The notes beneath the pieces are model-generated. The model was not told the origin of the DNA and ran no database searches. It saw only the letters and a list, made by a program, of their open reading frames with translations. Source: a virus (lineage: Duplodnaviria; Heunggongvirae; Uroviricota; Caudoviricetes). Taken from it: a DNA stretch of 64,000 bases. The DNA is taken from positions 1 to 64,000 of the IMG/VR virus record IMGVR_UViG_3300001765_000263. One strand, given 5' to 3'. Below, piece by piece: positions 1 through 64,000 of the stretch; within the stretch, counting starts at the first letter, position 1, and every line of letters begins with the position of its first letter. Made by a program: the position numbers and the translations under genes.

Positions 1-69
1 GTATCATACGGTGCAGCAACAGCAGCAATCACAGTAGTAATTCTTAGTCTTATTGTTATTATTTTTTGA
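1..69 (+). CDS. 3' end of an upstream gene (partial). The last 22 codons, ...GAATAAITVVILSLIVIIF*, are hydrophobic, so this may be the tail of a membrane protein such as an NfeD-like partner of the SPFH gene that follows.
   Basis: Frame 1 is open from the window edge to TGA at 67-69. The encoded stretch is strongly hydrophobic. No start is visible. Confidence 0.25.
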   Translation, partial: VSYGAATAAITVVILSLIVIIF

Positions 70-79
70 AAGGTATATC

Positions 80-871
80 ATGAAGAAGTCTATTATCGCT
101 ATTGCAACTATCGCAGCATTGACCACTGTCGGTTGCGCTCGTGTGGAAACTGGTGAGGTTGGTGTTCGTGTTGGATTTGATAAACAAATTAAACAGGGAG
201 AACTGTTGCCTGGGTCATTCAATCAAACTATCATTGGTGATGTTCTTACCTTCCCTGTTAAGGATGTCAATGTCGTATTGGAAAATATGACTCCCGTTGC
301 AAAAGACAACAGCACAATGAAAGACTTTGATGCAGTGATTGTGTATAATATCAATGCACAACAAGTGTCGGAACTATACAGCACAAAGAATCGTTCGTTT
401 CATGCTGCACAAGGTGGTGACATTTATCTGATGTATAACTACGTCGTGCAAAATGCTCGTAATGCAATTTACAAAGCAGCACGAAAATATGAAGCACTGG
501 ATATGGCAGACAATCGTGAAACAATGGAACAATCAATCCGTGAAGATATGGTGCGAAATCTTGCAGAGGAAAAACTTGATGGTTCAATCGTGATTACTCA
601 AGTAATGATTCGTAATGTTATTCCAGCAGATTCAGTTGTTGCAAGTGCGAATGAACTGGTTCGTTCTAAAAACGAATTGAAACAAAAAGAAGTCGAAGTC
701 AAGACTGCCAAGATGGAAGCAGAACGTATGGCAGCACTTGCTAATCAATCGTCACAAAGTATTGCCTACATGCAAGCACAAGCAATGATGAATATTTCTG
801 AAGGTATCAAGAGTGGCAAAGTACAAACAATCATTGTTCCCTCTAACTTCACTGGATTGATGATGAAATGA
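80..871 (+). CDS. SPFH/band-7 (prohibitin/HflC-like) lipoprotein
   Basis: Probable ATG start at 80 with GAAAGG 8 nt upstream (the track's 53 start is a TTG). Signal peptide with a lipobox-like ...LTTVGC. Core GVRVGFDK...GELLPG...FPVKDVNV resembles the SPFH domain. Coiled-coil-like C-terminus. Confidence 0.55.
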   Translation: MKKSIIAIATIAALTTVGCARVETGEVGVRVGFDKQIKQGELLPGSFNQTIIGDVLTFPVKDVNVVLENMTPVAKDNSTMKDFDAVIVYNINAQQVSELYSTKNRSFHAAQGGDIYLMYNYVVQNARNAIYKAARKYEALDMADNRETMEQSIREDMVRNLAEEKLDGSIVITQVMIRNVIPADSVVASANELVRSKNELKQKEVEVKTAKMEAERMAALANQSSQSIAYMQAQAMMNISEGIKSGKVQTIIVPSNFTGLMMK

Positions 872-1089
872 AAAATGGATTTACACTTATTGAAATGATG
901 ATCGTACTTGCAATTCTTGGAATTCTTGCTGCTGTTATCATTCCAGCAATTAGTGGATCACCACAAAGAGATCATCAATGTAAAGCAGGGTACAAATTCA
1001 CCCTTGGTGGGCAACAGATTATTGGTCAAAATGGTGGTGGTGTTCCCTGCGATGTTGTATCAGTTCCAAACGGTATTGGATTTCATTAA
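868..1089 (+). CDS. type IV prepilin-like protein (class III signal peptide)
   Basis: MKNG|FTLIEMMIVLAILGILAAVIIPAISG is the canonical prepilin leader: a short basic leader, Gly at -1, Phe at +1, Glu at +5 and a hydrophobic helix. The ATG overlaps the preceding stop (ATGA). Confidence 0.55.
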   Translation: MKNGFTLIEMMIVLAILGILAAVIIPAISGSPQRDHQCKAGYKFTLGGQQIIGQNGGGVPCDVVSVPNGIGFH

Positions 1090-1233
1090 ATGAACAGTCC
1101 TTATTATTATCCACAAAATACAAATAATTGGGAATCTCGTGAATACTGTGCTCATTGTGGAATTTTATGTAGAACGTATGGATATAATGGGCGATTTATT
1201 TGTGATACTTGCATTGCGAAAGGATTGAGATAA
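1090..1233 (+). CDS. 47-aa zinc-ribbon miniprotein (CxHC...CxxC); not in the ORF track
   Basis: ATG at 1090 directly follows the stop of the previous gene. Encodes ...EYCAHCGILCRTYGYNGRFICDTCIAKGLR*. The stop TAA at 1231-1233 overlaps the next ATG. Confidence 0.3.
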   Translation: MNSPYYYPQNTNNWESREYCAHCGILCRTYGYNGRFICDTCIAKGLR

Positions 1234-1550
1234 TGAGCAATTACGTACCTGATGCTTGGGTGATTGTGAAATTAACTTCCAAAGGAGAAATACATCACAG
1301 AGTATTCGCAGGGTGGTATGGTGGATATCTTGGCAGTGATAGTTGGAAGATGAATTCTGGAATTACCAGAGTGGAAGATTGTGGCACATATTATCGGTTT
1401 CATGGTGAGTCTGGTAGTACATACGAATGTCATAAGGAAGCAGAACGCATGACTGGATATATGGCACAAATTTATACAAACTTTAAGTCACAAGAGACCG
1501 ATGACTTGAAAATTGAAATGATTGATTATAAGGATATGATACTGTGTTAA
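1233..1550 (+). CDS. hypothetical protein (105 aa)
   Basis: ATG at 1233 (MSNYVPDAW...). The track's 1209 start is a TTG, and the ATG is more likely. Coding-like, no recognisable motif. Confidence 0.45.
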   Translation: MSNYVPDAWVIVKLTSKGEIHHRVFAGWYGGYLGSDSWKMNSGITRVEDCGTYYRFHGESGSTYECHKEAERMTGYMAQIYTNFKSQETDDLKIEMIDYKDMILC

Positions 1551-1879
1551 ATGAACCGTGGAAAAGTGGATCATTGTTTAATTATCTTGTTGCTGGTCCA
1601 GGTCTGTTTGATGGTGATGACAGAATCATAATGAGTTTTAGTATGGATGGATCAATGAATACATTTGCGGTTGATGTAAATATTGCCCGTAGATTTGCTG
1701 ATGATATTCTTCGTGCTGCGAATCATATTGATCCTTTGTGTGATGAACCAGAGGAAGAAGATATTAATGTGTGTCCCAATTGCGGTGGTCCTGCTGATAA
1801 TGGGTTTAGTCGGGAGATTCCCCCATCACCGTATCTTTGTACTAAATGCGAGGTGAAATATGAAAATCGAAATGTGTGA
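1544..1879 (+). CDS. hypothetical protein with C-terminal zinc ribbon (CPNCGG...CTKCE)
   Basis: GTG start overlapping the previous stop. CxxC...CxxC pair near the C-terminus. The first in-frame ATG is 30 codons in. Confidence 0.4.
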   Translation: MLNEPWKSGSLFNYLVAGPGLFDGDDRIIMSFSMDGSMNTFAVDVNIARRFADDILRAANHIDPLCDEPEEEDINVCPNCGGPADNGFSREIPPSPYLCTKCEVKYENRNV

Positions 1880-2054
1880 TCGTGATGGAACTAAAGTAAT
1901 TGTAGGATATGAATATATACCAAACGATGAACTTGGATATGATGAACCCTTGTTTTTCATTGAAACAAATTATGAAACAGTTACATTGGTAATGGGTAAA
2001 TCTGATTTGACTCGTTTATCAAATGTTATTAACTTTTTGAGGGATGGAATATAA
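1860..2054 (+). CDS. hypothetical protein (64 aa)
   Basis: ATG with GAGGTGAAAT upstream. Start/stop-coupled with its neighbours. Confidence 0.4.
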   Translation: MKIEMCDRDGTKVIVGYEYIPNDELGYDEPLFFIETNYETVTLVMGKSDLTRLSNVINFLRDGI

Positions 2055-2335
2055 TGACCCCCACTATCGTATTACAGACAAAATACGGATATCATTTTTA
2101 TAATGCAACTCTTATGGAATTTAACGAACATAAAGACAGTGATCATCTAGCAGAATTCAAAAACATTGTCTTTAACGAAAGGCAACAAACAGAAAGAAAA
2201 TTGTTGCAATTATTAGATGATTCTGATACGATTAGACTCCATAAAATGGACGACGAAGACCTAGATGGTTGGCAATTGTTCAAAGAACTTTCAGACAAAT
2301 ATTCGACACTAAATTACTTTTACTCTAGGAAATAA
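2054..2335 (+). CDS. hypothetical protein (93 aa)
   Basis: ATG overlaps the previous TAA (TAATG). Coding-like. Confidence 0.45.
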   Translation: MTPTIVLQTKYGYHFYNATLMEFNEHKDSDHLAEFKNIVFNERQQTERKLLQLLDDSDTIRLHKMDDEDLDGWQLFKELSDKYSTLNYFYSRK

Positions 2336-2336
2336 A

Positions 2337-2546
2337 ATGCGTAAGCGACTTGTAACACTTGAAAAATACGAAAACATTGCTACTGGTGATATCTATTATG
2401 GATATCCGGTTAAGGAAGCAAGTACTAAATTGATTGATGGAATAACTTATATCGAGGTCACGAGCAGCATTACCAAACCAAAGATCAGTTTCATCAAACT
2501 AGATAACCTTCGTCGTATTGGTCAAACAACTTTTGAAAGGGACTAA
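2337..2546 (+). CDS. hypothetical protein (69 aa)
   Basis: ATG at 2337, 1 nt after the previous stop. Confidence 0.45.
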   Translation: MRKRLVTLEKYENIATGDIYYGYPVKEASTKLIDGITYIEVTSSITKPKISFIKLDNLRRIGQTTFERD

Positions 2547-2547
2547 A

Positions 2548-2763
2548 ATGTTTTTAACAGAAGTCCTCTTCCATAAGAAGATTGAAGATATAGTATGGGA
2601 AAAATCAATCTCATATCTTGATGCCGTTGTATGGTATTGCAAAGAAAATGAAATCGATCCAGAGGATATTGCAAAACTCATAACCACCAATCTCAAAGGT
2701 AAGATTCAGAATGATGCTATGAATGAAGGACTATTAAAACGTGAAGCACAACTGCCAATATGA
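2548..2763 (+). CDS. hypothetical protein (71 aa)
   Basis: ATG at 2548 with AAGGGA upstream. The track's 2518 start is a TTG inside the previous gene. Confidence 0.4.
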   Translation: MFLTEVLFHKKIEDIVWEKSISYLDAVVWYCKENEIDPEDIAKLITTNLKGKIQNDAMNEGLLKREAQLPI

Positions 2764-2840
2764 ACAGACTTGATTTTCTTATCTGGTGTGCTCTTGTTCC
2801 AGTTATTATTTTTCTAACCATTTACCGCATATGGACTTAA
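2760..2840 (+). CDS. possible 26-aa hydrophobic micropeptide (MNRLDFLIWCALVPVIIFLTIYRIWT)
   Basis: ATG overlaps the upstream TGA (ATGA), and the stop abuts the next ATG at 2841. It fills the gap exactly. A single predicted TM helix. Confidence 0.2.
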   Translation: MNRLDFLIWCALVPVIIFLTIYRIWT

Positions 2841-3476
2841 ATGAATGGATATGGGTTTTACAAAATATACAAACCACTCCATCTACACTTTACAACATCA
2901 GACTATGATGTGTTTAAGTATAATGGAAAAGTCAAATCACTAAATAATGAATCATACAACAAACGAAAAGATGCAAACTTATTTGAATCATGGTCTGCTC
3001 ACTTTCACTCAGCAAAAAATATAGGACAATACTGCCTTGCAAACTTTATTTACAATGAACCAAATTGGGTGTATCAATCAAAGCAACAAGCAGACGAGAC
3101 ATTTTTAAAATGGAAATCTATCCGTGACTCTCAACTACACTTTTTAAAAAATGACCTCAATGTATTATCGAAAATTGTGGAAGCAAAGAAAGTCCAATCA
3201 TTTTGGAACCTCTTTGAAAAAACTCCATCAGGAAATAAACCACCTCTTTTACAACTATTCATTGCAGGATCTTTTGGTAAAGAGTCTATTATTATCATTG
3301 ATCATTGGTGTTATCCTTTTCTCACTAAATGGGAGCACCAATATGAAATAGACCCACTTATCTCAGATCAAATTTTCACACTAAAGAAATACGCACCATT
3401 CATAGTTAATACTATCGATAGTGCAAAAGTAAAAGAACTGTTTAGGGAGACCACTAAAGAAAATGAAACAACTTGA
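2841..3476 (+). CDS. hypothetical protein (211 aa)
   Basis: ATG start, coding-like, no recognisable motif. Confidence 0.5.
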   Translation: MNGYGFYKIYKPLHLHFTTSDYDVFKYNGKVKSLNNESYNKRKDANLFESWSAHFHSAKNIGQYCLANFIYNEPNWVYQSKQQADETFLKWKSIRDSQLHFLKNDLNVLSKIVEAKKVQSFWNLFEKTPSGNKPPLLQLFIAGSFGKESIIIIDHWCYPFLTKWEHQYEIDPLISDQIFTLKKYAPFIVNTIDSAKVKELFRETTKENETT

Positions 3477-3684
3477 TGAACTGACTGAATTTGTCAAACC
3501 AAAGAAAATCCGTAAGGATAAGAGGCATGGAGAGAAAGTATTTTTTGATGATGAACAAGACATGCACAAACGCGCAAAGCGTAAGGGACATAGTAAATTG
3601 AAACCTGTTGAAGTTAATCTTGATGATATTGATATCGATCATGAGTATGGAAATTTTGACGACTGGAAGAGGTATCTAAAATGA
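3463..3684 (+). CDS. small highly basic/acidic protein (73 aa)
   Basis: ATG at 3463 overlaps the previous gene. Lys/Arg-rich N-terminal half and Asp-rich C-terminal half. Confidence 0.4.
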   Translation: MKQLDELTEFVKPKKIRKDKRHGEKVFFDDEQDMHKRAKRKGHSKLKPVEVNLDDIDIDHEYGNFDDWKRYLK

Positions 3685-3860
3685 TTAAATACAAAATTGA
3701 ATTTTCGACGGGAGAAGTTAGACTAATATCATTCATTGACCAACAAGCGTTCAGCAAGTTTCTCGAAGATGAGGGCAAAAATATTATGTTCGCTGGACGT
3801 ATCATTGACGAACAGTTTGACCCATCCATTCGTGGAACTGGATCATTTTTACAAGAGTAA
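3681..3860 (+). CDS. small hypothetical protein (59 aa); not in the ORF track
   Basis: ATG at 3681 overlaps the TGA of the previous gene (ATGA). It ends 10 nt before the ATG at 3871 and explains the region better than the TTG-initiated 5' extension of the 3736 ORF. Confidence 0.3.
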   Translation: MIKYKIEFSTGEVRLISFIDQQAFSKFLEDEGKNIMFAGRIIDEQFDPSIRGTGSFLQE

Positions 3861-3870
3861 GGAAACCCGA

Positions 3871-4407
3871 ATGAGTGAGATATTTAAAATTCTGGAATCA
3901 AATGTTGATGTGAGCAAGATTCTCAAACAACTAAATGACAACCCCAATGATTGGACTGAAGTACGTAATATCAAAAACATCTACGGAAACTTTATGTCAC
4001 AGTTTTTTCTACCATTAACTATTGGTGTTGTCAATGATAGGAATGTCAGTATATATGATGCTGAAGATCAAGAAAACACTCACCTATATCAAAAATATAA
4101 TGAGATGACCTCTTGGTTGGTGAGCAGAGGATTTGCTAATCATTCAAGAGCAGCATTTTTTAAACTGCCAATTGGTGGGTCGATTGGACTGCATGATGAG
4201 CAGGGAAAGTATTATGCGTCTAGAGACAGATTCCATTTGTCTATACAAGGACGATACAGATACCTTGTTGGTGGTGAAGAATACATCATTGAACCTGGGA
4301 CGTTTTTTTGGTTTGACAATAAATTAATGCATGCTGCATATAACATCGATACCGTTGAACGTATCAGTTTTGTTTGGGACGCACCATATGGAACTATAAA
4401 AATTTGA
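3871..4407 (+). CDS. aspartyl/asparaginyl beta-hydroxylase-like 2OG-Fe(II) oxygenase (cupin)
   Basis: ATG at 3871 with AAGGA 8 nt upstream. GLHDEQ...RFHLSIQG...GTFFWFDNKLMHAAYN matches the HxD...H iron-binding motif, the R-x-HL element and the FDD..HE..N element of the AspH family. Confidence 0.55.
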   Translation: MSEIFKILESNVDVSKILKQLNDNPNDWTEVRNIKNIYGNFMSQFFLPLTIGVVNDRNVSIYDAEDQENTHLYQKYNEMTSWLVSRGFANHSRAAFFKLPIGGSIGLHDEQGKYYASRDRFHLSIQGRYRYLVGGEEYIIEPGTFFWFDNKLMHAAYNIDTVERISFVWDAPYGTIKI

Positions 4408-4436
4408 TGATAAATTGCAGGTGCAGTAAAATGTTG

Positions 4437-4444
4437 TATAAATA
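4437..4444 (+). promoter_or_regulatory. T4-type late-promoter-like box, TATAAATA
   Basis: Exact TATAAATA about 95 nt upstream of the gp32 ATG, in an intergenic region. Confidence 0.35.
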
Positions 4445-4480
4445 ACTGATGAGAGGTAAATTAATGATGAAATGTTAAAC

Positions 4481-4520
4481 ACGTATAAAATCGTATCTAA
4501 TCGTATCTAATCGTATCTTA
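4481..4520 (+). repeat. tandem decamer repeat (acgtataaaa / tcgtatctaa x2 / tcgtatctta) directly upstream of the gp32 ribosome-binding site; candidate translational operator
   Basis: Three or four head-to-tail copies of a 10-nt AU-rich unit end 3 nt before AAGGAG, which is followed by the ATG at 4538. Confidence 0.4.
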
Positions 4521-4537
4521 AATAAGGAGTAACACAT

Positions 4538-5404
4538 ATGGCAAGTAAAGCATTTGAAAATTTGTTAGCTGCGGCTAATAAGGCAAGATCTGGTGGTTCC
4601 ACATATTCTGACGACAAAGAAAATCAGTGGATGGCAGAACAGGACAAAGCAGGAAATGGATTTGCAATTATTCGTTTCTTACCTGGGAAAACTGAAGACG
4701 ATATTCCATTTGTAAAAATCTACAATCATGGATTTCAAAATGAGAGTGGTAAGTGGTTTGTTGAAAATTGTCCAACAACTCTAGAAAAGAATTGTCCTGT
4801 TTGTGAAGCAAACGGTGTCCTTTGGAATAGTGGTATTGAAGCAAACAAGGATATCGTGCGTAAGCGTAAGCGCAAATTGAAGTATGCATCTAACGTACTT
4901 GTTGTTCAAGATAGCAAGAATCCAGAAAATGAAGGCAAGGTATTTATCTTCAAGTATGGACAAAAAATCTTTGACAAGATCGTGTATGCAATGCAACCAG
5001 CAGTTGATGACAAAGGCAATCCTATCGATCCTGATGAAGTGCCAATCAATCCTTTTGATCCTGTTGAAGGGGCGAATTTTAAACTCAAGATTCGCAAGGT
5101 TGATGGATTTGCAAACTTTGATAAGTCAGAATTTGAAGACACATCTGAAATTAAGAATTTTGATGAAATCATTACACAGATTCATTCATTGGAAGATATT
5201 GTTGCACCTAGCAAGTTCAAGGACTTCGATGCATTGAAGGAAAAACTTGACAAAGTTTTAGGTGGAACACCAACCGTTAAGGAAAAGAATGACGATGAGA
5301 AGTTTGTCGAAAAAGCAAAGAATGTGACTAAAACCACCGTCGTTGATGACGATGAAGATGACGAATCAACTATGGAAATGTTTAGGTCGTTAGCAGAAGA
5401 CTAA
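4538..5404 (+). CDS. 32: single-stranded DNA-binding protein, T4 gp32 family
   Basis: Strong AAGGAG RBS. AGNGFAIIRFLPGK...FVKIYNHGF...GKWFVENCPTT...CPVCE...NVLVVQDSKNPENEGKVFIFKYGQKIFDKI...EGANFKLKIRKVDGFANFDKSEF is collinear with T4 gp32, including the Zn-binding Cys/His cluster and an acidic C-terminal tail. Confidence 0.93.
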   Translation: MASKAFENLLAAANKARSGGSTYSDDKENQWMAEQDKAGNGFAIIRFLPGKTEDDIPFVKIYNHGFQNESGKWFVENCPTTLEKNCPVCEANGVLWNSGIEANKDIVRKRKRKLKYASNVLVVQDSKNPENEGKVFIFKYGQKIFDKIVYAMQPAVDDKGNPIDPDEVPINPFDPVEGANFKLKIRKVDGFANFDKSEFEDTSEIKNFDEIITQIHSLEDIVAPSKFKDFDALKEKLDKVLGGTPTVKEKNDDEKFVEKAKNVTKTTVVDDDEDDESTMEMFRSLAED

Positions 5405-5406
5405 AC

Positions 5407-5432
5407 AAAACGGGGCGCAAGCCCCGTTTTTT
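5407..5432. terminator. rho-independent hairpin terminator at a convergent gene junction; could act in both directions
   Basis: aaaacggggc-GCAA-gccccgtttt is a perfect 10-bp stem with a 4-nt loop. An A-run lies 5' and a T-run 3'. It sits 3 nt after the gp32 stop. Confidence 0.7.
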
Positions 5433-5544
5433 ATTGCTTGACTGGTTGTGGCGATAGTGGTAATGGTGTCAATGGCATTGGCACTTTTCCAGTTGGTGTG
5501 TGCATATATCCGAATGGTGGAATTTTATCTGGTGGGTTTGTCAT
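5431..5544 (-). CDS. possible 37-aa Pro-rich miniprotein (MTNPPDKIPPFGYMHTPTGKVPMPLTPLPLSPQPVKQ)
   Basis: Strong AGGAG 5 nt upstream of the ATG (at 5544 on the minus strand). The RBS overlaps the stop of the upstream 729-aa gene. The stop runs into the terminator T-run. Confidence 0.25.
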   Translation of the reverse strand: MTNPPDKIPPFGYMHTPTGKVPMPLTPLPLSPQPVKQ

Positions 5545-5553
5545 AATGTCTCC

Positions 5554-7743
5554 TTAATATGCGGGTCTAGTATTTCTCATCCATGAACTATCTTGATTCA
5601 CAGGTTGAGTTCTCATAGACAATGCCGTGGTATTATTATTAATGGTGTTTGTGCTCTTGTTAATTGTCATGCCTTTTTCTTCTTTACTAGGTTCTTTTGC
5701 TTTATCTACTAACGCTTGTTTGATTGCCTCATTATTTTCCAATACTTCTGGAACCTCATTTAGTTTTGTTGCTGCTGGCGATATTTTCCCCTTTGCAGTT
5801 CTTTGCAATTCTTCTGGATCAGTATTTGCCTCAACAGTGGCAAGATCTGCTTGAGTTTGATCTGCAACAATTGCCTTAGATTTGATCAATTCCGGTGGAA
5901 CCTTAACCTCAAACTTTTTCCATATATCATCTGCTTGCTCTTGAGTGAAGAATTTTCTTGCTTCAATCTTGTCATCAACAATACCCCTTTGAACTCTTTT
6001 TTCGTTTGCTTTCTTCCAATTAAATATATCTTTCGTCTCTGCTAATCCAGCATCACTAGATTCTTTAATGGCAGTAGTATTGAGTTCTGCTGCTATATCT
6101 TTTTGCTTTCTTGCTTCCTGTTTAACTTCGTTTGCTTTCTTCCAGTCGTCTAGTGCCTTTGCTGCAAAATATGTTGCAACTGCAACTGCAATATGTGGTC
6201 CGAATGCAAGCAACCCTTTAAGAAGTAATGGCCCAACAGTCTCCGCTAACATTGGTCCTAATTTTGTGAGCAATCCACCAAATAAAGAATTGAATGTGTT
6301 CTTTAACTTATCGAACAGTGATCCTTTATCTTCCTTTTTTTTCTTCTTTTCATCTGTATTGTCAGCAATTTTTTCTAACAACTCAGTGTTTTTATCTTTA
6401 GCATTTTCTGCTTCATACTTGTCTTCTGAGGATTGTCTCTTGAACGGATTTAATGACATTATACTTCTTGCAACAGATGATAAAGCAGAACCAAACCCTT
6501 TTGATTTACCAACCTGTGTTGTTGCTGCTGGTGTTGGTGTTACTGATTCTGGTGCGCCAAATGGTGTATGCAATCCAGTTGGTGTTGTCACTGGTGTAGG
6601 ATGCCATGACGGTATTGGAGTTGCTGGTGTTGGTGCTGCTTTTGATCCAAGCAAACCCCTACCTAGTCTGCCAACACCCTTTGCAAGACTACCAATTCCT
6701 CTACTTGCCCATCCCATTAGTCTGCCAGTTCCTCTTACAGCAGAACCACCAATTTCTAATCCAGCACCACCGACAGTCTTTATGACATCGTATGAATTGA
6801 GCATAAACCTTCCTGCATCAGTTGCACCAACAGTACCTCTAACACCCGCTTTAAGTGCTCTACCTACTATCGCAGTATTAGAACCAATTTTCATTCCTGC
6901 TGATTTGCCACTGCCACTTCCACCACCTACTCTGGTGTTCTCTTCAATCTTTTTTAGTAAATTGATGACCTCTTTGTTTATTATTTTCCCACCACTAGAT
7001 TTCGGATCAATACCCTTTTCCAACATCTTCTGATGTATTTCTTCTTCACGCTCATTGCGTTTTTCACTTGATCTTTCTGCTTCAATGGCATCAATAAATG
7101 TGCCAAGGACTGGACTCATGCGTAATGCTGCCTTACCCCATCTTTTCATCTTTTGAACATACGAGGTTTTCTTTTTTGCTTTGCCAGCAGTTGGCGACAA
7201 TGGCAGACCACTAGGGGTTGTGGGTGGTGTTGGAGAAGGTGCGCCACCAAATGGTGTGTGTAATCCTGTTGGTGTCGGTGTGCCAGTTGGTGCAGTTGGT
7301 GCAGTTGGTGCAGTTGGTGACGGAGTAGGTGTAGGTGGTGGAACTGGTTCTGTTTCTGGTTTTGGTGTAGGGAATGCAGATGTTTCTGGTATTAATATTT
7401 TATCTTCTAAATCTTTGGCGATTTTGGCAACGTCTATATCTGGTTGTTTTTTAAAATTTTTATTGACATACTTAGTCAATGCACTAACCAAAATTCTTTT
7501 TTGTGCTCCTTTGTTAGTGTATTGGTCATTAATCTTATCCATAAGGGCAACACCAGCATCATAGTTAGCATTAGCAACCTCTTTAACATTAAGACGTTTC
7601 TTCATGCCCTCATACCATGCGTGTTCTTTTATATTAATATATTTCTGAATCTCATTGTACCCACGTTTATGTTTTTTCTTGATCTCATTTAAAGTGTCGT
7701 TAAGATCTGCCACATCTTGGGTTATTTTGCTTACATTTTTCAT
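5554..7743 (-). CDS. low-complexity baseplate hub / tail-length (tape-measure-like) protein, gp29-like by position
   Basis: 729 aa with an ATG start and AAAAGG RBS. Pro/Thr-rich (PTAPTAPTAP) and Gly-rich (GRLGRGLLGS) tracts, one hydrophobic helix, and Lys/Glu-rich coiled-coil-like segments. It lies at the end of the hub operon next to tube-fold and hub genes. There is no direct sequence match; this is a positional and compositional inference. Confidence 0.4.
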   Translation of the reverse strand: MKNVSKITQDVADLNDTLNEIKKKHKRGYNEIQKYINIKEHAWYEGMKKRLNVKEVANANYDAGVALMDKINDQYTNKGAQKRILVSALTKYVNKNFKKQPDIDVAKIAKDLEDKILIPETSAFPTPKPETEPVPPPTPTPSPTAPTAPTAPTGTPTPTGLHTPFGGAPSPTPPTTPSGLPLSPTAGKAKKKTSYVQKMKRWGKAALRMSPVLGTFIDAIEAERSSEKRNEREEEIHQKMLEKGIDPKSSGGKIINKEVINLLKKIEENTRVGGGSGSGKSAGMKIGSNTAIVGRALKAGVRGTVGATDAGRFMLNSYDVIKTVGGAGLEIGGSAVRGTGRLMGWASRGIGSLAKGVGRLGRGLLGSKAAPTPATPIPSWHPTPVTTPTGLHTPFGAPESVTPTPAATTQVGKSKGFGSALSSVARSIMSLNPFKRQSSEDKYEAENAKDKNTELLEKIADNTDEKKKKKEDKGSLFDKLKNTFNSLFGGLLTKLGPMLAETVGPLLLKGLLAFGPHIAVAVATYFAAKALDDWKKANEVKQEARKQKDIAAELNTTAIKESSDAGLAETKDIFNWKKANEKRVQRGIVDDKIEARKFFTQEQADDIWKKFEVKVPPELIKSKAIVADQTQADLATVEANTDPEELQRTAKGKISPAATKLNEVPEVLENNEAIKQALVDKAKEPSKEEKGMTINKSTNTINNNTTALSMRTQPVNQDSSWMRNTRPAY
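7284..7319. repeat. 9-bp tandem repeat x4 (cagttggtg) inside the gp29-like gene
   Basis: Perfect head-to-tail 9-mers, in frame, encoding (PTA)n on the minus strand. Confidence 0.6.
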
Positions 7744-7923
7744 CTTACATTACCTTTTTAGATTTCTTTTCATTTTCCTCTTGGACATGTTTTATCAATA
7801 ACGTCAAGTAAATCTCCCTCTCCCATGGCAACATTTCTTCTAATTCAGTCAAACTGTACTTATGAAACTGCATTAGACTGAAGTTGATTCTGAAGTAATC
7901 ATATAGACTTTCATGCGAGAGGA

Positions 7924-8616
7924 TTAATCGAAAAAATCCGATATGCCCTCAATATGAATGTTGTTTACATGCCCACATGCCTTACATTTCACAGTGTCAT
8001 CAAATGTCACTTGTGGTGTCGTTTCTAAGAACTTATCCAATTTGTCAAGTTGTTTTTGTGTCAAGTTTTCAATGAACTCGACAACCTCTTCAAATGGCAA
8101 TTCGTCTGTATCGAACAACTTACCATCATACTCAATGAATTCCACACATTTTGCCATGACCTCAATAGTCTTCTGAAGGTCGTCTAGTTCTGTCAAGTTT
8201 AATGACATTTCCAGTGTTGGATATCGCATAGTGACAACCAGATTATCTGCTAATCTGATCACTTTCTCTGCATCCACTTTCTTGACTTGTACATTATCAA
8301 GATTGCACATCACATTGATTTTTTTCTCACATTTTGAACAGGTGACTTCTAGTTCCAATCCTTCACCAAGACTCTTGTTGCGAATCATGATAAACAAATA
8401 TTCAATATCCACAGATGGTAATTTATCGACCTGTAGTGATTCAAATGTACAAGAGTGAATCAGATCTTTTAGTGTATTGATAACATGATTCTCATTGGTG
8501 TCTTGCAATGCTAACAACAACACCTTTTCCTCTTTAACCACAAACGGACGATACTTGATCTTTTTACCTGACGAGGGTAAGGTTAATTCATACGTCGGTA
8601 TTGACGAAAATCTCAT
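7924..8616 (-). CDS. baseplate hub-associated protein with two CxxC pairs (gp26/gp28/gp51-like by position)
   Basis: ATG with AGGAG RBS. CSKCEKK...CKACGH suggests a Zn-binding site. It lies between the tube-fold gene and the gp29-like gene. Confidence 0.3.
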   Translation of the reverse strand: MRFSSIPTYELTLPSSGKKIKYRPFVVKEEKVLLLALQDTNENHVINTLKDLIHSCTFESLQVDKLPSVDIEYLFIMIRNKSLGEGLELEVTCSKCEKKINVMCNLDNVQVKKVDAEKVIRLADNLVVTMRYPTLEMSLNLTELDDLQKTIEVMAKCVEFIEYDGKLFDTDELPFEEVVEFIENLTQKQLDKLDKFLETTPQVTFDDTVKCKACGHVNNIHIEGISDFFD

Positions 8617-8630
8617 TCATAATCTCCTAA

Positions 8631-9677
8631 TTAATAACCACCATTAGCAATTCCCACAAAGGATCTTGCCTGATTCATTACACTTGAATATCCACCCATT
8701 ACAGGAGATATCGTATCCATAATCTGATTTCTTATTCCGGTTGTTGCTCTATTTATTTGATCAAAAGAACTGCCATAAAAATCTGGTGAAAGGAAGTCTT
8801 TATTAGGCATACCAAATGGATTGTTCTCTGTAGGTGCAGCAATGGGTGATATATCATTTTTACCATTTTGTACAACGGCAGGATTCACTTGAGTAGTTGT
8901 ATAAATGATCTTGGTATATACCATAGTCACTGTCATTGTTTGAAACACATCCTGAGACCTATGACTCAACTGGATTGGATCAATCATCTTTGGATATGCA
9001 TTCTGCAACTTAATAGTATGTACAACCTCTGCATTCGCAGAATCCAATTGGTATATCTCTATATCAGAACAATACTCATTAGAAAAACCAACATCATTTG
9101 TACCAGCATCATCAATAACCATATTCATCCATGAGTCAAAGAAGTCCTTAACCTTCATTGCGGTATCTACTAAAAATGTAAATGACACAGGATCATAGGT
9201 CTTCATGTATGGATATTCAATAGGTGGTCCATAGGTTCTTAATGTCGCAGTTGATATGTTGTTAGATGGGAACGAAGTTGATTCGCAAAACAATGACACA
9301 TCACGAGAAAATTCTTGACGTGTAGGTTGTGTGATATACACCTTGAACCAGTTTGGTTTTGCCAATCCACTTTTACCAATAGCAGATACCAATTCGCCTA
9401 TACCCATGACATCTTTTGAACTAGAGTATCCAGATGATGACACAGCACTGCCACCAAACATCGATTCCAATGGGTTTCCACCACCACTTAGCGAGGATAA
9501 CGGACTATTCTGTTGCATATATTGAATAGCAGACAAGTCTTGTTGTGACGAAAATAATCGTTCTGCTTGTTGAGTAACATTAGTCACTGCATTAAACGCA
9601 TTCGTCGCATAATTCACATTGGCAGCAATGTTGCCCAATTTGTTTTGGAATGCACCTGCTACATCTATATTTAACAT
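8631..9677 (-). CDS. baseplate tail-tube initiator/cap protein with gp19-like tube fold (gp48/gp54 family)
   Basis: KPNWFKVYITQ...LFCESTSFP...TLRTYGPPIEYPYMKTYDPVSFTFLVD...KVKDFFDSW parallels the T4 tail-tube gp19 pattern RPNLFQVEIS...FQCKATALP...DDWTVTVMND...REVFVKW. Confidence 0.6.
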   Translation of the reverse strand: MLNIDVAGAFQNKLGNIAANVNYATNAFNAVTNVTQQAERLFSSQQDLSAIQYMQQNSPLSSLSGGGNPLESMFGGSAVSSSGYSSSKDVMGIGELVSAIGKSGLAKPNWFKVYITQPTRQEFSRDVSLFCESTSFPSNNISTATLRTYGPPIEYPYMKTYDPVSFTFLVDTAMKVKDFFDSWMNMVIDDAGTNDVGFSNEYCSDIEIYQLDSANAEVVHTIKLQNAYPKMIDPIQLSHRSQDVFQTMTVTMVYTKIIYTTTQVNPAVVQNGKNDISPIAAPTENNPFGMPNKDFLSPDFYGSSFDQINRATTGIRNQIMDTISPVMGGYSSVMNQARSFVGIANGGY

Positions 9678-9678
9678 T

Positions 9679-10260
9679 TTAGTATCCTATACTTACTTTA
9701 GAGTCTTGCCAAACCTTGGTGTTCTTAGCACCAATAAACTTGTCTGTTGGTAATTGTGACATCACAATCCAATCATCATCAGGAATCTTCAAAAACTTTG
9801 ATCTACAATGGTCAAACAAATAACGCTTGACACATGGAGCAACTTGTGGAAATCGTGCTGCATTCTTTAGAAATCTCCAACTGAGCAATAGTCTCTGTTC
9901 ATTATTGGTAGTCTTATATGCAAACATGTTCAATTTATGTAATAGTATTAATCTTGCCTGTGGGTGAAGATAGTGTAAATTTAATCCAATAAACCCTTTG
10001 TCATCTTTATTAAATGGTATAACCAATGGAAATTTATCCCAATATGGTAATTCGTCTTTATATTTAGGATCATACATGTACAAATATGTGAATCCTGGCA
10101 GTATTTTTGTAAATGTTGCTCTATTAGTATATGTTCTGGTATTGATTGTTCCCAATTGTTGTATTTTGGAACGAAACCATTGATATGACTTGGCAGGGGA
10201 ATACTTTGGATCAGATTTGATCAGTGCGGTTAATTCACGAATGCTTTGAAGACTTTTCAT
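9679..10260 (-). CDS. hypothetical virion/baseplate-module protein (about 194 aa)
   Basis: An ATG at 10260 overlaps the upstream TGA (ATGA coupling) and has AGGAA upstream. An alternative ATG at 10287 would add 9 aa. No confident family assignment. Confidence 0.4.
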   Translation of the reverse strand: MKSLQSIRELTALIKSDPKYSPAKSYQWFRSKIQQLGTINTRTYTNRATFTKILPGFTYLYMYDPKYKDELPYWDKFPLVIPFNKDDKGFIGLNLHYLHPQARLILLHKLNMFAYKTTNNEQRLLLSWRFLKNAARFPQVAPCVKRYLFDHCRSKFLKIPDDDWIVMSQLPTDKFIGAKNTKVWQDSKVSIGY

Positions 10261-10703
10261 TTTATTCCTAGTTCCGTTTCCGTCCATATTAAAAAGTCGA
10301 AATCATGTGTTGCTGCCCATGCTCGTGCGGCATTCCATTTCGCCTCATTGACCAGATAGGTCACTGACTCTGTTATATATCGTTTGCTTTTTCTCGATTT
10401 CATCTCTGGTGGTCTAGTTTGTGCCTTGGGTTTAATTTCAACAATTGCTTTCTTTATCGTGCCAGTCTTGGTTCTATACATTATGGTCAAATCCACAAAA
10501 TATCTATGGGTCTTATTATCTATGGGACTTACATATGGAATAATATTTTCTTCAGAATTCCATTTCAATATTGCTGGTGTCTTGTCTAAAAGCAAGAATG
10601 CCTTTTTCTCCCATGACGACCTCACTATTATGTTATTTGCGTCACCAATATATTTTTCTGGATTGGTAGGTTTCCAACGGTACGGAGTGGGAAATTTTTT
10701 CAT
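10257..10703 (-). CDS. hypothetical protein (148 aa) with a weak PD-(D/E)xK-like pattern (FVDL...VEIKPK)
   Basis: ATG overlaps the upstream stop (ATGA). The motif is only suggestive. Confidence 0.4.
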   Translation of the reverse strand: MKKFPTPYRWKPTNPEKYIGDANNIIVRSSWEKKAFLLLDKTPAILKWNSEENIIPYVSPIDNKTHRYFVDLTIMYRTKTGTIKKAIVEIKPKAQTRPPEMKSRKSKRYITESVTYLVNEAKWNAARAWAATHDFDFLIWTETELGIK

Positions 10704-10951
10704 ATGTGCAACATATTAGTAAGTATTTGTGGCATTATGAACGAATTAACACTCTCTATTGAGTATAATGAATAATTTAATAAATTATAAGTCATTACCG
10801 ATTCTCCTTCAATTATAGTTAACAATTTTCTTTCCCTTCTAATAGTTTTCATACGACAAGACGCGGAACAAAATCTACGCACCTGCTTGCCTGCCCTTAC
10901 AAAACTGGCATTACATTCTTCACACACAAAATTAAAAGTTTTCCTTGACAT
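10700..10951 (-). CDS. zinc-ribbon protein (CEECN...CSASC)
   Basis: First gene of the minus-strand operon. Two CxxC pairs. Confidence 0.4.
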   Translation of the reverse strand: MSRKTFNFVCEECNASFVRAGKQVRRFCSASCRMKTIRRERKLLTIIEGESVMTYNLLNYSLYSIESVNSFIMPQILTNMLHI

Positions 10952-10996
10952 GATGTACCATAAATATTTGATATCATATATTTATCGGATAGAATA

Positions 10997-12145
10997 ATGG
11001 CAAACATAAAAGACCCAGTAGAATTACGCAGGGCAGGCAGTTCAGAAACAGGTGATTTTAATATCAGTGAATTAATGTATCCTGAAGACCTCTATACAGA
11101 TCAGAAAAAACACATGGTGGTATTCTTCATCAATGTGCCTGGACATTCAAAAATTGGTAGCAAACTATCTAGTGCAAATGAATCTACGTTGAAACCATAT
11201 GTTGGAAAGAGTGGGTCATCTCAAACAAAAGATTTTTTGGGTGTTGGAACAGTCGATATTGGTGGATTAGAAATATCCGTAGCACCTGGATATAAACAGT
11301 TGAAATCTGCCATTGCTATGTACATGCCCCCAAGTTGGCAAGAGCAATATAACGCAAACTATGAAAAGGCAAACAGTCGATATATTCTAAACTTGATGTT
11401 GGAGGCAAATGCCGCAGCAAATGGTCAAGGAACAAGTCGTTTAGCAGAGGCAGGGAAATCCTTGGGCAAGAGTTTATTACAAGGCACAGTGGGCAAAATA
11501 TTCAGTGCTGTAGCAGGTGGTGAGGCACTAGGAAATAAAATTATGGGTAAGATGACCAACCCCAATGCAGAACAAATATTTAATGGTATGGAGTATCGAG
11601 CATTTGAATTCTCTTGGTTAATGGCCCCTAGATCAAGAAAAGAAGCAGACAACATTCTACAGATCATCAACACATTTAAATACCACATGCATCCTGAACT
11701 ATCTCCAGGTGACAATAATCTCATATTCCCTGCAGAGTTCGAAATCGAATTCTATTCTGGTGGAAATGTCAACCAATTTGTGGGTAGTTTATCCACATGT
11801 GCATTATCTAGCATGATTGTCAATTACACACCAGACAATGCATGGTCGGCATTTAAAGGCACAGATGGTTATCCAACGGCAATCACTTTAACCTTGCAAT
11901 TCGTTGAACTAGAACCATTGACAAAAGATCGATTTGATGAATGGGGTGAAGGTGCAAATGCTGCAGGACGTGGTGTCGGTGGTTCTGGTGGGTCTTCTGG
12001 TGGAACATCTAGTAGTCCAATTGGAAATACCACAGATAGATCATATGATCAAGCAGAGTCGAATAGACTAGGCAATTATCCTGCACCTTCTACAGGACTA
12101 ATGGGAAGTGCTGCTGGCTTAATAAACCCAAGAGATAGAAACTAA
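10997..12145 (+). CDS. baseplate protein, possibly the second gp48/gp54-type tube-fold protein
   Basis: HMVVFFINV...YRAFEFSWLMAPRSRKEADNILQIINTF loosely follows the gp19 tube-fold pattern (F.F.W...a...i..F). The Gly/Ser-rich tail is GGSGGSSGGTSSS. It is first in the plus-strand baseplate operon. Confidence 0.35.
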   Translation: MANIKDPVELRRAGSSETGDFNISELMYPEDLYTDQKKHMVVFFINVPGHSKIGSKLSSANESTLKPYVGKSGSSQTKDFLGVGTVDIGGLEISVAPGYKQLKSAIAMYMPPSWQEQYNANYEKANSRYILNLMLEANAAANGQGTSRLAEAGKSLGKSLLQGTVGKIFSAVAGGEALGNKIMGKMTNPNAEQIFNGMEYRAFEFSWLMAPRSRKEADNILQIINTFKYHMHPELSPGDNNLIFPAEFEIEFYSGGNVNQFVGSLSTCALSSMIVNYTPDNAWSAFKGTDGYPTAITLTLQFVELEPLTKDRFDEWGEGANAAGRGVGGSGGSSGGTSSSPIGNTTDRSYDQAESNRLGNYPAPSTGLMGSAAGLINPRDRN

Positions 12146-12738
12146 TGATAAAAAATCTACCAAAAATTTACTACGATTTCGCCATTGAAGACGAATCGAA
12201 AAAACCGATAATCATACCAGATACATTAGTGCGTATCAAGCATCTAATAACAGAATTAGAAAATAATAACCTATTCTTTTACTACACTATTCTGGATGGT
12301 GAAACCCCTGAAATAGTGTCTCACAAGTTTTACGAGACAATGGACTATCATTGGACAATTTTATATGTTAATGATCGATTCGACTATATCACTGACTTTC
12401 CTATGAGTGACAACGATTTGCTCAATTTTGTCAAGAGAAAATATGGTGAGGATCAAGTGGATGCCATTCATCACTATGAAAATGCTCATGGCAATATAAC
12501 AGATGAATATTATTATGATTACAAGAACCGTTATGGAAATCAACCGTCAGTACCAGCACCTAGTTCAACCATGACGTGGAATAGTGATTTATATAAAGTT
12601 GCTGCAAGTCCAATTACTAATTTCGAATATGAAATTATAAAAAATGAAAAGAATAGAATAATAAAAGTAATTAAACCATCATATATAAGTGAATTTGTCA
12701 AGAAATATACTAAATTAATGAAAGACTCGACTAAATGA
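12145..12738 (+). CDS. 53: baseplate wedge protein gp53-like
   Basis: 197 aa, close to T4 gp53's approximately 196 aa. YHWTILYVNDRFDYITDF...GEDQVDAIHHYENAHGN aligns with the T4 gp53 core LYWVLLMCNDNYDPYYGW...GGDQIVYHVNENGE. It sits immediately upstream of the gp27/gp5 pair. Confidence 0.55.
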   Translation: MIKNLPKIYYDFAIEDESKKPIIIPDTLVRIKHLITELENNNLFFYYTILDGETPEIVSHKFYETMDYHWTILYVNDRFDYITDFPMSDNDLLNFVKRKYGEDQVDAIHHYENAHGNITDEYYYDYKNRYGNQPSVPAPSSTMTWNSDLYKVAASPITNFEYEIIKNEKNRIIKVIKPSYISEFVKKYTKLMKDSTK

Positions 12739-14009
12739 ATGAAAATGAATTGGCAATGGGTGGTGATGTAGAGATATCAAAAATAAAACTCTACAATTAC
12801 AAAGGTCTCTACACTGATATTCAATACATGTTCACGGAAATAGAGTTATATGAAAACATATACGAACACTCTCTTTCTGGAACAATCACCATGGTGGATA
12901 CACACAATCTGATAAAAGCATTCCCTATCATTGGTGAAGAAAACCTTGAATTGGTATTTAAAACTCCAGGTTTTAGTGATGAACACGAAATTTCACACAC
13001 ATTCAAAATATGGAAACTCGACAATATATTTACACCAACACCACACAAGCAGATATATACATTACATTTCACCACGCCAGAAGCATATACAGATAAAAAT
13101 ATAAAACTGTTCAAAGCATATAACGGAACACCATCTAGCATTATATCACAGATACTTAACTCTGATATAGGCACAAAGAAGAAAAGTACTATCGGATCAT
13201 GCAACAACAATATCAAATTTGTTGCCCCTAGTATGAGTCCATTTAGATCAATAAGTTATCTGACATCCAGAGCACAGACCGTTGATGGGTTCAAGGCATC
13301 AGACTTTTTGTTTTATGAGAATAATAAAGAATATAGACTAGATTCTGTCAATGATATATTCGATAAAGCAGGTGATCCATCTGTTGAATTTATTTACAAT
13401 AATGATCCTGCACGAGATGGAATCATTAATACCTCAGTCAGAAGTGTTGAATCTGAATTGTCTAAAGTATATGAATATAATATTGATTTTAAATTCGATA
13501 TTATTGATAGATATAATAACGGATTCTATTCCCATTTTGTATGGGAACACAATTTATTGATCAAGAAATTAACAAAACGTGGGTATCATTATAACCAAGA
13601 TTTTAGCAAAACAAAGCATCTAGAAGACTCTCCTATTTCATCTGATAATCATTCAATTGGAAAGAATACCGTTCTTTCCACTGTAACCACTTATCCACAA
13701 ATTCATGATGGCATCATGGAGGATAACTTTGGCAAGATTATCACCAATAAGATTCCTTTATTGGAACAACTCAGGGCAGTGCAAATTGATATCAAAGTTC
13801 ATGGTCGAACTGATCTGGCAGTAGGTAAGGTTATCAAACTGAAATTCACTGGTATGGAAGTACAGATGAAGGATGATACCGATAAGGTTGATGATAAGTA
13901 TGATGGTAAGTATTTAATTGTGGCAATGGCACACAGAATAACTGCCCATAATAAACACGCAATAACCATGCGTCTTGCTCGTGAAAGTGTTAAGGATGGA
14001 TATAAATGA
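12735..14009 (+). CDS. baseplate hub protein, gp27-like by position
   Basis: 424 aa, directly upstream of and start/stop-coupled to the gp5-like spike. The size and position fit the gp27 hub. Only a weak C-terminal pattern similarity. Confidence 0.4.
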   Translation: MNENELAMGGDVEISKIKLYNYKGLYTDIQYMFTEIELYENIYEHSLSGTITMVDTHNLIKAFPIIGEENLELVFKTPGFSDEHEISHTFKIWKLDNIFTPTPHKQIYTLHFTTPEAYTDKNIKLFKAYNGTPSSIISQILNSDIGTKKKSTIGSCNNNIKFVAPSMSPFRSISYLTSRAQTVDGFKASDFLFYENNKEYRLDSVNDIFDKAGDPSVEFIYNNDPARDGIINTSVRSVESELSKVYEYNIDFKFDIIDRYNNGFYSHFVWEHNLLIKKLTKRGYHYNQDFSKTKHLEDSPISSDNHSIGKNTVLSTVTTYPQIHDGIMEDNFGKIITNKIPLLEQLRAVQIDIKVHGRTDLAVGKVIKLKFTGMEVQMKDDTDKVDDKYDGKYLIVAMAHRITAHNKHAITMRLARESVKDGYK

Positions 14010-16609
14010 CAAATAAGATTGGGAACAAAATTGTATGGTTTGGTGTCGTGGAAGATCGTATGGACCCACTATTTTTGGGCCGTTGTCGAGTACGTATTGT
14101 AGGTATTCACACTGATAACTTAATTGAATTGCCTACATCAGATTTACCTTGGGCATGGCCATTACAAACAATTGGAAGTGCTGCTATATCTGGTGTCGGT
14201 AATGCTCCTGTTGGACCAGTTGAAGGAACATGGATTGCTTGTACATTCTTGGACGATTGGCAACAGCAACCATTTATGTTAGGTGCTATAGGTGGCATTC
14301 CAGTACCACTAGATGACAAGGCAGAAGACATTGAGGGATTTTTAATTAATGATGTGCAAGGGAATGCCACATCAAAATCTAATCCTCCACCAGCACCTTC
14401 TAATGCAGTTAAAGACAGTTCTGGCGAACCAATCAAAACTGGATCTGGTGGATATGTAACCACTGATCCTGCTATATCCACACCTAACACAATTGGTAAT
14501 TTAACACCAGAACAATATTCAAATCTGAAGGACAAAATTGGTAAAGTAGAATCTGGTGGAAAATACGACATTGTAGAAGCAAAGAATGGTAACTATCTAG
14601 GCAAGTATCAGATGGGTGCAGAGGCATTGGAGAGTGCTGGATATATAAAACCTGGTGCATCAAAACGCTATGGCACAAAGGCAGTGCAAGACCCTAGCAA
14701 TTGGACTGGTAAAGATGGTGTCACATCGAAGGATTCATATTTAAAAAATCCAACGGCACAAGAAAGTGCCATGGATTCGAATCTTAAAACAAACTTTAAG
14801 GCAACAGGACTAAGCAATTCTATACCTGCAGATAAACAAGCAGGTGTTCTCATGGCATCACATTTGGTGGGTGCAGGTGGTGCGAAGAAATTATTAAATG
14901 GTGATAACCCTAAAGATGCCAATGGCACAACAGCAGCAAGCTATTTCCAGAAGGGTGCATCTGTTGTCACAGGCAAATCATCTAATGAAGTGCCAAAGGC
15001 AGCAAATTTAGCCAAACCTGCAATTGACACTAACGTGGAAAACACTTCACTTAGTGATAAGGGTAAATTTGATCCAGACAATATGCCAGAGGTCATAAAG
15101 AAATTAAAGACTAAGGCATCTGAGAAAATTGGTTTCACTGATCCAAACGAAAAATATCCTAAAGAGGAATGGTTGAAAGAACCAGACACACATCGTTTGG
15201 CACGTCATCAATCTATTGATAAGACCATTGTTCCTACCAAGGAAGAAGAACGTGATAAAGAAATACCAATTGCCAATGCTGAAGATACATGGGATCAATC
15301 GTTAATTCCATACAATGCAAAATACCCATTCAATCATATCTTCGAATCGGAATCAGGTCATACCATTGAGATTGATGATACTGAAGGAATGGAAAGAATA
15401 CACATCTATCACAAGACAGGAACATTCATTGAGATTGACTCAGAGGGAACATTGACCAGACGAGTTAAAGGCAATGAAGTCACTATCTCAGAAAACGACA
15501 ACAAGACGCATATTATGGGTACTGGTATTCTCACAGTCGATGGAGATTTTGCTGTAGAGATTCACAAGTCATTACAAATATTTGTTTCAGGTGATGCACA
15601 AATAAAGGTTGAAGGCAATGTCATTCAAGAGATTGACGGCAACTATGATAGTCACGTAAAAGGCAATATGACAGTACAGTGTGACGGTGACTATAATCTG
15701 AAAGTTAGTGGTAATTCAATTGAGGAAACTGAAGGTGACTTTGATCAGAAAGTTGGAGGTGACACATCAGAAGAAGCAGGTGGAAACTACACTATTCAGG
15801 CAGGACCATTGTATGCAGTTGATGCAGGACAAGTACATAATAACTCTGGCAAGGCAACTGGTGCGTCTGGTGCTGAAGATGCAGCACCTATTGAAGTGTT
15901 CGAACCAGACCTTAAAGTTCTCGATCCTACAACAAGACAATCTGCAAGTGATTTTGAAATGGAAGATGCTGCTGAAGAGGATAAAGTCAAATATATTGAG
16001 GAAAAGAAATTGAGTGGCAATTCGCCTAAAGAAGCACCTATGCCAGAAAATGAGAAGAAAAAAGACACAGCACCAGCACCAAATATTGATCAGTACAAGA
16101 GCAATCCAAACAGTGAAACATTGAAACCACCATTCACCAAAGATACTCAACTGTCAACCAATTTTAAATTAGGTGATCTATGTCCAAAAGGATTACCACC
16201 AGAAGGTGGGCAAGCGGGACTAACACAAGCACAAATTGTTCAGAATTTGAAAGATACAAGTATCAACGTGTTAGAACCAATGAAGGAAAAATATCCAGAC
16301 CTTAAGGTTAATAGTGGTTTCCGTGAAGGTGCTGGCACATCACAACATCATAAAGGGCAAGCAGTTGATCTATCCTATGGTGCAGCAAATGCATCTACTA
16401 ATAAGAAATCAATGATGCAAGATTTTGCTTCTGATATTAAGAATAGCACTGCACATGATCAGATCATTCTTGAGACTGCAGGTGGTAATTCAGCATGGGT
16501 TCATGTATCGAATAACCCACAAGGAAATAGACCCAATTCTGATCCTACTAAACACATGACTATGGATACATCTACTGGCAAGAAAACTAGTGGATTAGGA
16601 TTTGCATGA
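14006..16609 (+). CDS. 5: baseplate central spike, gp5-like: N-terminal OB-fold, beta-helix, then a C-terminal peptidase M15 (VanY / L-Ala-D-Glu peptidase-like) domain
   Basis: N-terminus KIVWFGVVEDRMDPLFLGRCRVRIVGIHTDNLIELPTSDLPWAWP is the gp5 OB domain. Repetitive V-x-G-x beta-helix (GNVIQEIDGNYDSHVKGNMTVQCDGDYNLKVSGNS...). C-terminus SGFREG...SQHHKGQAVDL...WVHVS matches the M15 Zn ligands (SxHxxGxAxD plus a distal His). YLGKYQMGAEALESAGY in the middle resembles a T4-lysozyme FQMGETG-like segment, but that resemblance is weak. Confidence 0.8.
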   Translation: MTNKIGNKIVWFGVVEDRMDPLFLGRCRVRIVGIHTDNLIELPTSDLPWAWPLQTIGSAAISGVGNAPVGPVEGTWIACTFLDDWQQQPFMLGAIGGIPVPLDDKAEDIEGFLINDVQGNATSKSNPPPAPSNAVKDSSGEPIKTGSGGYVTTDPAISTPNTIGNLTPEQYSNLKDKIGKVESGGKYDIVEAKNGNYLGKYQMGAEALESAGYIKPGASKRYGTKAVQDPSNWTGKDGVTSKDSYLKNPTAQESAMDSNLKTNFKATGLSNSIPADKQAGVLMASHLVGAGGAKKLLNGDNPKDANGTTAASYFQKGASVVTGKSSNEVPKAANLAKPAIDTNVENTSLSDKGKFDPDNMPEVIKKLKTKASEKIGFTDPNEKYPKEEWLKEPDTHRLARHQSIDKTIVPTKEEERDKEIPIANAEDTWDQSLIPYNAKYPFNHIFESESGHTIEIDDTEGMERIHIYHKTGTFIEIDSEGTLTRRVKGNEVTISENDNKTHIMGTGILTVDGDFAVEIHKSLQIFVSGDAQIKVEGNVIQEIDGNYDSHVKGNMTVQCDGDYNLKVSGNSIEETEGDFDQKVGGDTSEEAGGNYTIQAGPLYAVDAGQVHNNSGKATGASGAEDAAPIEVFEPDLKVLDPTTRQSASDFEMEDAAEEDKVKYIEEKKLSGNSPKEAPMPENEKKKDTAPAPNIDQYKSNPNSETLKPPFTKDTQLSTNFKLGDLCPKGLPPEGGQAGLTQAQIVQNLKDTSINVLEPMKEKYPDLKVNSGFREGAGTSQHHKGQAVDLSYGAANASTNKKSMMQDFASDIKNSTAHDQIILETAGGNSAWVHVSNNPQGNRPNSDPTKHMTMDTSTGKKTSGLGFA

Positions 16610-17298
16610 CATATACAGTAACACCAATTGCGGTTCAAATAGTAGAAGGAACTCCCACATTTAACGAAACATTAACAGTTACGTGTGATGGGGAAAATAC
16701 TGGCACTGCAACGGTAATTGAAGTTACAACAGATGCAACCAGCATAGACTTGAAATACACAAAGAAAGATAACACTGCAACGGTTACTGGATCGGTAATT
16801 AAGAAATCTCTCGCAGAATTTTCAAGAACCTATTCATACGTCACAGACGATAATCAACGTGGTGTAGTTACATCGATATCACAAGTTCCATCGAATGCAT
16901 CCATTTACAGATATACCGCACCAAACCCAATGGGGAATGTAGTTCCAGCAAATATAAAAATTGAATGCACGTCTGGAACTGGTGGTACAAGTACATCAGC
17001 ATGGGCATGTGGAGTAGACACATATGGGGCATTGGGATTTAATGGGGAATCTAAAACAACACTAACCTCCCTTGGGGCATATTCAAAAATAAATCAAGGG
17101 TACGGGCTAACTGCACTAATAAAACCAAATGGCACATTATGGACATGTGGATATAATTATTTCGGTGGATTAGGACTAGGTGACAATATTAATAGATCAT
17201 CACCAACACAAGTTGGAAACTACATGGAAAGAGGTAAGTTGTGCATACAACAGATTATTTGCAATCAAGACAGATGGATCATTGTGGGGTTGTGGTGA
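16606..17298 (+). CDS. RCC1-like repeat protein, 5' segment of a frame-disrupted gene
   Basis: Has an ATG start. RCC1-type blades (WACGVDTYGALGFNGESKT..., GTLWTCGYNYFGGLGLGDNINRSSPTQVG). The frame breaks at 17215-17225, inside a 113-bp repeat. Confidence 0.5.
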   Translation: MTYTVTPIAVQIVEGTPTFNETLTVTCDGENTGTATVIEVTTDATSIDLKYTKKDNTATVTGSVIKKSLAEFSRTYSYVTDDNQRGVVTSISQVPSNASIYRYTAPNPMGNVVPANIKIECTSGTGGTSTSAWACGVDTYGALGFNGESKTTLTSLGAYSKINQGYGLTALIKPNGTLWTCGYNYFGGLGLGDNINRSSPTQVGNYMERGKLCIQQIICNQDRWIIVGLW

Positions 17299-18934
17299 CA
17301 ATTTAAATCAAATATTAGGTTTCGGTGACGATATTCATAGATCAATACCTACACAAGTTGGAACATTGCGTACTTGGAAAACAGTAAATTGTCAAACATC
17401 AAAGACATTAGCAACAGATACATTAAATCGTGCTTGGTTGTGGGGATATGATGGATATGGAGAATTTGGATTAGGCGAATCTGGCAAGGTATTTTCAACA
17501 CCAACCTTATTAGATGAATATTCAATTGCCTTTACACCACTACTTACTGTGTATGGATGGAATAGTTCTGGCAAATTTGGAGACCCACAAACCTTTTTTT
17601 TATTACCAAAAACACTGGATTATGCCGATTCTGATTGGATTAACTCTTATATAAAAAACACCATGTATCATATGGCAATAGTTAAAGGAAATGGTACATT
17701 ATGGGCAACTGGAAATATACTATATGATCAATATTTGTATACTACAGCATCATCACCTGTACAAATTGGATCACTTTCTGATTGGAGTAAAGTTTCAGTT
17801 GGTGAAGCGTACACAATGGCATTAAAAATGGACGGTACGCTATGGACGTGGGGAAATGCTGCCGAAGGAAGATTGGGGGTTGGTGATGACTCACCTAGAT
17901 ACTCTCCGACACAAGTTGGAGTGTCTAGTGATTGGGATAGTGTTAGTTGCGGGTTGTGGCACACCGCAGCAATTACTATTAACGGTGTAATGTGGGCATG
18001 GGGAACACAGGCATCTTATGCACTAGGAAATGGTAATAGTTATGGATATCAACCATCTCCAATAGAAATTACACAGGAATATGATAGTTCATTAGCAGTA
18101 GTACCGACAACAAACAATTGGAATCAGGTTAGTTGTGGCTCAAATTATACTTTAGCGATAAAAACTACTGGCACGTTATGGGGTTGTGGATATAATAATA
18201 GTGGGCAATTGGGGCTTAGTAGTTATAATAATTCTCCATACTTTAGACAAGTTGGAACTTTATCTAATTGGTCTAAAGTTGATACTGCCAATAATTCAAG
18301 ATTTAGCACTTTAGCAGTCAAAACAAATGGTACATTGTGGGCATGGGGAAGAAATGATTATGGACAACTAGGATTGGGAGATACATTACCAAGAATTTCT
18401 CCAGTGCAGGTTGGAACTAATACCAATTGGAGTGATGTGTCTTTTGTAGAGTATTATACTTTAGCATTAAACAATCAGGGTGGATTGTTTCAATGTGGAT
18501 ATTGGAATAATAACTATGTTGTTACATTAACAGAAGTCGAACCAAACTCAACATGGTCAAATTTTTATGTTAAAAACACCCCAATAAAAACTCATATAAC
18601 AGATATCTATTGGAAAGACACTGATATATCATTGGAGAATTTCATTGGTATTAAAGAAGATGGCACACTATGGGCATGCGGGTATTATGCTGTAGAATTG
18701 ATGGGATTTCCTGGTGAATACGGTGCGCCAACATCAACATCGTCATTAGTTCAAATTGGAATGGATACAGATTGGAAAACATGTTCTGTAAATTTTGGTA
18801 CTGCAGCAGTAATTAAAACTGATGGCACATTATGGACATGTGGATATAATTATTTCGGTGGATTAGGACTAGGTGACAATATTAATAGATCATCACCAAC
18901 ACAAGTTGGAAACTATCTACATGGAAAGAGGTAA
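17180..18934 (+). CDS. RCC1-like repeat protein, middle segment. There is no ATG and the listed GTG start lies inside the upstream repeat, so this is probably a continuation rather than an independent gene.
   Basis: The blade pattern continues in the +1 frame immediately after the break (…TTWKEVSCAYNRLFAIKTDGSLWGCG…). It ends at a second frame break in the second repeat copy. Confidence 0.45.
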   Translation: MTILIDHHQHKLETTWKEVSCAYNRLFAIKTDGSLWGCGDNLNQILGFGDDIHRSIPTQVGTLRTWKTVNCQTSKTLATDTLNRAWLWGYDGYGEFGLGESGKVFSTPTLLDEYSIAFTPLLTVYGWNSSGKFGDPQTFFLLPKTLDYADSDWINSYIKNTMYHMAIVKGNGTLWATGNILYDQYLYTTASSPVQIGSLSDWSKVSVGEAYTMALKMDGTLWTWGNAAEGRLGVGDDSPRYSPTQVGVSSDWDSVSCGLWHTAAITINGVMWAWGTQASYALGNGNSYGYQPSPIEITQEYDSSLAVVPTTNNWNQVSCGSNYTLAIKTTGTLWGCGYNNSGQLGLSSYNNSPYFRQVGTLSNWSKVDTANNSRFSTLAVKTNGTLWAWGRNDYGQLGLGDTLPRISPVQVGTNTNWSDVSFVEYYTLALNNQGGLFQCGYWNNNYVVTLTEVEPNSTWSNFYVKNTPIKTHITDIYWKDTDISLENFIGIKEDGTLWACGYYAVELMGFPGEYGAPTSTSSLVQIGMDTDWKTCSVNFGTAAVIKTDGTLWTCGYNYFGGLGLGDNINRSSPTQVGNYLHGKR

Positions 18935-19233
18935 GTTGTGGGTATAAAAGTTTTATTGCACTAAAGACAGATGGCACAATATGGACATGTGGGTATAACA
19001 ATTATAATTTAGGATTTGACGACGCACTTCATAGATCGTCACCATGTCAAGTCGGAACATTATCCACATGGTCTGATATAACTATAACTGAAAATGCAAT
19101 TGGTGCAATTCAAGGTATAGCAGGAACTGGTACAACTAACATAGTAAATATACCGTTCAACTTTAATATTCAATCAGATTGGAATAAGGCTAATTCTGAA
19201 TTGATTACTGCCGTTAAAGGGAGAACTGTGTAA
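18889..19233 (+). pseudogene. RCC1-like repeat, 3' segment back in frame 1 (no start codon). With the two ORFs above it looks like a single frame-disrupted or recoded gene.
   Basis: Frame 1 is open from 18889 to TAA at 19231-19233. It encodes …TWKEVSCGYKSFIALKTDGTIWTCGYNNYNLGFDDALHRSSPCQVGTLSTWSD…, i.e. further blades. Confidence 0.35.
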
Positions 19234-19523
19234 TGCCAGCAATTACTAGATTAGGTGTTGATCCTAGTGCAGGACATTGTTTTCCTCCGAGACCAACTGA
19301 TACTGCAGGACAAGGAAGTGTTTATTGTAATAACATATTGGCAACAGTTATTGGCGCACATTACCCAACACATTGTTGTCCACCACCATGTCATGATGGA
19401 GTAGCATCACAAGGTTCGCCTAATGTATTCTATGAAAATATACCAGTTCATAGAATTGGTGATGCCATTAGTTGTGGTGATATATCAGCATCTGGATCAC
19501 CTGATGTATTCGCTAATGGGTAA
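19233..19523 (+). CDS. 5.4: PAAR-repeat spike-tip protein (T4 gp5.4-like)
   Basis: 96 aa. GSPNVFYENIPVHRIGDAISCGDISASGSPDVFANG shows PAAR motifs. A His/Cys cluster (GHCFPP...HCCPPPCH) fits the Zn site. Confidence 0.75.
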   Translation: MPAITRLGVDPSAGHCFPPRPTDTAGQGSVYCNNILATVIGAHYPTHCCPPPCHDGVASQGSPNVFYENIPVHRIGDAISCGDISASGSPDVFANG

Positions 19524-19631
19524 CATAAATATATCATTAAGTAACAATTGATTAATTAATGTATCACATGCAAGAGGGGACATGGAATTCTCTCACATTT
19601 CTACAATTATGTCAAGTTTATTTGGAAAAAT

Positions 19632-20024
19632 ATGCAACAAAATTACCTTTACTCAGACTTTGGTCTTCTCTTTAAGAAACATCCTACAACACAGGATATG
19701 ATTCTTAAGTATGACGTGGATTCGGTCAAACAAGCATTGCAAATATTGTTCTTAACCAACAATTATGAGAAACGGTTTGACCCAAAATTTGGGGTTGGTA
19801 TTTACCATATGTTGTTTGACAACATTACTCCATTGACAAAGATTACCCTACTCAAAAAGATACAAAATCAGTTAGCCTACTACGAACCTCGTGTTGTTAT
19901 TGATGATCTGCAGATCAACGTAGATAAAGGTGACAATAATGAAATTACCGTGGATTTCTATTTCCATGTGGTAGGTCAGCTAAAAACAGAACTTTTAACC
20001 CTTAATTTTGCGAGAATTAGATGA
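19632..20024 (+). CDS. 25: baseplate wedge protein gp25 (GPW/gp25 family)
   Basis: 130 aa. YLYSDFG...VKQALQILFLTNNYEKRFDPKFGVGIYHMLFDNITPLTK...YEPRV matches T4 gp25 KLYSDID...RPFDPEFG...LFENMTPLTA...YEPRI. Confidence 0.85.
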   Translation: MQQNYLYSDFGLLFKKHPTTQDMILKYDVDSVKQALQILFLTNNYEKRFDPKFGVGIYHMLFDNITPLTKITLLKKIQNQLAYYEPRVVIDDLQINVDKGDNNEITVDFYFHVVGQLKTELLTLNFARIR

Positions 20025-21781
20025 GCACATTAAACAGTAAAATCCGTGTATCAGAACTTGATTTTGAGTCTATCAAGACCAATTTTAAATCGTTCATGTC
20101 TGCACAGTCAGAATTTGCCGACTATGATTTCGAGGCATCTGGAATGTCTATTCTTATGGACTTGCTTGCATATAACACATACTACAATTCTGTTCTGGCA
20201 AACTACACTGCAAATGAAACCTTTATTGACAGTGCGGTGAAGAGAGATTCTGTCGTGTCACATGCCAAAGCATTAGGATATACCCCAAAGGCAGTTAAAT
20301 CGTCTCGTGCTAAATTAAAAATGACTCTAAGGAATGTGATGGGAGAACCGTCACAATTAGTCATGCCAGCAGGTACGCCATTTGAAGCAACCATCAAAGA
20401 AGATGTGTATCAATTCGTTACTATCGATACCACTGTAGCACCTGTCAGTGACAACGAATTTACCTTTGACAGTTTCTATGTTTATCAAGGAATATTTCAG
20501 CAAAATACCTTTTATGCCAATGGAGACGTAGTAGAAAAGTTTACTCTACCAAATCCAAATGTGGATGTAACCAGCATACGTGTGTATGTGAGAAAGTCAG
20601 AGAGTGACTTGGATATGGTAGCGTATGGTCATGTTGATACTATTATTGATCTAAACCCAGAATCCATTGTGTTCTTTACACAAGAAGGCATTTCAAACTT
20701 GACAGAAATATACTTTGGTGATGGTATTCTAGGAAAGCAACTTGCTGCCGGTAACGTCGTTCATGTTACCTATATCACCTCTGCAGGACAGGTTACAAAC
20801 GGGTGTAAGGTATTTAAATTGACTGGTGCAGTTGAGGGGAATACCAACGCGACAGTGACTACATTAGAGATTGCATCTGGTGGTTCTGATGCCGAAGAAA
20901 TCGAATCGATTCGATTCAACGCAATGACATATTTTGGTGTTCAGAATCGTGCGGTTACAGCAGAAGATTCTCGTGCATTAGTTATGCAGAAATTCTCAAA
21001 CATCAAAGATATTATTGTGTGGGGTGGAGAGAAACAAACCCCTCCTGAATATGGCAAGATCTTCATATGTGTCCAACCAAAGAACACAGATTTCTTGACA
21101 ACATCTGAAAAAGAAGAGATTACCACTATTGTTAAACAACGTGCAGTAGCTAACATTTCACCTAAGTTTGTTGATCCAGAATTCATCGACATAGAATTAT
21201 ATGCAGATGTATATTATGATAGATTCAGAAATGATAAATCGACTGTAGATCTAAAGAATATAGTGGTGTCAGATATAAACGACTATGCAAACAAATTCTT
21301 AAATAGATTTGACAGCATTTTAAGGTATTCTTTAGTTAGTAAGATTATAGATTCGTCTGATTATTCTATTTTAAGCAACTTACTAAAAATAAAGGTTTAT
21401 AAATCATTTTTACCTGTATTATTTTATCAGAATATAATCAGTTTTAAATTCTACAATAATATTACTAGTATCGGTTCAACTGGTTTTTATGTTGAGGGTT
21501 TAGCAGAAAAAGTGTATGTAAGAAATAATGGATCTATTGCTCAATTATATTACTACACTGCAACAAAAGAATTAAAGATATATAAGGATGTTGGTACTGT
21601 AGATTTAACAAACGGAACTATTAATCTAGATCCATTGTTAATAACAAAATTTGATGGTTCTGAGATAAGGTTATATGCAACTCCATATATTAATGATGTG
21701 TTTTCAAAGAATAATAATATTACCAGACTTCAATCGAAGAATGTGTTTGTAAATATCTATGATGATAAAATAAGGTCATAA
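20021..21781 (+). CDS. 6: baseplate wedge protein gp6 (baseplate J-like)
   Basis: ADYDFEASGMSILMDLLAYNTYYNSVLANYTANETFIDSAVKRDSVV matches the T4 gp6 N-terminal block LDYDFEGSRLNVLCDLLAYNTLYIQQF...SFMRTANLRSSVV. Gene order is 25-6-7-8. Confidence 0.8.
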   Translation: MSTLNSKIRVSELDFESIKTNFKSFMSAQSEFADYDFEASGMSILMDLLAYNTYYNSVLANYTANETFIDSAVKRDSVVSHAKALGYTPKAVKSSRAKLKMTLRNVMGEPSQLVMPAGTPFEATIKEDVYQFVTIDTTVAPVSDNEFTFDSFYVYQGIFQQNTFYANGDVVEKFTLPNPNVDVTSIRVYVRKSESDLDMVAYGHVDTIIDLNPESIVFFTQEGISNLTEIYFGDGILGKQLAAGNVVHVTYITSAGQVTNGCKVFKLTGAVEGNTNATVTTLEIASGGSDAEEIESIRFNAMTYFGVQNRAVTAEDSRALVMQKFSNIKDIIVWGGEKQTPPEYGKIFICVQPKNTDFLTTSEKEEITTIVKQRAVANISPKFVDPEFIDIELYADVYYDRFRNDKSTVDLKNIVVSDINDYANKFLNRFDSILRYSLVSKIIDSSDYSILSNLLKIKVYKSFLPVLFYQNIISFKFYNNITSIGSTGFYVEGLAEKVYVRNNGSIAQLYYYTATKELKIYKDVGTVDLTNGTINLDPLLITKFDGSEIRLYATPYINDVFSKNNNITRLQSKNVFVNIYDDKIRS

Positions 21782-21786
21782 AGAGT

Positions 21787-24700
21787 ATGTCAAATTTAAA
21801 ACCAAATGTTCGTGATGTTATTGGTGGGCAATTTCCGGTTTTTATTAATAACGGAACATCTAATTTTGTACGATTTATAGAGTTGTATTATGAATGGATG
21901 GAAACTAATGGAAATCCATTGGAATTTATTCGTTATGTATTAGAAGAACACGACTATGATACCGCACAAGATAAGTTCAAAAGATTGATTGAAAGCGGAG
22001 TTCTTAATAATCTGGCAGTTCAAACTGATATTGATAAATCTATTCTTGTCAAGAACATAAAGCAATTTTTTAGATCGAAAGGGTCTGAGGACTCATTTAA
22101 GTTCTTATTTAATGTGATTTATTCTGAAGAGGTTGATCTTGAGTGGGGTAGAGATTTATATTTAAAATCGTCTGATTCTGCATACCGTATGGACACAATA
22201 TTAGTGGTCAGACAACCTACAGTTGATGTGACTGCAATACTTGAGTTTGGAAGTATTAAAGATGTTGTCATTAATTCGTCTGATTATGGGTTTTTCGAAC
22301 CTCCATCAATTAATGTAATTAGAAATATTGATGATGATATAAATCATATTATTCCTATTGTTGATTATGATTTAACTGGACATGTTATCCCAGAAGATGT
22401 TTCAGAAGATCCGGTTGAGGTTAAATTGATCAGTGGTGGAACTGGCTATATGGATGCTACTGTTGTTGTTCATGGAGATTGTGTAACACCTGCAGTTATC
22501 AACGCTACTGTTGAAGATGGAAAAGTGAAAAAATTATCTTTAGTATCTGGTGGTGTTGGATATAAAGAATTACCAACAATGACAATTGAGAGTCTCACAG
22601 GAAGTGGTGCTGAAGGAAGTTTAAAATGGACAGCAGTATTGGGGAACTTTGATATTATTGATGGAAAGAGTGGTTGGGCAGCACCTCCAACAATAACTTT
22701 CCTTGGTGGGTTGGGGTATGTTTATACATACGACATAGAAGGCAATATCACATCGTCAAGACAGTCAGAACCAGCACAAGTATTTTTTAATATTGATGAG
22801 AATGGCACAGTCAAGGACGCATATTTCACTGGAACTGAAGGCGAAAACTACACTTCAAAACCAACTATTCGTTGGAATATCCCAATTAATATTGATGCAG
22901 TATTAACCTCGTCTATATCTAGCACAAAAGTAACCAACTGTAATGTTGTTATTGGTGGTACAAACTATATCACACCACCAAGTATTGAATTTTCATATCC
23001 AATATATGACTATAGCAAGTTGGTTGGTGGAAGAATATCAACATATGGTGGCAGTTATGCAACTGCCATTGTGGATAGTGTTGTTGGAACCACTGTGAAT
23101 GGTATTGAATACACAATACTATATCTTCAGAAAGAAGGAATCACTGGAACTTTTGACAAAAATTCTGTACTTGTGGCAGATGTAGCAGGAGAACAACTTG
23201 TTGCAGTGAATACACCATTATTCTCAAAGGTGGATATCATCAGTGGTGGGTCTGGTTATAGAAAAGGTCAGATTGTAAATTTTGACGACGAGGGAGTTGG
23301 TGGAACGGTATTAATTGACGATGTATCTACTGGTGCAGTCGATGAAATCATTATTGCAAATCCTGGCCATGGATATAAAGTTGGGGACAAAATAACTTCA
23401 GAGGATGCCCTTGGTAGTGGTCTTGTGGCAAATGTAAACACCATTGACGGTATTGGGTTCAAAGGTGAAGTTATTGTAGAGATTGACGAAGTTAGAATTT
23501 TGGACAATGGATATGACTATGCAGTAAACGATATTATTTACATTTATGGTGGCGAAAAGGACGTAAGCAATATTTCTGATACCACAAAGTTCGCAAAAAT
23601 GAAAATCTTGGCAGTTGGTGACTCTGACGATCTTAGAGAACTGACCATTGCTAATGCTGGATATGGATATAGATACTCATCTCTTGCAATCATTGAAACC
23701 GGAAACCCAATACCACTAAGACAGATAAGACCGGACGGGTCAAACTATGATGAAAATCAAAATCAACCAATTGCGTCCGATCCACAAAATACTTTGACGG
23801 TGACATATTCACCTGTTGGTGAAATAAAACAAATATACTGTGAGTTGGTTGAACCAGATTTAGGAACAAAGAATATTACTGTTGTGTTGAATGGCACTGG
23901 CGCATCGTTAACAGAAACCGTAACCGCAGGGGAAATTACCAATGTGGTGATTAACACGTCAGGTGTTAACTATGTTTCACCAGTGGTAAAGGTGGTAAGT
24001 CCTACTGGATCAGGTGCTACATTTGATGTAGAAATAGATGGGTTTGGGAGTATAACCAATGTAAGCATTCTTCATGGTGGTTCTGGATACGCCGCAAGTG
24101 GATTGACAACATTAGAAGTTGTTGAAGAATATGGTGTTGGTGCGTTAATCACTCCTATCTTTAGACAAGGTGGAATAGATTCACTTAGTTTTGAAATGGA
24201 ACATCGTGGAGAGTTTAATGAGTTTAACAAATATGGAAAAGAAAGACAATATACTATTCTTGGTGGTTCTGGCACTGGTCTTGTGCTCGATCTATATTAC
24301 AGACCAAAATATATTAACGTAATTGATCCTGGAAAATATTATTCAAATTACACATTATCTGTAACTGAAGGGCATGGTTCTGGTTGTGTTGCAGTTGCTG
24401 AAATTAGAAGTGATGTAATAAAAACAATTGGTATGGTTGCAGTTGGTTCTGGATATAGCAGTGATGACGTAAGAGTAGTGATACAGTCAGAAAATGGTAC
24501 TGGTTTTATTGGAACTCCTGAAGTTGTGGCAGGAGAAATAACCGGAATAACAATTATTGATGGTGGATATGGGTATTCTGAAACTGATCAGATTGACATA
24601 ATTGGAGAAAACGTAACACCAGCATCTGCAGAAATAACTGACATTATTCACGGAACTTTAAGAAACATCAACCTTATCAGTGGTGGCTCACATTATCACC

Positions 24701-27700
24701 ACGAATGTCAAGCACGTGTAACAAGTATTCAAGGAGTACCAACTCAAGAAATAGTGATATCTCCGATTATTGATAATGGTGTCGTTAAAGATTTTGATAT
24801 TACAAATCGTGGCGAGGGGTATTATAACTTTGCAGATGTTATTAATGCAAATTGGGTTGACAGTGGTCACATAACATTTGGGTTTGATGTTAAAGTAAAT
24901 TTAATTGTTGGTGATAGAGTCGTTGTTAATGGATGCATACCATCTGGATACAATGCCGAATATACAGTTTTAAATGTAATGTATTTTGATCTTCTTGATG
25001 GTGATTTAAATATTATAGGTACGGGAACAAACATTCTAGTTAAACAAAATTTAAATCCTAGTGCATATGTGAGTGGTGGAAAAATAATCAAGCAGAATAT
25101 AGAAGTTGAAATCTACTATCAAGAAGAATATGAAGACACTGATGCGTCACACACTTTTTTTGGTGTAGGATCGTATAATGACAATACTTTTATACCTGAT
25201 GGAACTGGCACTGATTTTAGTACATACAGCATGTTACGCGGGTATTGTGACAGAACAGGAACAACTTGCGTTGTAACATATACAGGATCAGATTTGTACG
25301 CAGATGGGGAATCTGTGCATTTTGTATTTGATGATCCTACATTTGATACAAATTTGACACAAGTATATGTTATATCTAATTTGGATACTATTACGAAAAC
25401 GTTTGAAATCACAACAGACGTTTCTGGCACTGACACAACTTGGGCTAAGATAGTAACCCTAACAGACGTTTTAGATGATACCACAATATGGCCAACACGA
25501 GGATCTGGAATAATTAATACAATGTTTCAGGTTGTCGATTTTATTGACATGTGGCCACAGACTATTAATACTCCAAAAGATGCACGATATGATCTTATGC
25601 ATTCTGTATCTGGAAAAATAAAGACAGTTGATATTGTTAATGGTGGATATGGTTATTTTGATTCGTCTGAAAAAGTTCCTTTGACTATGCTTGTAAATGG
25701 AAATAGTGTTGGTACATCTGCCTCTGCCACTGCGGTAATGAGTGGTAATGTTGTTGATCATATTGATGTCACTGATGGTGGAGAGTTTTATACATCTGTA
25801 CCTACAGTAACAATTTCTGGTGTTGGTACGGGTGCTACGGCATCAGCAAATTTAACAGGATATATTAGAACAATCTCTGTTGATGATGCTGGAAGTAACT
25901 TCTATAGAAAACCAGATATCATAATTAGTGAGCCAGATGACATTGGTGGTATTCAAGCATCTGCTGAAGCAGTAGTAGATTTTATTGAACCAAACCCACT
26001 ACTCAGATATGTGATAAGAATTGAAGTGTTGAATGGTGGGACTGGATATGATGAAATGAATCCACCAAATGTCACAATTTCTGGAAATGCAACTGCAGTT
26101 GCTGTTGTCAATAACGGGGTTGTTGTTGGTATAAACATGACCGACAGAGGTAATAATTACACTGCGTATCCAACAGTTACTATTGATCCACCAATATCTG
26201 GTACGCAAGCTACTGCAGTTGCATGGATACCATGTGAATTAAAAACTATCACAGTCATTAATAGTGGAACTGGGTATCACAAAGAAACTCCACCAGTGGT
26301 TTCAACAAACGGTGGTGGTGGCACTAATGCAGTATTAACCCCACATATTGACTATACAGTTGGATCGGTTGATGTTATCAATGGTGGATCAGGATATACA
26401 TTAACACCATCTATAGTGTTCAGTGACAACAATAAAGGAAGTGGCGCAATTTTGTTGCCAGTTCTTAAGGATGGTTCGTTTATAGATGTAGAAGTTGTTG
26501 ATGGTGGTGGAAATTATACATCTGCGGATATCACTGTTGATGGTGGTCATATAGAAGGGACTACTGCAACATTCCAAGCATTTATAGAAAATGGTGCTAT
26601 TAAACGAGTCGGTGTGTTAAATGGTGGAACTGGTTATTACTATGGAACATCTGCTATTGTAATAGGTGATGGAAATGATGCTAAGATAGATATAAAAGTT
26701 GATTCTGGAATAAACCGATATGACGTTCGTGTTGGTGGAACTGGATATATCGAAGCAACCACGTCAATTTCAATTATTGATCATCCACCAGATGGTATAA
26801 CTGGTGGGTTTGGTGCAGAAATTATTCCCGTTATTGTTGATGGGGAAATCGTTGATGTTAAAGTTATTGAAAAAGGACAACAGTATCATAATCCTGAAGC
26901 GATAATTTCTCATGGTAGTGGGTCTGGGGCAGTTTTGTATGTATATGCAGATAGGAAAATCTCTGATGTTACTATTGTCAATAGAGGGTTAAACTATAGA
27001 GTTGCTAGTATTAAAATAACCGGAGACGGGGTTGGGGCAAACCTCAAACCAAACATTACTAAAACTTCTTTAGATAGTGCAAAGGTTACATACAAAGGAA
27101 ATCGGTATTCAAAATATCCAGTAATTAGTGTTAAAGATAACAGCAATTATGGGGCGATTTCTAGTACAACAGTGTCATCTGGTGGATATGGATATAGAGA
27201 GTTCCCTTCACTTGCAATAACCACTACTAGTGGTACTGGTGCTGAACTGCTTTCTTTCAGTAAGTCAATAGGAAAAATTAAAGACTTAAGATTTATGGAT
27301 TTTGCATTAGGAAATACTAACGAACCAATTGTTAGATTCCCTGCCACAATAATAGTATCTGAAGAAGCAGATTTTCTCCCTAATGAATATGTGTATGTTA
27401 AAACAGATGGGTCAATACCAGATAACATATTTGATGTACCACATGCTAGAGTTAGATTTCTAGATAAGTCAAAAAATATGTTATATGTTGATGACATGAG
27501 TGAACACTATTCATTCGCAACAGAAAATGGCAATAACATAATCATGGAGAATTATGAGACTAGTTCAACACTTATTCACGAAATGTCACAACAGATAAAT
27601 GAGGGTGATGTTTTTGTTGGTTATACTTCACAATCAGAAGGATCAGTTTTAAGATTCAATCGCGCTTATGGATATGGAATGTTAGAAGGGATAGGTAGAT

Positions 27701-28905
27701 ATGATCTATCATTAATCAAGTCCCAAAGTAAGATTAATTGTCCACAACTAAGAATTCACGATAATATGAGGTATCAAGAATATTCATACATAATCAAGAG
27801 TGGATTGGACTCATCGACATATCGTAAAGAAATAGACGAGATGGTTCACCCCGCAGGGTATTCTATGTATGGAGATATTGAAGTTGTGTCTAGTGTGAAA
27901 GTCGGCAAACTAACAATTCATACAACAAAGAAATCTGGCGAACAAGACTTGACAAAACAGATATTATCGGTATCAACAGATAGTGTAACTTCTCGTACAA
28001 ACTACAACAATGAGTTCTGGAGACTTGATAATGATGAAATTCGTCGTTATACAGTCGATAATAATCTTGGATATGTTGACGTCACAGTTGCAGGGTTTGC
28101 ATCTCAATATAAAGGAATGCCATATACCATATTTGAACATGGTCGTGCAACAGTTCCAGCGTTTATTGGTGTTCTGGAACCACTTGAACAATCAACATAC
28201 ACAATTGTCAGTGATGTAATTACAGTAACATCACCACGTCATGGTTTATTATTTGGTGCAAGAGTTAAGTTTGAGCCAGAAACAGGAACTGCGTTACATG
28301 GCGACTATTATGTTGACAGCATCATTGATGGTCACACTTTCACAATTGTATCTGAAATATACCCAGAAAACGATGATACATCTGGAACTGCAACAATATA
28401 TGAATATAAATACACAGACTATAGCACTGACCGTATTCCGACATGGGAGGAAGACACATACTACAAAGTCAACGAATATGTTTCTTATTTTGATCCAGTT
28501 GATGGTATTGGAAAAATTTATGTTGCAACGGTAACAGAACATTTATCAAGTGTCACAAATTCGCCTATTGGTGTTAGTTCGGTATGGTATGAAGTTGATG
28601 GAATGGATGAACTATCACAAACTGTACGCAACGGAATTTTCAATTTTGAACAAGTTGATCTATGGGAGAATATTTATTTTAAAGCAGATGATATTAAATA
28701 TACAGTGACTGGATACAATATCACAGTTAACCATATTGATGCAGAATCTGTTGGATACTCACAAGTTGGAAAAGATGCATTACTAACATATCCTCGTCAC
28801 GTACTTGAAAACGATGAATATATATTAACTGGATACGATATCACAGTTAACCATATTAATGCAGAATCTGTTGTGTATAGTATTTCTGGAAATTCAATAG
28901 AGTAA
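21787..28905 (+). CDS. 7: giant baseplate wedge protein gp7 homologue (2372 aa), with a long array of roughly 20 repeated domains marked by a (I/L)xGGxGY signature
   Basis: KQFFRSKGSEDSFKFLFNVIYSEEVDLEWG matches the conserved gp7 motif FYSTKGIEASYKFLFKVLYNEEVEIE. Position is between gp6 and gp8. Recurrent LISGGTGY / LVSGGVGY / IISGGSGY / INGGSGY / LNGGTGY... motifs recur at about 60-90-aa spacing. Confidence 0.7.
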   Translation: MSNLKPNVRDVIGGQFPVFINNGTSNFVRFIELYYEWMETNGNPLEFIRYVLEEHDYDTAQDKFKRLIESGVLNNLAVQTDIDKSILVKNIKQFFRSKGSEDSFKFLFNVIYSEEVDLEWGRDLYLKSSDSAYRMDTILVVRQPTVDVTAILEFGSIKDVVINSSDYGFFEPPSINVIRNIDDDINHIIPIVDYDLTGHVIPEDVSEDPVEVKLISGGTGYMDATVVVHGDCVTPAVINATVEDGKVKKLSLVSGGVGYKELPTMTIESLTGSGAEGSLKWTAVLGNFDIIDGKSGWAAPPTITFLGGLGYVYTYDIEGNITSSRQSEPAQVFFNIDENGTVKDAYFTGTEGENYTSKPTIRWNIPINIDAVLTSSISSTKVTNCNVVIGGTNYITPPSIEFSYPIYDYSKLVGGRISTYGGSYATAIVDSVVGTTVNGIEYTILYLQKEGITGTFDKNSVLVADVAGEQLVAVNTPLFSKVDIISGGSGYRKGQIVNFDDEGVGGTVLIDDVSTGAVDEIIIANPGHGYKVGDKITSEDALGSGLVANVNTIDGIGFKGEVIVEIDEVRILDNGYDYAVNDIIYIYGGEKDVSNISDTTKFAKMKILAVGDSDDLRELTIANAGYGYRYSSLAIIETGNPIPLRQIRPDGSNYDENQNQPIASDPQNTLTVTYSPVGEIKQIYCELVEPDLGTKNITVVLNGTGASLTETVTAGEITNVVINTSGVNYVSPVVKVVSPTGSGATFDVEIDGFGSITNVSILHGGSGYAASGLTTLEVVEEYGVGALITPIFRQGGIDSLSFEMEHRGEFNEFNKYGKERQYTILGGSGTGLVLDLYYRPKYINVIDPGKYYSNYTLSVTEGHGSGCVAVAEIRSDVIKTIGMVAVGSGYSSDDVRVVIQSENGTGFIGTPEVVAGEITGITIIDGGYGYSETDQIDIIGENVTPASAEITDIIHGTLRNINLISGGSHYHHECQARVTSIQGVPTQEIVISPIIDNGVVKDFDITNRGEGYYNFADVINANWVDSGHITFGFDVKVNLIVGDRVVVNGCIPSGYNAEYTVLNVMYFDLLDGDLNIIGTGTNILVKQNLNPSAYVSGGKIIKQNIEVEIYYQEEYEDTDASHTFFGVGSYNDNTFIPDGTGTDFSTYSMLRGYCDRTGTTCVVTYTGSDLYADGESVHFVFDDPTFDTNLTQVYVISNLDTITKTFEITTDVSGTDTTWAKIVTLTDVLDDTTIWPTRGSGIINTMFQVVDFIDMWPQTINTPKDARYDLMHSVSGKIKTVDIVNGGYGYFDSSEKVPLTMLVNGNSVGTSASATAVMSGNVVDHIDVTDGGEFYTSVPTVTISGVGTGATASANLTGYIRTISVDDAGSNFYRKPDIIISEPDDIGGIQASAEAVVDFIEPNPLLRYVIRIEVLNGGTGYDEMNPPNVTISGNATAVAVVNNGVVVGINMTDRGNNYTAYPTVTIDPPISGTQATAVAWIPCELKTITVINSGTGYHKETPPVVSTNGGGGTNAVLTPHIDYTVGSVDVINGGSGYTLTPSIVFSDNNKGSGAILLPVLKDGSFIDVEVVDGGGNYTSADITVDGGHIEGTTATFQAFIENGAIKRVGVLNGGTGYYYGTSAIVIGDGNDAKIDIKVDSGINRYDVRVGGTGYIEATTSISIIDHPPDGITGGFGAEIIPVIVDGEIVDVKVIEKGQQYHNPEAIISHGSGSGAVLYVYADRKISDVTIVNRGLNYRVASIKITGDGVGANLKPNITKTSLDSAKVTYKGNRYSKYPVISVKDNSNYGAISSTTVSSGGYGYREFPSLAITTTSGTGAELLSFSKSIGKIKDLRFMDFALGNTNEPIVRFPATIIVSEEADFLPNEYVYVKTDGSIPDNIFDVPHARVRFLDKSKNMLYVDDMSEHYSFATENGNNIIMENYETSSTLIHEMSQQINEGDVFVGYTSQSEGSVLRFNRAYGYGMLEGIGRYDLSLIKSQSKINCPQLRIHDNMRYQEYSYIIKSGLDSSTYRKEIDEMVHPAGYSMYGDIEVVSSVKVGKLTIHTTKKSGEQDLTKQILSVSTDSVTSRTNYNNEFWRLDNDEIRRYTVDNNLGYVDVTVAGFASQYKGMPYTIFEHGRATVPAFIGVLEPLEQSTYTIVSDVITVTSPRHGLLFGARVKFEPETGTALHGDYYVDSIIDGHTFTIVSEIYPENDDTSGTATIYEYKYTDYSTDRIPTWEEDTYYKVNEYVSYFDPVDGIGKIYVATVTEHLSSVTNSPIGVSSVWYEVDGMDELSQTVRNGIFNFEQVDLWENIYFKADDIKYTVTGYNITVNHIDAESVGYSQVGKDALLTYPRHVLENDEYILTGYDITVNHINAESVVYSISGNSIE

Positions 28906-28951
28906 CAAAATTTTGACTAAATATATCATATTCTAATAAGGAAGAAAATGT

Positions 28952-30442
28952 ATGACTGCTATTATTACAAACAAATACAGAGTATTTAATGTTGAATCGT
29001 TTATCAGGGACTTAGAAATTCCTTCTGGAAGAACGTCACCCGATTCTTATCTATATCTGTTTATTGGAAATTCAAATTCATCGTGGAGTAACACACATAC
29101 AGGATCATCTGATATTGCTCCACCGGAACCAACAGATTCTGTAGATTCTGATAATTTCCTATGGGAGAATATGATTGCACTAAAAAGAATTTTGGTGTCA
29201 GAAGTTTCCCATGGAATCATTAATAGAAAGTGGTCAGCAGGGAAGTTTTATGATATTTACCGTGGCGATTATGGTGTCGGTTCGGTAAGTGGTGTTGATC
29301 TTATTACTGGTGCTCCAACATATCCAAAATCCCTTGAGTTAGCAAATTATTATGTTGTCACGTTAGACGGTAGGGTGTATATATGTTTAGACAATAATGG
29401 TGGGATACCATCTACGGAAAACCCTCAAGATGGTGGGTATGGTGTAGGGTACTCACCGTTTGTAACTGGCGACGGGTATAAATGGAAATATGTTACTTCA
29501 GTATCATCAGCAGACTATTCAAGATTTTCTACAATCGGGTTTCATCCAGTCAAAAAAATAACAACGCAACCAATGTCTGGTGACTCATACGAACACCAAT
29601 ATTATGCTCAAGAAAATGCAATTGCAGATGCAGGTGCAATTCATACCATCCTTATAACGAATGCTGGAAATAACACTCAAGGGCATACCGGCACTATTGG
29701 CAGTACTGGTGATCAGACGATGTTTAATATATATGGAGATGGAGAAGGATTGCAGATATCTGCTCAATTCAGTGGGGTCTCTCCTTATACACTTCAAAAA
29801 ATTAATGTGCTTACTTCTGGAAGAGGATACACATATTGTTATATAACAATTGATGGTGTAGACAACACGGTATTTGAACCAATTTTTACTCCAATGACTG
29901 GTCTTGGTGCTGACCCACGATATGACTTGAATGCGAACTATTTATTAGTCAACACCAAACTCGAAGGAAACGAATATGCAAGTTTCATGGTTGGCAATAG
30001 TTATAGACAAATTGGGTTAGTTGTTAATCCAAGAAATTATAACAATAGTGTCGCAAATAAAGACACATTGAATGCATGTTATACATTAGGTTTAACTGGT
30101 ACTGGATTGAACTTTACCCAAAATAGTCAGATAACAAATATCAATCCTCTCAAGGGAACGACTGCTAGAGTGGTTAAATGGGATGGAAACACGAATGCAC
30201 TTACTATAAATTTGGCAAGACCATACGACGAGATTAACTATGCACAATTTGATGGGTTCGCTATTGGGGATCATATTAGTGAGCTTGATGGAGCACCATC
30301 TGCCACAGACGTACCAATTGCATCAGTAACCAATCCAGAAATTAAAAAACACTCTGGTAGAATTATCTATTATGAAAATAGAATACCTATTATACGAACA
30401 GATTTGCAGGTTGAAGATATCCACTTAGTTCTTGAATATTGA
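28952..30442 (+). CDS. 8: baseplate wedge protein gp8
   Basis: YLFIGNSNSSWSN...IAPPEPTDSV matches T4 gp8 FITFGRSEPWSSNENEVGFAPPYPTDSV. The C-terminus KHSGRIIYYENRIPIIRTDLQVEDIHLVLEY matches RHSGEMIYMENRPPIIMAMDQTEEINILFTF. AAGGAAG RBS. Confidence 0.85.
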   Translation: MTAIITNKYRVFNVESFIRDLEIPSGRTSPDSYLYLFIGNSNSSWSNTHTGSSDIAPPEPTDSVDSDNFLWENMIALKRILVSEVSHGIINRKWSAGKFYDIYRGDYGVGSVSGVDLITGAPTYPKSLELANYYVVTLDGRVYICLDNNGGIPSTENPQDGGYGVGYSPFVTGDGYKWKYVTSVSSADYSRFSTIGFHPVKKITTQPMSGDSYEHQYYAQENAIADAGAIHTILITNAGNNTQGHTGTIGSTGDQTMFNIYGDGEGLQISAQFSGVSPYTLQKINVLTSGRGYTYCYITIDGVDNTVFEPIFTPMTGLGADPRYDLNANYLLVNTKLEGNEYASFMVGNSYRQIGLVVNPRNYNNSVANKDTLNACYTLGLTGTGLNFTQNSQITNINPLKGTTARVVKWDGNTNALTINLARPYDEINYAQFDGFAIGDHISELDGAPSATDVPIASVTNPEIKKHSGRIIYYENRIPIIRTDLQVEDIHLVLEY

Positions 30443-30455
30443 AAAGGAAAAATAC

Positions 30456-33400
30456 ATGACAGTCAATTTAAACGTTGCACCATATTATGATGATTTCGAT
30501 CCATCTAAAAACTACCACAAAATTCTATTTGTTCCTGGAAGACCTATTCAAGCAAGAGAATTAACACAGATTCAATCGATTCTTCAACATCAAATAAAAC
30601 TCAATGGCGATTACATTTTCAAAAATGGGGCAATGGTTATCCCAGGTGGTGTGTCATATTTGAACAAAGTTCAATATATCAAATTGGAATCGCTATTCAA
30701 CGGTGTTGTCACAGATGACATCATCGCAAATATCTCTGGAAAGAAAATAGTTGGAGAATCGACAAACGTTAAAGCGACAGTTGTACATGTTGAACCATCA
30801 ACAAATACAGACACTCCAACAATTTATATTGCATACACATCTGGTGGCATTGTTGGTAGCACTTCATATAAAGAATTCACAATCAACGAAGTCCTTCACC
30901 TAGAAACAGATACAGATATTAAATTTCAAATTAAAAATCATTCAACATATACAGGGTTTGGGACACTAGCATCTATTCGAGAAGGCGTATATTATATCAA
31001 CGGGTTTTTCGTTCAGAACTTAGCGCAAACAATATCATTAGACAAATATGGCACAACTCCATCATATAAGGTCGGACTTGACGTTGTTGAAAATATTGTT
31101 ACTGCCACTGATGATGCTTCTATACGAGACAATGCGGTAGATTCTCCTAGTTATGGTGCTGCTGGTGCGGATAGATTACAAATTATTCTAACCATGAACA
31201 AGACACCATTGTTTGCAACTGAAGAGAATGTGAACAATACAACTGACAGTTTTATTGACTTGCTTCATGTTAAAGATGGGTATGAGCAATTCAAAATAGA
31301 TAAGACAGAGTTAGGAGAATTTGAAAAAACTCTTGCTCGTAGAACTTTTGATGAATCTGGTGACTATGTGGTTGAACCATTCGACATAAAAATCCATGAA
31401 TATAGAAATAATTTCAGGGGAGAATGGACTGTGAATACAGTATATTTGGAAGGCGACATTGTTACTACCAACACAAGTGATAATGATTATGCACCAACAG
31501 ACACATCATATTTTGTTGCAGAAAATTCTGGTGTCTCTGGGACAGCAGGAATAATTTTTAATTCTACAAGTGTTGAACAATATAATGATGGTGGATATAT
31601 TGTTTGGAATTATGAGAGAAAGCCAAAATTTAATGACGGACTATTTCAACCACAATTAACAGAATCTCTTGATACACAAATTGAAAACTCATTAAAAGCA
31701 GCATACAAAATTGCTGGCGGGAAAGCATATATCAAAGGGTATGAAATATCCAACCCAGGATATAAGATAGTTGATTTTAATAAAGCTAGAGCATATAAGA
31801 ACGTTCCCAATAGCAATGTGAATACTACCATGGGGCAGTATTTCTTAATACACAATCTACAGGGGTTATCATACTCACAATATCAACAGTTAGACTTGTT
31901 TGATAGTCTTGGCGTTCAAATTGGAACATGTATTTATAAAAATTTAGACTTTCACAGATTGGGAGTTGGTGGTCCAGAAACAAATCAATACAAATTGTTT
32001 GTTTTCGATATTCAGATGATTGAAGGTAACTACATTGAACAAATTAAGACTATTGCCGGTTCTGGATTTACTTGTTATGTGTATGGCGAAAGGAAAAAAG
32101 GGACTGGATCAGTTTCATTTGACGGGACGGATATATTTACTGGTACAGGAACGTTATTCACTACAGAGTTAAATGCCGGTGATATTATATACGTCGATGA
32201 TTCAAGATTTGTTGTTGCTAGTGTTTCATCTTCGATAGAATTGATTGTTGATGACACACAACTTCCAGATACATTGCCAACAGGGTACTATCCATTCTAT
32301 ACAGATAAAACCGCAGTTTATGGAACCCCTGGGTATATTAAAAAGCTCAACCACAATTCAGTTCGTTCTGTAAGAGGCAGTGATGATATTACTGTTGAGA
32401 CCACCTATTACGTAAATAGACTGTTTATAGAAAATTCAAACACAAACGTAATAACAATTACATTAACTAATCCAAATGAATCATTTGCGTCAGATCAGTT
32501 AGAAGGAAACTTCCTTGCAACACAAGGTTCTAATTTCCCTGTGTTGGGAGTGTCTGATGGCATTTTCACGGTTTCTGGTCCAACACTTAATATTCTTACT
32601 GTCACTGGATTTGATAATTTCTCAGGTATATACATCCAAACAACAATCAAAAAAGTCAATAGTGCAGCAAAAGAAAAACAATATTTGAAAGATTCGGATA
32701 TTAAATATGTCAACACACTAAGTCAGGCAAACGCTGACGAAATTCCATTAAATGGTGTAGCACTAAAATTAAGTGGAGTGTATCAAGCAGCAGATTTCAT
32801 ATTCGACTTTTCCCTTCCTGATGCAATTGTTGATCCTGGGCATATTGGATATTATACAATTGATGTGACAAAAAATTATGTGATAGGATCAAACGATACA
32901 CAAAACTATACCACTGCATCATATTTAAAACCAGTCAATGGATTTATACCATCCGGTCCAATCCTTATTGTATATGAAATTCTTCAACCACAAACAAATG
33001 GTGACTACTTCTCTATAAATTCATATAACGATGTGCCATACGCAGATATGCCAACATATAACGGCACAAGTATTGGTGACTATATTGATTTTAGACCAGT
33101 AAAAGAATATGACCCAAATCCTCTTTTTGTATCACAATCAGAAGCAATTTCATCGAGATATCCGTTTACATTAGACTATTCTGCATATCTTCCTCGATAC
33201 GACATTGTTCAATTGGATCCCTCTGGAAATTTCAGAATCGAAGAAGGTATTCCAAGTGACAAACCAGTAGCACCAATTCAAAATGACAATAACGTAATCA
33301 TTTCATATGCCAAATTGTCTCCATACACAATAAAGGCAGATACGAATAACATCATATTAAAAATGAATGACCTTCGTAGATACACCATGCGTGATATTGG

Positions 33401-36400
33401 TAAGATAGACAATCGTCTTAAAAACGCGGAGTATTATGTTGCTCTTACATCATTAGAAAGAGAGACAAGCGAACTTCAAATCAAAGATGAAAACGGTTTG
33501 GATAGATATAAAAATGGTTTCATCATTGATCAGTTTAAGGATCATGGTATCGGCAATATTTCAAACGTTGACTATAAATGTGCAGTTAGCCCAAAAGAAT
33601 TAGAGTGTCGTCCAACATATTACGCAGATAGCATAAAATTATTTGAAAACCTAGCAACTTCTAGAGCATCTAAACGTTATCAAATTACTGGTGATTTAGT
33701 TACTCTTCCATACACAGAAGTTCCAGTGATTGAACAAAAAATTGCTACAAGTGCAGAATATATTACTGCATATGCAAAGATAAGATCAATGACAGGAGAT
33801 TTAAAGTTATATCCTGCAGGTGACACATGGGTCGATACTGAAACCTTGCCAGAAGTTACACAACAAAGTGAAGGAAATTTCAACGCACTTCAAATACTTG
33901 CTCAATCGACCGGCATTTTGGGGGTAGTGTATGGAGGGTGGAAAGTAGACTCTCGCACCAACATAAGTTCTAACGTTAGTGTTGGTCAATCATCATCAAC
34001 AGTAAATAATGCCTTTGGTGGGTCTGCAACAACAGTTGTAACCACTACAACACTAAATGGTACAGATTCTGTTGATTTATCAAGAGAGGGGGTTGATACT
34101 CAAATTGCAGAGAGATATGACGAGGTTGGTCGTGTTACCGGTATTGTTGACCAATCATGGTCTCCTGCAATGCGCGAGAAAGCAATTGTGCTCTATTGCA
34201 AGAAGATGATGCCACTTACACCATTTGATGCATATATTGATAATATGCTTTTGACAAAATATATTGTTCCTGCATCAACAATATATTATACCTCAAAAGT
34301 AGGAAATTTCCTAGATTATTCAACATCAGATATTGATCATACTGACTTAGTGTCTCGTCAATATGGTGTGAATGAATATGACATTCTAGAACGTGGTGAG
34401 GTCATTGTTGGGCAAACATCAAACGCAACTGCAATTACAATATGTGAAGAAAGACAAAACACTAATGGTGTTGTTGAAGATGTTCTTAGGGTAGTCAATA
34501 TTAAAGGAACCTTTGTATTAGGCGAAACCATTACAGGTCAATCGTCTGGTGCGACTCTTAAATATGATGGAGTGAATACAGACTTAGTTATAAGAACGAC
34601 AAGTTCTGGTTCATTTTATGGTATTTTCATGTTGCCAAACAACGACGAACATTTGATTTACTCTGGTATTGTTACAGTGTCATTACGTAATAATCCAGAA
34701 ATGAAAGAGTCGAGCACGAGTGCTGAAGCAGCATACGATGGACATGGACTAGTACAACAAAAGCAAACTACTGTCATGTCAGTTCGTAATGCAGTATTAA
34801 TTCAAACTGATATACATGAAGAAAAAACGGAAATACAAAATTGGAGCAGACCAATATCATCAACATCGTCAACCTCTTTGTCTGGACCGCAATCTGCACC
34901 ACCCCCACCACAAAACTGTCGAGCACAAAACTGTGGTGGAGGTGGAGGTGGAGGTTTTGGAGGTGGGGGGAGAAGTTTAAATTGTAACTGTTCTGGACTG
35001 ACTGACCCATTGGCACAGACATTTATGCACAATGATCGTGGTGGTATCTTTATCACGTCAATGGATATATTCGTTCATACTTTAGATACAGAATCTTCTG
35101 CTGGAATTATTTTGCAGATACAAGAAGTGGTTAATGGATATCCAGGTCAAACAGTTGTTCCATTCAGCACTGTTACAAAACTAAATCATGAAATAAACGC
35201 ATCTTCGACAACGTTAGTGCCAACAAATTTCAAATTTGAGTCACCAGTATTCTTGAAAGAAAACACAGACTATTGCTACATTTTATCTACTGATCAATCA
35301 AATACAAAAGTATGGGTTGCTAAGATGGGTGAAGTTGGTTTGGATGGTCAAGTAGTTGTCAAACAACCAAATATGGGGTCGTTCTTCAGATCACAAAACG
35401 CATTAACATGGACATCTGATCAAATGGTTGATGTTTCGTTTGTGTTATACAAGGCAAAATTTGATATTAATGGTACTGGAACGTTCTCAATGAAGAGTTC
35501 AATTACAGATAAACTCTTAGTTGCATCAAACCCATTCAAGTTTACTGACGGAGAAAAATTAGTTAGGGTGTACCATAGGAACCATGGAATGGTGAATGGA
35601 AGTTCTGTAACATATAGTGGAGTTGATATTACTGGTTCGTCATATCCAACAAAAGCAGTTATGAATTCATCATTTATTATTTCTAATGCTGAACTTGATA
35701 CATACACAATTACGTTGCCATCTGCTGCAGAAAAATCTGGTTTGTTTGGTGGTGGTTCTGTCAAATCTACAGTGTGTAAGAGGTTTGACACTGCGTATTT
35801 AAACGGATCCGATTTTGTTTTGCCAAGTACGCACATTGATTATTCTATTAGAACAAGTATTGAAGGAACTAATAGAGTGTATAGATCACCAACATCTAGT
35901 ATTATTCAAATCAAACAAGATTTACATTATGATGTCCCTCAATTTGCATTGTCTCCAGAGAATGAAAGACTGTTCTTAAATGGTGATGCATCATTGAATG
36001 TTGAGGCATTCTTGTATAGTAACAACGAAAATGTATCACCAGTTATAGATTTCCCAACATTTGCTTTATTTGCTATAAGTAATAAGATCAACAATCCTAC
36101 TGAAGATTTGAATTTGGAAATTGACAGTCAGGGAATCATTAACTTAGCACAACCAGATGTTGGTGGTGTGGTTGAAGTTACACTTCACAGCATAATAATA
36201 TCTGGAGCATTTGTTCCTTCTCTAGTAAATCGTTTGGATATGTTTAGAGTTGGGAAGTATATTTCTATTCAATCAGAAGAGGCAGCACCAGTACCACCAA
36301 GAAAGATTGTGAAACTAGACAAACAGTATTCATCAAATTATTTTGAAGTGTTTGTTGATCCATTAGATACATTACAATTTAATGCGAACACTGGTCTTGT

Positions 36401-36839
36401 AGATCCAGTAACGATTTTCCAATACAATCATTATACTGATGTCATTTCACCAAATGCGACAAGCAACCTTGCAAATTATGTAACTCGCATTGTTACTTTG
36501 AGCAAACCATCGACTGGCATTAGAATATTGTTTGACTATAACAAACCATCAGAGTCTTTCATTGACATCTACTACAAGGTATGTATGTCTGCTGATTACA
36601 CCGATTTAGAAAAAGTGAACTGGATAAATCTGGAAGAAAACTCATCACCAAAGGTTGAGTATAAAGATAGTCAAAACTACAACACCTTCATTGAACATGA
36701 GATAAATATATCTGACATATCTGAAATAACAGACGCATATTCTGAATATGATCAAATAATGGTGAAGGTTGTAATGAGATCTAACAATACTGCTAGATGT
36801 CCAAGAATCAAGAATTTCAGATTGATTGCACTTGCATGA
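30456..36839 (+). CDS. giant modular fibre/baseplate-appendage protein (about 2127 aa). Modules: N-terminal anchor (APYYDDFD...), shared module B, a Cys/Gly-rich linker, then the DPLAQTF C-terminal module.
   Basis: Probable ATG at 30456 with AAAGGA upstream (the track's 30432 start is a TTG). The first approximately 450 aa are paralogous to the 36847 gene. aa about 870-1130 and about 1500-2127 are paralogous to the 40599 gene. Confidence 0.6.
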   Translation: MTVNLNVAPYYDDFDPSKNYHKILFVPGRPIQARELTQIQSILQHQIKLNGDYIFKNGAMVIPGGVSYLNKVQYIKLESLFNGVVTDDIIANISGKKIVGESTNVKATVVHVEPSTNTDTPTIYIAYTSGGIVGSTSYKEFTINEVLHLETDTDIKFQIKNHSTYTGFGTLASIREGVYYINGFFVQNLAQTISLDKYGTTPSYKVGLDVVENIVTATDDASIRDNAVDSPSYGAAGADRLQIILTMNKTPLFATEENVNNTTDSFIDLLHVKDGYEQFKIDKTELGEFEKTLARRTFDESGDYVVEPFDIKIHEYRNNFRGEWTVNTVYLEGDIVTTNTSDNDYAPTDTSYFVAENSGVSGTAGIIFNSTSVEQYNDGGYIVWNYERKPKFNDGLFQPQLTESLDTQIENSLKAAYKIAGGKAYIKGYEISNPGYKIVDFNKARAYKNVPNSNVNTTMGQYFLIHNLQGLSYSQYQQLDLFDSLGVQIGTCIYKNLDFHRLGVGGPETNQYKLFVFDIQMIEGNYIEQIKTIAGSGFTCYVYGERKKGTGSVSFDGTDIFTGTGTLFTTELNAGDIIYVDDSRFVVASVSSSIELIVDDTQLPDTLPTGYYPFYTDKTAVYGTPGYIKKLNHNSVRSVRGSDDITVETTYYVNRLFIENSNTNVITITLTNPNESFASDQLEGNFLATQGSNFPVLGVSDGIFTVSGPTLNILTVTGFDNFSGIYIQTTIKKVNSAAKEKQYLKDSDIKYVNTLSQANADEIPLNGVALKLSGVYQAADFIFDFSLPDAIVDPGHIGYYTIDVTKNYVIGSNDTQNYTTASYLKPVNGFIPSGPILIVYEILQPQTNGDYFSINSYNDVPYADMPTYNGTSIGDYIDFRPVKEYDPNPLFVSQSEAISSRYPFTLDYSAYLPRYDIVQLDPSGNFRIEEGIPSDKPVAPIQNDNNVIISYAKLSPYTIKADTNNIILKMNDLRRYTMRDIGKIDNRLKNAEYYVALTSLERETSELQIKDENGLDRYKNGFIIDQFKDHGIGNISNVDYKCAVSPKELECRPTYYADSIKLFENLATSRASKRYQITGDLVTLPYTEVPVIEQKIATSAEYITAYAKIRSMTGDLKLYPAGDTWVDTETLPEVTQQSEGNFNALQILAQSTGILGVVYGGWKVDSRTNISSNVSVGQSSSTVNNAFGGSATTVVTTTTLNGTDSVDLSREGVDTQIAERYDEVGRVTGIVDQSWSPAMREKAIVLYCKKMMPLTPFDAYIDNMLLTKYIVPASTIYYTSKVGNFLDYSTSDIDHTDLVSRQYGVNEYDILERGEVIVGQTSNATAITICEERQNTNGVVEDVLRVVNIKGTFVLGETITGQSSGATLKYDGVNTDLVIRTTSSGSFYGIFMLPNNDEHLIYSGIVTVSLRNNPEMKESSTSAEAAYDGHGLVQQKQTTVMSVRNAVLIQTDIHEEKTEIQNWSRPISSTSSTSLSGPQSAPPPPQNCRAQNCGGGGGGGFGGGGRSLNCNCSGLTDPLAQTFMHNDRGGIFITSMDIFVHTLDTESSAGIILQIQEVVNGYPGQTVVPFSTVTKLNHEINASSTTLVPTNFKFESPVFLKENTDYCYILSTDQSNTKVWVAKMGEVGLDGQVVVKQPNMGSFFRSQNALTWTSDQMVDVSFVLYKAKFDINGTGTFSMKSSITDKLLVASNPFKFTDGEKLVRVYHRNHGMVNGSSVTYSGVDITGSSYPTKAVMNSSFIISNAELDTYTITLPSAAEKSGLFGGGSVKSTVCKRFDTAYLNGSDFVLPSTHIDYSIRTSIEGTNRVYRSPTSSIIQIKQDLHYDVPQFALSPENERLFLNGDASLNVEAFLYSNNENVSPVIDFPTFALFAISNKINNPTEDLNLEIDSQGIINLAQPDVGGVVEVTLHSIIISGAFVPSLVNRLDMFRVGKYISIQSEEAAPVPPRKIVKLDKQYSSNYFEVFVDPLDTLQFNANTGLVDPVTIFQYNHYTDVISPNATSNLANYVTRIVTLSKPSTGIRILFDYNKPSESFIDIYYKVCMSADYTDLEKVNWINLEENSSPKVEYKDSQNYNTFIEHEINISDISEITDAYSEYDQIMVKVVMRSNNTARCPRIKNFRLIALA

Positions 36840-36846
36840 GGTAACT

Positions 36847-38607
36847 ATGCCAAAAGAGTTTAATGCTGCACCATATTATGATGATTATGATGAAAGCAAA
36901 AATTATCACAAAATAATCTTCAACCCTAATGCGACATTGCAGTCGAGAGAATTAACACAACTGCAGTCTGTTATTCAAAATCAGGTGGAGCGTCTCTCGA
37001 ACTTTACCTTTGAAAATGGTGCAATGGTAATACCAGGAAATATATCCTACATCGGCAATTCGATATGTGTCAAGATTGATAAATTGTACAATGGATTATC
37101 CGTGGCAAACTATATTGGGACTATGACAGATAAAATTGTCGTAGGTAGTGACACCAATGTACGAGCAAAAATATATCATTCTGGTGTAGACTTGGATTCT
37201 GCTTATGTATTCATTTCATATATTTCTGGTGGTATTGACTCTTTTGGAACTCATCATGCAGAATTTGTTCAGGGAGAAACTTTAACATTACTAGACAAAA
37301 GCAATTCAATCAATGTGTCTAATGAAGAAGAGTTTTATTCTTATGGTTCTCTAGCTACAGTAAATGCGGGAGTTTATTATTTTAACGGATATTTTGTAGA
37401 GAACCAAAAACAAACTATTACAATAGACAGATACAGCACAGAACCATCTTGCCAAATTGGGTTTAATGTTGAAATTCAATCCGTATCATCAATTGATGAT
37501 GAATCACTGACAGATAACTCTTCCGGTTTCAACAATCCTGTTGCTATCGGTGCAGATAGAATGAAAATTGATCTTGTTTTAAGTAAGCACGATTACTTTT
37601 CTACATTAACAAACATCAAATTTATATCACTTCTTAGAGTCAAAGATGGAACAATTCAGTCTATTGTTAATAAGACACAATTGAGTAGAATGGGAGACTT
37701 GTTAGCAAAGAGAACATATGAAGAATCTGGAGATTACTTAGTAAAACCATTTAAATATGAACTGTTTGATTATAGAGATAATAGACGTGGTGAATGGGTA
37801 GGGAAAACTGCATATCTTGCTGGAGACATTTGTCAAATTGAAGCTAACGGAAATGTGCTAACCTTAATGGCATTGTCTGACGGCATATCTTCCTCAGTAA
37901 AACCAAAAGAATCAATCGGAATAATAAAAGACGGAAGTTTAAGATGGGTGGTAACATCAAAACCATATTATAACAAAGGATATGCATCACCATCGAATAC
38001 AGACACCCTAGAACAACATATGGAAAATGCAGACCTCGGTGTTTTAAAAATATCTGGTGGTCAAGCATATCTTCGTGGCAAGGATGTTGATTTAAGAAGT
38101 GGATTTAAAACTGTGGTTTTTACAAAAGCGCGGGATTCTAAAAAAATGGATCCATTTTATGTTGAATCTCCTGTTGGTCAATATTTGTTGGTAACAAAAG
38201 TAATAGGATTGCCTGTCATAACTACTGTAGATGAAACCAACTATGCGCTTAAGACACATAATATATTAGATCAAGGTGGTGGAGTTATTGGGTCATGCAA
38301 AGTAAGAAATTTTGAGTTCCATGCATCAAGCAAATACATTTTTGACAACAACACTTTTAGTGTATATAAAATCCATGTGTTTGATATACTATTTCTTAAT
38401 GGAAAAAGTCTAGGGAATGATGCTGCCTATATAGGTTCTAAAGATGGAACTTTTTTGGCAATGATAACAGGTGATTTATTACAACTGCCTGGGTTTATAA
38501 ATAGGTCGACAAATATTGGTAACGATAATATCTTTGCTGGCACAGGGAATGTTCTGAACAATCATCTTAAGGTAAGAGATAAAATTTATGTTAAAGAGAA
38601 TGTGTAA
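36847..38607 (+). CDS. paralogue of the giant fibre protein's N-terminal about 590 aa, carrying the same N-terminal anchor module (APYYDDYDESKNYHKIIF...RELTQLQS)
   Basis: ATG at 36847 with GAGGT upstream (the track's 36826 start is a TTG). Similarity to the 30456 product is collinear over hundreds of residues (GVYYFNGYFVENQKQTI..., ESGDYLVKPF..., RRGEWVGKTAYLAGDI). Confidence 0.55.
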   Translation: MPKEFNAAPYYDDYDESKNYHKIIFNPNATLQSRELTQLQSVIQNQVERLSNFTFENGAMVIPGNISYIGNSICVKIDKLYNGLSVANYIGTMTDKIVVGSDTNVRAKIYHSGVDLDSAYVFISYISGGIDSFGTHHAEFVQGETLTLLDKSNSINVSNEEEFYSYGSLATVNAGVYYFNGYFVENQKQTITIDRYSTEPSCQIGFNVEIQSVSSIDDESLTDNSSGFNNPVAIGADRMKIDLVLSKHDYFSTLTNIKFISLLRVKDGTIQSIVNKTQLSRMGDLLAKRTYEESGDYLVKPFKYELFDYRDNRRGEWVGKTAYLAGDICQIEANGNVLTLMALSDGISSSVKPKESIGIIKDGSLRWVVTSKPYYNKGYASPSNTDTLEQHMENADLGVLKISGGQAYLRGKDVDLRSGFKTVVFTKARDSKKMDPFYVESPVGQYLLVTKVIGLPVITTVDETNYALKTHNILDQGGGVIGSCKVRNFEFHASSKYIFDNNTFSVYKIHVFDILFLNGKSLGNDAAYIGSKDGTFLAMITGDLLQLPGFINRSTNIGNDNIFAGTGNVLNNHLKVRDKIYVKENV

Positions 38608-40583
38608 TGGCTAATGTATTTAGAAAATATAAAGTAAGTGGGTTTGAAACATTTACAGAAAATTCAATGACTGTTGATCCTCTTATAGAAAACGGATACT
38701 TAGTACAGTGTGAGGTGTTTAAAGAAAAGCAGATTGCTACATTAGGAGATGGAGATTCTTTAGTTGCAAAATTGCAGCATGAGTATATTAAAAACACTCA
38801 TGATGAAGATGGAAAATCACAACTAGTGTATTATGTCAATAGAACATTTCAAGCTAGGGCAGATGGATATGGAACATTATCTATATCATTAAACACAGAA
38901 GGTGAAACTTTTCCAGCAGAAAATCCTGAATTATTTTTGGTTTCTCGTGTCGTAAATGATGGGGAATACGGGGTATATACTGCACCGGAACATATTGAAA
39001 ATGACGGGGTTGGGGTAAATTCAAATTCAAACGTGTATTTAAACAGTGACTTCACTAGGGCATATTTTGAAGGATTAAGTGGTGGGGACGAATATAGAGT
39101 TATCGCCACTGTTAAAAAAGAAGGTAGTGCAGTAAGAGAGAAAACAAAAACACTTAACACAAAAACCATCTTTATAAATAAACTTTCAAAGTGTAGTAAG
39201 ACTGAAATACAATTAGGTAAGGCAGACGTTGTTGCGTTACTGTCTGTAAAACAATCAAGTGGTGAAAAGTTTAATCCATCAAATCCAGACACATTTTTGC
39301 CGTATGTTGCTACAAGTGAGGTGGATGTCAGTGATGCATATAAACTAGACCCAAAGACAACCGAAAATTTTTATGGTAATAGTACCATAGTCTCTGTAAA
39401 AGATTTCACTCCTGCTGCACCACTAAAAATAACCTTTTTATATTATGAACACTCTGACGGTGATGTATATACAGTAAATTCGTATGATCATCTACTCAAT
39501 TTTATTCCAACATACTCAAACCTTTCTCTCGGATCATGTTTAGACTTTAGACCAAAAGCATCTAGTTTAAATATATATTATGAAGATGAGACAGGTGGGC
39601 AGACTGATAATGACGACGACCCAACTACACCAACAGAATCATCACAGAATAAAACTATATGGGCAATTGGCGGCGAACAAGGATGTCAATTAGGAGTTGG
39701 CAACCATTTGGTTGAACAAATTGAACAAATTGGACCAGATCTTGGCAATACGTGGTCACAAATATCTGTTGGATATCCACATGGTATGGCAATTAAACAA
39801 GATGGGTCGTTATGGGGATGGGAAACTAGAACTAGTGGTGGTGATGGTGCAATAGATTATTTTCCGTTAGGATTGCCATCAGTTACTATGCCAGAATGCA
39901 CAATATTTCAAATATTACAAGAAAATATTGATTGTAATTTGAAGACTGCTGACTACGATCCAACAATACAAGACTGGAATTGGAAGATGGTTGCTTGTGG
40001 ATATAACACTACAATTGCGGTCAAAACAGATGGTACATTATGGTCAGTTGGTCTTAATGATGTTGGGCAATTGGGGCAAGGTGATACAACAAATAGAATA
40101 GAATTCACCAGAATAGGAACAGAAACAAATTGGGATAAATGTTACATGGGGAATAAATCTGCTGCAGCAATCACTAAAGATGGAGATGTGTTTACTTGGG
40201 GAGAAAATACAAACTGTCAATTAGGGTTAGGGCATACAAATACTGTGTATGCTCCAGAACAAGTAGAGTTTGATGCTGATCCAGACCACAATGTCAAGAT
40301 TAAAGAAGTATCTATTTCTGTAAATGGACTATTTATGACTGCAGTTAGTCAAGCAGGTGGTATATATGGATGGGGGTATGACGAATTTGGGACTCTATTT
40401 CCACAGTGTGGTGGTGGAAGTGGGGAAAGTGGGGAAAGTGGTATAACTGCTATATGCACCCCATGTAGATTTGGTAAAAAATGCGATTGGGATAATATAT
40501 CGTCAGGAGACAATTTCATTGCAGCAATCAAGACAAATGGAACAATATGGACTTGGGGTGGAACTGGCGAAAATCCACCATGA
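38607..40583 (+). CDS. structural protein with a unique N-terminal half (about 330 aa) and a C-terminal RCC1-like beta-propeller region
   Basis: ATG overlaps the previous TAA. C-terminal blades include VACGYNTTIAVKTDGTLWSVGLNDVGQLGQGDTTNR... and VFTWGENTNCQLGLGHTNTVYAPEQV. Confidence 0.55.
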   Translation: MANVFRKYKVSGFETFTENSMTVDPLIENGYLVQCEVFKEKQIATLGDGDSLVAKLQHEYIKNTHDEDGKSQLVYYVNRTFQARADGYGTLSISLNTEGETFPAENPELFLVSRVVNDGEYGVYTAPEHIENDGVGVNSNSNVYLNSDFTRAYFEGLSGGDEYRVIATVKKEGSAVREKTKTLNTKTIFINKLSKCSKTEIQLGKADVVALLSVKQSSGEKFNPSNPDTFLPYVATSEVDVSDAYKLDPKTTENFYGNSTIVSVKDFTPAAPLKITFLYYEHSDGDVYTVNSYDHLLNFIPTYSNLSLGSCLDFRPKASSLNIYYEDETGGQTDNDDDPTTPTESSQNKTIWAIGGEQGCQLGVGNHLVEQIEQIGPDLGNTWSQISVGYPHGMAIKQDGSLWGWETRTSGGDGAIDYFPLGLPSVTMPECTIFQILQENIDCNLKTADYDPTIQDWNWKMVACGYNTTIAVKTDGTLWSVGLNDVGQLGQGDTTNRIEFTRIGTETNWDKCYMGNKSAAAITKDGDVFTWGENTNCQLGLGHTNTVYAPEQVEFDADPDHNVKIKEVSISVNGLFMTAVSQAGGIYGWGYDEFGTLFPQCGGGSGESGESGITAICTPCRFGKKCDWDNISSGDNFIAAIKTNGTIWTWGGTGENPP

Positions 40584-40598
40584 AACAAAGGAATATAA

Positions 40599-43500
40599 AT
40601 GGCTAACGAATGTTTAGGATGGGAACAGGACAATCTTCTTTTCGATACAGATGATGATGATTGGGGGCAAAGAGGTTGGCCACTCGATGAGTGGAAAGGT
40701 ATATCAGCAGGATATAGAAATATTCTCGCTATTAAAAAAGATGGAACATTATGGACATGCGGGGATATTGATGCATGGCAAATAACTGGAGACGGATATC
40801 CAGTAATGATAGATGAATCTACTGATTGGTCTTTTGTCGGTAGTTCTTATGATAACGAATGGGGGGAAATAGTTTTATATGGAATGAAAACCTTATCTAG
40901 TTCATCAGAACAAGAAGTATTGACAGACACAGATATAGAATTTAAAACAGACAATAACACCGACATTGTTAGGTTAGATACCTCTGACCCATCAACAACA
41001 AATATCGGTAGTTTTGTGTATGCAAAACATTTAGGGGACGCATCAGTTCCAGAACCATTGTCGTCTAAATTTCCAATTCAGATAGCATATGATTATTATT
41101 TACCAAGAAGAGATATTTTAGAAATAAATGACAAGGGTGGGTTTAGATTGGAGCAAGGAATATCTGGTGATACTCCTGCAACACCAATGACCAATGAAGA
41201 TTATACTCTTTTGGCAAAATTAGAACTTCGTCCTTACAATGCAAATGTTAAAAATAGCATTAGCATAAAAGAAGACCCAATTCGCAGATATACCATGCGT
41301 GATATTGGACATCTTGAAAAAAGACTTGAGAACACAGAATTGACAATATCATCAATTGCAGTTAATGATGTCACAGCATCAATCAAAACTCTCGATGAAA
41401 ATGGATTGAATAGATTTAAATGTGGGTTCTTAACTGATACTTTTACTGATCATGCGAAATCCAATGTTGCAGATCCATCATTTAAGGTCGCAATTGATTA
41501 TATGAAACAAGAATGCCGTCCTACATACTATGCAGACAATATTAAATTGATTGAAGCAGATAAGAACCTAAGAAAGAACAACTTCTACACAGTGTCTGGT
41601 GATCTAGTGACATTGCCATACATAGAGGTAGAATTCCTTGGGAATATGTACGGGTCAACACCTCAAAATATCACACCTCTAACAAATATTAGAAGAAAGA
41701 ACGGGACGCTCAATATTTGGCCAACCTCAGATTCATGGATGTCAACAGAGCAGACGGCAGACATTAATCAGATAAGTGATGGCAACTACACGTCAATGAA
41801 ACAGATTGTTGACAAATTGGATGTCACTGGAACTGTTTATGGTGCATGGACAGAAGTTGACAAAAACATCGAAGTAACTGGCAATACAACAAGAACCGAA
41901 ACTGTCGGATGGACAACCAACACAATAAACACACAAACTGGCGTAATAACGACTGATTTTATACGAGAAGGTGAAGAAACATATGCTGAAGAGATAGAGA
42001 CTGAAATTGGTAGAGTCAATCTTATGCAAACCTCTGCATGGGATGAACACATCAGATCAAGATCAATCGTGTTATATGCACAAGGGTTCTTACCACAACA
42101 TAATATGTTTGTGATTGTTGATAACTACGACCTATCTGAATTTGTTGAACCTGCTAGAAGTATTGCATACACATCGAAAACTGGAACATTTTTAAACTAT
42201 TTGAATTCATCGATAGATCATTCGAATCTCGAATATAGACAGTATGGAGATAATTCATACAATATTCTAGAACGTGGTGAAATAGTTATTGGACAAACAT
42301 CTAATGCTTCTGCGATATTATTGAATGATGAATATGGCAATTTAAAAGTTGTTAATGTCAAGGGTGATTTTTCCGTTGGGGAAATTGTTTTGGGAATGAC
42401 CTCTGGTGCATCAGTTGTTATTAGCGGGTTAAGTGATGATTCATTACAAACGAGTCAATCAGGAACATTTTATGGAATATTGAATCTTCCGTCAGATTCT
42501 AAACATAAAATTTATAGTGGCATTATGCCAATTGTGATAAGAGATAGTTTAATTGCAGAACAAGCAACCACATCAGGGTCAGCAACTTATGATGCACATG
42601 GTATATCAAATACTGCAAATACCACAATTATGTCAGTGAAAAATTTGGATGTTGGCAAGAGAAAGATTATTGAGACAAACACTACTGTCGAAAACTTTTC
42701 CACATCAACTGTCGTGTCCTCAGTGATTGATTGGGCGGCATTTATTGCTGCTAATATTCAAGCTGGAGATGGAGGTGGAGGTGGAGGTGGAGATCCACTA
42801 GCGCAATCATTCCAAATTCAATCAGACGCGGGTGGAGTGTTTATAACTCATATTGATTTATTTGTGTATAGTGTTAATCAAACAGAACCAGTGTTTTTGG
42901 AAATTAGAGAAATGTTCAACGGATTTCCATCAACAACAGTAGTTCCCATGAGTACTGTGTATAAAAATGTGGAAGATCTAACCCCATCTACGACTGAACT
43001 TATACCAACATCATTTGTATTTGAATCCCCAATATTCCTTAAGAGTGGCACTGAGTATTGTTTTGTCATTGGTTCCCCATATATGGGTGATCAAGGTGTT
43101 GAAGTGTGGGCATCTGTATTAGGTGATGTTGATATCTATGGCAACACTACAATAGACCAACCATCTTTTGGATCAATGTTTATATCTCAAAATGGTTCAA
43201 CATGGGATGCTGAACAATATAAAGATGTGTGTTTTATGATACATAAAGCACAATTTGATACTACCAACGTAGGTCAAGTGATGTTTGTCAATAATAAATT
43301 TGATTATGACAAGATGGATATTGATCCTATAAGGGTAAAAACCGGCATAAGTGAAGCAAGAGTATTACATAAAAATCATGGGTTTGTTGTAGGGGATGCA
43401 GTCACTATTAACGATCCAAACGATGAATTGGTTGGTAGTACGAGTTTTTCTGCTATTACAAAGACATTTAATATTACAAATACGACGTTAGATTCTTTTA

Positions 43501-44570
43501 TGATACCGATCAATGCTGCAAGCATGGATGTTTGGACTGGAAAGAGTTCTATATCTCTCTCCACCAACAAGAAGTTTGATGAATTGTATCTTGATGGTAG
43601 AGATTTTGTTTTACCAAATACTCAAGTCGAATACAGATTCAAGAAGACTACGTTAGCAAGAAAACTTGATACAATGTATTATCCAATTAATCTAAAACAA
43701 ACATATGCCCTTGACGATTCTGGATGGATTCTCTCTGAAGAGAATGAAGATCTTTTCTTAGATGGAGAAAAATCCTTCTATACAAAAGCACTGTTATATT
43801 CGTCACATCCTGATGTGTCGCCCGTAATTGATTTGTCAACATACTCCGTAAATTGCATAACAAACAGAATTGACAATATGTTGCCCGAATATAGTAATAG
43901 ACAAGTTGATGATGTTTTAATTCATGATGGCACAAATACATATGATTTTGAGGTTGTTGATGATGGACTTTATATCATAACCTGTGATGGTATTAATGAT
44001 AAATTTAAAGTTGGTGGTGTTATATATTTTACCGGTGGAGATGCCCCATGCTTAAACACTAACATTGACATGATAATTATTAATAAAACAGCAACAACCA
44101 TATTGGTTAAACCTGTCAATGATGTAGAGATTTTACAAGAAGAAGTAATACTAGATGCTGATATGGACATTCATCAGTATGATTTTTATGTGGATTCTGT
44201 TTCCCCAACATCACAGTCAAACGCAGCAAGTTATGTTCCATTAACATTTACAACAACAATACCTGCAAAAGGGTTTATCATGTTGTTTGATTATAACGTG
44301 CCAACATCTACATCTATTAGACTTTTCTATAAGACATCCCACACGTCGAAAATAGAAGATATAAATAAGAAGTCGTGGGTGGAATTTCCAGAAGAAAATG
44401 TTACTCCTTATATAAATTCATCTAATCCAACGCATTATATTGAAAAGCGCATTGATATTGATACAATCGATGACACTTTTGACACGTTATCAGTAAAGGT
44501 TGAATTTAGATCAGACATCACTACGAAAATTCCAAAAATCAAAAACTTTAGAATATTGACGGTGGTCTAA
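40599..44570 (+). CDS. mosaic fibre protein (1323 aa): a short N-terminal RCC1 segment, shared module B, a poly-Gly linker, then the DPLAQSF C-terminal module
   Basis: YLPRRDILEINDKGGFRLEQGISGDTPATP / RRYTMRDIG / ECRPTYYADNIKL / GDLVTLPYIEV match the 30456 product. GGGGGGGDPLAQSFQ...VFITHIDLFVY...FNGFPSTTVVPMSTV... and the C-terminal PKIKNFRILTVV match its C-terminal module. Confidence 0.6.
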   Translation: MANECLGWEQDNLLFDTDDDDWGQRGWPLDEWKGISAGYRNILAIKKDGTLWTCGDIDAWQITGDGYPVMIDESTDWSFVGSSYDNEWGEIVLYGMKTLSSSSEQEVLTDTDIEFKTDNNTDIVRLDTSDPSTTNIGSFVYAKHLGDASVPEPLSSKFPIQIAYDYYLPRRDILEINDKGGFRLEQGISGDTPATPMTNEDYTLLAKLELRPYNANVKNSISIKEDPIRRYTMRDIGHLEKRLENTELTISSIAVNDVTASIKTLDENGLNRFKCGFLTDTFTDHAKSNVADPSFKVAIDYMKQECRPTYYADNIKLIEADKNLRKNNFYTVSGDLVTLPYIEVEFLGNMYGSTPQNITPLTNIRRKNGTLNIWPTSDSWMSTEQTADINQISDGNYTSMKQIVDKLDVTGTVYGAWTEVDKNIEVTGNTTRTETVGWTTNTINTQTGVITTDFIREGEETYAEEIETEIGRVNLMQTSAWDEHIRSRSIVLYAQGFLPQHNMFVIVDNYDLSEFVEPARSIAYTSKTGTFLNYLNSSIDHSNLEYRQYGDNSYNILERGEIVIGQTSNASAILLNDEYGNLKVVNVKGDFSVGEIVLGMTSGASVVISGLSDDSLQTSQSGTFYGILNLPSDSKHKIYSGIMPIVIRDSLIAEQATTSGSATYDAHGISNTANTTIMSVKNLDVGKRKIIETNTTVENFSTSTVVSSVIDWAAFIAANIQAGDGGGGGGGDPLAQSFQIQSDAGGVFITHIDLFVYSVNQTEPVFLEIREMFNGFPSTTVVPMSTVYKNVEDLTPSTTELIPTSFVFESPIFLKSGTEYCFVIGSPYMGDQGVEVWASVLGDVDIYGNTTIDQPSFGSMFISQNGSTWDAEQYKDVCFMIHKAQFDTTNVGQVMFVNNKFDYDKMDIDPIRVKTGISEARVLHKNHGFVVGDAVTINDPNDELVGSTSFSAITKTFNITNTTLDSFMIPINAASMDVWTGKSSISLSTNKKFDELYLDGRDFVLPNTQVEYRFKKTTLARKLDTMYYPINLKQTYALDDSGWILSEENEDLFLDGEKSFYTKALLYSSHPDVSPVIDLSTYSVNCITNRIDNMLPEYSNRQVDDVLIHDGTNTYDFEVVDDGLYIITCDGINDKFKVGGVIYFTGGDAPCLNTNIDMIIINKTATTILVKPVNDVEILQEEVILDADMDIHQYDFYVDSVSPTSQSNAASYVPLTFTTTIPAKGFIMLFDYNVPTSTSIRLFYKTSHTSKIEDINKKSWVEFPEENVTPYINSSNPTHYIEKRIDIDTIDDTFDTLSVKVEFRSDITTKIPKIKNFRILTVV

Positions 44571-44761
44571 TGGATAAATTATCAAAGCGAAATGGGGTTG
44601 TTATAAACAATGATACTGCAGCATATGACAGGTATATGACAGAGAGGAACAAACTGAAAGCAGCAAATAATGAGATGAATATCTTAAAAACCAGAATAAC
44701 CAAACTGGAATCTGAAATGGAGGATGTTAAGGTTATCCTTAAACGATTGATAGAAAGATAA
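44570..44761 (+). CDS. small coiled-coil protein (63 aa) directly upstream of the radical-SAM gene
   Basis: ATG overlaps the upstream stop. Heptad-like sequence ...NNEMNILKTRITKLESEMEDVKVILKRLIER. No Cys. Confidence 0.4.
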   Translation: MDKLSKRNGVVINNDTAAYDRYMTERNKLKAANNEMNILKTRITKLESEMEDVKVILKRLIER

Positions 44762-44765
44762 TATA

Positions 44766-46145
44766 ATGACTAAATTTTTTGTGCATGGTGAAAGTTGGGA
44801 TAACGGTGATAAAAAGGTGTTTGTGTATGATAACGAATATTCTACTATCACATATAACGGCGAAAAGATAGATGTTTCAGAGTTTGAAGAACTATATAAA
44901 ACTGACAGGCAATATAACAAAGCGAGACAATTTTCGGCAGATATGCCAATTGGAAAAACCAAAGATGTAAGTGTATTAAAAATCCAACTTGGTCTCAAAT
45001 GCAACTATACATGTGATTATTGTAATCAGGCAGCACATATAGAGGGTTCCATAGACTTTACTCCAAAGGACATTGAGAAGTTTATGGAGACAGTGAAATC
45101 TTTGAATATGCAAGGGGTAACGAGGATTGAGTTCTGGGGTGGCGAACCATTCGTGTATTGGAAGACGATGAAAGAACTCACTAAGAAAATACGCAAGATA
45201 AACAAAACTGCTCAATTTTCTGTCATCACCAATGGGTCGATATTGTCAGACGAAATCATAGATTTTCTTGACAAATATGATTTTAGTGTGTCCATATCCC
45301 ACGATGGAAAGAATCAGGCAGTCAGAGGTCTAGATCCTCTTACTGATCCAGTCAAGAAAAATCTCATTTTGAAACTGTTCGCTCGTCTGCATCAAAAACG
45401 CAGGATCAGTTTTAACTCTGTATTGAATTCAAAAAATAGAAGCAGAACAGAGTTGGTCGATTTTTTTAAAAATGTTACAGGGGCAAAGGATGTTGTTGTA
45501 GGAGAAGGAACCTTTATCGATGCCTATACCGATAGCAGTCTGGAATTGATGTTATACGACTATCAGGACTTGATGAATTACAGGAAGGCAACATTTTCAG
45601 AAATGAAGAAACTCAGTCGAGAAAGTGTGCCAATGTTCGACATGAAAATTGGTGGGTTTATAAGTTCAATCGTAAACGGCATACCATGGAACACTATTAC
45701 ACAAAAATGTGGTATGGATTCACCAGAGACATTGGCAATCGACATGGAAGGTAACGTTTTAAGTTGTCAAAATGTAAGTGCTAACATGAAATCCTTCAAT
45801 GGCAAATCACATAATTTAGGAAATGTCAAGGATATTGATAGTGTCAAATTGAACACTGGAACACATTGGTCATTTCGTGATAGTTGCAGCAAATGTCCCG
45901 TATTGCACTTGTGCAGAGGATCATGTTTTATGTTAGAGGGGAAGTATTGGGATGCGTCTTGTGATAATGCATATAATGACAATGTTGTGTTTTTCATGTA
46001 TGCATTTGAGATTTTAACTGGTTATATACCCTACTGGATAGACGGTCCTATGGATATGCCAGAGTGGAGAAAAGACGTTTTGGGTATGGAATACCCAGAT
46101 TTAACTCGAACTAGACATAAAATAATACCAATTAAGGAAATCTAA
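44766..46145 (+). CDS. radical SAM enzyme with a C-terminal SPASM domain (anSME / peptide-maturase-like)
   Basis: CNYTCDYCN gives the CxxxCxxC triad. GGEPF is the glycine-rich SAM motif. Also TNG and ISHDG. Auxiliary-cluster cysteines are QKCG...GNVLSC and then CSKCPVLHLCRGSC (Cx2Cx5Cx3C), plus a trailing ...ASCDN. An N-terminal extension of about 85 aa precedes the core. Confidence 0.8.
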   Translation: MTKFFVHGESWDNGDKKVFVYDNEYSTITYNGEKIDVSEFEELYKTDRQYNKARQFSADMPIGKTKDVSVLKIQLGLKCNYTCDYCNQAAHIEGSIDFTPKDIEKFMETVKSLNMQGVTRIEFWGGEPFVYWKTMKELTKKIRKINKTAQFSVITNGSILSDEIIDFLDKYDFSVSISHDGKNQAVRGLDPLTDPVKKNLILKLFARLHQKRRISFNSVLNSKNRSRTELVDFFKNVTGAKDVVVGEGTFIDAYTDSSLELMLYDYQDLMNYRKATFSEMKKLSRESVPMFDMKIGGFISSIVNGIPWNTITQKCGMDSPETLAIDMEGNVLSCQNVSANMKSFNGKSHNLGNVKDIDSVKLNTGTHWSFRDSCSKCPVLHLCRGSCFMLEGKYWDASCDNAYNDNVVFFMYAFEILTGYIPYWIDGPMDMPEWRKDVLGMEYPDLTRTRHKIIPIKEI

Positions 46146-46148
46146 TAC

Positions 46149-46156
46149 TATAAATA
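46149..46156 (+). promoter_or_regulatory. T4-type late-promoter-like box, TATAAATA
   Basis: Exact TATAAATA 29 nt upstream of the ATG at 46185, in a 39-bp intergenic gap. Confidence 0.35.
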
Positions 46157-46184
46157 TTAGATAATCACTAGTCAGAGGCGAACC

Positions 46185-47888
46185 ATGACAACACCAATAG
46201 TAAATAAAAGCAGTACATTAGAAGAGTGGAGACAGATCACTAATCAAATATCAAATGGGATTGGTGATCTATCATCCATATACACCACAGATATTCCAAA
46301 CAATACAGGTGTTGAATATACAAATACCTCAGACACATATTCATATGTAAAACCACCCTTTCATGTAAATTTAATTCAGAATACGTTAAACAATCTGAAT
46401 GCTCGTAAGGTAAAAAGATCTGGCGACACAATCACAGGGCATCTAAACATCCTGCAAAATTTTAATGTTGTTGGTACTACTAAATTAGAAGGACCGTTAC
46501 AGGTAGTTCCTAGTGGAAGTGGCGCAATAGAATTAACTACTACAACTGGCAATATTGATATATCATCAACTGGTACAGGTGATATATCCATCAGTACAAC
46601 TGCTGCTGGTGGGGTTCTCTCATTATCATCTTTTGCTGCTGGCACAATCAACAATCTATCAATTGGTGTTACCACTCCATTAGCGGGTAGATTCACCACA
46701 TTAACCGTAGATACTAGTGCTGACATTACCCCTTCTGGAACAATAGTAATTAATCCAGGTACTGCTTTAGGGTCAGCAATCGATAACATGGAGATTGGGA
46801 CTACTACACCAGCAGCAGGGGCATTTACTGCATTAACAGTAACTCCTGTGACAGGATTTGCTGTAGAGATTGCACCATTCGATGCTGGTACAATTGACAA
46901 CATGGAGATTGGGACTACCATTGCTGCAGCAGGAACATTCACTGATTTGACAGTTACCACTAACTATACAATATCACCGTCTGCAACTGGCACTTTAGAC
47001 AATGTAACAATTGGTGCAACCACTGCTGCCGCAGGAACATTCACAAGCGTCACATCAGACAGCATCACTGCACGTACTACAGATAGTAATTTGACAATAT
47101 CTAGCAATGGAACTGGACTGATTGTTTTAGACGACCATGTACAAATTTCTGCATTATGCAATTTTGATCATTCTTTATCTACTGGCACGTTCAAGACTAG
47201 TTCTGGTGCAGTATCAATTAATGGATCAGTTACAGTTGCTTCACCAAAATCATTTATATGGGGTGCAAGTTCTTCAGTATCAACATCATCTGGAACATCA
47301 TCTGGAACAACTGCAACAGTTAACACATCAGGAAATCATAATCTAATTACTGGAGATTATGCAACAATTACGGGTGTAACTCCTGCTGGTTATAACGGTA
47401 CTTATCAAGTAACAAGAGTTGATAATGATACAATCACATATACTACTATAGGTTCTAGCATTGGGGCAATTTCAGTTCAGGGTACAGTTACAACTTCTGG
47501 AATTTTTGATATGAGCACTAGTTCTGGAACGTTCAAGACTAGCACTGGCACAGCAACCCTTAACGGATTCACATCATGTGCAGCATCATTTGGTCGTGGC
47601 ACACCTGTCACAAAAACTGCAGATTTCTCCGTAGGTACTGGTGAAAATTGGTTAATCAATAACAAATCTGGTTCAACATGTATAGTAACATTGCCAACAG
47701 CAAGTTCATTTACTGGTAGAGAAATAACCATTAAAACAATTCAAGCACAGACTGTTGTGTCAAATGCCAATAACGTAATTCCTATAATTGGTGGTTCTGC
47801 TGTTTCTGCTATTGTGGCAGCAACTTCAGGAAAGTGGGCAACTCTTGTATCTAATGGAACCAATTGGGAAATTATGGCACAAGGATAA
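46185..47888 (+). CDS. tail-fibre-like protein with four tandem repeats of about 37 aa
   Basis: RSGDTITGHLNI is a fibre-type motif. Repeats I(N/D)N(L/M)(S/E)IG(V/T)TTP(L/A)AG(R/A)FT(T/A)LTV occur four times. Thr/Ser/Gly-rich beta-rich composition. Confidence 0.55.
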   Translation: MTTPIVNKSSTLEEWRQITNQISNGIGDLSSIYTTDIPNNTGVEYTNTSDTYSYVKPPFHVNLIQNTLNNLNARKVKRSGDTITGHLNILQNFNVVGTTKLEGPLQVVPSGSGAIELTTTTGNIDISSTGTGDISISTTAAGGVLSLSSFAAGTINNLSIGVTTPLAGRFTTLTVDTSADITPSGTIVINPGTALGSAIDNMEIGTTTPAAGAFTALTVTPVTGFAVEIAPFDAGTIDNMEIGTTIAAAGTFTDLTVTTNYTISPSATGTLDNVTIGATTAAAGTFTSVTSDSITARTTDSNLTISSNGTGLIVLDDHVQISALCNFDHSLSTGTFKTSSGAVSINGSVTVASPKSFIWGASSSVSTSSGTSSGTTATVNTSGNHNLITGDYATITGVTPAGYNGTYQVTRVDNDTITYTTIGSSIGAISVQGTVTTSGIFDMSTSSGTFKTSTGTATLNGFTSCAASFGRGTPVTKTADFSVGTGENWLINNKSGSTCIVTLPTASSFTGREITIKTIQAQTVVSNANNVIPIIGGSAVSAIVAATSGKWATLVSNGTNWEIMAQG

Positions 47889-47894
47889 TTTGTC

Positions 47895-50800
47895 GTGACT
47901 TGGAAAGTTAATGGTGTTGATATTGATGATGTCTTCTTAACTGAAGATGAAATCTCTACGATGAAATTTAATTATGTTAATGGGACATTTGTAACTAATG
48001 TAGATTATAGCCAGCCAGTAGTAATAGGCACATCGAATACTTTTAAATCTGCTAAATCTGACAAAACCTCTACATCATGTATAGCAGATGGAAATACATT
48101 AAATATAGTTTCATCAAATTATAACGACACTATATTTTCCAACGTCAATATAACACCAAATAATATATTTTTTTATAGTAGAGCAAAAAAAAGTTCTTTT
48201 TATTCATATTATAGACGTTCCCATGTATATTCTTTAGGTTTAAATCAGTATGGACAATTGGGGCATGGCGACACTATATCTAGATCATCTCCAACACAGG
48301 TTGGGGCATCAAGTGATTGGAATCAAATTGTTGGTGATATAACAACATATGGTATTAAAGAAAACGGCACGTTGTGGTCATGGGGAAAAAATACCTATGG
48401 ACAATTAGGTCATGGTGATAATATTCATAGATCATCACCAACACAAGTCGGCACGTTGAGTGATTGGAATTATGTTAATTTACAGTTAGAATCTTCATTT
48501 TTTATTAAAAATGGCACACTATGGGCATGCGGGTATAACACCTATGGACAATTAGGTCATAGTGACAATATTCATAAGTCAATTCCAACACAGGTTGGTG
48601 GTCATATTTATTGGGAAAAAGTTTTCTGTGGAGAAAATAGTTCAATCGGAAAATTAAAAGATGGCAGTATATGGTCTTGGGGCAATAATAAATATGGGAA
48701 ATTGGGGTTAGGTAATAAGATTCATAGATCATCACCTGTTCAAGTTGGGAATGAAAAAAATTGGAATGTTATTAGTTGCAATTATAATAATACAATGGCA
48801 ACTAAAAACAATGGAACATTGTGGGCATGGGGAGATAATACCCAAGGACAGTTTGGGCAAGGTGACACAATTCATAGATCATCACCAACACAAGTTGGGA
48901 CATCAAGTGATTGGAGTACTGTATCGTGTGGAAATGCACATTTTGCAGCAATTAAAAATAATGGCACATTATGGGGTTGTGGCGACAATAGATCAAACCA
49001 ACTTGGTATTGCTAATACCGAAAGATATTCATCACCAATACAAATTGGTTCATTGAGTAATTGGAAAGCATTAAACTGTGGATATAATCTATCATTATAT
49101 ACAGATAACGATACTACTTATTTTAGTGGAAATAATCAAAACATAATCAGTGTTACTGGAACACTTAAAGATGTAAATTATAATTACTCTAGTGATAAGA
49201 TTAATGGAAAAATACACTCTAATGGTATTATAACACCTAGTGGCAAATTATATTGTTTTGGTTATGGTGGTGGTATTGGAAATATGTACGATACCACGTC
49301 TTCTAGTCCATATATAAAAGAGTATGGTCAGGGAAATTTTGATTCATTTCACGACAATAAAAGATATTTAACTGCAAAAGATAATAATGGTGGACTGTGG
49401 GTTTCCCAATTTTATCAAGTTCAGGATTATGTTGTTGGACCTAGAACATTTCAAGACGTTAATATAAATGACTCTATAATTACCAGTGTTAATAGTGAAG
49501 CTGACCAGGTTTTTTCTTATGTGAAATCTGATGGCACATTGTGGACTGCAGGGACAAATGGATATGGTGAATTAGGAATAGGTCAATATATACTACATAG
49601 ATCTTCCCCAACACAAGTTGGATCATTAAGTGATTGGAGTTATACCAGTACAGGAAGAAATACATTATTTGCTATTAAAACTAATGGCACATTATGGTCA
49701 TGTGGATATAATTATAATGGGCAATTGGGGGTATTTGAAACAAGCAACAGATCGTCCCCATGTCAGGTAGGATCATTAAGCAATTGGAAAACGTGTAAAT
49801 CTTCTCAGAATTCTGTGTGGCTAACGACAAATAATAATGAACTATTTGTTTTTGGTAGCAATCAAGATGGATTACTTGGAATAGGAAAAACAAATGATTA
49901 TAGTGTAGTTTCTTCACCAGTACAAGTTGGATCTTCAATATCCACGTATAATAGTGGAGGAATTTTGGCATCTTATATTAAATCAACAGACTCGACAGTA
50001 TGGGCATGGGGAGATACATCGAAATTAATTCCAGGCACATCTACTGGTCAATTATCACCGATATTGATTGGATCTTATTCTAAGATAATGCATAGTAGTT
50101 CAACAACAGATACATGGTTAATTAAATCTGATGGCACATTGTGGGCATGTGGTGGTAATACATCTGGTGTGTCTGGGTTAGGTGATACTATAACTAGGTC
50201 GTCACCTACACAAGTAGGAACATTGAGTGATTGGGGTAGCAGCACTTTTCCTAGATCCATGAATTATTGTATTTTATGTATAAAATCAAACGGTACATTA
50301 TGGGCATGGGGAGATAATTATAATGGGGCATTGGGACTTGGTGACACTATATCTAGATCATCGCCAACACAAGTTGGATCATTAAGTGATTGGAGTAAAG
50401 TTGCCTCACAAGAGAATGCTACATTATTGGTAAAAACAAATGGCACATTATGGGCATGCGGGTATAACCAATATGGGGTATTGGGATTAGGAAACACTAT
50501 TAATAGGTCGTCCCCAGTTCAAGTTGGGGCATTAAGTGATTGGAGTAAGGTGTTTGTTGATTATCATACCTTATCTTTTGCTATTAAGACCAACGGTACA
50601 TTATGGGCATGTGGATATAATTATAATGGGCAATTGGGGTTAGGTAACAAGATTCATAGATCATCACCTGTTCAAGTAGGTTCATTAAGTGATTGGAAAG
50701 ACGCAATAGGTAATTATTCAGCATCAGCATTTATAAAGACGGATGGTACATTATGGGGTTGTGGTTATGGTGGACAAGGATTAATAGGTAACGGCAGTAC

Positions 50801-53369
50801 AATACACAGATCATCACCAGTACAAGTTGGATCATTAAGTAATTGGAATAACATTTATGGTCAAACTGCAGGAAGTATATACTTTATGGCAACAAAATCA
50901 GATAACACTTTATGGTTAACAGGTGGTGTTGGGTCTTCAGCAACGTGTACATTGGCACGTTTTGCAGGAAGTATATTTTTGTATTCTCCTGTTCAAGTTG
51001 GGGCATTAAGTGATTGGGATAAAGTCTCTGGTGGCTTTCACACAATGCTTGCTATTAAAACTAATGGCACATTATGGTCATGTGGATATAATAATTATGG
51101 ACAGTTAGGCTTAGACGACGAGATTCATAGATCATCACCAGTACAGGTTGGGACGTCAAGTGATTGGAATTTAGCAAACGCGGGAACATACAGTTCAGCA
51201 GCAATCAAAACCGATGGAACATTGTGGACATGTGGAAGAAACATAGAAGGAGAACTTGGGATTGGATTAGTTCCAAACGTTACGGTTATGTCGTCACCAG
51301 TTCAAGTAGGTACGTCAAGCGATTGGGGAAGTTTTGGTATTAATGGACTGTCAGATAATGGGGGGTTGAGTGCAATAAAATCGAATGGCACTTTATGGGT
51401 AATGGGGTGGAATGTATATGGACAATTGGGTTTAGGCGACATTATTGATAGATCATCACCAGTTCAAGTCGGTACATTGAGTGATTGGAGTAAAATAGCT
51501 ACTACTACTTATAACTTTGCAGCAATTAAAACAACAGGCACATTATGGGCATGCGGGTACAATCCTAAAGGGCAACTAGGGACTAGTAACAAAATACACA
51601 GATCATCACCAGTGCAGGTTGGATCATTAAGTGATTGGAGTACGCTATCTATACATGGTGAATCGTCGTTTTTTATTAAGACTACTGGCACATTGTGGGC
51701 ATGCGGGTATAACCCATATGGGGTATTGGGACATGGAAATACTACTCATAGATCATCACCAGTCCAAGTCGGTACATTGAGTACTTGGACAAGTGTTATA
51801 AACACTACTGGAAGTTCAGTATATGCTATTGGTGGAAATAAACTATATTGTTGGGGGTCAAACAGTGGCGAACTTTGTCTTCCAGATAATATTGATAGAT
51901 CATCACCTGTTCAAGTGGGGTCATTAAGTGATTGGAGTAAATTAGTTGGGCATGGGGCAATCAAAACGGATGGTACATTATGGGGTTGGAGAGATAATAC
52001 TTATGGACAATTGATGACAGGCGACTATGAGAATAAATCATCTCCTGTTCAAATAGGATCATTAAGCGATTGGAGTAAAGCAGTAATTAGGAATGACAAT
52101 ATTATTGGGGTTAAGACTAATGGCACATTGTGGACATGTGGACATAACTTATATGGGCAATTAGGACTTGGTGACACCATTCATAGATCATCTCCTGTAC
52201 AAATTGGATCATTGAGTACTTGGGAAAATATAGAGTCTGGTTGGGGTGCTTATAAAACTGTGGTGGCAAGTAAGACAGATAATACAATATGGACATTTGG
52301 AACTATGCCTGTATTTATGATAATATATGGAAATAAAAGAGACACATTTACCAAAGTTGGGACATTAAGTAATTGGACTGACGCAAAAGTAACTAATGGT
52401 CATTTTTATGGGATAAATGCTGGTAGGTTATTTGTATGTGGGTCAAATTACTATAGTCAATTAGGAACATATTATATCGGTAATATTTCGTCACCAGTAC
52501 AAATTGGATCATTAAGTAATTGGAGTGCATTAGATATTTCTCAAAATGCTGACATTGCAATTGCTAAAAACACAGCAAATAGTTTATATATTAAAACACC
52601 ATTAAATTCAGTAACATTAAATGGTATGCAAAGACCATTTATTAAACATTATGATATAGGAACTACAATCGATAGTATAGTTGGAACTGTTGACATGGTT
52701 GGTTATATTAGTGGAGGCAAACTTTTTACGTATGGCGAAAACTTGCAGGGGTCATTAGGAAATGGCAATACAAATCGTAGGTCATCACCTGTTCAAGTTG
52801 GATCATTAAGTGATTGGAGCAAACTCGACGGGAATAATACTTGCTTACTTGCTATTAAAACAGATGGCACATTATGGGGATGGGGAGGAAATGTCCATGG
52901 AATGCTTGGTATTGGTGTTACAAGTTGGAGGTCGTCACCAACTCAAGTTGGATCATTGAGCGATTGGAGTAAAATTTCTTGTGGTTATTATGGAACTCAT
53001 GCTATTAAAACAGATGGCACATTATGGGGATGGGGAAATAATGGATTTGGTAAATTGGGTTTAGGCGACACCACTTATAGATCATCGCCAGTGCAGGTTG
53101 GGGCATTAAGTGATTGGAGTAAAATTTCTTTTGGTTACAATTGTACATCTGCAATCAAAACAAATGGAACACTATGGATCTCTGGTATTCTACCTATGTC
53201 GGACGAACTAATTTATGTATCATCTCCAACACAAATTGGAACAATGTCAAATTGGGAAGATGTTTCTTGTAATATTAATTTAGTGGCAAGCAACACAGAC
53301 GGTGAGATTTTTGTTGCTGGTCAAAATTCTGGAGTTTTTAGTTTGAGTGGACCATATGGATATTACTAA
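47895..53369 (+). CDS. giant RCC1-like beta-propeller repeat protein (1824 aa; about 30 blades by eye)
   Basis: GTG start with AAGGA 9 nt upstream and no in-frame ATG nearby. Continuous blades with the consensus GTLWxWGxNxYGQLGLGDTIHRSSPxQVGxLSDWSKV. Confidence 0.65.
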   Translation: MTWKVNGVDIDDVFLTEDEISTMKFNYVNGTFVTNVDYSQPVVIGTSNTFKSAKSDKTSTSCIADGNTLNIVSSNYNDTIFSNVNITPNNIFFYSRAKKSSFYSYYRRSHVYSLGLNQYGQLGHGDTISRSSPTQVGASSDWNQIVGDITTYGIKENGTLWSWGKNTYGQLGHGDNIHRSSPTQVGTLSDWNYVNLQLESSFFIKNGTLWACGYNTYGQLGHSDNIHKSIPTQVGGHIYWEKVFCGENSSIGKLKDGSIWSWGNNKYGKLGLGNKIHRSSPVQVGNEKNWNVISCNYNNTMATKNNGTLWAWGDNTQGQFGQGDTIHRSSPTQVGTSSDWSTVSCGNAHFAAIKNNGTLWGCGDNRSNQLGIANTERYSSPIQIGSLSNWKALNCGYNLSLYTDNDTTYFSGNNQNIISVTGTLKDVNYNYSSDKINGKIHSNGIITPSGKLYCFGYGGGIGNMYDTTSSSPYIKEYGQGNFDSFHDNKRYLTAKDNNGGLWVSQFYQVQDYVVGPRTFQDVNINDSIITSVNSEADQVFSYVKSDGTLWTAGTNGYGELGIGQYILHRSSPTQVGSLSDWSYTSTGRNTLFAIKTNGTLWSCGYNYNGQLGVFETSNRSSPCQVGSLSNWKTCKSSQNSVWLTTNNNELFVFGSNQDGLLGIGKTNDYSVVSSPVQVGSSISTYNSGGILASYIKSTDSTVWAWGDTSKLIPGTSTGQLSPILIGSYSKIMHSSSTTDTWLIKSDGTLWACGGNTSGVSGLGDTITRSSPTQVGTLSDWGSSTFPRSMNYCILCIKSNGTLWAWGDNYNGALGLGDTISRSSPTQVGSLSDWSKVASQENATLLVKTNGTLWACGYNQYGVLGLGNTINRSSPVQVGALSDWSKVFVDYHTLSFAIKTNGTLWACGYNYNGQLGLGNKIHRSSPVQVGSLSDWKDAIGNYSASAFIKTDGTLWGCGYGGQGLIGNGSTIHRSSPVQVGSLSNWNNIYGQTAGSIYFMATKSDNTLWLTGGVGSSATCTLARFAGSIFLYSPVQVGALSDWDKVSGGFHTMLAIKTNGTLWSCGYNNYGQLGLDDEIHRSSPVQVGTSSDWNLANAGTYSSAAIKTDGTLWTCGRNIEGELGIGLVPNVTVMSSPVQVGTSSDWGSFGINGLSDNGGLSAIKSNGTLWVMGWNVYGQLGLGDIIDRSSPVQVGTLSDWSKIATTTYNFAAIKTTGTLWACGYNPKGQLGTSNKIHRSSPVQVGSLSDWSTLSIHGESSFFIKTTGTLWACGYNPYGVLGHGNTTHRSSPVQVGTLSTWTSVINTTGSSVYAIGGNKLYCWGSNSGELCLPDNIDRSSPVQVGSLSDWSKLVGHGAIKTDGTLWGWRDNTYGQLMTGDYENKSSPVQIGSLSDWSKAVIRNDNIIGVKTNGTLWTCGHNLYGQLGLGDTIHRSSPVQIGSLSTWENIESGWGAYKTVVASKTDNTIWTFGTMPVFMIIYGNKRDTFTKVGTLSNWTDAKVTNGHFYGINAGRLFVCGSNYYSQLGTYYIGNISSPVQIGSLSNWSALDISQNADIAIAKNTANSLYIKTPLNSVTLNGMQRPFIKHYDIGTTIDSIVGTVDMVGYISGGKLFTYGENLQGSLGNGNTNRRSSPVQVGSLSDWSKLDGNNTCLLAIKTDGTLWGWGGNVHGMLGIGVTSWRSSPTQVGSLSDWSKISCGYYGTHAIKTDGTLWGWGNNGFGKLGLGDTTYRSSPVQVGALSDWSKISFGYNCTSAIKTNGTLWISGILPMSDELIYVSSPTQIGTMSNWEDVSCNINLVASNTDGEIFVAGQNSGVFSLSGPYGYY

Positions 53370-55167
53370 AATTATTATACATAACAGTCAAATTTATGCA
53401 ATTGATTCGATAGGAAAAAACTTATGGGTTTTTAATGCCAATAACATACGATATCAATGGGTATTATTAGACGATGATAATTGGCAAGACATAACAAATG
53501 GAGATTCTCATTTTATTGGACTTAAACAAAATGGCACACTATGGGGATTTGGCGAAAATAATTATGGTCAATTAGGATTAGGACACACTAATAAGATTGA
53601 AAACTTAACAATGCTGTCATCTGCACCAATAACAACAAAATGGAGTAGGGTATCATGTGGAGGAAATTCAACATGTTTAATAGATACTCAAGGGAATGGA
53701 TATGTATGTGGTGAAAACAAGTATGGACAATTTGGAACTGATAATTTTGTAAATCTTTCTACACCAACACAAATTGGTTCTTATAAAATGCAATATGCTT
53801 CTATAAGTAATAGAAATTTAATTTTTATTGATGACAACAACACATTATATGGGTCTGGAAATTATTGGGGGTTAGGTGCTTCTCCAGCAAGTGCTATTAC
53901 ATCAATAAGTTCTCCAGTTCAAATGCAGTCATGTATGGGAATTTCTCAAATTTCCAATGGTGTAAATGGCAATATGTACTATAACATGAATGCAATTGTT
54001 GATCATAGAATTTTATCATGGGGTACTTATCCGCAATTTTTTAATACTGAATATAGTTATAATGAAACAATTGATTATCAAAATGGTTCAGATTGGGATT
54101 ATGTTTCTTCTGTGGGGAATGGAGCATTAGCAGTAAAAACGAATGGTACATTATGGGGGTGTGGGTTTAATGATTGGGGGCAATTGGGAACAGGAGATGC
54201 AACTACAAGAAACTTAATGACTCAAATTGGATTATTAAGCGATTGGACACAAATTTCTGGTGAGTATAAAAATGCTGGTGCTGTAAAATCTAATGGTACA
54301 TTATGGGTATGGGGAAATAATGCTAACGGACAATTAGGACTTGGTGATATTAGAAATAGATCATCTCCAACTCAAGTCGGTACATCGAGTGATTGGTCTT
54401 CATTAACATTTGGTGTTAGAACAACAGCATATATAAAAAATGATAACACATTATGGATGTGTGGATATAATACCACTGGAGAATTGGGGTTAAGTGATAT
54501 TATCTATAGATCATCTCCTGTACAAGTAGGTGGGTTAAGTGATTGGAGTAAGATTAGGTGTGGATATTTTCATTCTGTTTCTATAAAAACTGACAACACA
54601 TTATGGTCATGGGGGTATTGTTATTATGGACAATTGGGAGTTAGTAACAATGCTAATAGATCGTCACCTGTTCAAGTTGGAGCATTGAGTGATTGGAGTA
54701 AGGTTGCTTGTGGTTCTTATCACACTATTGCAATTAAAACAAATAATACATTATGGTCATGGGGTCAAAATACCTATGGCCAATCAGGTCTTGGTAATGT
54801 TGTTCATAGATCATCTCCAACTCAAGTTGGCACATTGAGTGATTGGAGTGATATTGCTGGCGGCGACAGATGTTCTTTTTTTCTTAAAAATACTGGTGAT
54901 TTATGGGCATCAGGAACAAATACAGCAGGAGTTCTTTCAAATACAGTTTCTACTAACACATTTATAGAACTCAAAAAGAATGTTAAGCATGCTGAAACTG
55001 CCAATGGAAATACAATGCACTATACATATGACGATGAGTTGTTTTTTTGTGGGAATAATGTATATACTGTTGTTGGTTCAAAATCTTTAGTTCCAGTATC
55101 AAGAGGAATTTTAAGGAATTTGGAATTTGAATTAACTCCAACCCTAGCTGTACAGAAACGATTATGA
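53356..55167 (+). CDS. RCC1-like repeat protein
   Basis: ATG at 53356 (the track's GTG at 53347 is also possible). Overlaps the end of the preceding gene. Blades throughout. Confidence 0.6.
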   Translation: MDITKIIIHNSQIYAIDSIGKNLWVFNANNIRYQWVLLDDDNWQDITNGDSHFIGLKQNGTLWGFGENNYGQLGLGHTNKIENLTMLSSAPITTKWSRVSCGGNSTCLIDTQGNGYVCGENKYGQFGTDNFVNLSTPTQIGSYKMQYASISNRNLIFIDDNNTLYGSGNYWGLGASPASAITSISSPVQMQSCMGISQISNGVNGNMYYNMNAIVDHRILSWGTYPQFFNTEYSYNETIDYQNGSDWDYVSSVGNGALAVKTNGTLWGCGFNDWGQLGTGDATTRNLMTQIGLLSDWTQISGEYKNAGAVKSNGTLWVWGNNANGQLGLGDIRNRSSPTQVGTSSDWSSLTFGVRTTAYIKNDNTLWMCGYNTTGELGLSDIIYRSSPVQVGGLSDWSKIRCGYFHSVSIKTDNTLWSWGYCYYGQLGVSNNANRSSPVQVGALSDWSKVACGSYHTIAIKTNNTLWSWGQNTYGQSGLGNVVHRSSPTQVGTLSDWSDIAGGDRCSFFLKNTGDLWASGTNTAGVLSNTVSTNTFIELKKNVKHAETANGNTMHYTYDDELFFCGNNVYTVVGSKSLVPVSRGILRNLEFELTPTLAVQKRL

Positions 55168-56546
55168 CATATAAAGACAAATATAAAAAAATAACAAAAA
55201 ATTTAGCTCCATATAATTATCAAGCAAATGATTATGCATTTTTGAATAGTGTCGGAAGAAAAAATGTTTTGTTTGGTAGAAATCTTAATACCATGAACGT
55301 TTTTCATCCTAACAGGTCTGGTTCTAACAGTAAAACTTTTGTTAGTTCTATTTTAGAAATAACAGACATTGATGACATGGATATAATAGAAGTTACTAAT
55401 TCTGCAGTATATTTTTCTTATAATGGGGATACTTACATATCCTCATTAACTAGCGATTTAGTATATACATCTTTTTTTACAACTAAAGAAGAAAATTTAA
55501 TAAAACATCACTTTCCTGTAAAGTTGGTTGCAATTGGTGTTTACGATGGGATATTGTTAGATGTAAATGATAGATTATTTTATAATACATCTCCCTCAAC
55601 ATTTAATAGATTGATACAACATAAAAGCAGTCTCAACACGTTTTCTATACATGAAGAGATTACCTATGTCACAGCAAATACAGTTGTAAATAACCTTGGA
55701 TTTATAAAATCTGGAACATTATGGACATGCGGATATAATCTCTACGGACAACTAGGGTTGGGGGATATTGTTGGAAGATCATCTTTTGTACAAGTTGGTA
55801 CTTTAAGTGATTGGAAAACTGTCAACATTGAATCCCATCATTCAATGGGGACAAAGACTAATGGTACATTGTGGACATGGGGATATAACACCAATGGAGA
55901 ATTGGGATTAGGCGACAAAATTCATAGATCATCACCAGTTCAAGTTGGAGCATTGAGTGATTGGAGTAATGTGTCTAGCGGTGGTAATTTTAAAGCAGGA
56001 ATAAAAACTACTGGTACATTGTGGGCATGGGGAAGAAATGATTATGGACAACTAGGATTAGGTAATCTTATTAGTAGATCATCTCCAACTCAAGTTGGAA
56101 CATTGAGTGATTGGAGTACATGTGCGATTTCTGACGCAAGGCTTTTATCTGTTAAAACCAACGGTACATTATGGGCATGCGGGTATAATGTATATGGGTG
56201 TTTAGGATTAGGCGACACTATATCTAGATCGTCACCAGTTCAAGTTGGATCATTAAGTGATTGGAGTAAGGTTGATTGTGCAGACGGAAGTTTTACTGCA
56301 CAAAGAACGAATGGCACATTATGGTCTTGTGGAAAGAACGATGTTGCTCAATTAGGTCATGGTGATACTATTCATAGATCATCTCCAACTCAAGTAGGCA
56401 CATTGAGTGATTGGAGTATATTTACTATGGGGAAGACCTGTTTAGCTGCGGTAAAAACAGATGGTACTTTATATGTATCACGGAATTTTAAATGTTTAGA
56501 AGTAGACGAATATCTTTTACCTTTTAAAAGAAAAATGGATTATTAA
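55164..56546 (+). CDS. RCC1-like repeat protein (460 aa)
   Basis: ATG overlaps the upstream TGA (ATGA). The first about 180 aa are unique, followed by blades. Confidence 0.6.
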   Translation: MTYKDKYKKITKNLAPYNYQANDYAFLNSVGRKNVLFGRNLNTMNVFHPNRSGSNSKTFVSSILEITDIDDMDIIEVTNSAVYFSYNGDTYISSLTSDLVYTSFFTTKEENLIKHHFPVKLVAIGVYDGILLDVNDRLFYNTSPSTFNRLIQHKSSLNTFSIHEEITYVTANTVVNNLGFIKSGTLWTCGYNLYGQLGLGDIVGRSSFVQVGTLSDWKTVNIESHHSMGTKTNGTLWTWGYNTNGELGLGDKIHRSSPVQVGALSDWSNVSSGGNFKAGIKTTGTLWAWGRNDYGQLGLGNLISRSSPTQVGTLSDWSTCAISDARLLSVKTNGTLWACGYNVYGCLGLGDTISRSSPVQVGSLSDWSKVDCADGSFTAQRTNGTLWSCGKNDVAQLGHGDTIHRSSPTQVGTLSDWSIFTMGKTCLAAVKTDGTLYVSRNFKCLEVDEYLLPFKRKMDY

Positions 56547-56547
56547 A

Positions 56548-59500
56548 ATGATAATAGAAGACATTGCAACTAATATTGGTTCAGTAACCCAAACAATATT
56601 AAATGGTAAACTATTTACATTAGGTAATACAACATATGCAGCATATGGGGGCAAAAAATACACATACCTTAACTTACTAGATTCGAGTGCAAACTTTACT
56701 TCTTTACATGCTCATAGTGATATAATCTTTGCATTGACCAGTAATAATTGGTTATGGGGATTTGGGAATAATGCATATGGACAATTGGGACTAGGCGACA
56801 CCACTTATAGATCATCGCCAGTGCAGGTTGGGGCATTAAGTGATTGGAGTAAGGTTTCCCCTGCTAAATTTAGTACAATAGCGATTAAAACAAATGGTAC
56901 ATTGTGGAGTTGGGGCAATAACACCAATGGACAATTGGGACAAAGCAATAATATTTCTAGATCATCACCAACTCAAGTTGGGGCATTAAGTGATTGGAGT
57001 AAGGTTGCTTGTGGATATTATACAACTCAGGCTATTAAAACAGATGGCACATTATGGGGATGGGGAGGAAATAATTATGGACATCTAGGACTAGGCGACA
57101 CTATTATTAGATCATCGCCAGTGCAGGTTGGGGCATTAAGTGATTGGAGTAAGGTTGCTTGTGGTTCTTATCATACTATTGCAATTAAAACAGATGGTAC
57201 TTTGTGGTCTTGTGGATATAATAATACTGGTCAATTGGGACATGGAAATAGAATTCATAGATCATCACCTATTCAAGTAGGATCGTTAAGCGATTGGAAT
57301 ATTATTGGATGCAGTACATCCAGTTCATATTTTTATAATAATAGTGATGTGTTATATGCGTGTGGGACAACTAATAATCCTGGTCAAACAAATGTACAAA
57401 GATCATTACCTACACAATTGGGGTCATTTAAATCAGCATTGAGACCAATGTTAGATATTAAAAGCAATACCACACAGATTGTTCCAATGTTCATTTTAAA
57501 CAATATTGGAGAAAATAAAAAAACATTAACCTCTTGGAATGGATACCTCGGTGACGGAAATTCAAGCACTAACACACAAATTTATATAGAAGAGAATATG
57601 AGTTGGAGAGATGCAACTCGATTCAGTTCATCAGATATTGTTACAATAGATTCATCTGGAAGATTATGGAAAACTAATCTTTGGACACAAACAGACGTTT
57701 CTTCTCCTGTACAACTTGGTTCATTATCAAATTGGGAAAAATTGGGAAAAACCAATCAAGAATTAATTTCAACCAAAGATGTGTCTTACGTTAGTAACAA
57801 TTTAGGAGAATTATATTATTTTGGAAAAAACATTGATTATGCAGATAAATCAACTGCTTCTTATTTTACTGAACCATTTCATATAGATCCAGATGGTAAT
57901 GAAAGAACATCATATAGATTCATTATAAAAAACGATAATACATTATGGGGGTGTGGATATAACGACTCCAACTATACTCTTTCTATTATAGATGCTGCAC
58001 ATAGATCTTCCCCAACACAAGTTGGCTCATTAAGTGATTGGATGAAAATAGATGAATCATTCTCTTCAGTTTTCTCTGTTAAAACTGATGGAACATTATG
58101 GACGTGGGGTGATAATTTTTATGGTCAATTAGGATTGGGTGATACAATCCATAGATCATCACCAGTACAAGTCGGCAATTCACTGAATTGGATTAAAATA
58201 AGTGGTGGATTTGCAATCAACACTGATAGAACTTTATGGAGTCTAGGAGGGGAAAATAGTCAAGGGCAATTGGGACTTGGTGACACTATATCTAGATCAT
58301 CGCCAACACAAGTTGGATCATTGAATGACTGGCATCATATTAGTAGTAATAGTCTTCAGACGTTTGCAGTGTCCATAAAAGGAACATTATGGACGTGGGG
58401 GTACAATTTCATTGGTGTTCTTGGTGTTGGTGATACAATCCATAGATCATCTCCAACTCAAGTTGGATCATTGAGCGATTGGTTACACTGTAAAATATAT
58501 TCTGATGATAGTTCAATAAGCACACTTATATTAAAATATAATGGCACATTATGGTTATGGGGTGGTAATGGATATGGGAACTTAGGATTGGGTGATACAA
58601 TCCATAGATCATCTCCAACTCAAGTTGGATCATTGAGCGATTGGTGTACAATTTCTTCTTCGTCTGCCGTTAAAACCAATGGCACATTATGGACATGGGG
58701 TTTTAATACATATGGTGGATTGGGTTTAGGTGATACAATCCACAGATCATCTCCAACTCAAGTTGGATCATTGAGCGATTGGAAAGAAATTTTAAGTTTT
58801 GATAAAATATGCAAACAAAATGGCACATTGTGGGTATGCGGATATAATGGTACTGGTCAATTAGGATTGGGTGATACAATCCATAGATCATCACCAACAC
58901 AAGTTGGAACATTAAATAATTGGAATTTCCCTAAAGTAAAAGAAATACAAATTTTTGGTGATGACAATATAACGATCAGGGAGGATAACTCCGTGTTTTT
59001 TACAGGGTCAGATTTCCATACAACATTTTCTGAGGAAGTTCCACTTACAACACAAAAAAGATTTTATGAAATTGACGACAATGTAATTACGTGCCAAGGG
59101 ATTACGTACACAAAAAGTGATAATTCGATGTATATATGCCCGTCTTACGGTTTTAATTTTGTTGGATATTTTTTTCCATACTACGACAGAAATTATAAAA
59201 TTTCTAATACATTAAAATGGAAAAAAATGATTCATAGGAGTGGTAACTGTTCTGTGGCAATTGATAGTGACGATAAAATATATCAAAGTGGAGTACAAAG
59301 TTCTGGACTAGCAACTCCAACTGGATCATACACAAAAATAGGAAATGATACATGGAGTGATGTTGGTATTACAAATGATTATAGTGTCATATCTGCTGTT
59401 AAAACGAACGGAACGTTGTGGTCATGGGGACTTGGGATTTATGGGTGTTTAGGATTAGGCGACACTATATCTAGATCGTCACCAGTTCAAGTTGGAACAT

Positions 59501-60363
59501 TAAGTGATTGGAGTAAGGTTGTTGGTTCTAGAAGAAGTTTTGCATTTTTAAAAACGAATGGCACATTATGGACATGTGGGTATAACTTAACCGGTTGTTT
59601 GGGATTGGGGTTAGGTGACACTGCATCTAGATCATCTCCAACTCAAGTTGGAACATTGAGTGATTGGAGTAAAATTAGTACAAAAGGGGAGTATGATTTT
59701 GCTTTTTACAATGCATCAAATACTTATGTTACTGGTGAGTTAAAAACATATTTTGGTGTGTCTGGTATCGGTACGCTTTCACCTGTCGGGTTATATTCTG
59801 ATATAGATGGAAATTTAGCGTTAAAACCAAATGGAGAATTATATTATCTTAATGATGTTTCTCCAATAAGAATAGGATCAAGTTCTAATTGGGTTAAAAT
59901 ATCAGATGGTCTTGCAGTAAACAGTGATAAAAAAGTTTTTAGTTATACTACTTATTCAAAGAAAGCAAAGAATAAAAAATGGAATAAACAAGCAAAATCG
60001 ATTAGTGTTGGTGGATTAGACACACCGTTTTTATGTACAGTAACAACAGACAGCACATTGTGGAGTTGGGGGTATAATCAATATGGAACGTTAGGAGTTG
60101 GGGATCAAGTCCATAGATCATCTCCAACTCAAGTCGGCACATTGAGTGATTGGAGTAAAGTTGCTTGTGGCACTCAACATGCTGCTGCTCTCAAAACAGA
60201 TGGCACTTTATGGGCATGGGGATATAATAGTTATGGACAACTATCTAGTACTGGTCTTTCTTCTAACTCGACTGCTGCATCTCCTGCACAAATGGGAAGT
60301 TTGTCTATATGGCAAAATGTATGGTGTATGGATGCAGCAATTATAGGCGAGGTAATCAAATGA
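56548..60363 (+). CDS. giant RCC1-like repeat protein (1271 aa)
   Basis: ATG 2 nt after the previous stop. About 20 blades. Confidence 0.65.
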   Translation: MIIEDIATNIGSVTQTILNGKLFTLGNTTYAAYGGKKYTYLNLLDSSANFTSLHAHSDIIFALTSNNWLWGFGNNAYGQLGLGDTTYRSSPVQVGALSDWSKVSPAKFSTIAIKTNGTLWSWGNNTNGQLGQSNNISRSSPTQVGALSDWSKVACGYYTTQAIKTDGTLWGWGGNNYGHLGLGDTIIRSSPVQVGALSDWSKVACGSYHTIAIKTDGTLWSCGYNNTGQLGHGNRIHRSSPIQVGSLSDWNIIGCSTSSSYFYNNSDVLYACGTTNNPGQTNVQRSLPTQLGSFKSALRPMLDIKSNTTQIVPMFILNNIGENKKTLTSWNGYLGDGNSSTNTQIYIEENMSWRDATRFSSSDIVTIDSSGRLWKTNLWTQTDVSSPVQLGSLSNWEKLGKTNQELISTKDVSYVSNNLGELYYFGKNIDYADKSTASYFTEPFHIDPDGNERTSYRFIIKNDNTLWGCGYNDSNYTLSIIDAAHRSSPTQVGSLSDWMKIDESFSSVFSVKTDGTLWTWGDNFYGQLGLGDTIHRSSPVQVGNSLNWIKISGGFAINTDRTLWSLGGENSQGQLGLGDTISRSSPTQVGSLNDWHHISSNSLQTFAVSIKGTLWTWGYNFIGVLGVGDTIHRSSPTQVGSLSDWLHCKIYSDDSSISTLILKYNGTLWLWGGNGYGNLGLGDTIHRSSPTQVGSLSDWCTISSSSAVKTNGTLWTWGFNTYGGLGLGDTIHRSSPTQVGSLSDWKEILSFDKICKQNGTLWVCGYNGTGQLGLGDTIHRSSPTQVGTLNNWNFPKVKEIQIFGDDNITIREDNSVFFTGSDFHTTFSEEVPLTTQKRFYEIDDNVITCQGITYTKSDNSMYICPSYGFNFVGYFFPYYDRNYKISNTLKWKKMIHRSGNCSVAIDSDDKIYQSGVQSSGLATPTGSYTKIGNDTWSDVGITNDYSVISAVKTNGTLWSWGLGIYGCLGLGDTISRSSPVQVGTLSDWSKVVGSRRSFAFLKTNGTLWTCGYNLTGCLGLGLGDTASRSSPTQVGTLSDWSKISTKGEYDFAFYNASNTYVTGELKTYFGVSGIGTLSPVGLYSDIDGNLALKPNGELYYLNDVSPIRIGSSSNWVKISDGLAVNSDKKVFSYTTYSKKAKNKKWNKQAKSISVGGLDTPFLCTVTTDSTLWSWGYNQYGTLGVGDQVHRSSPTQVGTLSDWSKVACGTQHAAALKTDGTLWAWGYNSYGQLSSTGLSSNSTAASPAQMGSLSIWQNVWCMDAAIIGEVIK

Positions 60364-62438
60364 CATACAAAGGAATTAACTTCGTCAATAAGAGTATATT
60401 TGAGAAAGAAGGGTATTTAGTAGCATCGAGTAGATATGATTCTATTGAGTTACCAAGATTAGTTCCAGATATAATTGATCATTCTTATGGTCCTCTCAGT
60501 GAGATTTACATAAAAACGAATGGTACAATGTGGGCATGTGGATATAATGGACCGTGGGGAAAGTTAGGAATTGGTACAGCAGGGGATTATACAGAACGAT
60601 ATTCTTCTCCTATTCAAGTTGGGACATTAAGTACATGGGAAAAGATAACCGTTAGTTGGGGTGCTTCTTTTGCAATCAAAACCAACGGCACATTATGGTC
60701 ATGGGGGGATAATGAATATGGAAGTTTATGTCATGGTGACACAGTTCATAGATCATCACCAACACAGGTTGGATCGTTAAGTACGTGGTCTAGAGTGTGG
60801 AATGAATTTGGAAATTTTATTGCAACAAAAACGAATGGTACATTATGGGTGTGTGGAGATAATTCTGATGGGAAATTAGGTTTAGGAAACACTATTAATA
60901 GGTCGTCCCCAGTTCAAGTTGGGGCATTAAGTGACTGGAGTCAGATATCAGGTTCCGGTGGTAAAGTAGTTGCTATTAAAACAACTGGCACGTTATGGAC
61001 ATGGGGCAAGAATGATGGTTATAATAATTTAGGTCTTGGTGATACTATTAATAGATCATCCCCTACACAGGTTGGAACATTGAGCAACTGGAGTGCAATA
61101 GGGTTGAATGGAGATTTTACAATAATGTTAAAATCGACTGGCACATTATGGTTTTGTGGATATGCTTTTAATAATGTTTTTTATAGTGAAAATAAATCAT
61201 CCCCTGTTCAGGTTGGTACATCAAGTGATTGGAGTCAAATATATGTGACTAATATTAATTCTATTCTTGGTATTAAAACGAATGGGACATTATGGAGAAT
61301 TGGAGAAGACCCCATTTTTTATGGGGAAGTTACAGATAATAATGGTGTTCAGACTGGAACATTAAGTGATTGGGGAAGTTTTAAAGGAAGTCATAGTAAT
61401 ACGTTGATTAAAAAGACAAACAATACTTTTTGGAATTATGATTTTGATGGAGTATTTCACCCAATAAATGATAAAGAGGGTAATATCACTGCTTTATTGT
61501 CAAGAAAATATAACACAAGCAATATTAATATTTCTGATATGTATCGTCTTCAAGAAAGTTCTTTTTTAATATTTGAGGATACAAGAATATTGGTTGGAGG
61601 AGTAAATTCTTACGGACAATTAGGATTAGGTCATACCAGTTTTGTTACCACTCCAGTACAGTTAGGGGAAATAAACGAATGGAAATTTGGGTATTTTTCT
61701 TCACAGTTTTTGATGTCTGTCTTTTTAAAAATGAACGGCACTTTATGGACTTGTGGTTATAACAATTTTGGACAATTGGGACTTGGTGACAACCTTGCTA
61801 GATCATCACCAGTACAGGTTGGGACATTAAGTGACTGGAGTAAAATTGGTGAAACATATGTAACTAGAACAGACAATTCTGTATGGGTATGGGGTTGGAA
61901 TATTGACGGAAAATTGGGACTTGGTGACACTATTGATAGATTATCACCAGTACAGTTAGGAATAAAAAACGAATGGGATAAAATAGTATCTAACGGACGT
62001 ATGTCAGTGTTACTCAAAACAAATGGCAATTTATGGACATGTGGTTATAACAATTTTGGACAATTGGGACTTGGTGACACCATTCATAGATCATCACCTG
62101 TACAAGTTGGAACATTAAGTGACTGGAGTAAAATTAGTGGAGCTGGAGTGAGCATATTTGCATTGAAAACTAACAATACATTATGGGCATGTGGATATAA
62201 TTATAATGGGCATTTAGGATTGGGAGACACTATCCATAGATCATCTCCTACACAAGTTGGAACATTAAGTGATTGGTATGATACATACGGCAACTATGCT
62301 GTAAAAACCGATGGTACGTTGTGGTGTATTAACAATTCTTTAGTGTCAAGTCCAATACAAGTTGGGAAGTCTTTTAATTGGGTCAAACCAATCAGTACTG
62401 GAACTATATGGGGGCAATATATCGGATTAGCGAAGTGA
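60360..62438 (+). CDS. RCC1-like repeat protein (about 692 aa)
   Basis: ATG at 60360 overlaps the upstream TGA (ATGA), with GAGGT 8 nt upstream. The track's 60309 start would overlap the previous gene by 54 nt. Confidence 0.6.
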   Translation: MTYKGINFVNKSIFEKEGYLVASSRYDSIELPRLVPDIIDHSYGPLSEIYIKTNGTMWACGYNGPWGKLGIGTAGDYTERYSSPIQVGTLSTWEKITVSWGASFAIKTNGTLWSWGDNEYGSLCHGDTVHRSSPTQVGSLSTWSRVWNEFGNFIATKTNGTLWVCGDNSDGKLGLGNTINRSSPVQVGALSDWSQISGSGGKVVAIKTTGTLWTWGKNDGYNNLGLGDTINRSSPTQVGTLSNWSAIGLNGDFTIMLKSTGTLWFCGYAFNNVFYSENKSSPVQVGTSSDWSQIYVTNINSILGIKTNGTLWRIGEDPIFYGEVTDNNGVQTGTLSDWGSFKGSHSNTLIKKTNNTFWNYDFDGVFHPINDKEGNITALLSRKYNTSNINISDMYRLQESSFLIFEDTRILVGGVNSYGQLGLGHTSFVTTPVQLGEINEWKFGYFSSQFLMSVFLKMNGTLWTCGYNNFGQLGLGDNLARSSPVQVGTLSDWSKIGETYVTRTDNSVWVWGWNIDGKLGLGDTIDRLSPVQLGIKNEWDKIVSNGRMSVLLKTNGNLWTCGYNNFGQLGLGDTIHRSSPVQVGTLSDWSKISGAGVSIFALKTNNTLWACGYNYNGHLGLGDTIHRSSPTQVGTLSDWYDTYGNYAVKTDGTLWCINNSLVSSPIQVGKSFNWVKPISTGTIWGQYIGLAK

Positions 62439-62446
62439 TATAAATA
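62439..62446 (+). promoter_or_regulatory. T4-type late-promoter-like box, TATAAATA
   Basis: Exact TATAAATA immediately after the stop of the last RCC1 gene, 39 nt upstream of the ATG at 62485. Confidence 0.3.
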
Positions 62447-62484
62447 ACCATGTGATTGACGTTTAACTTTACTTTGGAGACATT

Positions 62485-63264
62485 ATGCAAAAGATACATT
62501 TCATATCGGGTCTGCCCCGTTCAGGCACTACTTTGTTGTCATCTATTCTTGGACAAAACCCAAGATTCTCATCATCGATTTCTGGTCCAGTAGCACGATT
62601 CACACGTGCCATCATTGAAGAGTCACAATCCCAAGGTGGATACAGATTCCAATGTCCTGCAGAAAAACGCAAAGAACTTATTCACAATGTCATTGATACC
62701 TACTACAACAAATCGAATGAAGTAGTGTTTGATACTAATCGTGGTTGGACATATATGATGCCACTGTTGGCAGATCTTTACCCAAAGGCAAAAGTTGTTT
62801 GTTGCATTCGTTCTATTCCATGGATTCTGGATTCGTTTGAACAGTTATTCGCAAAGAATCCATATGATGTGCCACTCATGTTTCCTCAAGGTGCAGGTGT
62901 GTCAGTGTATTCAAGAACCTCATATTTACTTTCCCAAGATGCCTTTATTGGGTTTGCATATAACGGAGTCAAGCAAGCAATGTTTGGTCCTGCTAAACAA
63001 AATCTGCATATCATTCAATACGATCAGTTGGCAAAGAATCCAAAGGGTGTGGTGAAACGTCTGTATGAATTTATTGGCGAACCTTGGTATGAGCATGACT
63101 TCAATAATGTTGATGTGAATTATGACGAGTTTGATACTGATATGAATATCAAGGGTCTGCATCATGTGCGTAAAAAGGTTGAGTTCAAAGAACGTCCTAC
63201 CATTCTTCCACCTGATGTTTTCAATGAATATGAAAAACTTGACTTTTGGAAACATATGAGATGA
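62485..63264 (+). CDS. sulfotransferase-family protein
   Basis: GLPRSGTTLL is a PAPS 5'-phosphosulfate-binding P-loop (PKSGTT type). The size and layout fit the cytosolic/carbohydrate sulfotransferase fold. GGAGA RBS. Confidence 0.6.
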   Translation: MQKIHFISGLPRSGTTLLSSILGQNPRFSSSISGPVARFTRAIIEESQSQGGYRFQCPAEKRKELIHNVIDTYYNKSNEVVFDTNRGWTYMMPLLADLYPKAKVVCCIRSIPWILDSFEQLFAKNPYDVPLMFPQGAGVSVYSRTSYLLSQDAFIGFAYNGVKQAMFGPAKQNLHIIQYDQLAKNPKGVVKRLYEFIGEPWYEHDFNNVDVNYDEFDTDMNIKGLHHVRKKVEFKERPTILPPDVFNEYEKLDFWKHMR

Positions 63265-64000
63265 ATCGGTTGGAGCTAATAAAAAATGCTCTAGCCATAG
63301 GAAATCATCAGTATGCAAATAAAGTTTTAACAGTATTAGAGCAGGAAAATCATCCAGAGGTTCATCTATTGCGTGAAGCATATGATGAACTTGTGGGTGA
63401 TGTATATTGGGAATCTGGAGAACTCTTGAAAGCGTTTTCCATTTACCAAAACAAAAGTCAGCAACAATCCAAACAGTTCTTGGGTTATGACCATGGAGTA
63501 ATAGAAAATCATACTACACGGTCATTGAGTTATAACCCTGCGTTTTTGTTCGACTACAAAAAACATGGATTCGAGGATGACAAATATTGGAATGGTCAAG
63601 ATCTAACAGGGAAGACCTTATTGATTCTGACTGAAGCAGGGTACGGAGACGAGATAATTTTTCTGAGTTTTATCCGACCACTTTTGGAACAGAATTGCAA
63701 GATTGTTGTTTTGTGTTCTGAAGGATTGCAATCCATAGTCGAGCGTAGTTTTAGTATTGAAACTTCATCAGTCTCAAATGTTAAACCACATGATTATTGG
63801 ATTGACATTTTTAAACTGCCAGTCATTTTGGGTATCAGTAAACCAGATATCACACCCTATATTTGTTCTAGTCCAAATTTAGCCTATTACTATGACTTAT
63901 CACCTCTGAATAGTCTAAAAATAGGCTTGCGCTGGCATGGTGATACTCCTAAAGCAGTGATTAAACCACTAAGTTATCTTGTTGATGCATTCAAACCATT
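63261..64000 (+). CDS. TPR-like N-terminus followed by a glycosyltransferase family 9 (heptosyltransferase)-like domain. Partial; runs off the window. Not in the ORF track.
   Basis: ATG at 63261 overlaps the sulfotransferase TGA (ATGA). ...GKTLLILTEAGYGDEIIFLSFIRPLLEQNCKIVVLCSEGL resembles the GT9 N-terminal motif (IRxxALGDxL...P.L..LK). Confidence 0.4.
   Translation, partial: MNRLELIKNALAIGNHQYANKVLTVLEQENHPEVHLLREAYDELVGDVYWESGELLKAFSIYQNKSQQQSKQFLGYDHGVIENHTTRSLSYNPAFLFDYKKHGFEDDKYWNGQDLTGKTLLILTEAGYGDEIIFLSFIRPLLEQNCKIVVLCSEGLQSIVERSFSIETSSVSNVKPHDYWIDIFKLPVILGISKPDITPYICSSPNLAYYYDLSPLNSLKIGLRWHGDTPKAVIKPLSYLVDAFKP

What the first reader, a model, noticed from the sequence alone, without database searches (positions are those of the whole stretch)
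50441..57200. Near-identical 35-60-bp nucleotide stretches shared between different RCC1 genes, suggesting gene conversion
Several blade-encoding stretches are identical or nearly so at the DNA level in different genes.
- taggcgacaccacttatagatcatcgccagtgcaggttggggcattaagtgattggagtaa occurs at about 53064 (gene 47895) and at about 56793 (gene 56548).
- gattggagtaaggttgcttgtggttcttatca(c/t)actattgcaattaaaaca occurs at about 54690 and about 57140.
- gctattaaaacagatggcacattatggggatgggga occurs three times (about 52851, about 52999, about 57031).
- ggcacattatgggcatgcgggtataa recurs five or more times.
The protein repeats are otherwise divergent, so identity of this length points to recent duplication or ongoing recombination between blades. 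That would produce blade shuffling and possibly altered binding specificity.
Basis: seen in the sequence. Interest (0 to 1): 0.55.

Follow-up and report, generated by a model that had tools for sequence, protein, structure and literature searches.

The report
Short gene-conversion patches between phage RCC1 blades
A T4-like phage from a metagenome carries about 70 copies of an RCC1 propeller "blade" spread over eight tail-module genes. Short DNA patches (30-94 bases) have been copied between blades, which is a familiar kind of repeat recombination rather than a new mechanism.

Summary
All four quoted strings occur within 0-2 nt of the stated coordinates.

- **Excess over codon constraint:** the five-gene RCC1 cluster (47895-62438) holds 29 exact repeats of 30 nt or more, and 12 of 40 nt or more. 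Keeping the proteins and shuffling synonymous codons gives 0.21 and 0.
- **Mosaic structure:** blades average 61% nucleotide identity. Beside the identical tracts, synonymous codon identity falls to 0.57, against an expected 0.51. A run-length test that allows for column conservation and pair divergence is exceeded at every threshold (0 of 1000 simulations).
- **Segment histories differ:** the three segments of a blade have different nearest relatives.

This fits short-patch homologous recombination (gene conversion) between blades, within and between genes, up to 37.7 kb apart. Whole-blade recent duplication does not fit. Tracts cover the conserved blade core (codon columns 11-37) and stop at the hypervariable hairpin, so they mainly homogenise the scaffold. 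Blade shuffling is not shown in this window.

No orthologue or strain variant of this phage was found. In C. difficile phiCD211-like phages, however, strain differences inside an RCC1 array are paralogue-templated patches, and a 5-blade deletion joins exactly at a 63-nt shared tract. Assembly artefact could not be excluded with reads.

Verdict: a new member of a known kind, of moderate interest.

The parts
47895..53369 (+). RCC1-repeat gene, 1824 aa, about 30 blade matches (several propellers); first gene of the five-gene cluster
   Evidence: ORF. Pfam RCC1 PF00415 E=2.8e-177 and RLD PF25390 E=2.9e-212. Blade HMM hits.
53347..55167 (+). RCC1-repeat gene, 606 aa (JGI calls a 603-aa version); overlaps the stop of the previous gene
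55164..56546 (+). RCC1-repeat gene, 460 aa. The N-terminal 165 residues are unmodelled and have no family match. Residues 165-440 form a confident RCC1-like propeller with five canonical 50-aa blades.
   Evidence: Pfam. AlphaFold2 model with pLDDT mostly above 85 for residues 180-430. Foldseek top hits UVR8, HERC1/2 RLD, RPGR, RCC1 with E down to 1.9e-29.
56548..60363 (+). RCC1-repeat gene, 1271 aa, 19 blade matches. It has the most blades in the tract-sharing network (11).
60309..62438 (+). RCC1-repeat gene, 709 aa as the longest ORF (JGI call starts at 60360, 692 aa); last gene of the cluster
53062..53122 (+). 61-nt exact tract, copy 1 (codes LGDTTYRSSPVQVGALSDWSK). Copy 2 lies at 56792-56852 in another gene. 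45 nt of it is also shared with 57108-57152.
   Evidence: The pair's overall identity is 0.83 and no simulation in 300 reached a run this long.
56792..56852 (+). 61-nt exact tract, copy 2
56193..56249 (+). 57-nt exact tract (81 of 82 nt when extended to 56274). Partner at 59440-59496 in the next gene.
50330..50383 (+). 54-nt exact tract. Partner at 58269-58322, 7.9 kb away in another gene. Pair identity is 0.68 overall.
50487..50539 (+). 53-nt exact tract. Partner at 60882-60934, 10.4 kb away in another gene.
58429..58483 (+). 55-nt exact tract within gene 56548. Partner at 58591-58645, and 39 nt also at 58744-58782. It lies in a local array with 138-162-nt period.
54691..54741 (+). 51-nt tract with one C/T difference. 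Partner at 57142-57192. It is one of the few tracts that run through the hypervariable hairpin (SDWSKVACGSYHTIAIKT).
52851..52886 (+). 36-nt exact tract in three copies (52851, 53001, 57031), 42 nt for the 52851/57031 pair. It spans the blade boundary (AIKTDGTLWGWG).
18328..18375 (+). 48-nt exact tract shared with 56012-56059, 37.7 kb away. It links the RCC1 gene next to gp5 with the main cluster.
16606..19230 (+). RCC1-repeat gene between gp5 and the PAAR protein, read in three frames (16606-17298, 17180-18934, 18904-19230). It contains the longest exact repeat in the window: 94 nt at 17129-17222 = 18822-18915, or 118 of 122 nt allowing a 4-nt indel.
38607..40583 (+). Structural-protein fragment (phrog_358/DUF4815 middle part) fused to diverged RCC1 blades. 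The blades are too diverged to share long tracts.
2841..5404 (+). T4-type gp59 (2841-3476) and gp32 (4538-5404) homologues, components of T4 recombination-dependent replication
   Evidence: Pfam T4_Gp59_N E=8.6e-08 and gp32 E=6.4e-48. Their role in recombination is taken from established T4 biology, not tested here.
46149..46156 (+). TATAAATA (T4 late-promoter consensus) in the 39-nt gap before gene 46185. A second copy at 62439-62446 lies right after the cluster. Together they suggest a late operon running 46185-62438.
   Evidence: The motif is not enriched in the window (8 found, 8.2 expected), so this is a lead only.

Best explanation
The window is the tail and baseplate module of an uncultured T4-like myovirus. 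This phage has expanded one RCC1-type propeller blade (50 aa, 150 nt) to about 70 clear copies in eight genes.

Blades are old and diverged, with mean nucleotide identity 61%. Short patches of 30-94 nt have recently been copied from one blade to another by homologous recombination, as non-reciprocal gene conversion or template switching. This happened within genes, between neighbouring genes and across 37.7 kb.

Patches lie in the part of the blade that is conserved at the protein level (GQLGLGDTIHRSSPVQVGxLSDWSK, codon columns 11-37). Half of them end at columns 34-37, where the hypervariable hairpin begins. The likely reasons are that heterology stops the exchange, or that patches overwriting the variable part are selected against. 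The visible net effect is partial concerted evolution of the scaffold, with the variable hairpins kept distinct.

**Shown:**
- The tracts exist.
- They exceed codon and protein constraint.
- Their flanks are mosaic.
- Blade segments have discordant nearest relatives.
- The tracts are restricted to the conserved core.

**Inferred:**
- The phage's own T4-type recombination system is the agent.
- These proteins are virion-attached host-binding proteins.
- The shared tracts can also act as crossover points that change blade number or order. This last point was shown only in C. difficile phages.
For: 1. **Excess over constraint.** There are 29 exact repeats of 30 nt or more and 12 of 40 nt or more in the five-gene cluster. 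The codon-shuffle null gives 0.21 and 0.
2. **Mosaicism.** A null with column-specific conservation and pair-specific divergence gives 2.0 pairs with runs of 30 nt or more and 0.35 with 40 nt or more. Observed values are 26 and 11, and 0 of 1000 simulations reach them.
3. **Saturated flanks.** In the 13 strongest pairs, codons for identical amino acids outside the tract are identical in 106 of 187 cases (0.57). The expectation from all blade pairs is 0.51. Diagonal identity drops abruptly at tract edges.
4. **Reticulation.** Distances in the three blade segments are almost uncorrelated (Spearman 0.12-0.15). Nearest neighbours agree in only 1-2 of 48 blades. For example, blade 57046 is closest to 18329 in segment A, 56752 in B and 54598 in C.
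5. **Several alleles of the same motif are each shared by different pairs**. This argues against one selected nucleotide sequence.
6. **Scope.** 17 of 31 tracts of 30 nt or more link different genes, and 27 of 68 blades are involved.
7. **The process is seen directly in another phage RCC1 array.** Between C. difficile phiCD211-like contigs, 8 of 12 clusters of strain differences inside the array carry an allele found exactly in a paralogous blade of the same genome. Outside the array the figure is 0 of 19. One strain lacks 759 nt (5 blades), with the junction inside a 63-nt exact inter-blade tract.
8. **Recombination genes.** gp32 and gp59 homologues are in the window.
Against: - No orthologue or strain variant of this phage exists in any collection searched. 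The classical test, paralogues more alike than orthologues, could not be run.
- Only one assembly exists. JGI 3300002026 and NCBI JFJP02000120.1 are the same contig, and no reads were available.
- The flank result depends on a background that is itself near saturation, so events cannot be dated.
- The PHI recombination test was uninformative because the sites are saturated.
- The longest repeat (94 nt) is followed by a frame break in both copies. That could point to sequence or assembly error in that particular gene.
Confidence: 0.75

Rival explanations
1. Recent duplication of whole blades or blade blocks, followed by rapid divergence of the variable parts and no inter-blade recombination. 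Under this view the identical tracts are the not-yet-mutated remnant.
For: - Tandem arrays with periods of 138-150 nt exist.
- Multi-blade blocks align at 68-74% identity between genes.
- One pair (61713-61851 vs 62001-62139) is 87% identical over 139 nt, and its run length is not unusual for that identity (76 of 300 simulations).
Against: - Flanks of the tracts differ at synonymous sites as much as random blade pairs do (0.57 vs 0.51 expected). Point mutation cannot produce this while leaving 40-60 nt untouched.
- The run test conditions on pair identity and is still exceeded.
- Partners change from segment to segment within one blade.
Confidence: 0.1
2. Assembly or consensus artefact. Reads from similar blades were merged, for example by bubble popping or mis-mapped polishing, which made conserved cores artificially identical. 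Alternatively the assembler threaded wrongly through true repeats.
For: - This is a single short-read metagenome assembly with no independent assembly.
- The longest repeat is followed by frame breaks in both copies.
- All tracts are shorter than a typical read, so longer ones may have been censored.
Against: - Wrong threading swaps flanks but cannot create identity. The mosaic pattern survives either threading.
- 14.5 kb of repeats remain open in five tidy, start/stop-coupled ORFs.
- The same kind of tract occurs in independently sequenced phage genomes, including isolate C. difficile phages. There it coincides with real strain differences.
Confidence: 0.08
3. Constraint only. The tracts reflect strong protein conservation plus position-specific codon preference or nucleotide-level selection (for example mRNA structure), with no shared recent ancestry.
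For: - Tracts lie where the protein is most conserved.
- The same protein motif is conserved in thousands of distant RCC1 proteins.
Against: - The codon-shuffle null never gives a repeat longer than 38-45 nt.
- The column-specific nucleotide null is also exceeded.
- Different pairs share different synonymous versions of the same motif.
Confidence: 0.02
4. A diversity-generating retroelement or other targeted mutagenesis diversifies the variable parts of recently copied blades.
For: The blades have hypervariable segments next to conserved ones.
Against: - No reverse-transcriptase match was found among the 38 proteins scanned against Pfam, which cover nearly all large ORFs of the window.
- Differences are of all types rather than adenine-specific: AT 127, AG 106, CT 73, GT 57, AC 52, CG 19.
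Confidence: 0.01

Closest known systems
Podospora anserina HNWD (het-d/het-e/het-r) WD40-repeat gene family: concerted evolution of propeller repeats within and between paralogues (Paoletti, Saupe and Clave 2007, PMC1805685; Chevanne et al. 2010, PMC2873952)
   Same: Both involve a multigene family of beta-propeller repeat proteins in which repeat sequence is exchanged within and between genes. In both, a recognition function is proposed and variable positions are embedded in a conserved repeat.
   Different: - In Podospora, whole repeat units are exchanged and all repeats stay highly similar. Here blades average 61% identity and only 30-94-nt patches are shared.
- The Podospora variable residues were shown to be under positive selection on the binding surface. 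That was not tested here.
- The fold family differs (WD40 vs RCC1), as does the organism (fungus vs phage).
T-even phage distal tail-fibre adhesins (gp37/gp38): recombination within conserved motifs that flank hypervariable segments (Tetart et al. 1996, 1998, as cited and extended in Trojet et al. 2011, PMC3157838)
   Same: Both concern a T4-type phage and a tail-module gene. Conserved motifs alternate with hypervariable segments, and exchanges lie in or near the conserved motifs.
   Different: - In the T-even case the exchanges are between phages, or between a few motifs in one small adhesin, and were shown experimentally to swap host range.
- Here the exchanges are between about 70 paralogous blades inside one genome.
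- No tail-fibre role or host-range effect is shown here.
RCC1-like repeat proteins of other phages: 11 RCC1-like proteins in jumbo coliphage phAPEC6 (PMC7247149), the RCC1 protein next to the tail-fibre genes of C. difficile phiCD211-like phages, and RCC1-like propellers in tail-fibre proteins of Pseudomonas phages PollyC and Littlefix
   Same: - Same domain family, present in multiple copies per phage genome.
- Located beside or inside tail-fibre genes.
- Long exact inter-blade tracts are also present.
   Different: - Sequence identity is only 28-40%.
- This phage carries far more blades, in a T4-like baseplate module.
- The function of phage RCC1 proteins is unknown. The phAPEC6 authors speculated about DNA condensation.
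Recently amplified beta-propellers with near-identical blades (from my own knowledge of work by Chaudhuri, Soding, Lupas and colleagues; not checked here)
   Same: Propeller blades are the unit of amplification, and nucleotide-level identity occurs between blades.
   Different: Those arrays are near-identical over whole blades, reflecting recent amplification. Here identity is confined to short tracts in otherwise saturated blades.

Membership tests
RCC1-like repeat beta-propeller (Pfam PF00415 / PF25390) | Repeated ~50-aa RCC1 motif scoring above the curated threshold | tested here: met
   All five cluster genes and 17180-18934 pass both PF00415 (E 1.2e-44 to 2.8e-177) and PF25390. 38607-40583 passes PF00415 and PF13540 but falls short of the PF25390 cutoff (125.8 vs 150 bits).
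RCC1-like repeat beta-propeller (Pfam PF00415 / PF25390) | Four-stranded blades arranged as a closed propeller | tested here: met
   The AlphaFold2 model of 55164-56546 has pLDDT mostly above 85 for residues 180-430 and four strands per 50-aa unit. Foldseek gives TM 0.68-0.72 on UVR8, HERC and RPGR RCC1-like domains with rmsd 1.8-2.5 A. The blade number of each propeller was not determined.
RCC1-like repeat beta-propeller (Pfam PF00415 / PF25390) | Guanine-nucleotide exchange activity on Ran, or chromatin binding (eukaryotic RCC1 proper) | not testable with these tools
   Not expected for a phage structural-module protein. Only fold and motif membership is claimed.
Gene conversion / concerted evolution among paralogous repeats | Identical nucleotide tracts between paralogous units beyond what protein and codon constraint give | tested here: met
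   29 vs 0.21 tracts of 30 nt or more, and 12 vs 0 of 40 nt or more.
Gene conversion / concerted evolution among paralogous repeats | Mosaic structure: tract identity discordant with flank divergence (GENECONV-type criterion) | tested here: met
   Run test: 0 of 1000 simulations reach the observed count at any threshold from 25 to 50 nt. Flank synonymous identity is 0.57 vs 0.51 expected. Segment nearest neighbours are discordant.
Gene conversion / concerted evolution among paralogous repeats | Paralogous units within a genome more alike than orthologous units between related genomes | not testable with these tools
   No orthologous locus was found in GenBank phages, IMG/VR, JGI metagenome contigs or the 5.8-billion protein set.
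Gene conversion / concerted evolution among paralogous repeats | Strain-to-strain differences templated by a paralogue; repeat-number changes at shared tracts | tested here: inconclusive
   Not testable for this phage. It is met in C. difficile phiCD211-like phage RCC1 arrays: 8 of 12 difference clusters are paralogue-templated, against 0 of 19 outside the array, and a 759-nt deletion joins at a 63-nt shared tract.
T-even-type tail-fibre adhesin with motif-mediated recombination | The protein is a tail-fibre or receptor-binding component of the virion | tested here: inconclusive
   The genes lie in the gp5-gp6-gp7-gp8 baseplate module, one of them between gp5 and PAAR. RCC1-like propellers occur in annotated tail-fibre proteins of PollyC and Littlefix. 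There is no homology to gp34-38 and no proteomic evidence.
T-even-type tail-fibre adhesin with motif-mediated recombination | Conserved motifs flank hypervariable segments, and exchange lies in the conserved motifs | tested here: met
   Tract coverage peaks at codon columns 22-34 and is nearly zero at columns 38-45. 16 of 30 tract ends fall at columns 34-37.
T-even-type tail-fibre adhesin with motif-mediated recombination | Exchange swaps host specificity | not testable with these tools
   The phage is uncultured and its host is unknown.
Diversity-generating retroelement target | Reverse transcriptase plus template/variable repeat pair with adenine-specific differences | tested here: not met
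   No reverse-transcriptase match among the ORFs scanned. The mismatch spectrum is not adenine-specific.
Recently amplified propeller (near-identical blades) | Whole blades nearly identical at the nucleotide level | tested here: not met
   Mean blade identity is 0.61. The best long self-alignments are 66-80% identical.

The most novel reading that the evidence does not exclude
The conserved blade core may work as a built-in recombination scaffold. About 70 blades in eight tail-module genes would share 40-70-nt homology blocks that the T4-type recombination machinery uses as crossover points. Hypervariable hairpins and whole blades could then be recombined combinatorially within one genome. That would amount to a recombination-based diversity generator for host recognition, much larger in scale than the gp37/gp38 motif shuffling of T-even phages. 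The paired frame breaks at the end of the 94-nt repeat could then be footprints, or switches, of such exchanges.
Probability: 0.15. Interest if true: 0.65.

Novelty: new member of a known kind. Interest (0 to 1): 0.4.

Why it matters
If these RCC1 propellers are host-binding parts of the virion, this phage devotes more than 20 kb to one repeat family. Its members exchange sequence with one another. That would be a natural example of how a lytic T4-like phage keeps a large paralogous receptor-binding repertoire foldable through a homogenised scaffold while keeping the variable hairpins distinct.

There is also a practical point. Phage RCC1 arrays, both here and in C. difficile phages, contain exact inter-blade tracts. 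Those tracts are real recombination substrates, and they are also hazards for short-read assembly and for orthology-based comparison. The mechanism itself, gene conversion among repeats, is well known.

Tried and rejected
- **PHI (pairwise homoplasy) test** on the 69-blade alignment. It was uninformative because sites are saturated and variable sites cluster, and the observed value exceeded the null in the wrong direction.
- **Search for orthologues or strain variants.** None of these gave a syntenic relative:
  - megablast against GenBank phages;
  - IMG/VR with the neighbouring gene 46185, which found relatives of its C-terminal domain only, with no RCC1 blades nearby;
  - IMG/VR with the N-terminal domain of 55164 and with the full protein, where the best hit was 49% identical;
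  - the 5.8-billion protein set, where the next best hit was 56% identical or less over the repeat part;
  - JGI metagenome contigs by protein and by a 29-mer;
  - a degenerate DNA motif in IMG/VR.
- **Independent assembly.** The exact proteins occur only on one contig, held by both JGI and NCBI.
- **DGR hypothesis.** Rejected.
- **T4 late-promoter motif.** Not enriched in the window. Only its intergenic placement is suggestive.
- **Literature on RCC1 in phages.** Most hits were false positives for 'RCC' culture-collection strain numbers. A search for the WGS prefix JFJP found nothing relevant. I read 'MIS' in the contig name as possibly Middle Island Sinkhole, but this was not verified.

Full report
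**Context.** The window is the tail and baseplate module of an uncultured T4-like myovirus with about 36% G+C.
- Pfam and PHROG matches identify gp59 and gp32, gp48-like, gp53, gp5, gp6 and gp8, a gp7-like 2372-aa wedge protein, and PAAR and gp25.
- The gp6 homologue is only 35-36% identical to those of pelagimyophage Mosig, Methylophilales phage Melnitz and cyanomyoviruses. Megablast finds nothing in GenBank phages.
- The sequence is contig MIS_10000120 of JGI metagenome 3300002026, which is also NCBI JFJP02000120.1 (81.6 kb).
- Nine ORFs carry RCC1 repeats.
  - Five are consecutive and start/stop-coupled: 47895-53369, 53347-55167, 55164-56546, 56548-60363 and 60309-62438.
  - One gene between gp5 and PAAR is read in three frames (16606-19230).
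  - 38607-40583 and the N-terminus of 40599-44570 also carry blades.
- A blade HMM built from 22 ungapped units finds 99 matches, 69 of them scoring 30 bits or more.

**The observation.** Every quoted string is present, within 0-2 nt of the stated coordinates. The last string is exact only once, has five copies within one mismatch, and has 17 within three. The phenomenon is broader than described. The window has 54 exact repeats of 26 nt or more, and all but a trivial tandem repeat are in-frame tracts in RCC1 genes. The longest is 94 nt.

**Is it more than codon constraint?** I kept all protein sequences and permuted synonymous codons among positions with the same amino acid.
- In the five-gene cluster the null gives a mean longest repeat of 27 nt (largest 38 in 300 shuffles).
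- It gives 0.21 repeats of 30 nt or more and none of 40 nt or more. Observed values are 29 and 12, with a maximum of 61.
- One search gave the same answer for all RCC1 genes. Its top value of 116 was an artefact of the overlap between ORFs 16606 and 17180.

**Duplication or recombination?** Self-BLAST shows blades and multi-blade blocks at only 66-80% identity. Mean blade identity is 61%. Three analyses address mosaicism.

1. **Run-length test.** I aligned the blades by HMM column and simulated each pair. Match probabilities combined column-specific conservation with that pair's own overall divergence, which is conservative because the tract itself is counted.

   | Longest exact run | Observed pairs | Null mean |
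   |---|---|---|
   | 30 nt or more | 26 | 2.0 |
   | 40 nt or more | 11 | 0.35 |
   | 50 nt or more | 5 | 0.09 |

   None of 1000 simulations reaches the observed count at any threshold (first run).
2. **Flank divergence.** In the 13 strongest pairs, codons for identical amino acids outside the tract are identical in 106 of 187 cases (0.57). The expectation from all blade pairs at the same columns is 0.51. The flanks are thus about as diverged at silent sites as unrelated blades. The ungapped diagonals show identity falling abruptly at tract edges. The 187 of 187 figure inside tracts is true by construction and carries no weight.
3. **Segment discordance.** Distances in three blade segments (columns 1-13, 14-37, 38-50) are almost uncorrelated (Spearman 0.12-0.15). 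A blade's nearest neighbour is the same in two segments for only 1-2 of 48 blades. For example, the blade starting at 53016 shares its 5' end exactly with 52851 and 57031. It shares its core exactly with 56792, and the intervening 41 nt differ from 57067-57107 at five of seven silent sites.

Whole-blade recent duplication followed by point mutation cannot give this pattern. Short-patch transfer can. One pair (61713-61851 vs 62001-62139, 87% over 139 nt) is compatible with a simple, fairly recent duplication.

**Anatomy of the tracts.**
- Of 31 tracts of 30 nt or more, 17 link different genes. Distances range from 138 nt to 37.7 kb. 27 of 68 blades take part, 11 of them in gene 56548.
- Tract coverage is highest over codon columns 22-34 and extends over columns 11-37, the conserved core GQLGLGDTIHRSSPVQVGxLSDWSK. 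A second, smaller set spans the blade boundary (AIKTDGTLWxxG).
- Coverage is almost nil over columns 38-45, the most variable part of the protein. Sixteen of 30 tract ends fall at columns 34-37.
- In the AlphaFold2 model of 55164-56546 (pLDDT mostly above 85 for residues 180-430), each unit has strands at columns 3-7, 22-27, 34-39 and 43-48. The variable part is therefore the hairpin formed by the third and fourth strands.
- The model matches UVR8, HERC1/2, RPGR and RCC1 propellers.
- What is visible is homogenisation of the scaffold. Only a few tracts enter the variable hairpin (54688-54741/57139-57192 and 56977-57014/57127-57164). Blade shuffling and changed specificity remain an inference for this phage.

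**Evidence from elsewhere.** No orthologue or strain variant of this phage exists in the collections searched. The paralogue-versus-orthologue test could therefore not be run. Other phage RCC1 arrays retrieved with 55164-56546 also contain long exact inter-blade tracts.

Four of these loci are C. difficile phiCD211-like phages, in which the RCC1 gene follows the tail-fibre genes.
- Between two of them (95% identical), 8 of 12 clusters of differences inside the array carry an allele found exactly in another blade of the same genome. Outside the array the figure is 0 of 19.
- A third contig equals the fourth minus 759 nt, which is five blades. The junction lies inside a 63-nt exact inter-blade tract. 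Flanks are 100% identical to the left copy on one side and to the right copy on the other.

Short-tract conversion and unequal crossing-over at shared tracts therefore do operate in phage RCC1 arrays.

**Mechanism.** The most likely agent is the phage's own T4-type homologous recombination, which is coupled to replication. This rests on established T4 biology. gp32 and gp59 homologues are in the window, but UvsX and UvsY were not looked for outside it. The exchange is probably limited by heterology at the variable hairpin, or by selection against overwriting it. These steps are inferred.

**Rivals.**
- Constraint alone is rejected.
- DGR-type mutagenesis is rejected: the mismatch spectrum is not adenine-specific and no reverse transcriptase was found among the ORFs scanned.
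- An assembly artefact cannot be excluded without reads, but it is unlikely to explain the pattern. Mis-threading swaps flanks without creating identity, the 14.5 kb stay open in five ORFs, and the same pattern is tied to real strain differences in isolate phages. Short-read assembly may in fact censor longer tracts.

**What the genes do.** No function is established for phage RCC1 proteins. The phAPEC6 authors, who found eleven of them, speculated about DNA condensation (PMC7247149). Three things favour a virion-attached, host-binding role here, but this is inference:
- their position in the baseplate module, including one gene between gp5 and PAAR;
- translational coupling of the five cluster genes;
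- RCC1-like propellers in annotated tail-fibre proteins of Pseudomonas phages PollyC and Littlefix.

**Comparison with known systems.**
- The closest analogue in kind is the Podospora HNWD family, where WD40 propeller repeats undergo concerted evolution within and between ten paralogues (PMC1805685). There, whole repeats are exchanged and stay highly similar. Here only short patches are shared among saturated blades.
- The closest phage analogue is recombination at conserved motifs flanking hypervariable segments in T-even gp37/gp38 (PMC3157838).

**Verdict.** The finding is a new instance of a known process in a new gene family and host. It is not a new mechanism.

Noticed in passing
window 16606-19230 (frame breaks at about 17217-17226 and 18910-18923): The RCC1 gene between gp5 and the PAAR protein is split into three reading frames. 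Both breaks sit at the 3' end of the longest exact repeat in the window (94 nt, or 118 of 122 nt with a 4-nt CTAT indel), at GTTGGAAAC. Copy 2 would be in frame with one more A, giving QVGKLSTWKEVSCG, which fits the blade consensus. A -1 slip on U GGA AAC would have the same effect. Copy 1 lacks 4 further nt and stays out of frame. The cause could be a pseudogene whose lesion was copied by conversion, a homopolymer error, or programmed frameshifting. It remains unresolved.
   Followed up: partly
window 30432-44570: A 2135-aa structural protein (phrog_358, DUF4815) at 30432-36839 is followed by a second copy split into three ORFs: 36826-38607 (N-terminal part), 38607-40583 (middle part plus RCC1 blades) and 40599-44570 (one RCC1 blade remnant plus the C-terminal part). 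RCC1 blades thus appear to have been inserted into a paralogue of a conserved virion protein.
   Followed up: partly
L019-L022 (IMG/VR contigs of C. difficile phiCD211-like phages), RCC1 array at about 10050-13100: Strain differences inside the RCC1 array are mostly paralogue-templated patches of 12-101 nt. One strain lacks 759 nt (5 blades), with the junction in a 63-nt exact inter-blade tract (L022 12076-12138 = 12835-12897).
   Followed up: yes
window 44766-47888, 62485-63264, and L024 17322-21383 (downstream of the window's cluster): The RCC1 cluster is bracketed by enzyme genes. A radical-SAM protein and an unknown 567-aa protein lie upstream. A sulfotransferase, two methyltransferases, a family-2 glycosyltransferase and a TPR protein lie downstream. 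This may be a glycan or protein-modification set linked to the RCC1 proteins.
   Followed up: no
window 46149-46156, 62439-62446, 4437-4444: Three of the eight TATAAATA motifs (T4 late-promoter consensus) lie in the rare intergenic gaps just upstream of + strand genes: before 46185, after the RCC1 cluster stop and before the sulfotransferase gene, and before gp32. The motif count itself is at chance level.
   Followed up: partly
window 4489-4518 and 7284-7319: There is a perfect 10-nt tandem repeat (AATCGTATCT x3) in the gap just upstream of gp32. There is also a perfect 9-nt repeat (CAGTTGGTG x4) inside the unannotated 729-aa ORF on the minus strand (5554-7743).
   Followed up: no
window 53-871 and 3736-4407: An SPFH/Band-7 protein and an Asp/Asn beta-hydroxylase-like cupin protein sit next to the gp59 and gp32 replication genes. 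These are unusual auxiliary genes for a T4-like phage.
   Followed up: no
window 48000-62000: GC skew is strongly positive (0.17-0.28) across the RCC1 cluster, against about 0-0.1 in some other parts of the window. This is probably a compositional effect of the Gly/Trp-rich repeat (GGN, TGG) rather than a replication signal.
   Followed up: no

What the first reader, a model, noticed from the sequence alone, without database searches (positions are those of the whole stretch)
62439..64000. Sulfotransferase plus TPR/GT9-like glycosyltransferase cassette directly after the RCC1 array, behind a TATAAATA box
A PAPS-type sulfotransferase (GLPRSGTTLL P-loop) is start/stop-coupled to a gene with a TPR-like N-terminus and a heptosyltransferase-like (GT family 9) core (GKTLLILTEAGYGDEIIF...P.L..NCKIVVLC). 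Both follow an exact late-promoter-like TATAAATA at the end of the fibre/RCC1 region. This suggests a late-expressed glycan-modifying unit. It might sulfate or glycosylate host surface polysaccharide (receptor modification or exclusion) or modify virion proteins. The radical SAM gene (44766) and the AspH-like hydroxylase (3871) may belong with it, which would make this window unusually rich in putative post-translational or glycan-modifying enzymes.
Basis: partly seen in the sequence, partly recalled or inferred. Interest (0 to 1): 0.6.

Follow-up and report, generated by a model that had tools for sequence, protein, structure and literature searches.

The report
Phage sulfotransferase plus fibre-linked glycosyltransferase cassette
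The end of this window holds the first two genes of a late-promoter-driven sugar- and sulfate-adding cassette that many uncultured T4-like phages, and one cultured cyanophage, keep right next to their RCC1-repeat tail-fibre genes. It most likely decorates those fibre proteins, which nobody has yet shown for any phage.

Summary

The exact TATAAATA at 62439 is where DNA homology to the related phage contig begins. It recurs upstream of the sulfotransferase in other phage lineages.

The main new result is context. In 8 phage lineages sampled, including cultured Synechococcus phage S-SRM01, RCC1-repeat fibre genes, this sulfotransferase and a TPR-GT9-like enzyme sit together, usually with methyltransferases and GT2/GT4 enzymes. 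One contig fuses the sulfotransferase to the GT9-like domain. Bdellovibrio-like genomes place RCC1 proteins directly beside the same GT family.

I infer a cytoplasmic, late-expressed system that glycosylates the RCC1 fibre proteins and then sulfates or methylates the glycan (about 0.45). Host-surface remodelling is the main rival. I found no evidence linking the radical SAM or AspH-like genes to the cassette. It is a new variant of a known kind.

The parts
53347..62438 (+). Array of four consecutive RCC1-repeat (beta-propeller) fibre-module ORFs: 53347-55167, 55164-56546, 56548-60363 and 60309-62438. Inferred partner or acceptor of the cassette.
   Evidence: Pfam RCC1 1e-45 to 1e-125. They lie downstream of the baseplate genes. 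The blade motif [RK]SSPxQVG occurs 4-15 times per protein.
62439..62446 (+). TATAAATA, a T4-type late-promoter-like box 46 nt before the ORF-A start.
   Evidence: Exact match. DNA homology to L001 begins exactly here. Exact TATAAATA also lies 33-42 nt upstream of the orthologous sulfotransferase in L001 and L018, and AATAAATA in L019.
62476..62479 (+). GGAG ribosome-binding site, 5 nt before the ATG.
   Evidence: Read directly from the sequence. Conserved as TTTGGAGA in L001.
62485..63264 (+). ORF-A: 259-aa soluble PAPS-type sulfotransferase.
   Evidence: Sulfotransfer_3 9.2e-18, Sulfotransfer_1 1.8e-10. phrog_27463 3.9e-48. 89% identical to the L001 orthologue, with 107 synonymous against 29 non-synonymous codon differences. 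No TM segment.
62509..62538 (+). 5'-phosphosulfate-binding P-loop, GLPRSGTTLL (aa 9-18).
   Evidence: Invariant in 24 family members. Aligns to the TPST P-loop GVPRSGTTL.
62809..62835 (+). Candidate 3'-phosphate-binding motif, R109-x7-S117 (RSIPWILDS).
   Evidence: R109, D116 and S117 are invariant in the family alignment. Assigning this as the 3'-PB motif rests on general knowledge of sulfotransferases.
63261..64000 (+). ORF-B: 5' two-thirds of a helical-N-terminus plus GT9-like GT-B glycosyltransferase, truncated by the window end. Its start overlaps the ORF-A stop (ATGA).
63645..63650 (+). G129-D130 of ORF-B, the family-invariant GD motif after the first beta-strand (position of the GT9 catalytic Asp).
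   Evidence: G36/D37 are the only invariant pair besides W128 in alignment A2. The profile aligns lGDei to LGDVI of the GT9 structure 3TOV.

Best explanation
The finding is the promoter-proximal start of a late-transcribed, cytoplasmic glycan-building cassette in a novel T4-like myovirus.

Shown:
- ORF-A is a PAPS-dependent sulfotransferase.
- ORF-B is a soluble GT-B glycosyltransferase of the GT9-like 'TPR-GT9' family. It keeps the catalytic GD motif and every family-conserved residue that can be seen in the window.
- The two genes are translationally coupled and sit behind a conserved TATAAATA.
- The same two enzyme families are kept next to RCC1-repeat fibre genes in many phage lineages, and are fused in one.

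Inferred mechanism:
- Late in infection the helical/TPR N-terminus of the GT docks on newly made RCC1-repeat fibre proteins.
- The GT9-like domain transfers a sugar from a nucleotide-sugar donor to Ser/Thr of the repeated blades. This parallels TibC/AAH heptosylating repeat serines of autotransporters, and FlmG/OGT using TPRs to select protein acceptors.
- The sulfotransferase then O-sulfates that sugar.
- Further enzymes beyond the window end (methyltransferases, GT2/GT4, a second TPR-GT9-like paralogue, as in the syntenic contig L001) extend and methylate the glycan.
- The product would be anionic, methylated glycans on the distal fibre propellers, changing adsorption, stability or recognition of the virion.
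For: Enzyme identities:
- ORF-A.
- ORF-B.
- Both are soluble, with no signal peptide or TM segment.

Coupling and promoter.

The cassette continues in the syntenic contig L001, in this order: ST, P0001, MT23, GT2, MT11, TPR-GT9-like 493 aa, MT24/O-MT, two unknowns, GT2, then tail sheath and tube.

Conserved triad of RCC1 genes, ST and TPR-GT9-like gene:
- window and L001
- the L006 group
- P0177 contigs
- L018, L019, L020
- cultured phage S-SRM01, where the GT (gp338) and the ST (gp345) are interleaved with RCC1 genes gp335/337/344

Rosetta-stone fusion: a complete ST joined to a helical linker and a GT9-like domain in one 570-aa ORF (L022).

Linkage outside phage tail modules:
- Bdellovibrionota loci L103 and L108 put a Tat-signal RCC1 protein, with the same RSSPVQVG blade motif, 1-6 nt from a TPR-GT9-like gene.
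- In L106 the GT is chromosomal, next to clpP/clpX.
- MAG locus L017 puts the ST between a secreted fibre-like protein and a Tat-signal RCC1 protein, with no GT nearby.

Other support:
- The best solved structural relatives include a protein O-glycosyltransferase, TibC.
- No flippase, polymerase or polyprenyl-phosphate transferase family appears in the Pfam annotation of the cassettes.
- Late, structural-module placement fits a virion function.
- Precedent for TPR + GT-B cytoplasmic protein O-glycosyltransferases: PMC7591256.
- Earlier prediction that sulfotransferase operons modify co-encoded phage-tail-like proteins: PMC2938197.
Against: - No direct evidence exists that any RCC1 protein is glycosylated or sulfated.
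- In phages, adjacency to fibre genes could simply reflect a permissive insertion hot-spot at the end of the tail module.
- GT9 enzymes classically act on LPS cores. GT2, FkbM/RfbT-like methyltransferases and a nucleotide-sugar epimerase are typical of polysaccharide pathways.
- Only 2 of 8 Bdellovibrionota loci show the RCC1 adjacency.
- The candidate acceptor motif RSSP is not universal: S-SRM01 has RSTP and L017 lacks it.
- ORF-B and P0001 form a divergent short paralogue clade (27-32% identical to the conserved long clade). No TPR HMM detects their N-termini.
- ORF-B's C-terminal, donor-binding half lies outside the window.
- Late timing is inferred from a promoter motif only.
Confidence: 0.45

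Rival explanations
1. Host-envelope remodelling. The cassette builds or decorates a host surface polysaccharide (LPS, O-antigen, EPS) at the cytoplasmic face of the membrane during infection. This would mask receptors so that progeny or competing phages do not adsorb to infected cells or debris. It is the usual interpretation of glycosyltransferase clusters in large cyanomyoviruses.
For: - The GT9 fold is that of LPS heptosyltransferases.
- Related cassettes carry GT2/GT4 enzymes, an FkbM/RfbT-like O-antigen-type methyltransferase and a nucleotide-sugar epimerase.
- Large cyanomyoviruses are known to carry many cell-wall synthesis and modification genes, interpreted this way (PMC12801897).
- The NCBIfam hit to the Nod-factor sulfotransferase NoeE covers the P-loop only.
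Against: - No Wzx/Wzy/WecA-type or other membrane component is annotated in any cassette.
- Both enzymes are soluble.
- The helical/TPR N-terminus suggests a protein acceptor.
- The cassette sits in the late structural module behind a late-type promoter. In T4, exclusion functions are typically early (my own knowledge).
- Linkage to RCC1 proteins persists in non-phage genomes.
- The ST is fused to the GT, not to polysaccharide export genes.
Confidence: 0.25
2. Direct protein sulfation. The sulfotransferase sulfates amino-acid side chains (Tyr, Ser/Thr or a hydroxylated residue) of the RCC1 or fibre proteins itself, independently of any glycan. The GT9-like enzyme would then act separately or as a targeting subunit.
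For: - The family profile's seven best PDB matches are all protein-tyrosine sulfotransferases (TPST1 9.7e-8, TPST2 2e-4).
- In MAG locus L017 the ST lies between a secreted fibre-like protein and a Tat-signal RCC1 protein with no GT nearby.
- Iyer et al. predicted hydroxylase + sulfotransferase operons that modify tail-collar or collagen-like proteins (PMC2938197).
- The window and S-SRM01 each encode an oxygenase, though of different families.
Against: - The TPST matches cover only the PAPS-binding P-loop and a C-terminal segment.
- Where TPST has its catalytic-Glu segment (RCGEETR), this family has an invariant SISGP. The catalytic residue assignment in TPST is from my own knowledge.
- Sulfotransfer_3 also contains carbohydrate sulfotransferases that have few solved structures, so 'closest in PDB' is biased.
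- Fusion and translational coupling with a glycosyltransferase point more simply to a sugar acceptor.
Confidence: 0.15
3. The cassette makes something unrelated to fibres or envelope, such as a sulfated/methylated glycoside metabolite or a DNA hypermodification. Or ORF-B is a degenerate, non-catalytic paralogue.
For: - ORF-B and P0001 evolve fast (43% identity against 89% for the adjacent ST).
- P0001 replaces the common DTSxAH motif with ETSVSV.
- Phage GT and MT enzymes can modify DNA (10.1101/2023.12.21.572611, listed).
Against: - ORF-B and P0001 keep every invariant or nearly invariant family residue (G-D, E, R, D, Y, G, W, T, T, W, Q, W).
- The position occupied by H is variable in other members too.
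- No nucleotide-metabolism genes are nearby.
- The placement next to fibre genes is conserved.
Confidence: 0.07

Closest known systems
TibC / AAH (BAHT) autotransporter protein O-heptosyltransferases
   Different: 10-13% identity. I saw no conserved Cys cluster that could correspond to TibC's iron-binding motif in alignment A2. No evidence for a dodecamer. The N-terminal helical/TPR module is absent from TibC. Donor sugar unknown.
LPS heptosyltransferases WaaC/WaaF and CAZy family GT9 (Pfam PF01075)
   Different: ORF-B and P0001 themselves give no PF01075 hit. Where Pfam hits occur they cover only profile positions about 160-218. The extra N-terminal helical-repeat domain and the non-LPS gene context also differ.
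FlmG (Caulobacter flagellin O-glycosyltransferase) and OGT-type TPR + GT-B enzymes
   Same: Same architecture and logic: an N-terminal TPR binds the protein acceptor, a C-terminal GT-B domain transfers the sugar in the cytoplasm, and the target is a repetitive extracellular filament protein (PMC7591256; 10.1101/2023.12.03.569772).
PAPS-dependent sulfotransferases of Pfam Sulfotransfer_3, including TPST1/2
   Same: HMM above threshold, an invariant 5'-PSB P-loop and an R-x7-S motif. TPSTs are the nearest solved sequences.
   Different: The TPST catalytic-Glu region is not conserved. Substrate unknown. This is a compact 257-260-aa stand-alone family, very conserved (53-89% identity across 120 listed homologues).
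Phage- and virus-encoded virion glycosylation systems (mycobacteriophage capsid/tail-tube glycosylation, Freeman et al. 2023; chlorovirus PBCV-1 capsid glycan enzymes such as the GT-GT-MT protein A064R)
   Same: Virus-encoded GT and methyltransferase genes beside structural genes. Related cassettes contain a GT4-MT-GT2 tri-domain protein. The comparison with these systems rests on my own knowledge; Freeman et al. is cited as ref. 61 of PMC12801897 but was not readable here.
   Different: The enzyme families differ. The sulfotransferase and the TPR-GT9-like enzyme are, to my knowledge, not part of those systems. The proposed target is fibre RCC1 propellers rather than capsid or tail tube. Nothing has been demonstrated experimentally here.
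Cell-wall synthesis/modification (CWSM, 'LPS') gene clusters of large cyanomyoviruses (P-SSM2, S-SCSM1, S-SCSM2R)
   Same: Clusters of GTs and sugar-modifying enzymes in T4-like aquatic phages (PMC12801897).
   Different: Those clusters include nucleotide-sugar and KDO synthesis genes and are read as host-surface modifiers. None is reported with a sulfotransferase (0 occurrences of the word in that paper) or with RCC1 linkage.
Hydroxylase + sulfotransferase operons with phage tail-collar or collagen-like substrates predicted by Iyer et al. 2010
   Same: A comparative-genomics prediction that bacterial sulfotransferases modify co-encoded fibre-like proteins (PMC2938197).
   Different: [quoted passage not shown] Whether it is the same sulfotransferase family was not tested.

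Membership tests
PAPS-dependent sulfotransferase (Pfam Sulfotransfer_3 / Sulfotransfer_1) | Profile HMM match above the curated threshold | tested here: met
   PF13469 65.7 bits (cut-off 27) and PF00685 41.1 bits (cut-off 22), covering aa 6-207.
PAPS-dependent sulfotransferase (Pfam Sulfotransfer_3 / Sulfotransfer_1) | 5'-phosphosulfate-binding P-loop (PxxGTT-type) | tested here: met
   GLPRSGTTLL at aa 9-18, invariant in 24 homologues. It aligns to the TPST P-loop.
PAPS-dependent sulfotransferase (Pfam Sulfotransfer_3 / Sulfotransfer_1) | 3'-phosphate-binding Arg...Ser motif | tested here: inconclusive
   R109 and S117 (spacing 8) are invariant, which fits the motif. No structure or structural alignment was made to confirm the register.
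Protein-tyrosine sulfotransferase (TPST) | Homology across the catalytic core, including the catalytic Glu after the P-loop helix | tested here: not met
   Profile matches to TPST1/2 (9.7e-8 to 3e-4) are carried by the P-loop and aa 146-203. Where TPST has RCGEETR, this family has an invariant SISGP. The role of that Glu is from my own knowledge.
CAZy GT9 / Pfam Glyco_transf_9 | Profile HMM match above threshold | tested here: not met
   No PF01075 hit for ORF-B or for P0001, even at E up to 10. Relatives do hit: P0144 62 bits, P0006 55, P0104 36, P0110 30, and 17 of 24 domain sequences at E <= 0.01. The segment those hits cover lies beyond the window end in ORF-B.
CAZy GT9 / Pfam Glyco_transf_9 | GT-B fold most similar to GT9 structures | tested here: met
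   [not shown]
CAZy GT9 / Pfam Glyco_transf_9 | Conserved Asp after the first beta-strand (catalytic base, D13 in WaaC) | tested here: met
   GD is invariant in A2 and present in ORF-B as G129-D130. The profile aligns it with LGDVI of 3TOV. Equating it with WaaC D13 rests on my own knowledge.
CAZy GT9 / Pfam Glyco_transf_9 | ADP-heptose donor and lipid A-Kdo/LPS acceptor | not testable with these tools
   No biochemical data. The donor-binding half of ORF-B lies outside the window.
BAHT (TibC/AAH) protein heptosyltransferases | Iron-binding Cys motif and dodecameric assembly | tested here: not met
   No conserved Cys cluster among the invariant or nearly invariant columns of A2. The oligomeric state was not tested.
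TPR + GT-B protein O-glycosyltransferases (FlmG / OGT type architecture) | N-terminal TPR repeats followed by a C-terminal GT-B domain | tested here: inconclusive
   Long-clade paralogues give weak TPR hits (TPR_2 2.7e-6 in L006, 7e-4 in L001). Bacterial relatives have strong TPR arrays. For ORF-B and P0001 there are only predicted helical hairpins and no TPR HMM hit.
TPR + GT-B protein O-glycosyltransferases (FlmG / OGT type architecture) | Sequence homology to FlmG or GT41 OGT | not tested
   [not shown]
T4-type late promoter | TATAAATA box a short distance upstream of a late gene, in a T4-like phage | tested here: met
   Exact motif 46 nt before the ATG. Conserved in L001 and L018, with one mismatch in L019. 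The window carries T4-like baseplate genes. Promoter activity itself cannot be tested here.

The most novel reading that the evidence does not exclude
RCC1-repeat beta-propellers are the dedicated acceptors of a previously unrecognised cytoplasmic protein-glycosylation system, consisting of a TPR-GT9-like transferase and a compact sulfotransferase. The system would be shared between T4-like or jumbo aquatic phages and Bdellovibrionota. In phages it would coat the distal fibre propellers with sulfated, methylated O-glycans, possibly on the Ser of the blade motif [RK]SSPxQVG. That would be the first sulfated virion glycoprotein in a bacteriophage and would give a function to the huge family of TPR-GT9-like proteins.
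Probability: 0.3. Interest if true: 0.8.

Novelty: new variant of a known kind. Interest (0 to 1): 0.55.

Why it matters
- Post-translational glycosylation of phage virions is known from very few systems, and to my knowledge sulfation from none.
- RCC1-repeat proteins are common but functionally unexplained components of large phages. For example, phAPEC6 has eleven, with function unknown (PMC7247149).
- The TPR-GT9-like domain has more than 17,000 cluster representatives, and I found no characterised member.
- A conserved, fused and translationally coupled ST/GT pair tied to RCC1 genes gives a concrete hypothesis for all three.
- The hypothesis is directly testable, because a cultured phage (S-SRM01) carries the module.
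- Charged glycans on receptor-binding fibres would bear on host range, adsorption and particle stability in aquatic phages.

Tried and rejected
- Megablast of 60300-64000 and tblastn of ORF-B against 50,697 phage records found no match. The window is not a known phage.
- An exact 44-mer from the window end was absent from IMG/VR. Scans of IMG/VR and JGI metagenomes with the ORF-B/P0001 alignment returned only the one L001 contig under three names. The sequence downstream of 64000 could not be recovered.
- Pfam, NCBIfam and PHROGs on ORF-B and P0001 gave nothing significant.
- The two-sequence profile against PDB gave noise.
- AF2 with the two-sequence alignment failed for the GT domain (pLDDT 38). 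It was rescued with a 24-sequence domain alignment.
It was repeated with the phage long-clade alignment A4.
- I tested whether the high ST identity to L001 reflects recent transfer. It does not: 78% nt identity and 107 synonymous against 29 non-synonymous codon changes indicate long divergence under purifying selection.
- I tested whether sulfotransferase domains are common inside the giant TPR-GT9-like proteins. Only 1 of 152 carries one, so the fusion is rare.
- I tested the RSSP blade motif as a marker of cassette-linked RCC1 proteins. It is suggestive (phages and Bdellovibrionota) but not universal.
- gp6-based relatives in IMG/VR are at most 64% identical and mostly below 40%. This gave no close genome for calibrating divergence.
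- Literature searches found no paper treating this module.
Full report
**What the window is.** The window carries a T4-like baseplate and tail-fibre module. PHROG matches cover the tail tube cap, gp5-like hub/lysozyme, and gp6- and gp8-like wedge proteins. GC is about 36%. The gp6-like protein is only about 35% identical to cyano-, pelagi- and methylophilales myophages. In IMG/VR its best relative is 64% identical on a small contig, and most others are below 40%. The last 3.7 kb has no nucleotide match among known phages. This is therefore a novel T4-like lineage with an unknown host.

**Checking the observation.**
- The quoted features are all present.
- Four consecutive RCC1-repeat ORFs fill 53347-62438 (Pfam RCC1, 1e-45 to 1e-125).
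- The last RCC1 ORF ends at TGA 62436-62438, and TATAAATA follows at 62439-62446.
- GGAG at 62476-62479 precedes the ATG of ORF-A (62485-63264, 259 aa).
- ORF-A's TGA overlaps the ATG of ORF-B (ATGA, 63261-63264). ORF-B runs off the window after 246 codons.

**ORF-A is a sulfotransferase.**
- It passes Pfam Sulfotransfer_3 (9.2e-18) and Sulfotransfer_1 (1.8e-10). It matches an uncharacterised phage family, phrog_27463 (3.9e-48).
- The P-loop GLPRSGTTLL and an R109-x7-S117 pair are invariant in 24 homologues.
- The family is compact (257-260 aa), abundant and unusually conserved. There are 1,947 hits, and the 120 listed are 52-89% identical.
- Its nearest solved relatives by profile are the protein-tyrosine sulfotransferases (TPST1 9.7e-8). 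The match rests on the PAPS-binding elements, and the TPST catalytic-Glu segment is not conserved. The acceptor therefore remains open.

**ORF-B is a GT9-like glycosyltransferase, shown indirectly.**
- ORF-B fails every direct family search.
- Among 5.8 billion proteins it has one close homologue, P0001 (380 aa, 43% identity).
- A profile of the two sequences, scored against 1.84 billion representatives, finds 17,627 proteins at E <= 0.001. The matched region is profile positions about 137-380. It often occurs in 3-7 copies inside giant TPR proteins.
- Several of these pass the Pfam Glyco_transf_9 threshold. Of 24 trimmed domain sequences, 17 hit PF01075 at E <= 0.01.
- The domain profile's best PDB sequence match is the GT9 structure 3TOV (E 0.0085). 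That alignment places the family's invariant GD on LGDVI. Weak, correctly registered matches to WaaF and WaaC follow.
- AlphaFold with the 24-sequence alignment gives a confident model of P0001's domain (pLDDT 90.3).
- In the viral structure library the best matches are uncultured-phage proteins, some named GT9 or Aah/TibC, and the S-SRM01 'TPR protein'.
- ORF-B retains every family-conserved residue in the part visible in the window, including G129-D130. P0001 retains those of the C-terminal half.
- Both ORF-A and ORF-B lack hydrophobic segments.
- The GT9-like call is upheld, with two qualifications: it rests on an orthologue's model, and ORF-B's donor-binding half lies beyond the window.
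- The 'TPR-like' N-terminus is supported only as predicted helical hairpins.

**The promoter.**
- TATAAATA is not over-represented in the window as a whole (8 against 8.2 expected).
- Three of the eight copies lie in the 6.4% of sequence outside ORFs of 120 aa or more, each shortly before a + strand start (P about 0.011).
- BLASTN homology between the window and the related contig L001 begins exactly at this motif. It runs through ORF-A into the first 75 nt of ORF-B.
- An exact TATAAATA lies 33-42 nt upstream of the orthologous sulfotransferase in L001 and in the independent locus L018. AATAAATA lies there in L019.
- Together with the T4-like gene content, this makes a late promoter the best reading. 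Its activity is untested.

**The cassette is larger than the finding.** P0001 lies on a 76.6-kb phage contig (L001). The gene order there is:
- RCC1 giant protein
- 67-aa ORF
- 727-aa protein
- sulfotransferase (89% identical to ORF-A)
- P0001
- Methyltransf_23
- GT2
- Methyltransf_11
- a 493-aa TPR-GT9-like paralogue (220 bits to the domain profile)
- Methyltransf_24 / O-methyltransferase
- two unknowns
- GT2
- tail sheath and tail tube

The window therefore most likely shows only the first two genes of a cassette of about ten. The sulfotransferase is under strong purifying selection (78% nt, 89% aa; 107 synonymous against 29 non-synonymous codon differences). ORF-B and P0001 diverge fast, and they form a short clade only 27-32% identical to the conserved 'long' clade of 442-493 aa.

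**Conserved neighbourhood.** Every phage locus I sampled through sulfotransferase homologues of 55% identity or more has RCC1-repeat genes, then the sulfotransferase, then a long-clade TPR-GT9-like gene. Methyltransferases and a 918-936-aa GT4-MT-GT2 fusion protein usually accompany them.
- The L006 group, including a 372-kb contig.
- Contigs carrying P0177.
- L018, L019 (a 363-kb contig with gp32 and a RecA/UvsX-like gene) and L020.
- The cultured freshwater cyanomyovirus S-SRM01, with a more distant sulfotransferase (28% identity). Its order is tail fibre, RCC1 gp335, RCC1 gp337, 'TPR protein' gp338 (1.6e-58 to the GT9-like profile), 2OG-Fe(II) oxygenase, four hypotheticals, RCC1 gp344, sulfotransferase gp345, one hypothetical, GT gp347, one hypothetical, epimerase gp349. 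Its genome paper does not discuss these genes.
- More distant sulfotransferases (47-48% identity, L012-L014) lack RCC1 and the GT within 10 kb.

**Linkage beyond simple adjacency in phages.**
- On contig L022 a 570-aa ORF fuses a complete sulfotransferase to a helical linker and a GT9-like domain.
- The closest cellular homologues of the long clade (30-40% identity) lie mostly in Bdellovibrionota genomes. One sits beside clpP/clpX in Bdellovibrio sp. HCB2-146.
- In two of those eight loci the gene 1-6 nt away encodes an RCC1 protein. It has a twin-arginine signal and the same blade motif (RSSPVQVG..L..W) as the phage arrays.
- In MAG locus L017 the sulfotransferase (55% identity) lies between a signal-peptide, fibre-like 1,525-aa protein and a Tat-signal RCC1 protein.

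**Interpretation.**
- Shown: the identities of the two enzymes, their coupling, the conserved promoter motif, and the recurrent linkage to each other and to RCC1 genes.
- Inferred: the RCC1 fibre proteins are the acceptors.
- The proposed logic follows TibC/AAH and FlmG/OGT. A soluble GT-B enzyme uses a helical-repeat domain to bind a repetitive protein and glycosylates it in the cytoplasm (PMC7591256). The coupled or fused sulfotransferase then sulfates the sugar, and the methyltransferases and GT2/GT4 enzymes elaborate it.
- Tat signals on the bacterial RCC1 partners fit modification of a folded protein before export.
- Iyer et al. earlier predicted that bacterial sulfotransferase operons modify co-encoded tail-collar or collagen-like proteins (PMC2938197).
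- The main rival is host-surface polysaccharide remodelling, the standard view of GT clusters in big cyanomyoviruses (PMC12801897). GT2, RfbT-like methyltransferase and epimerase genes fit it. The absence of any membrane, flippase or polymerase component, the late structural context and the RCC1 linkage outside phages count against it.
- Direct protein sulfation (TPST-like) remains possible, especially given L017.

**The radical SAM and AspH-like genes.** Both are real: Radical_SAM 5e-14 and Asp_Arg_Hydrox 1.7e-5. They lie 16 kb and 58 kb from the cassette, and the Pfam annotations of the related cassettes examined list neither family. Only S-SRM01 has an oxygenase inside its cassette, and it belongs to a different family. 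I found no evidence that they belong with this unit.

**Verdict.** The finding is real and correctly read in outline. It is a new variant of a known kind (virus-encoded glycan-modifying cassettes). It has an unusual and, as far as I could find, undescribed feature: a conserved sulfotransferase/TPR-GT9-like pair tied to RCC1-repeat fibre genes. The hypothesis can be tested in a cultured phage.

Noticed in passing
L022:1679-3391 (+): A 570-aa ORF with a TTG start fuses a complete sulfotransferase (P-loop GLPRSGSTVL) to a helical linker and a GT9-like domain. The database gene call (P0002, 533 aa) starts later and misses the P-loop.
   Followed up: yes
L103:1336-3957 and L108:5875-8519 (Bdellovibrionota MAGs); L106 (Bdellovibrio sp. 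HCB2-146): Tat-signal RCC1-repeat proteins, with the same RSSPVQVG blade motif as the phage arrays, lie 1-6 nt from TPR-GT9-like genes. In L106 the GT is next to clpP/clpX, so it is chromosomal rather than prophage.
   Followed up: partly
L017:3348-9992 (MAG GCA_031370005.1, 259-kb contig): A sulfotransferase 55% identical to ORF-A sits between a 1,525-aa signal-peptide protein with phage-fibre-like motifs and a Tat-signal RCC1 protein. No glycosyltransferase is nearby, and toxin-antitoxin and Abi genes flank the region.
   Followed up: partly
L021 (Synechococcus phage S-SRM01, NC_070963.1, 220827-236287): This cultured phage carries the whole module: tail fibre, three RCC1 genes, TPR-GT9-like gp338, 2OG-Fe(II) oxygenase gp339, sulfotransferase gp345, GT gp347 and epimerase gp349. 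Its GC (35.6%) is close to the window's. The genome paper does not mention these genes.
   Followed up: partly
L109 (contig binned as an Acidimicrobiaceae MAG, 135 kb): The locus has two tandem TPR-GT9-like genes and a sulfotransferase at only 34% GC. It may be a phage contig mis-binned into an actinobacterial MAG.
   Followed up: no
window 60309-60363: The last two RCC1 ORFs overlap by 55 nt as listed (56548-60363 and 60309-62438). The true start of the second may be further downstream.
   Followed up: no
window 4437-4444 and 46149-46156: Two further exact TATAAATA boxes lie in short intergenic gaps. One is 101 nt before the 4538 ORF, just after the AspH-like gene. The other is 36 nt before the 46185 ORF, just after the radical SAM gene stop. 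ATAAATA variants lie at 10960 and 19525.
   Followed up: partly
window 17180-18934 and 38607-40583: RCC1 repeats also occur inside the baseplate region and fused to a phrog_358-type structural protein. RCC1 propellers are therefore used in at least six proteins of this tail.
   Followed up: no
Protein library, e.g. P0004 (3,114 aa) and P0005 (3,140 aa): The TPR-GT9-like domain occurs in 3-7 copies per protein in giant TPR proteins of 1,300-3,100 aa. I found no characterised member of this very large family.
   Followed up: no
L006, L018, L020 and the P0177 contigs: A conserved 918-936-aa tri-domain protein (GT4/Glycos_transf_1, Methyltransf_23, GT2) follows the sulfotransferase in several lineages. 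A small methyltransferase of about 180 aa is also conserved (Methyltransf_11, 4.4e-5).
   Followed up: partly
L006 (372-kb contig) and L019 (363-kb contig): The module also occurs on contigs of jumbo-phage size. L019 encodes gp32 and a RecA/UvsX-like protein just downstream of the cassette.
   Followed up: no
[not shown]
   Followed up: no
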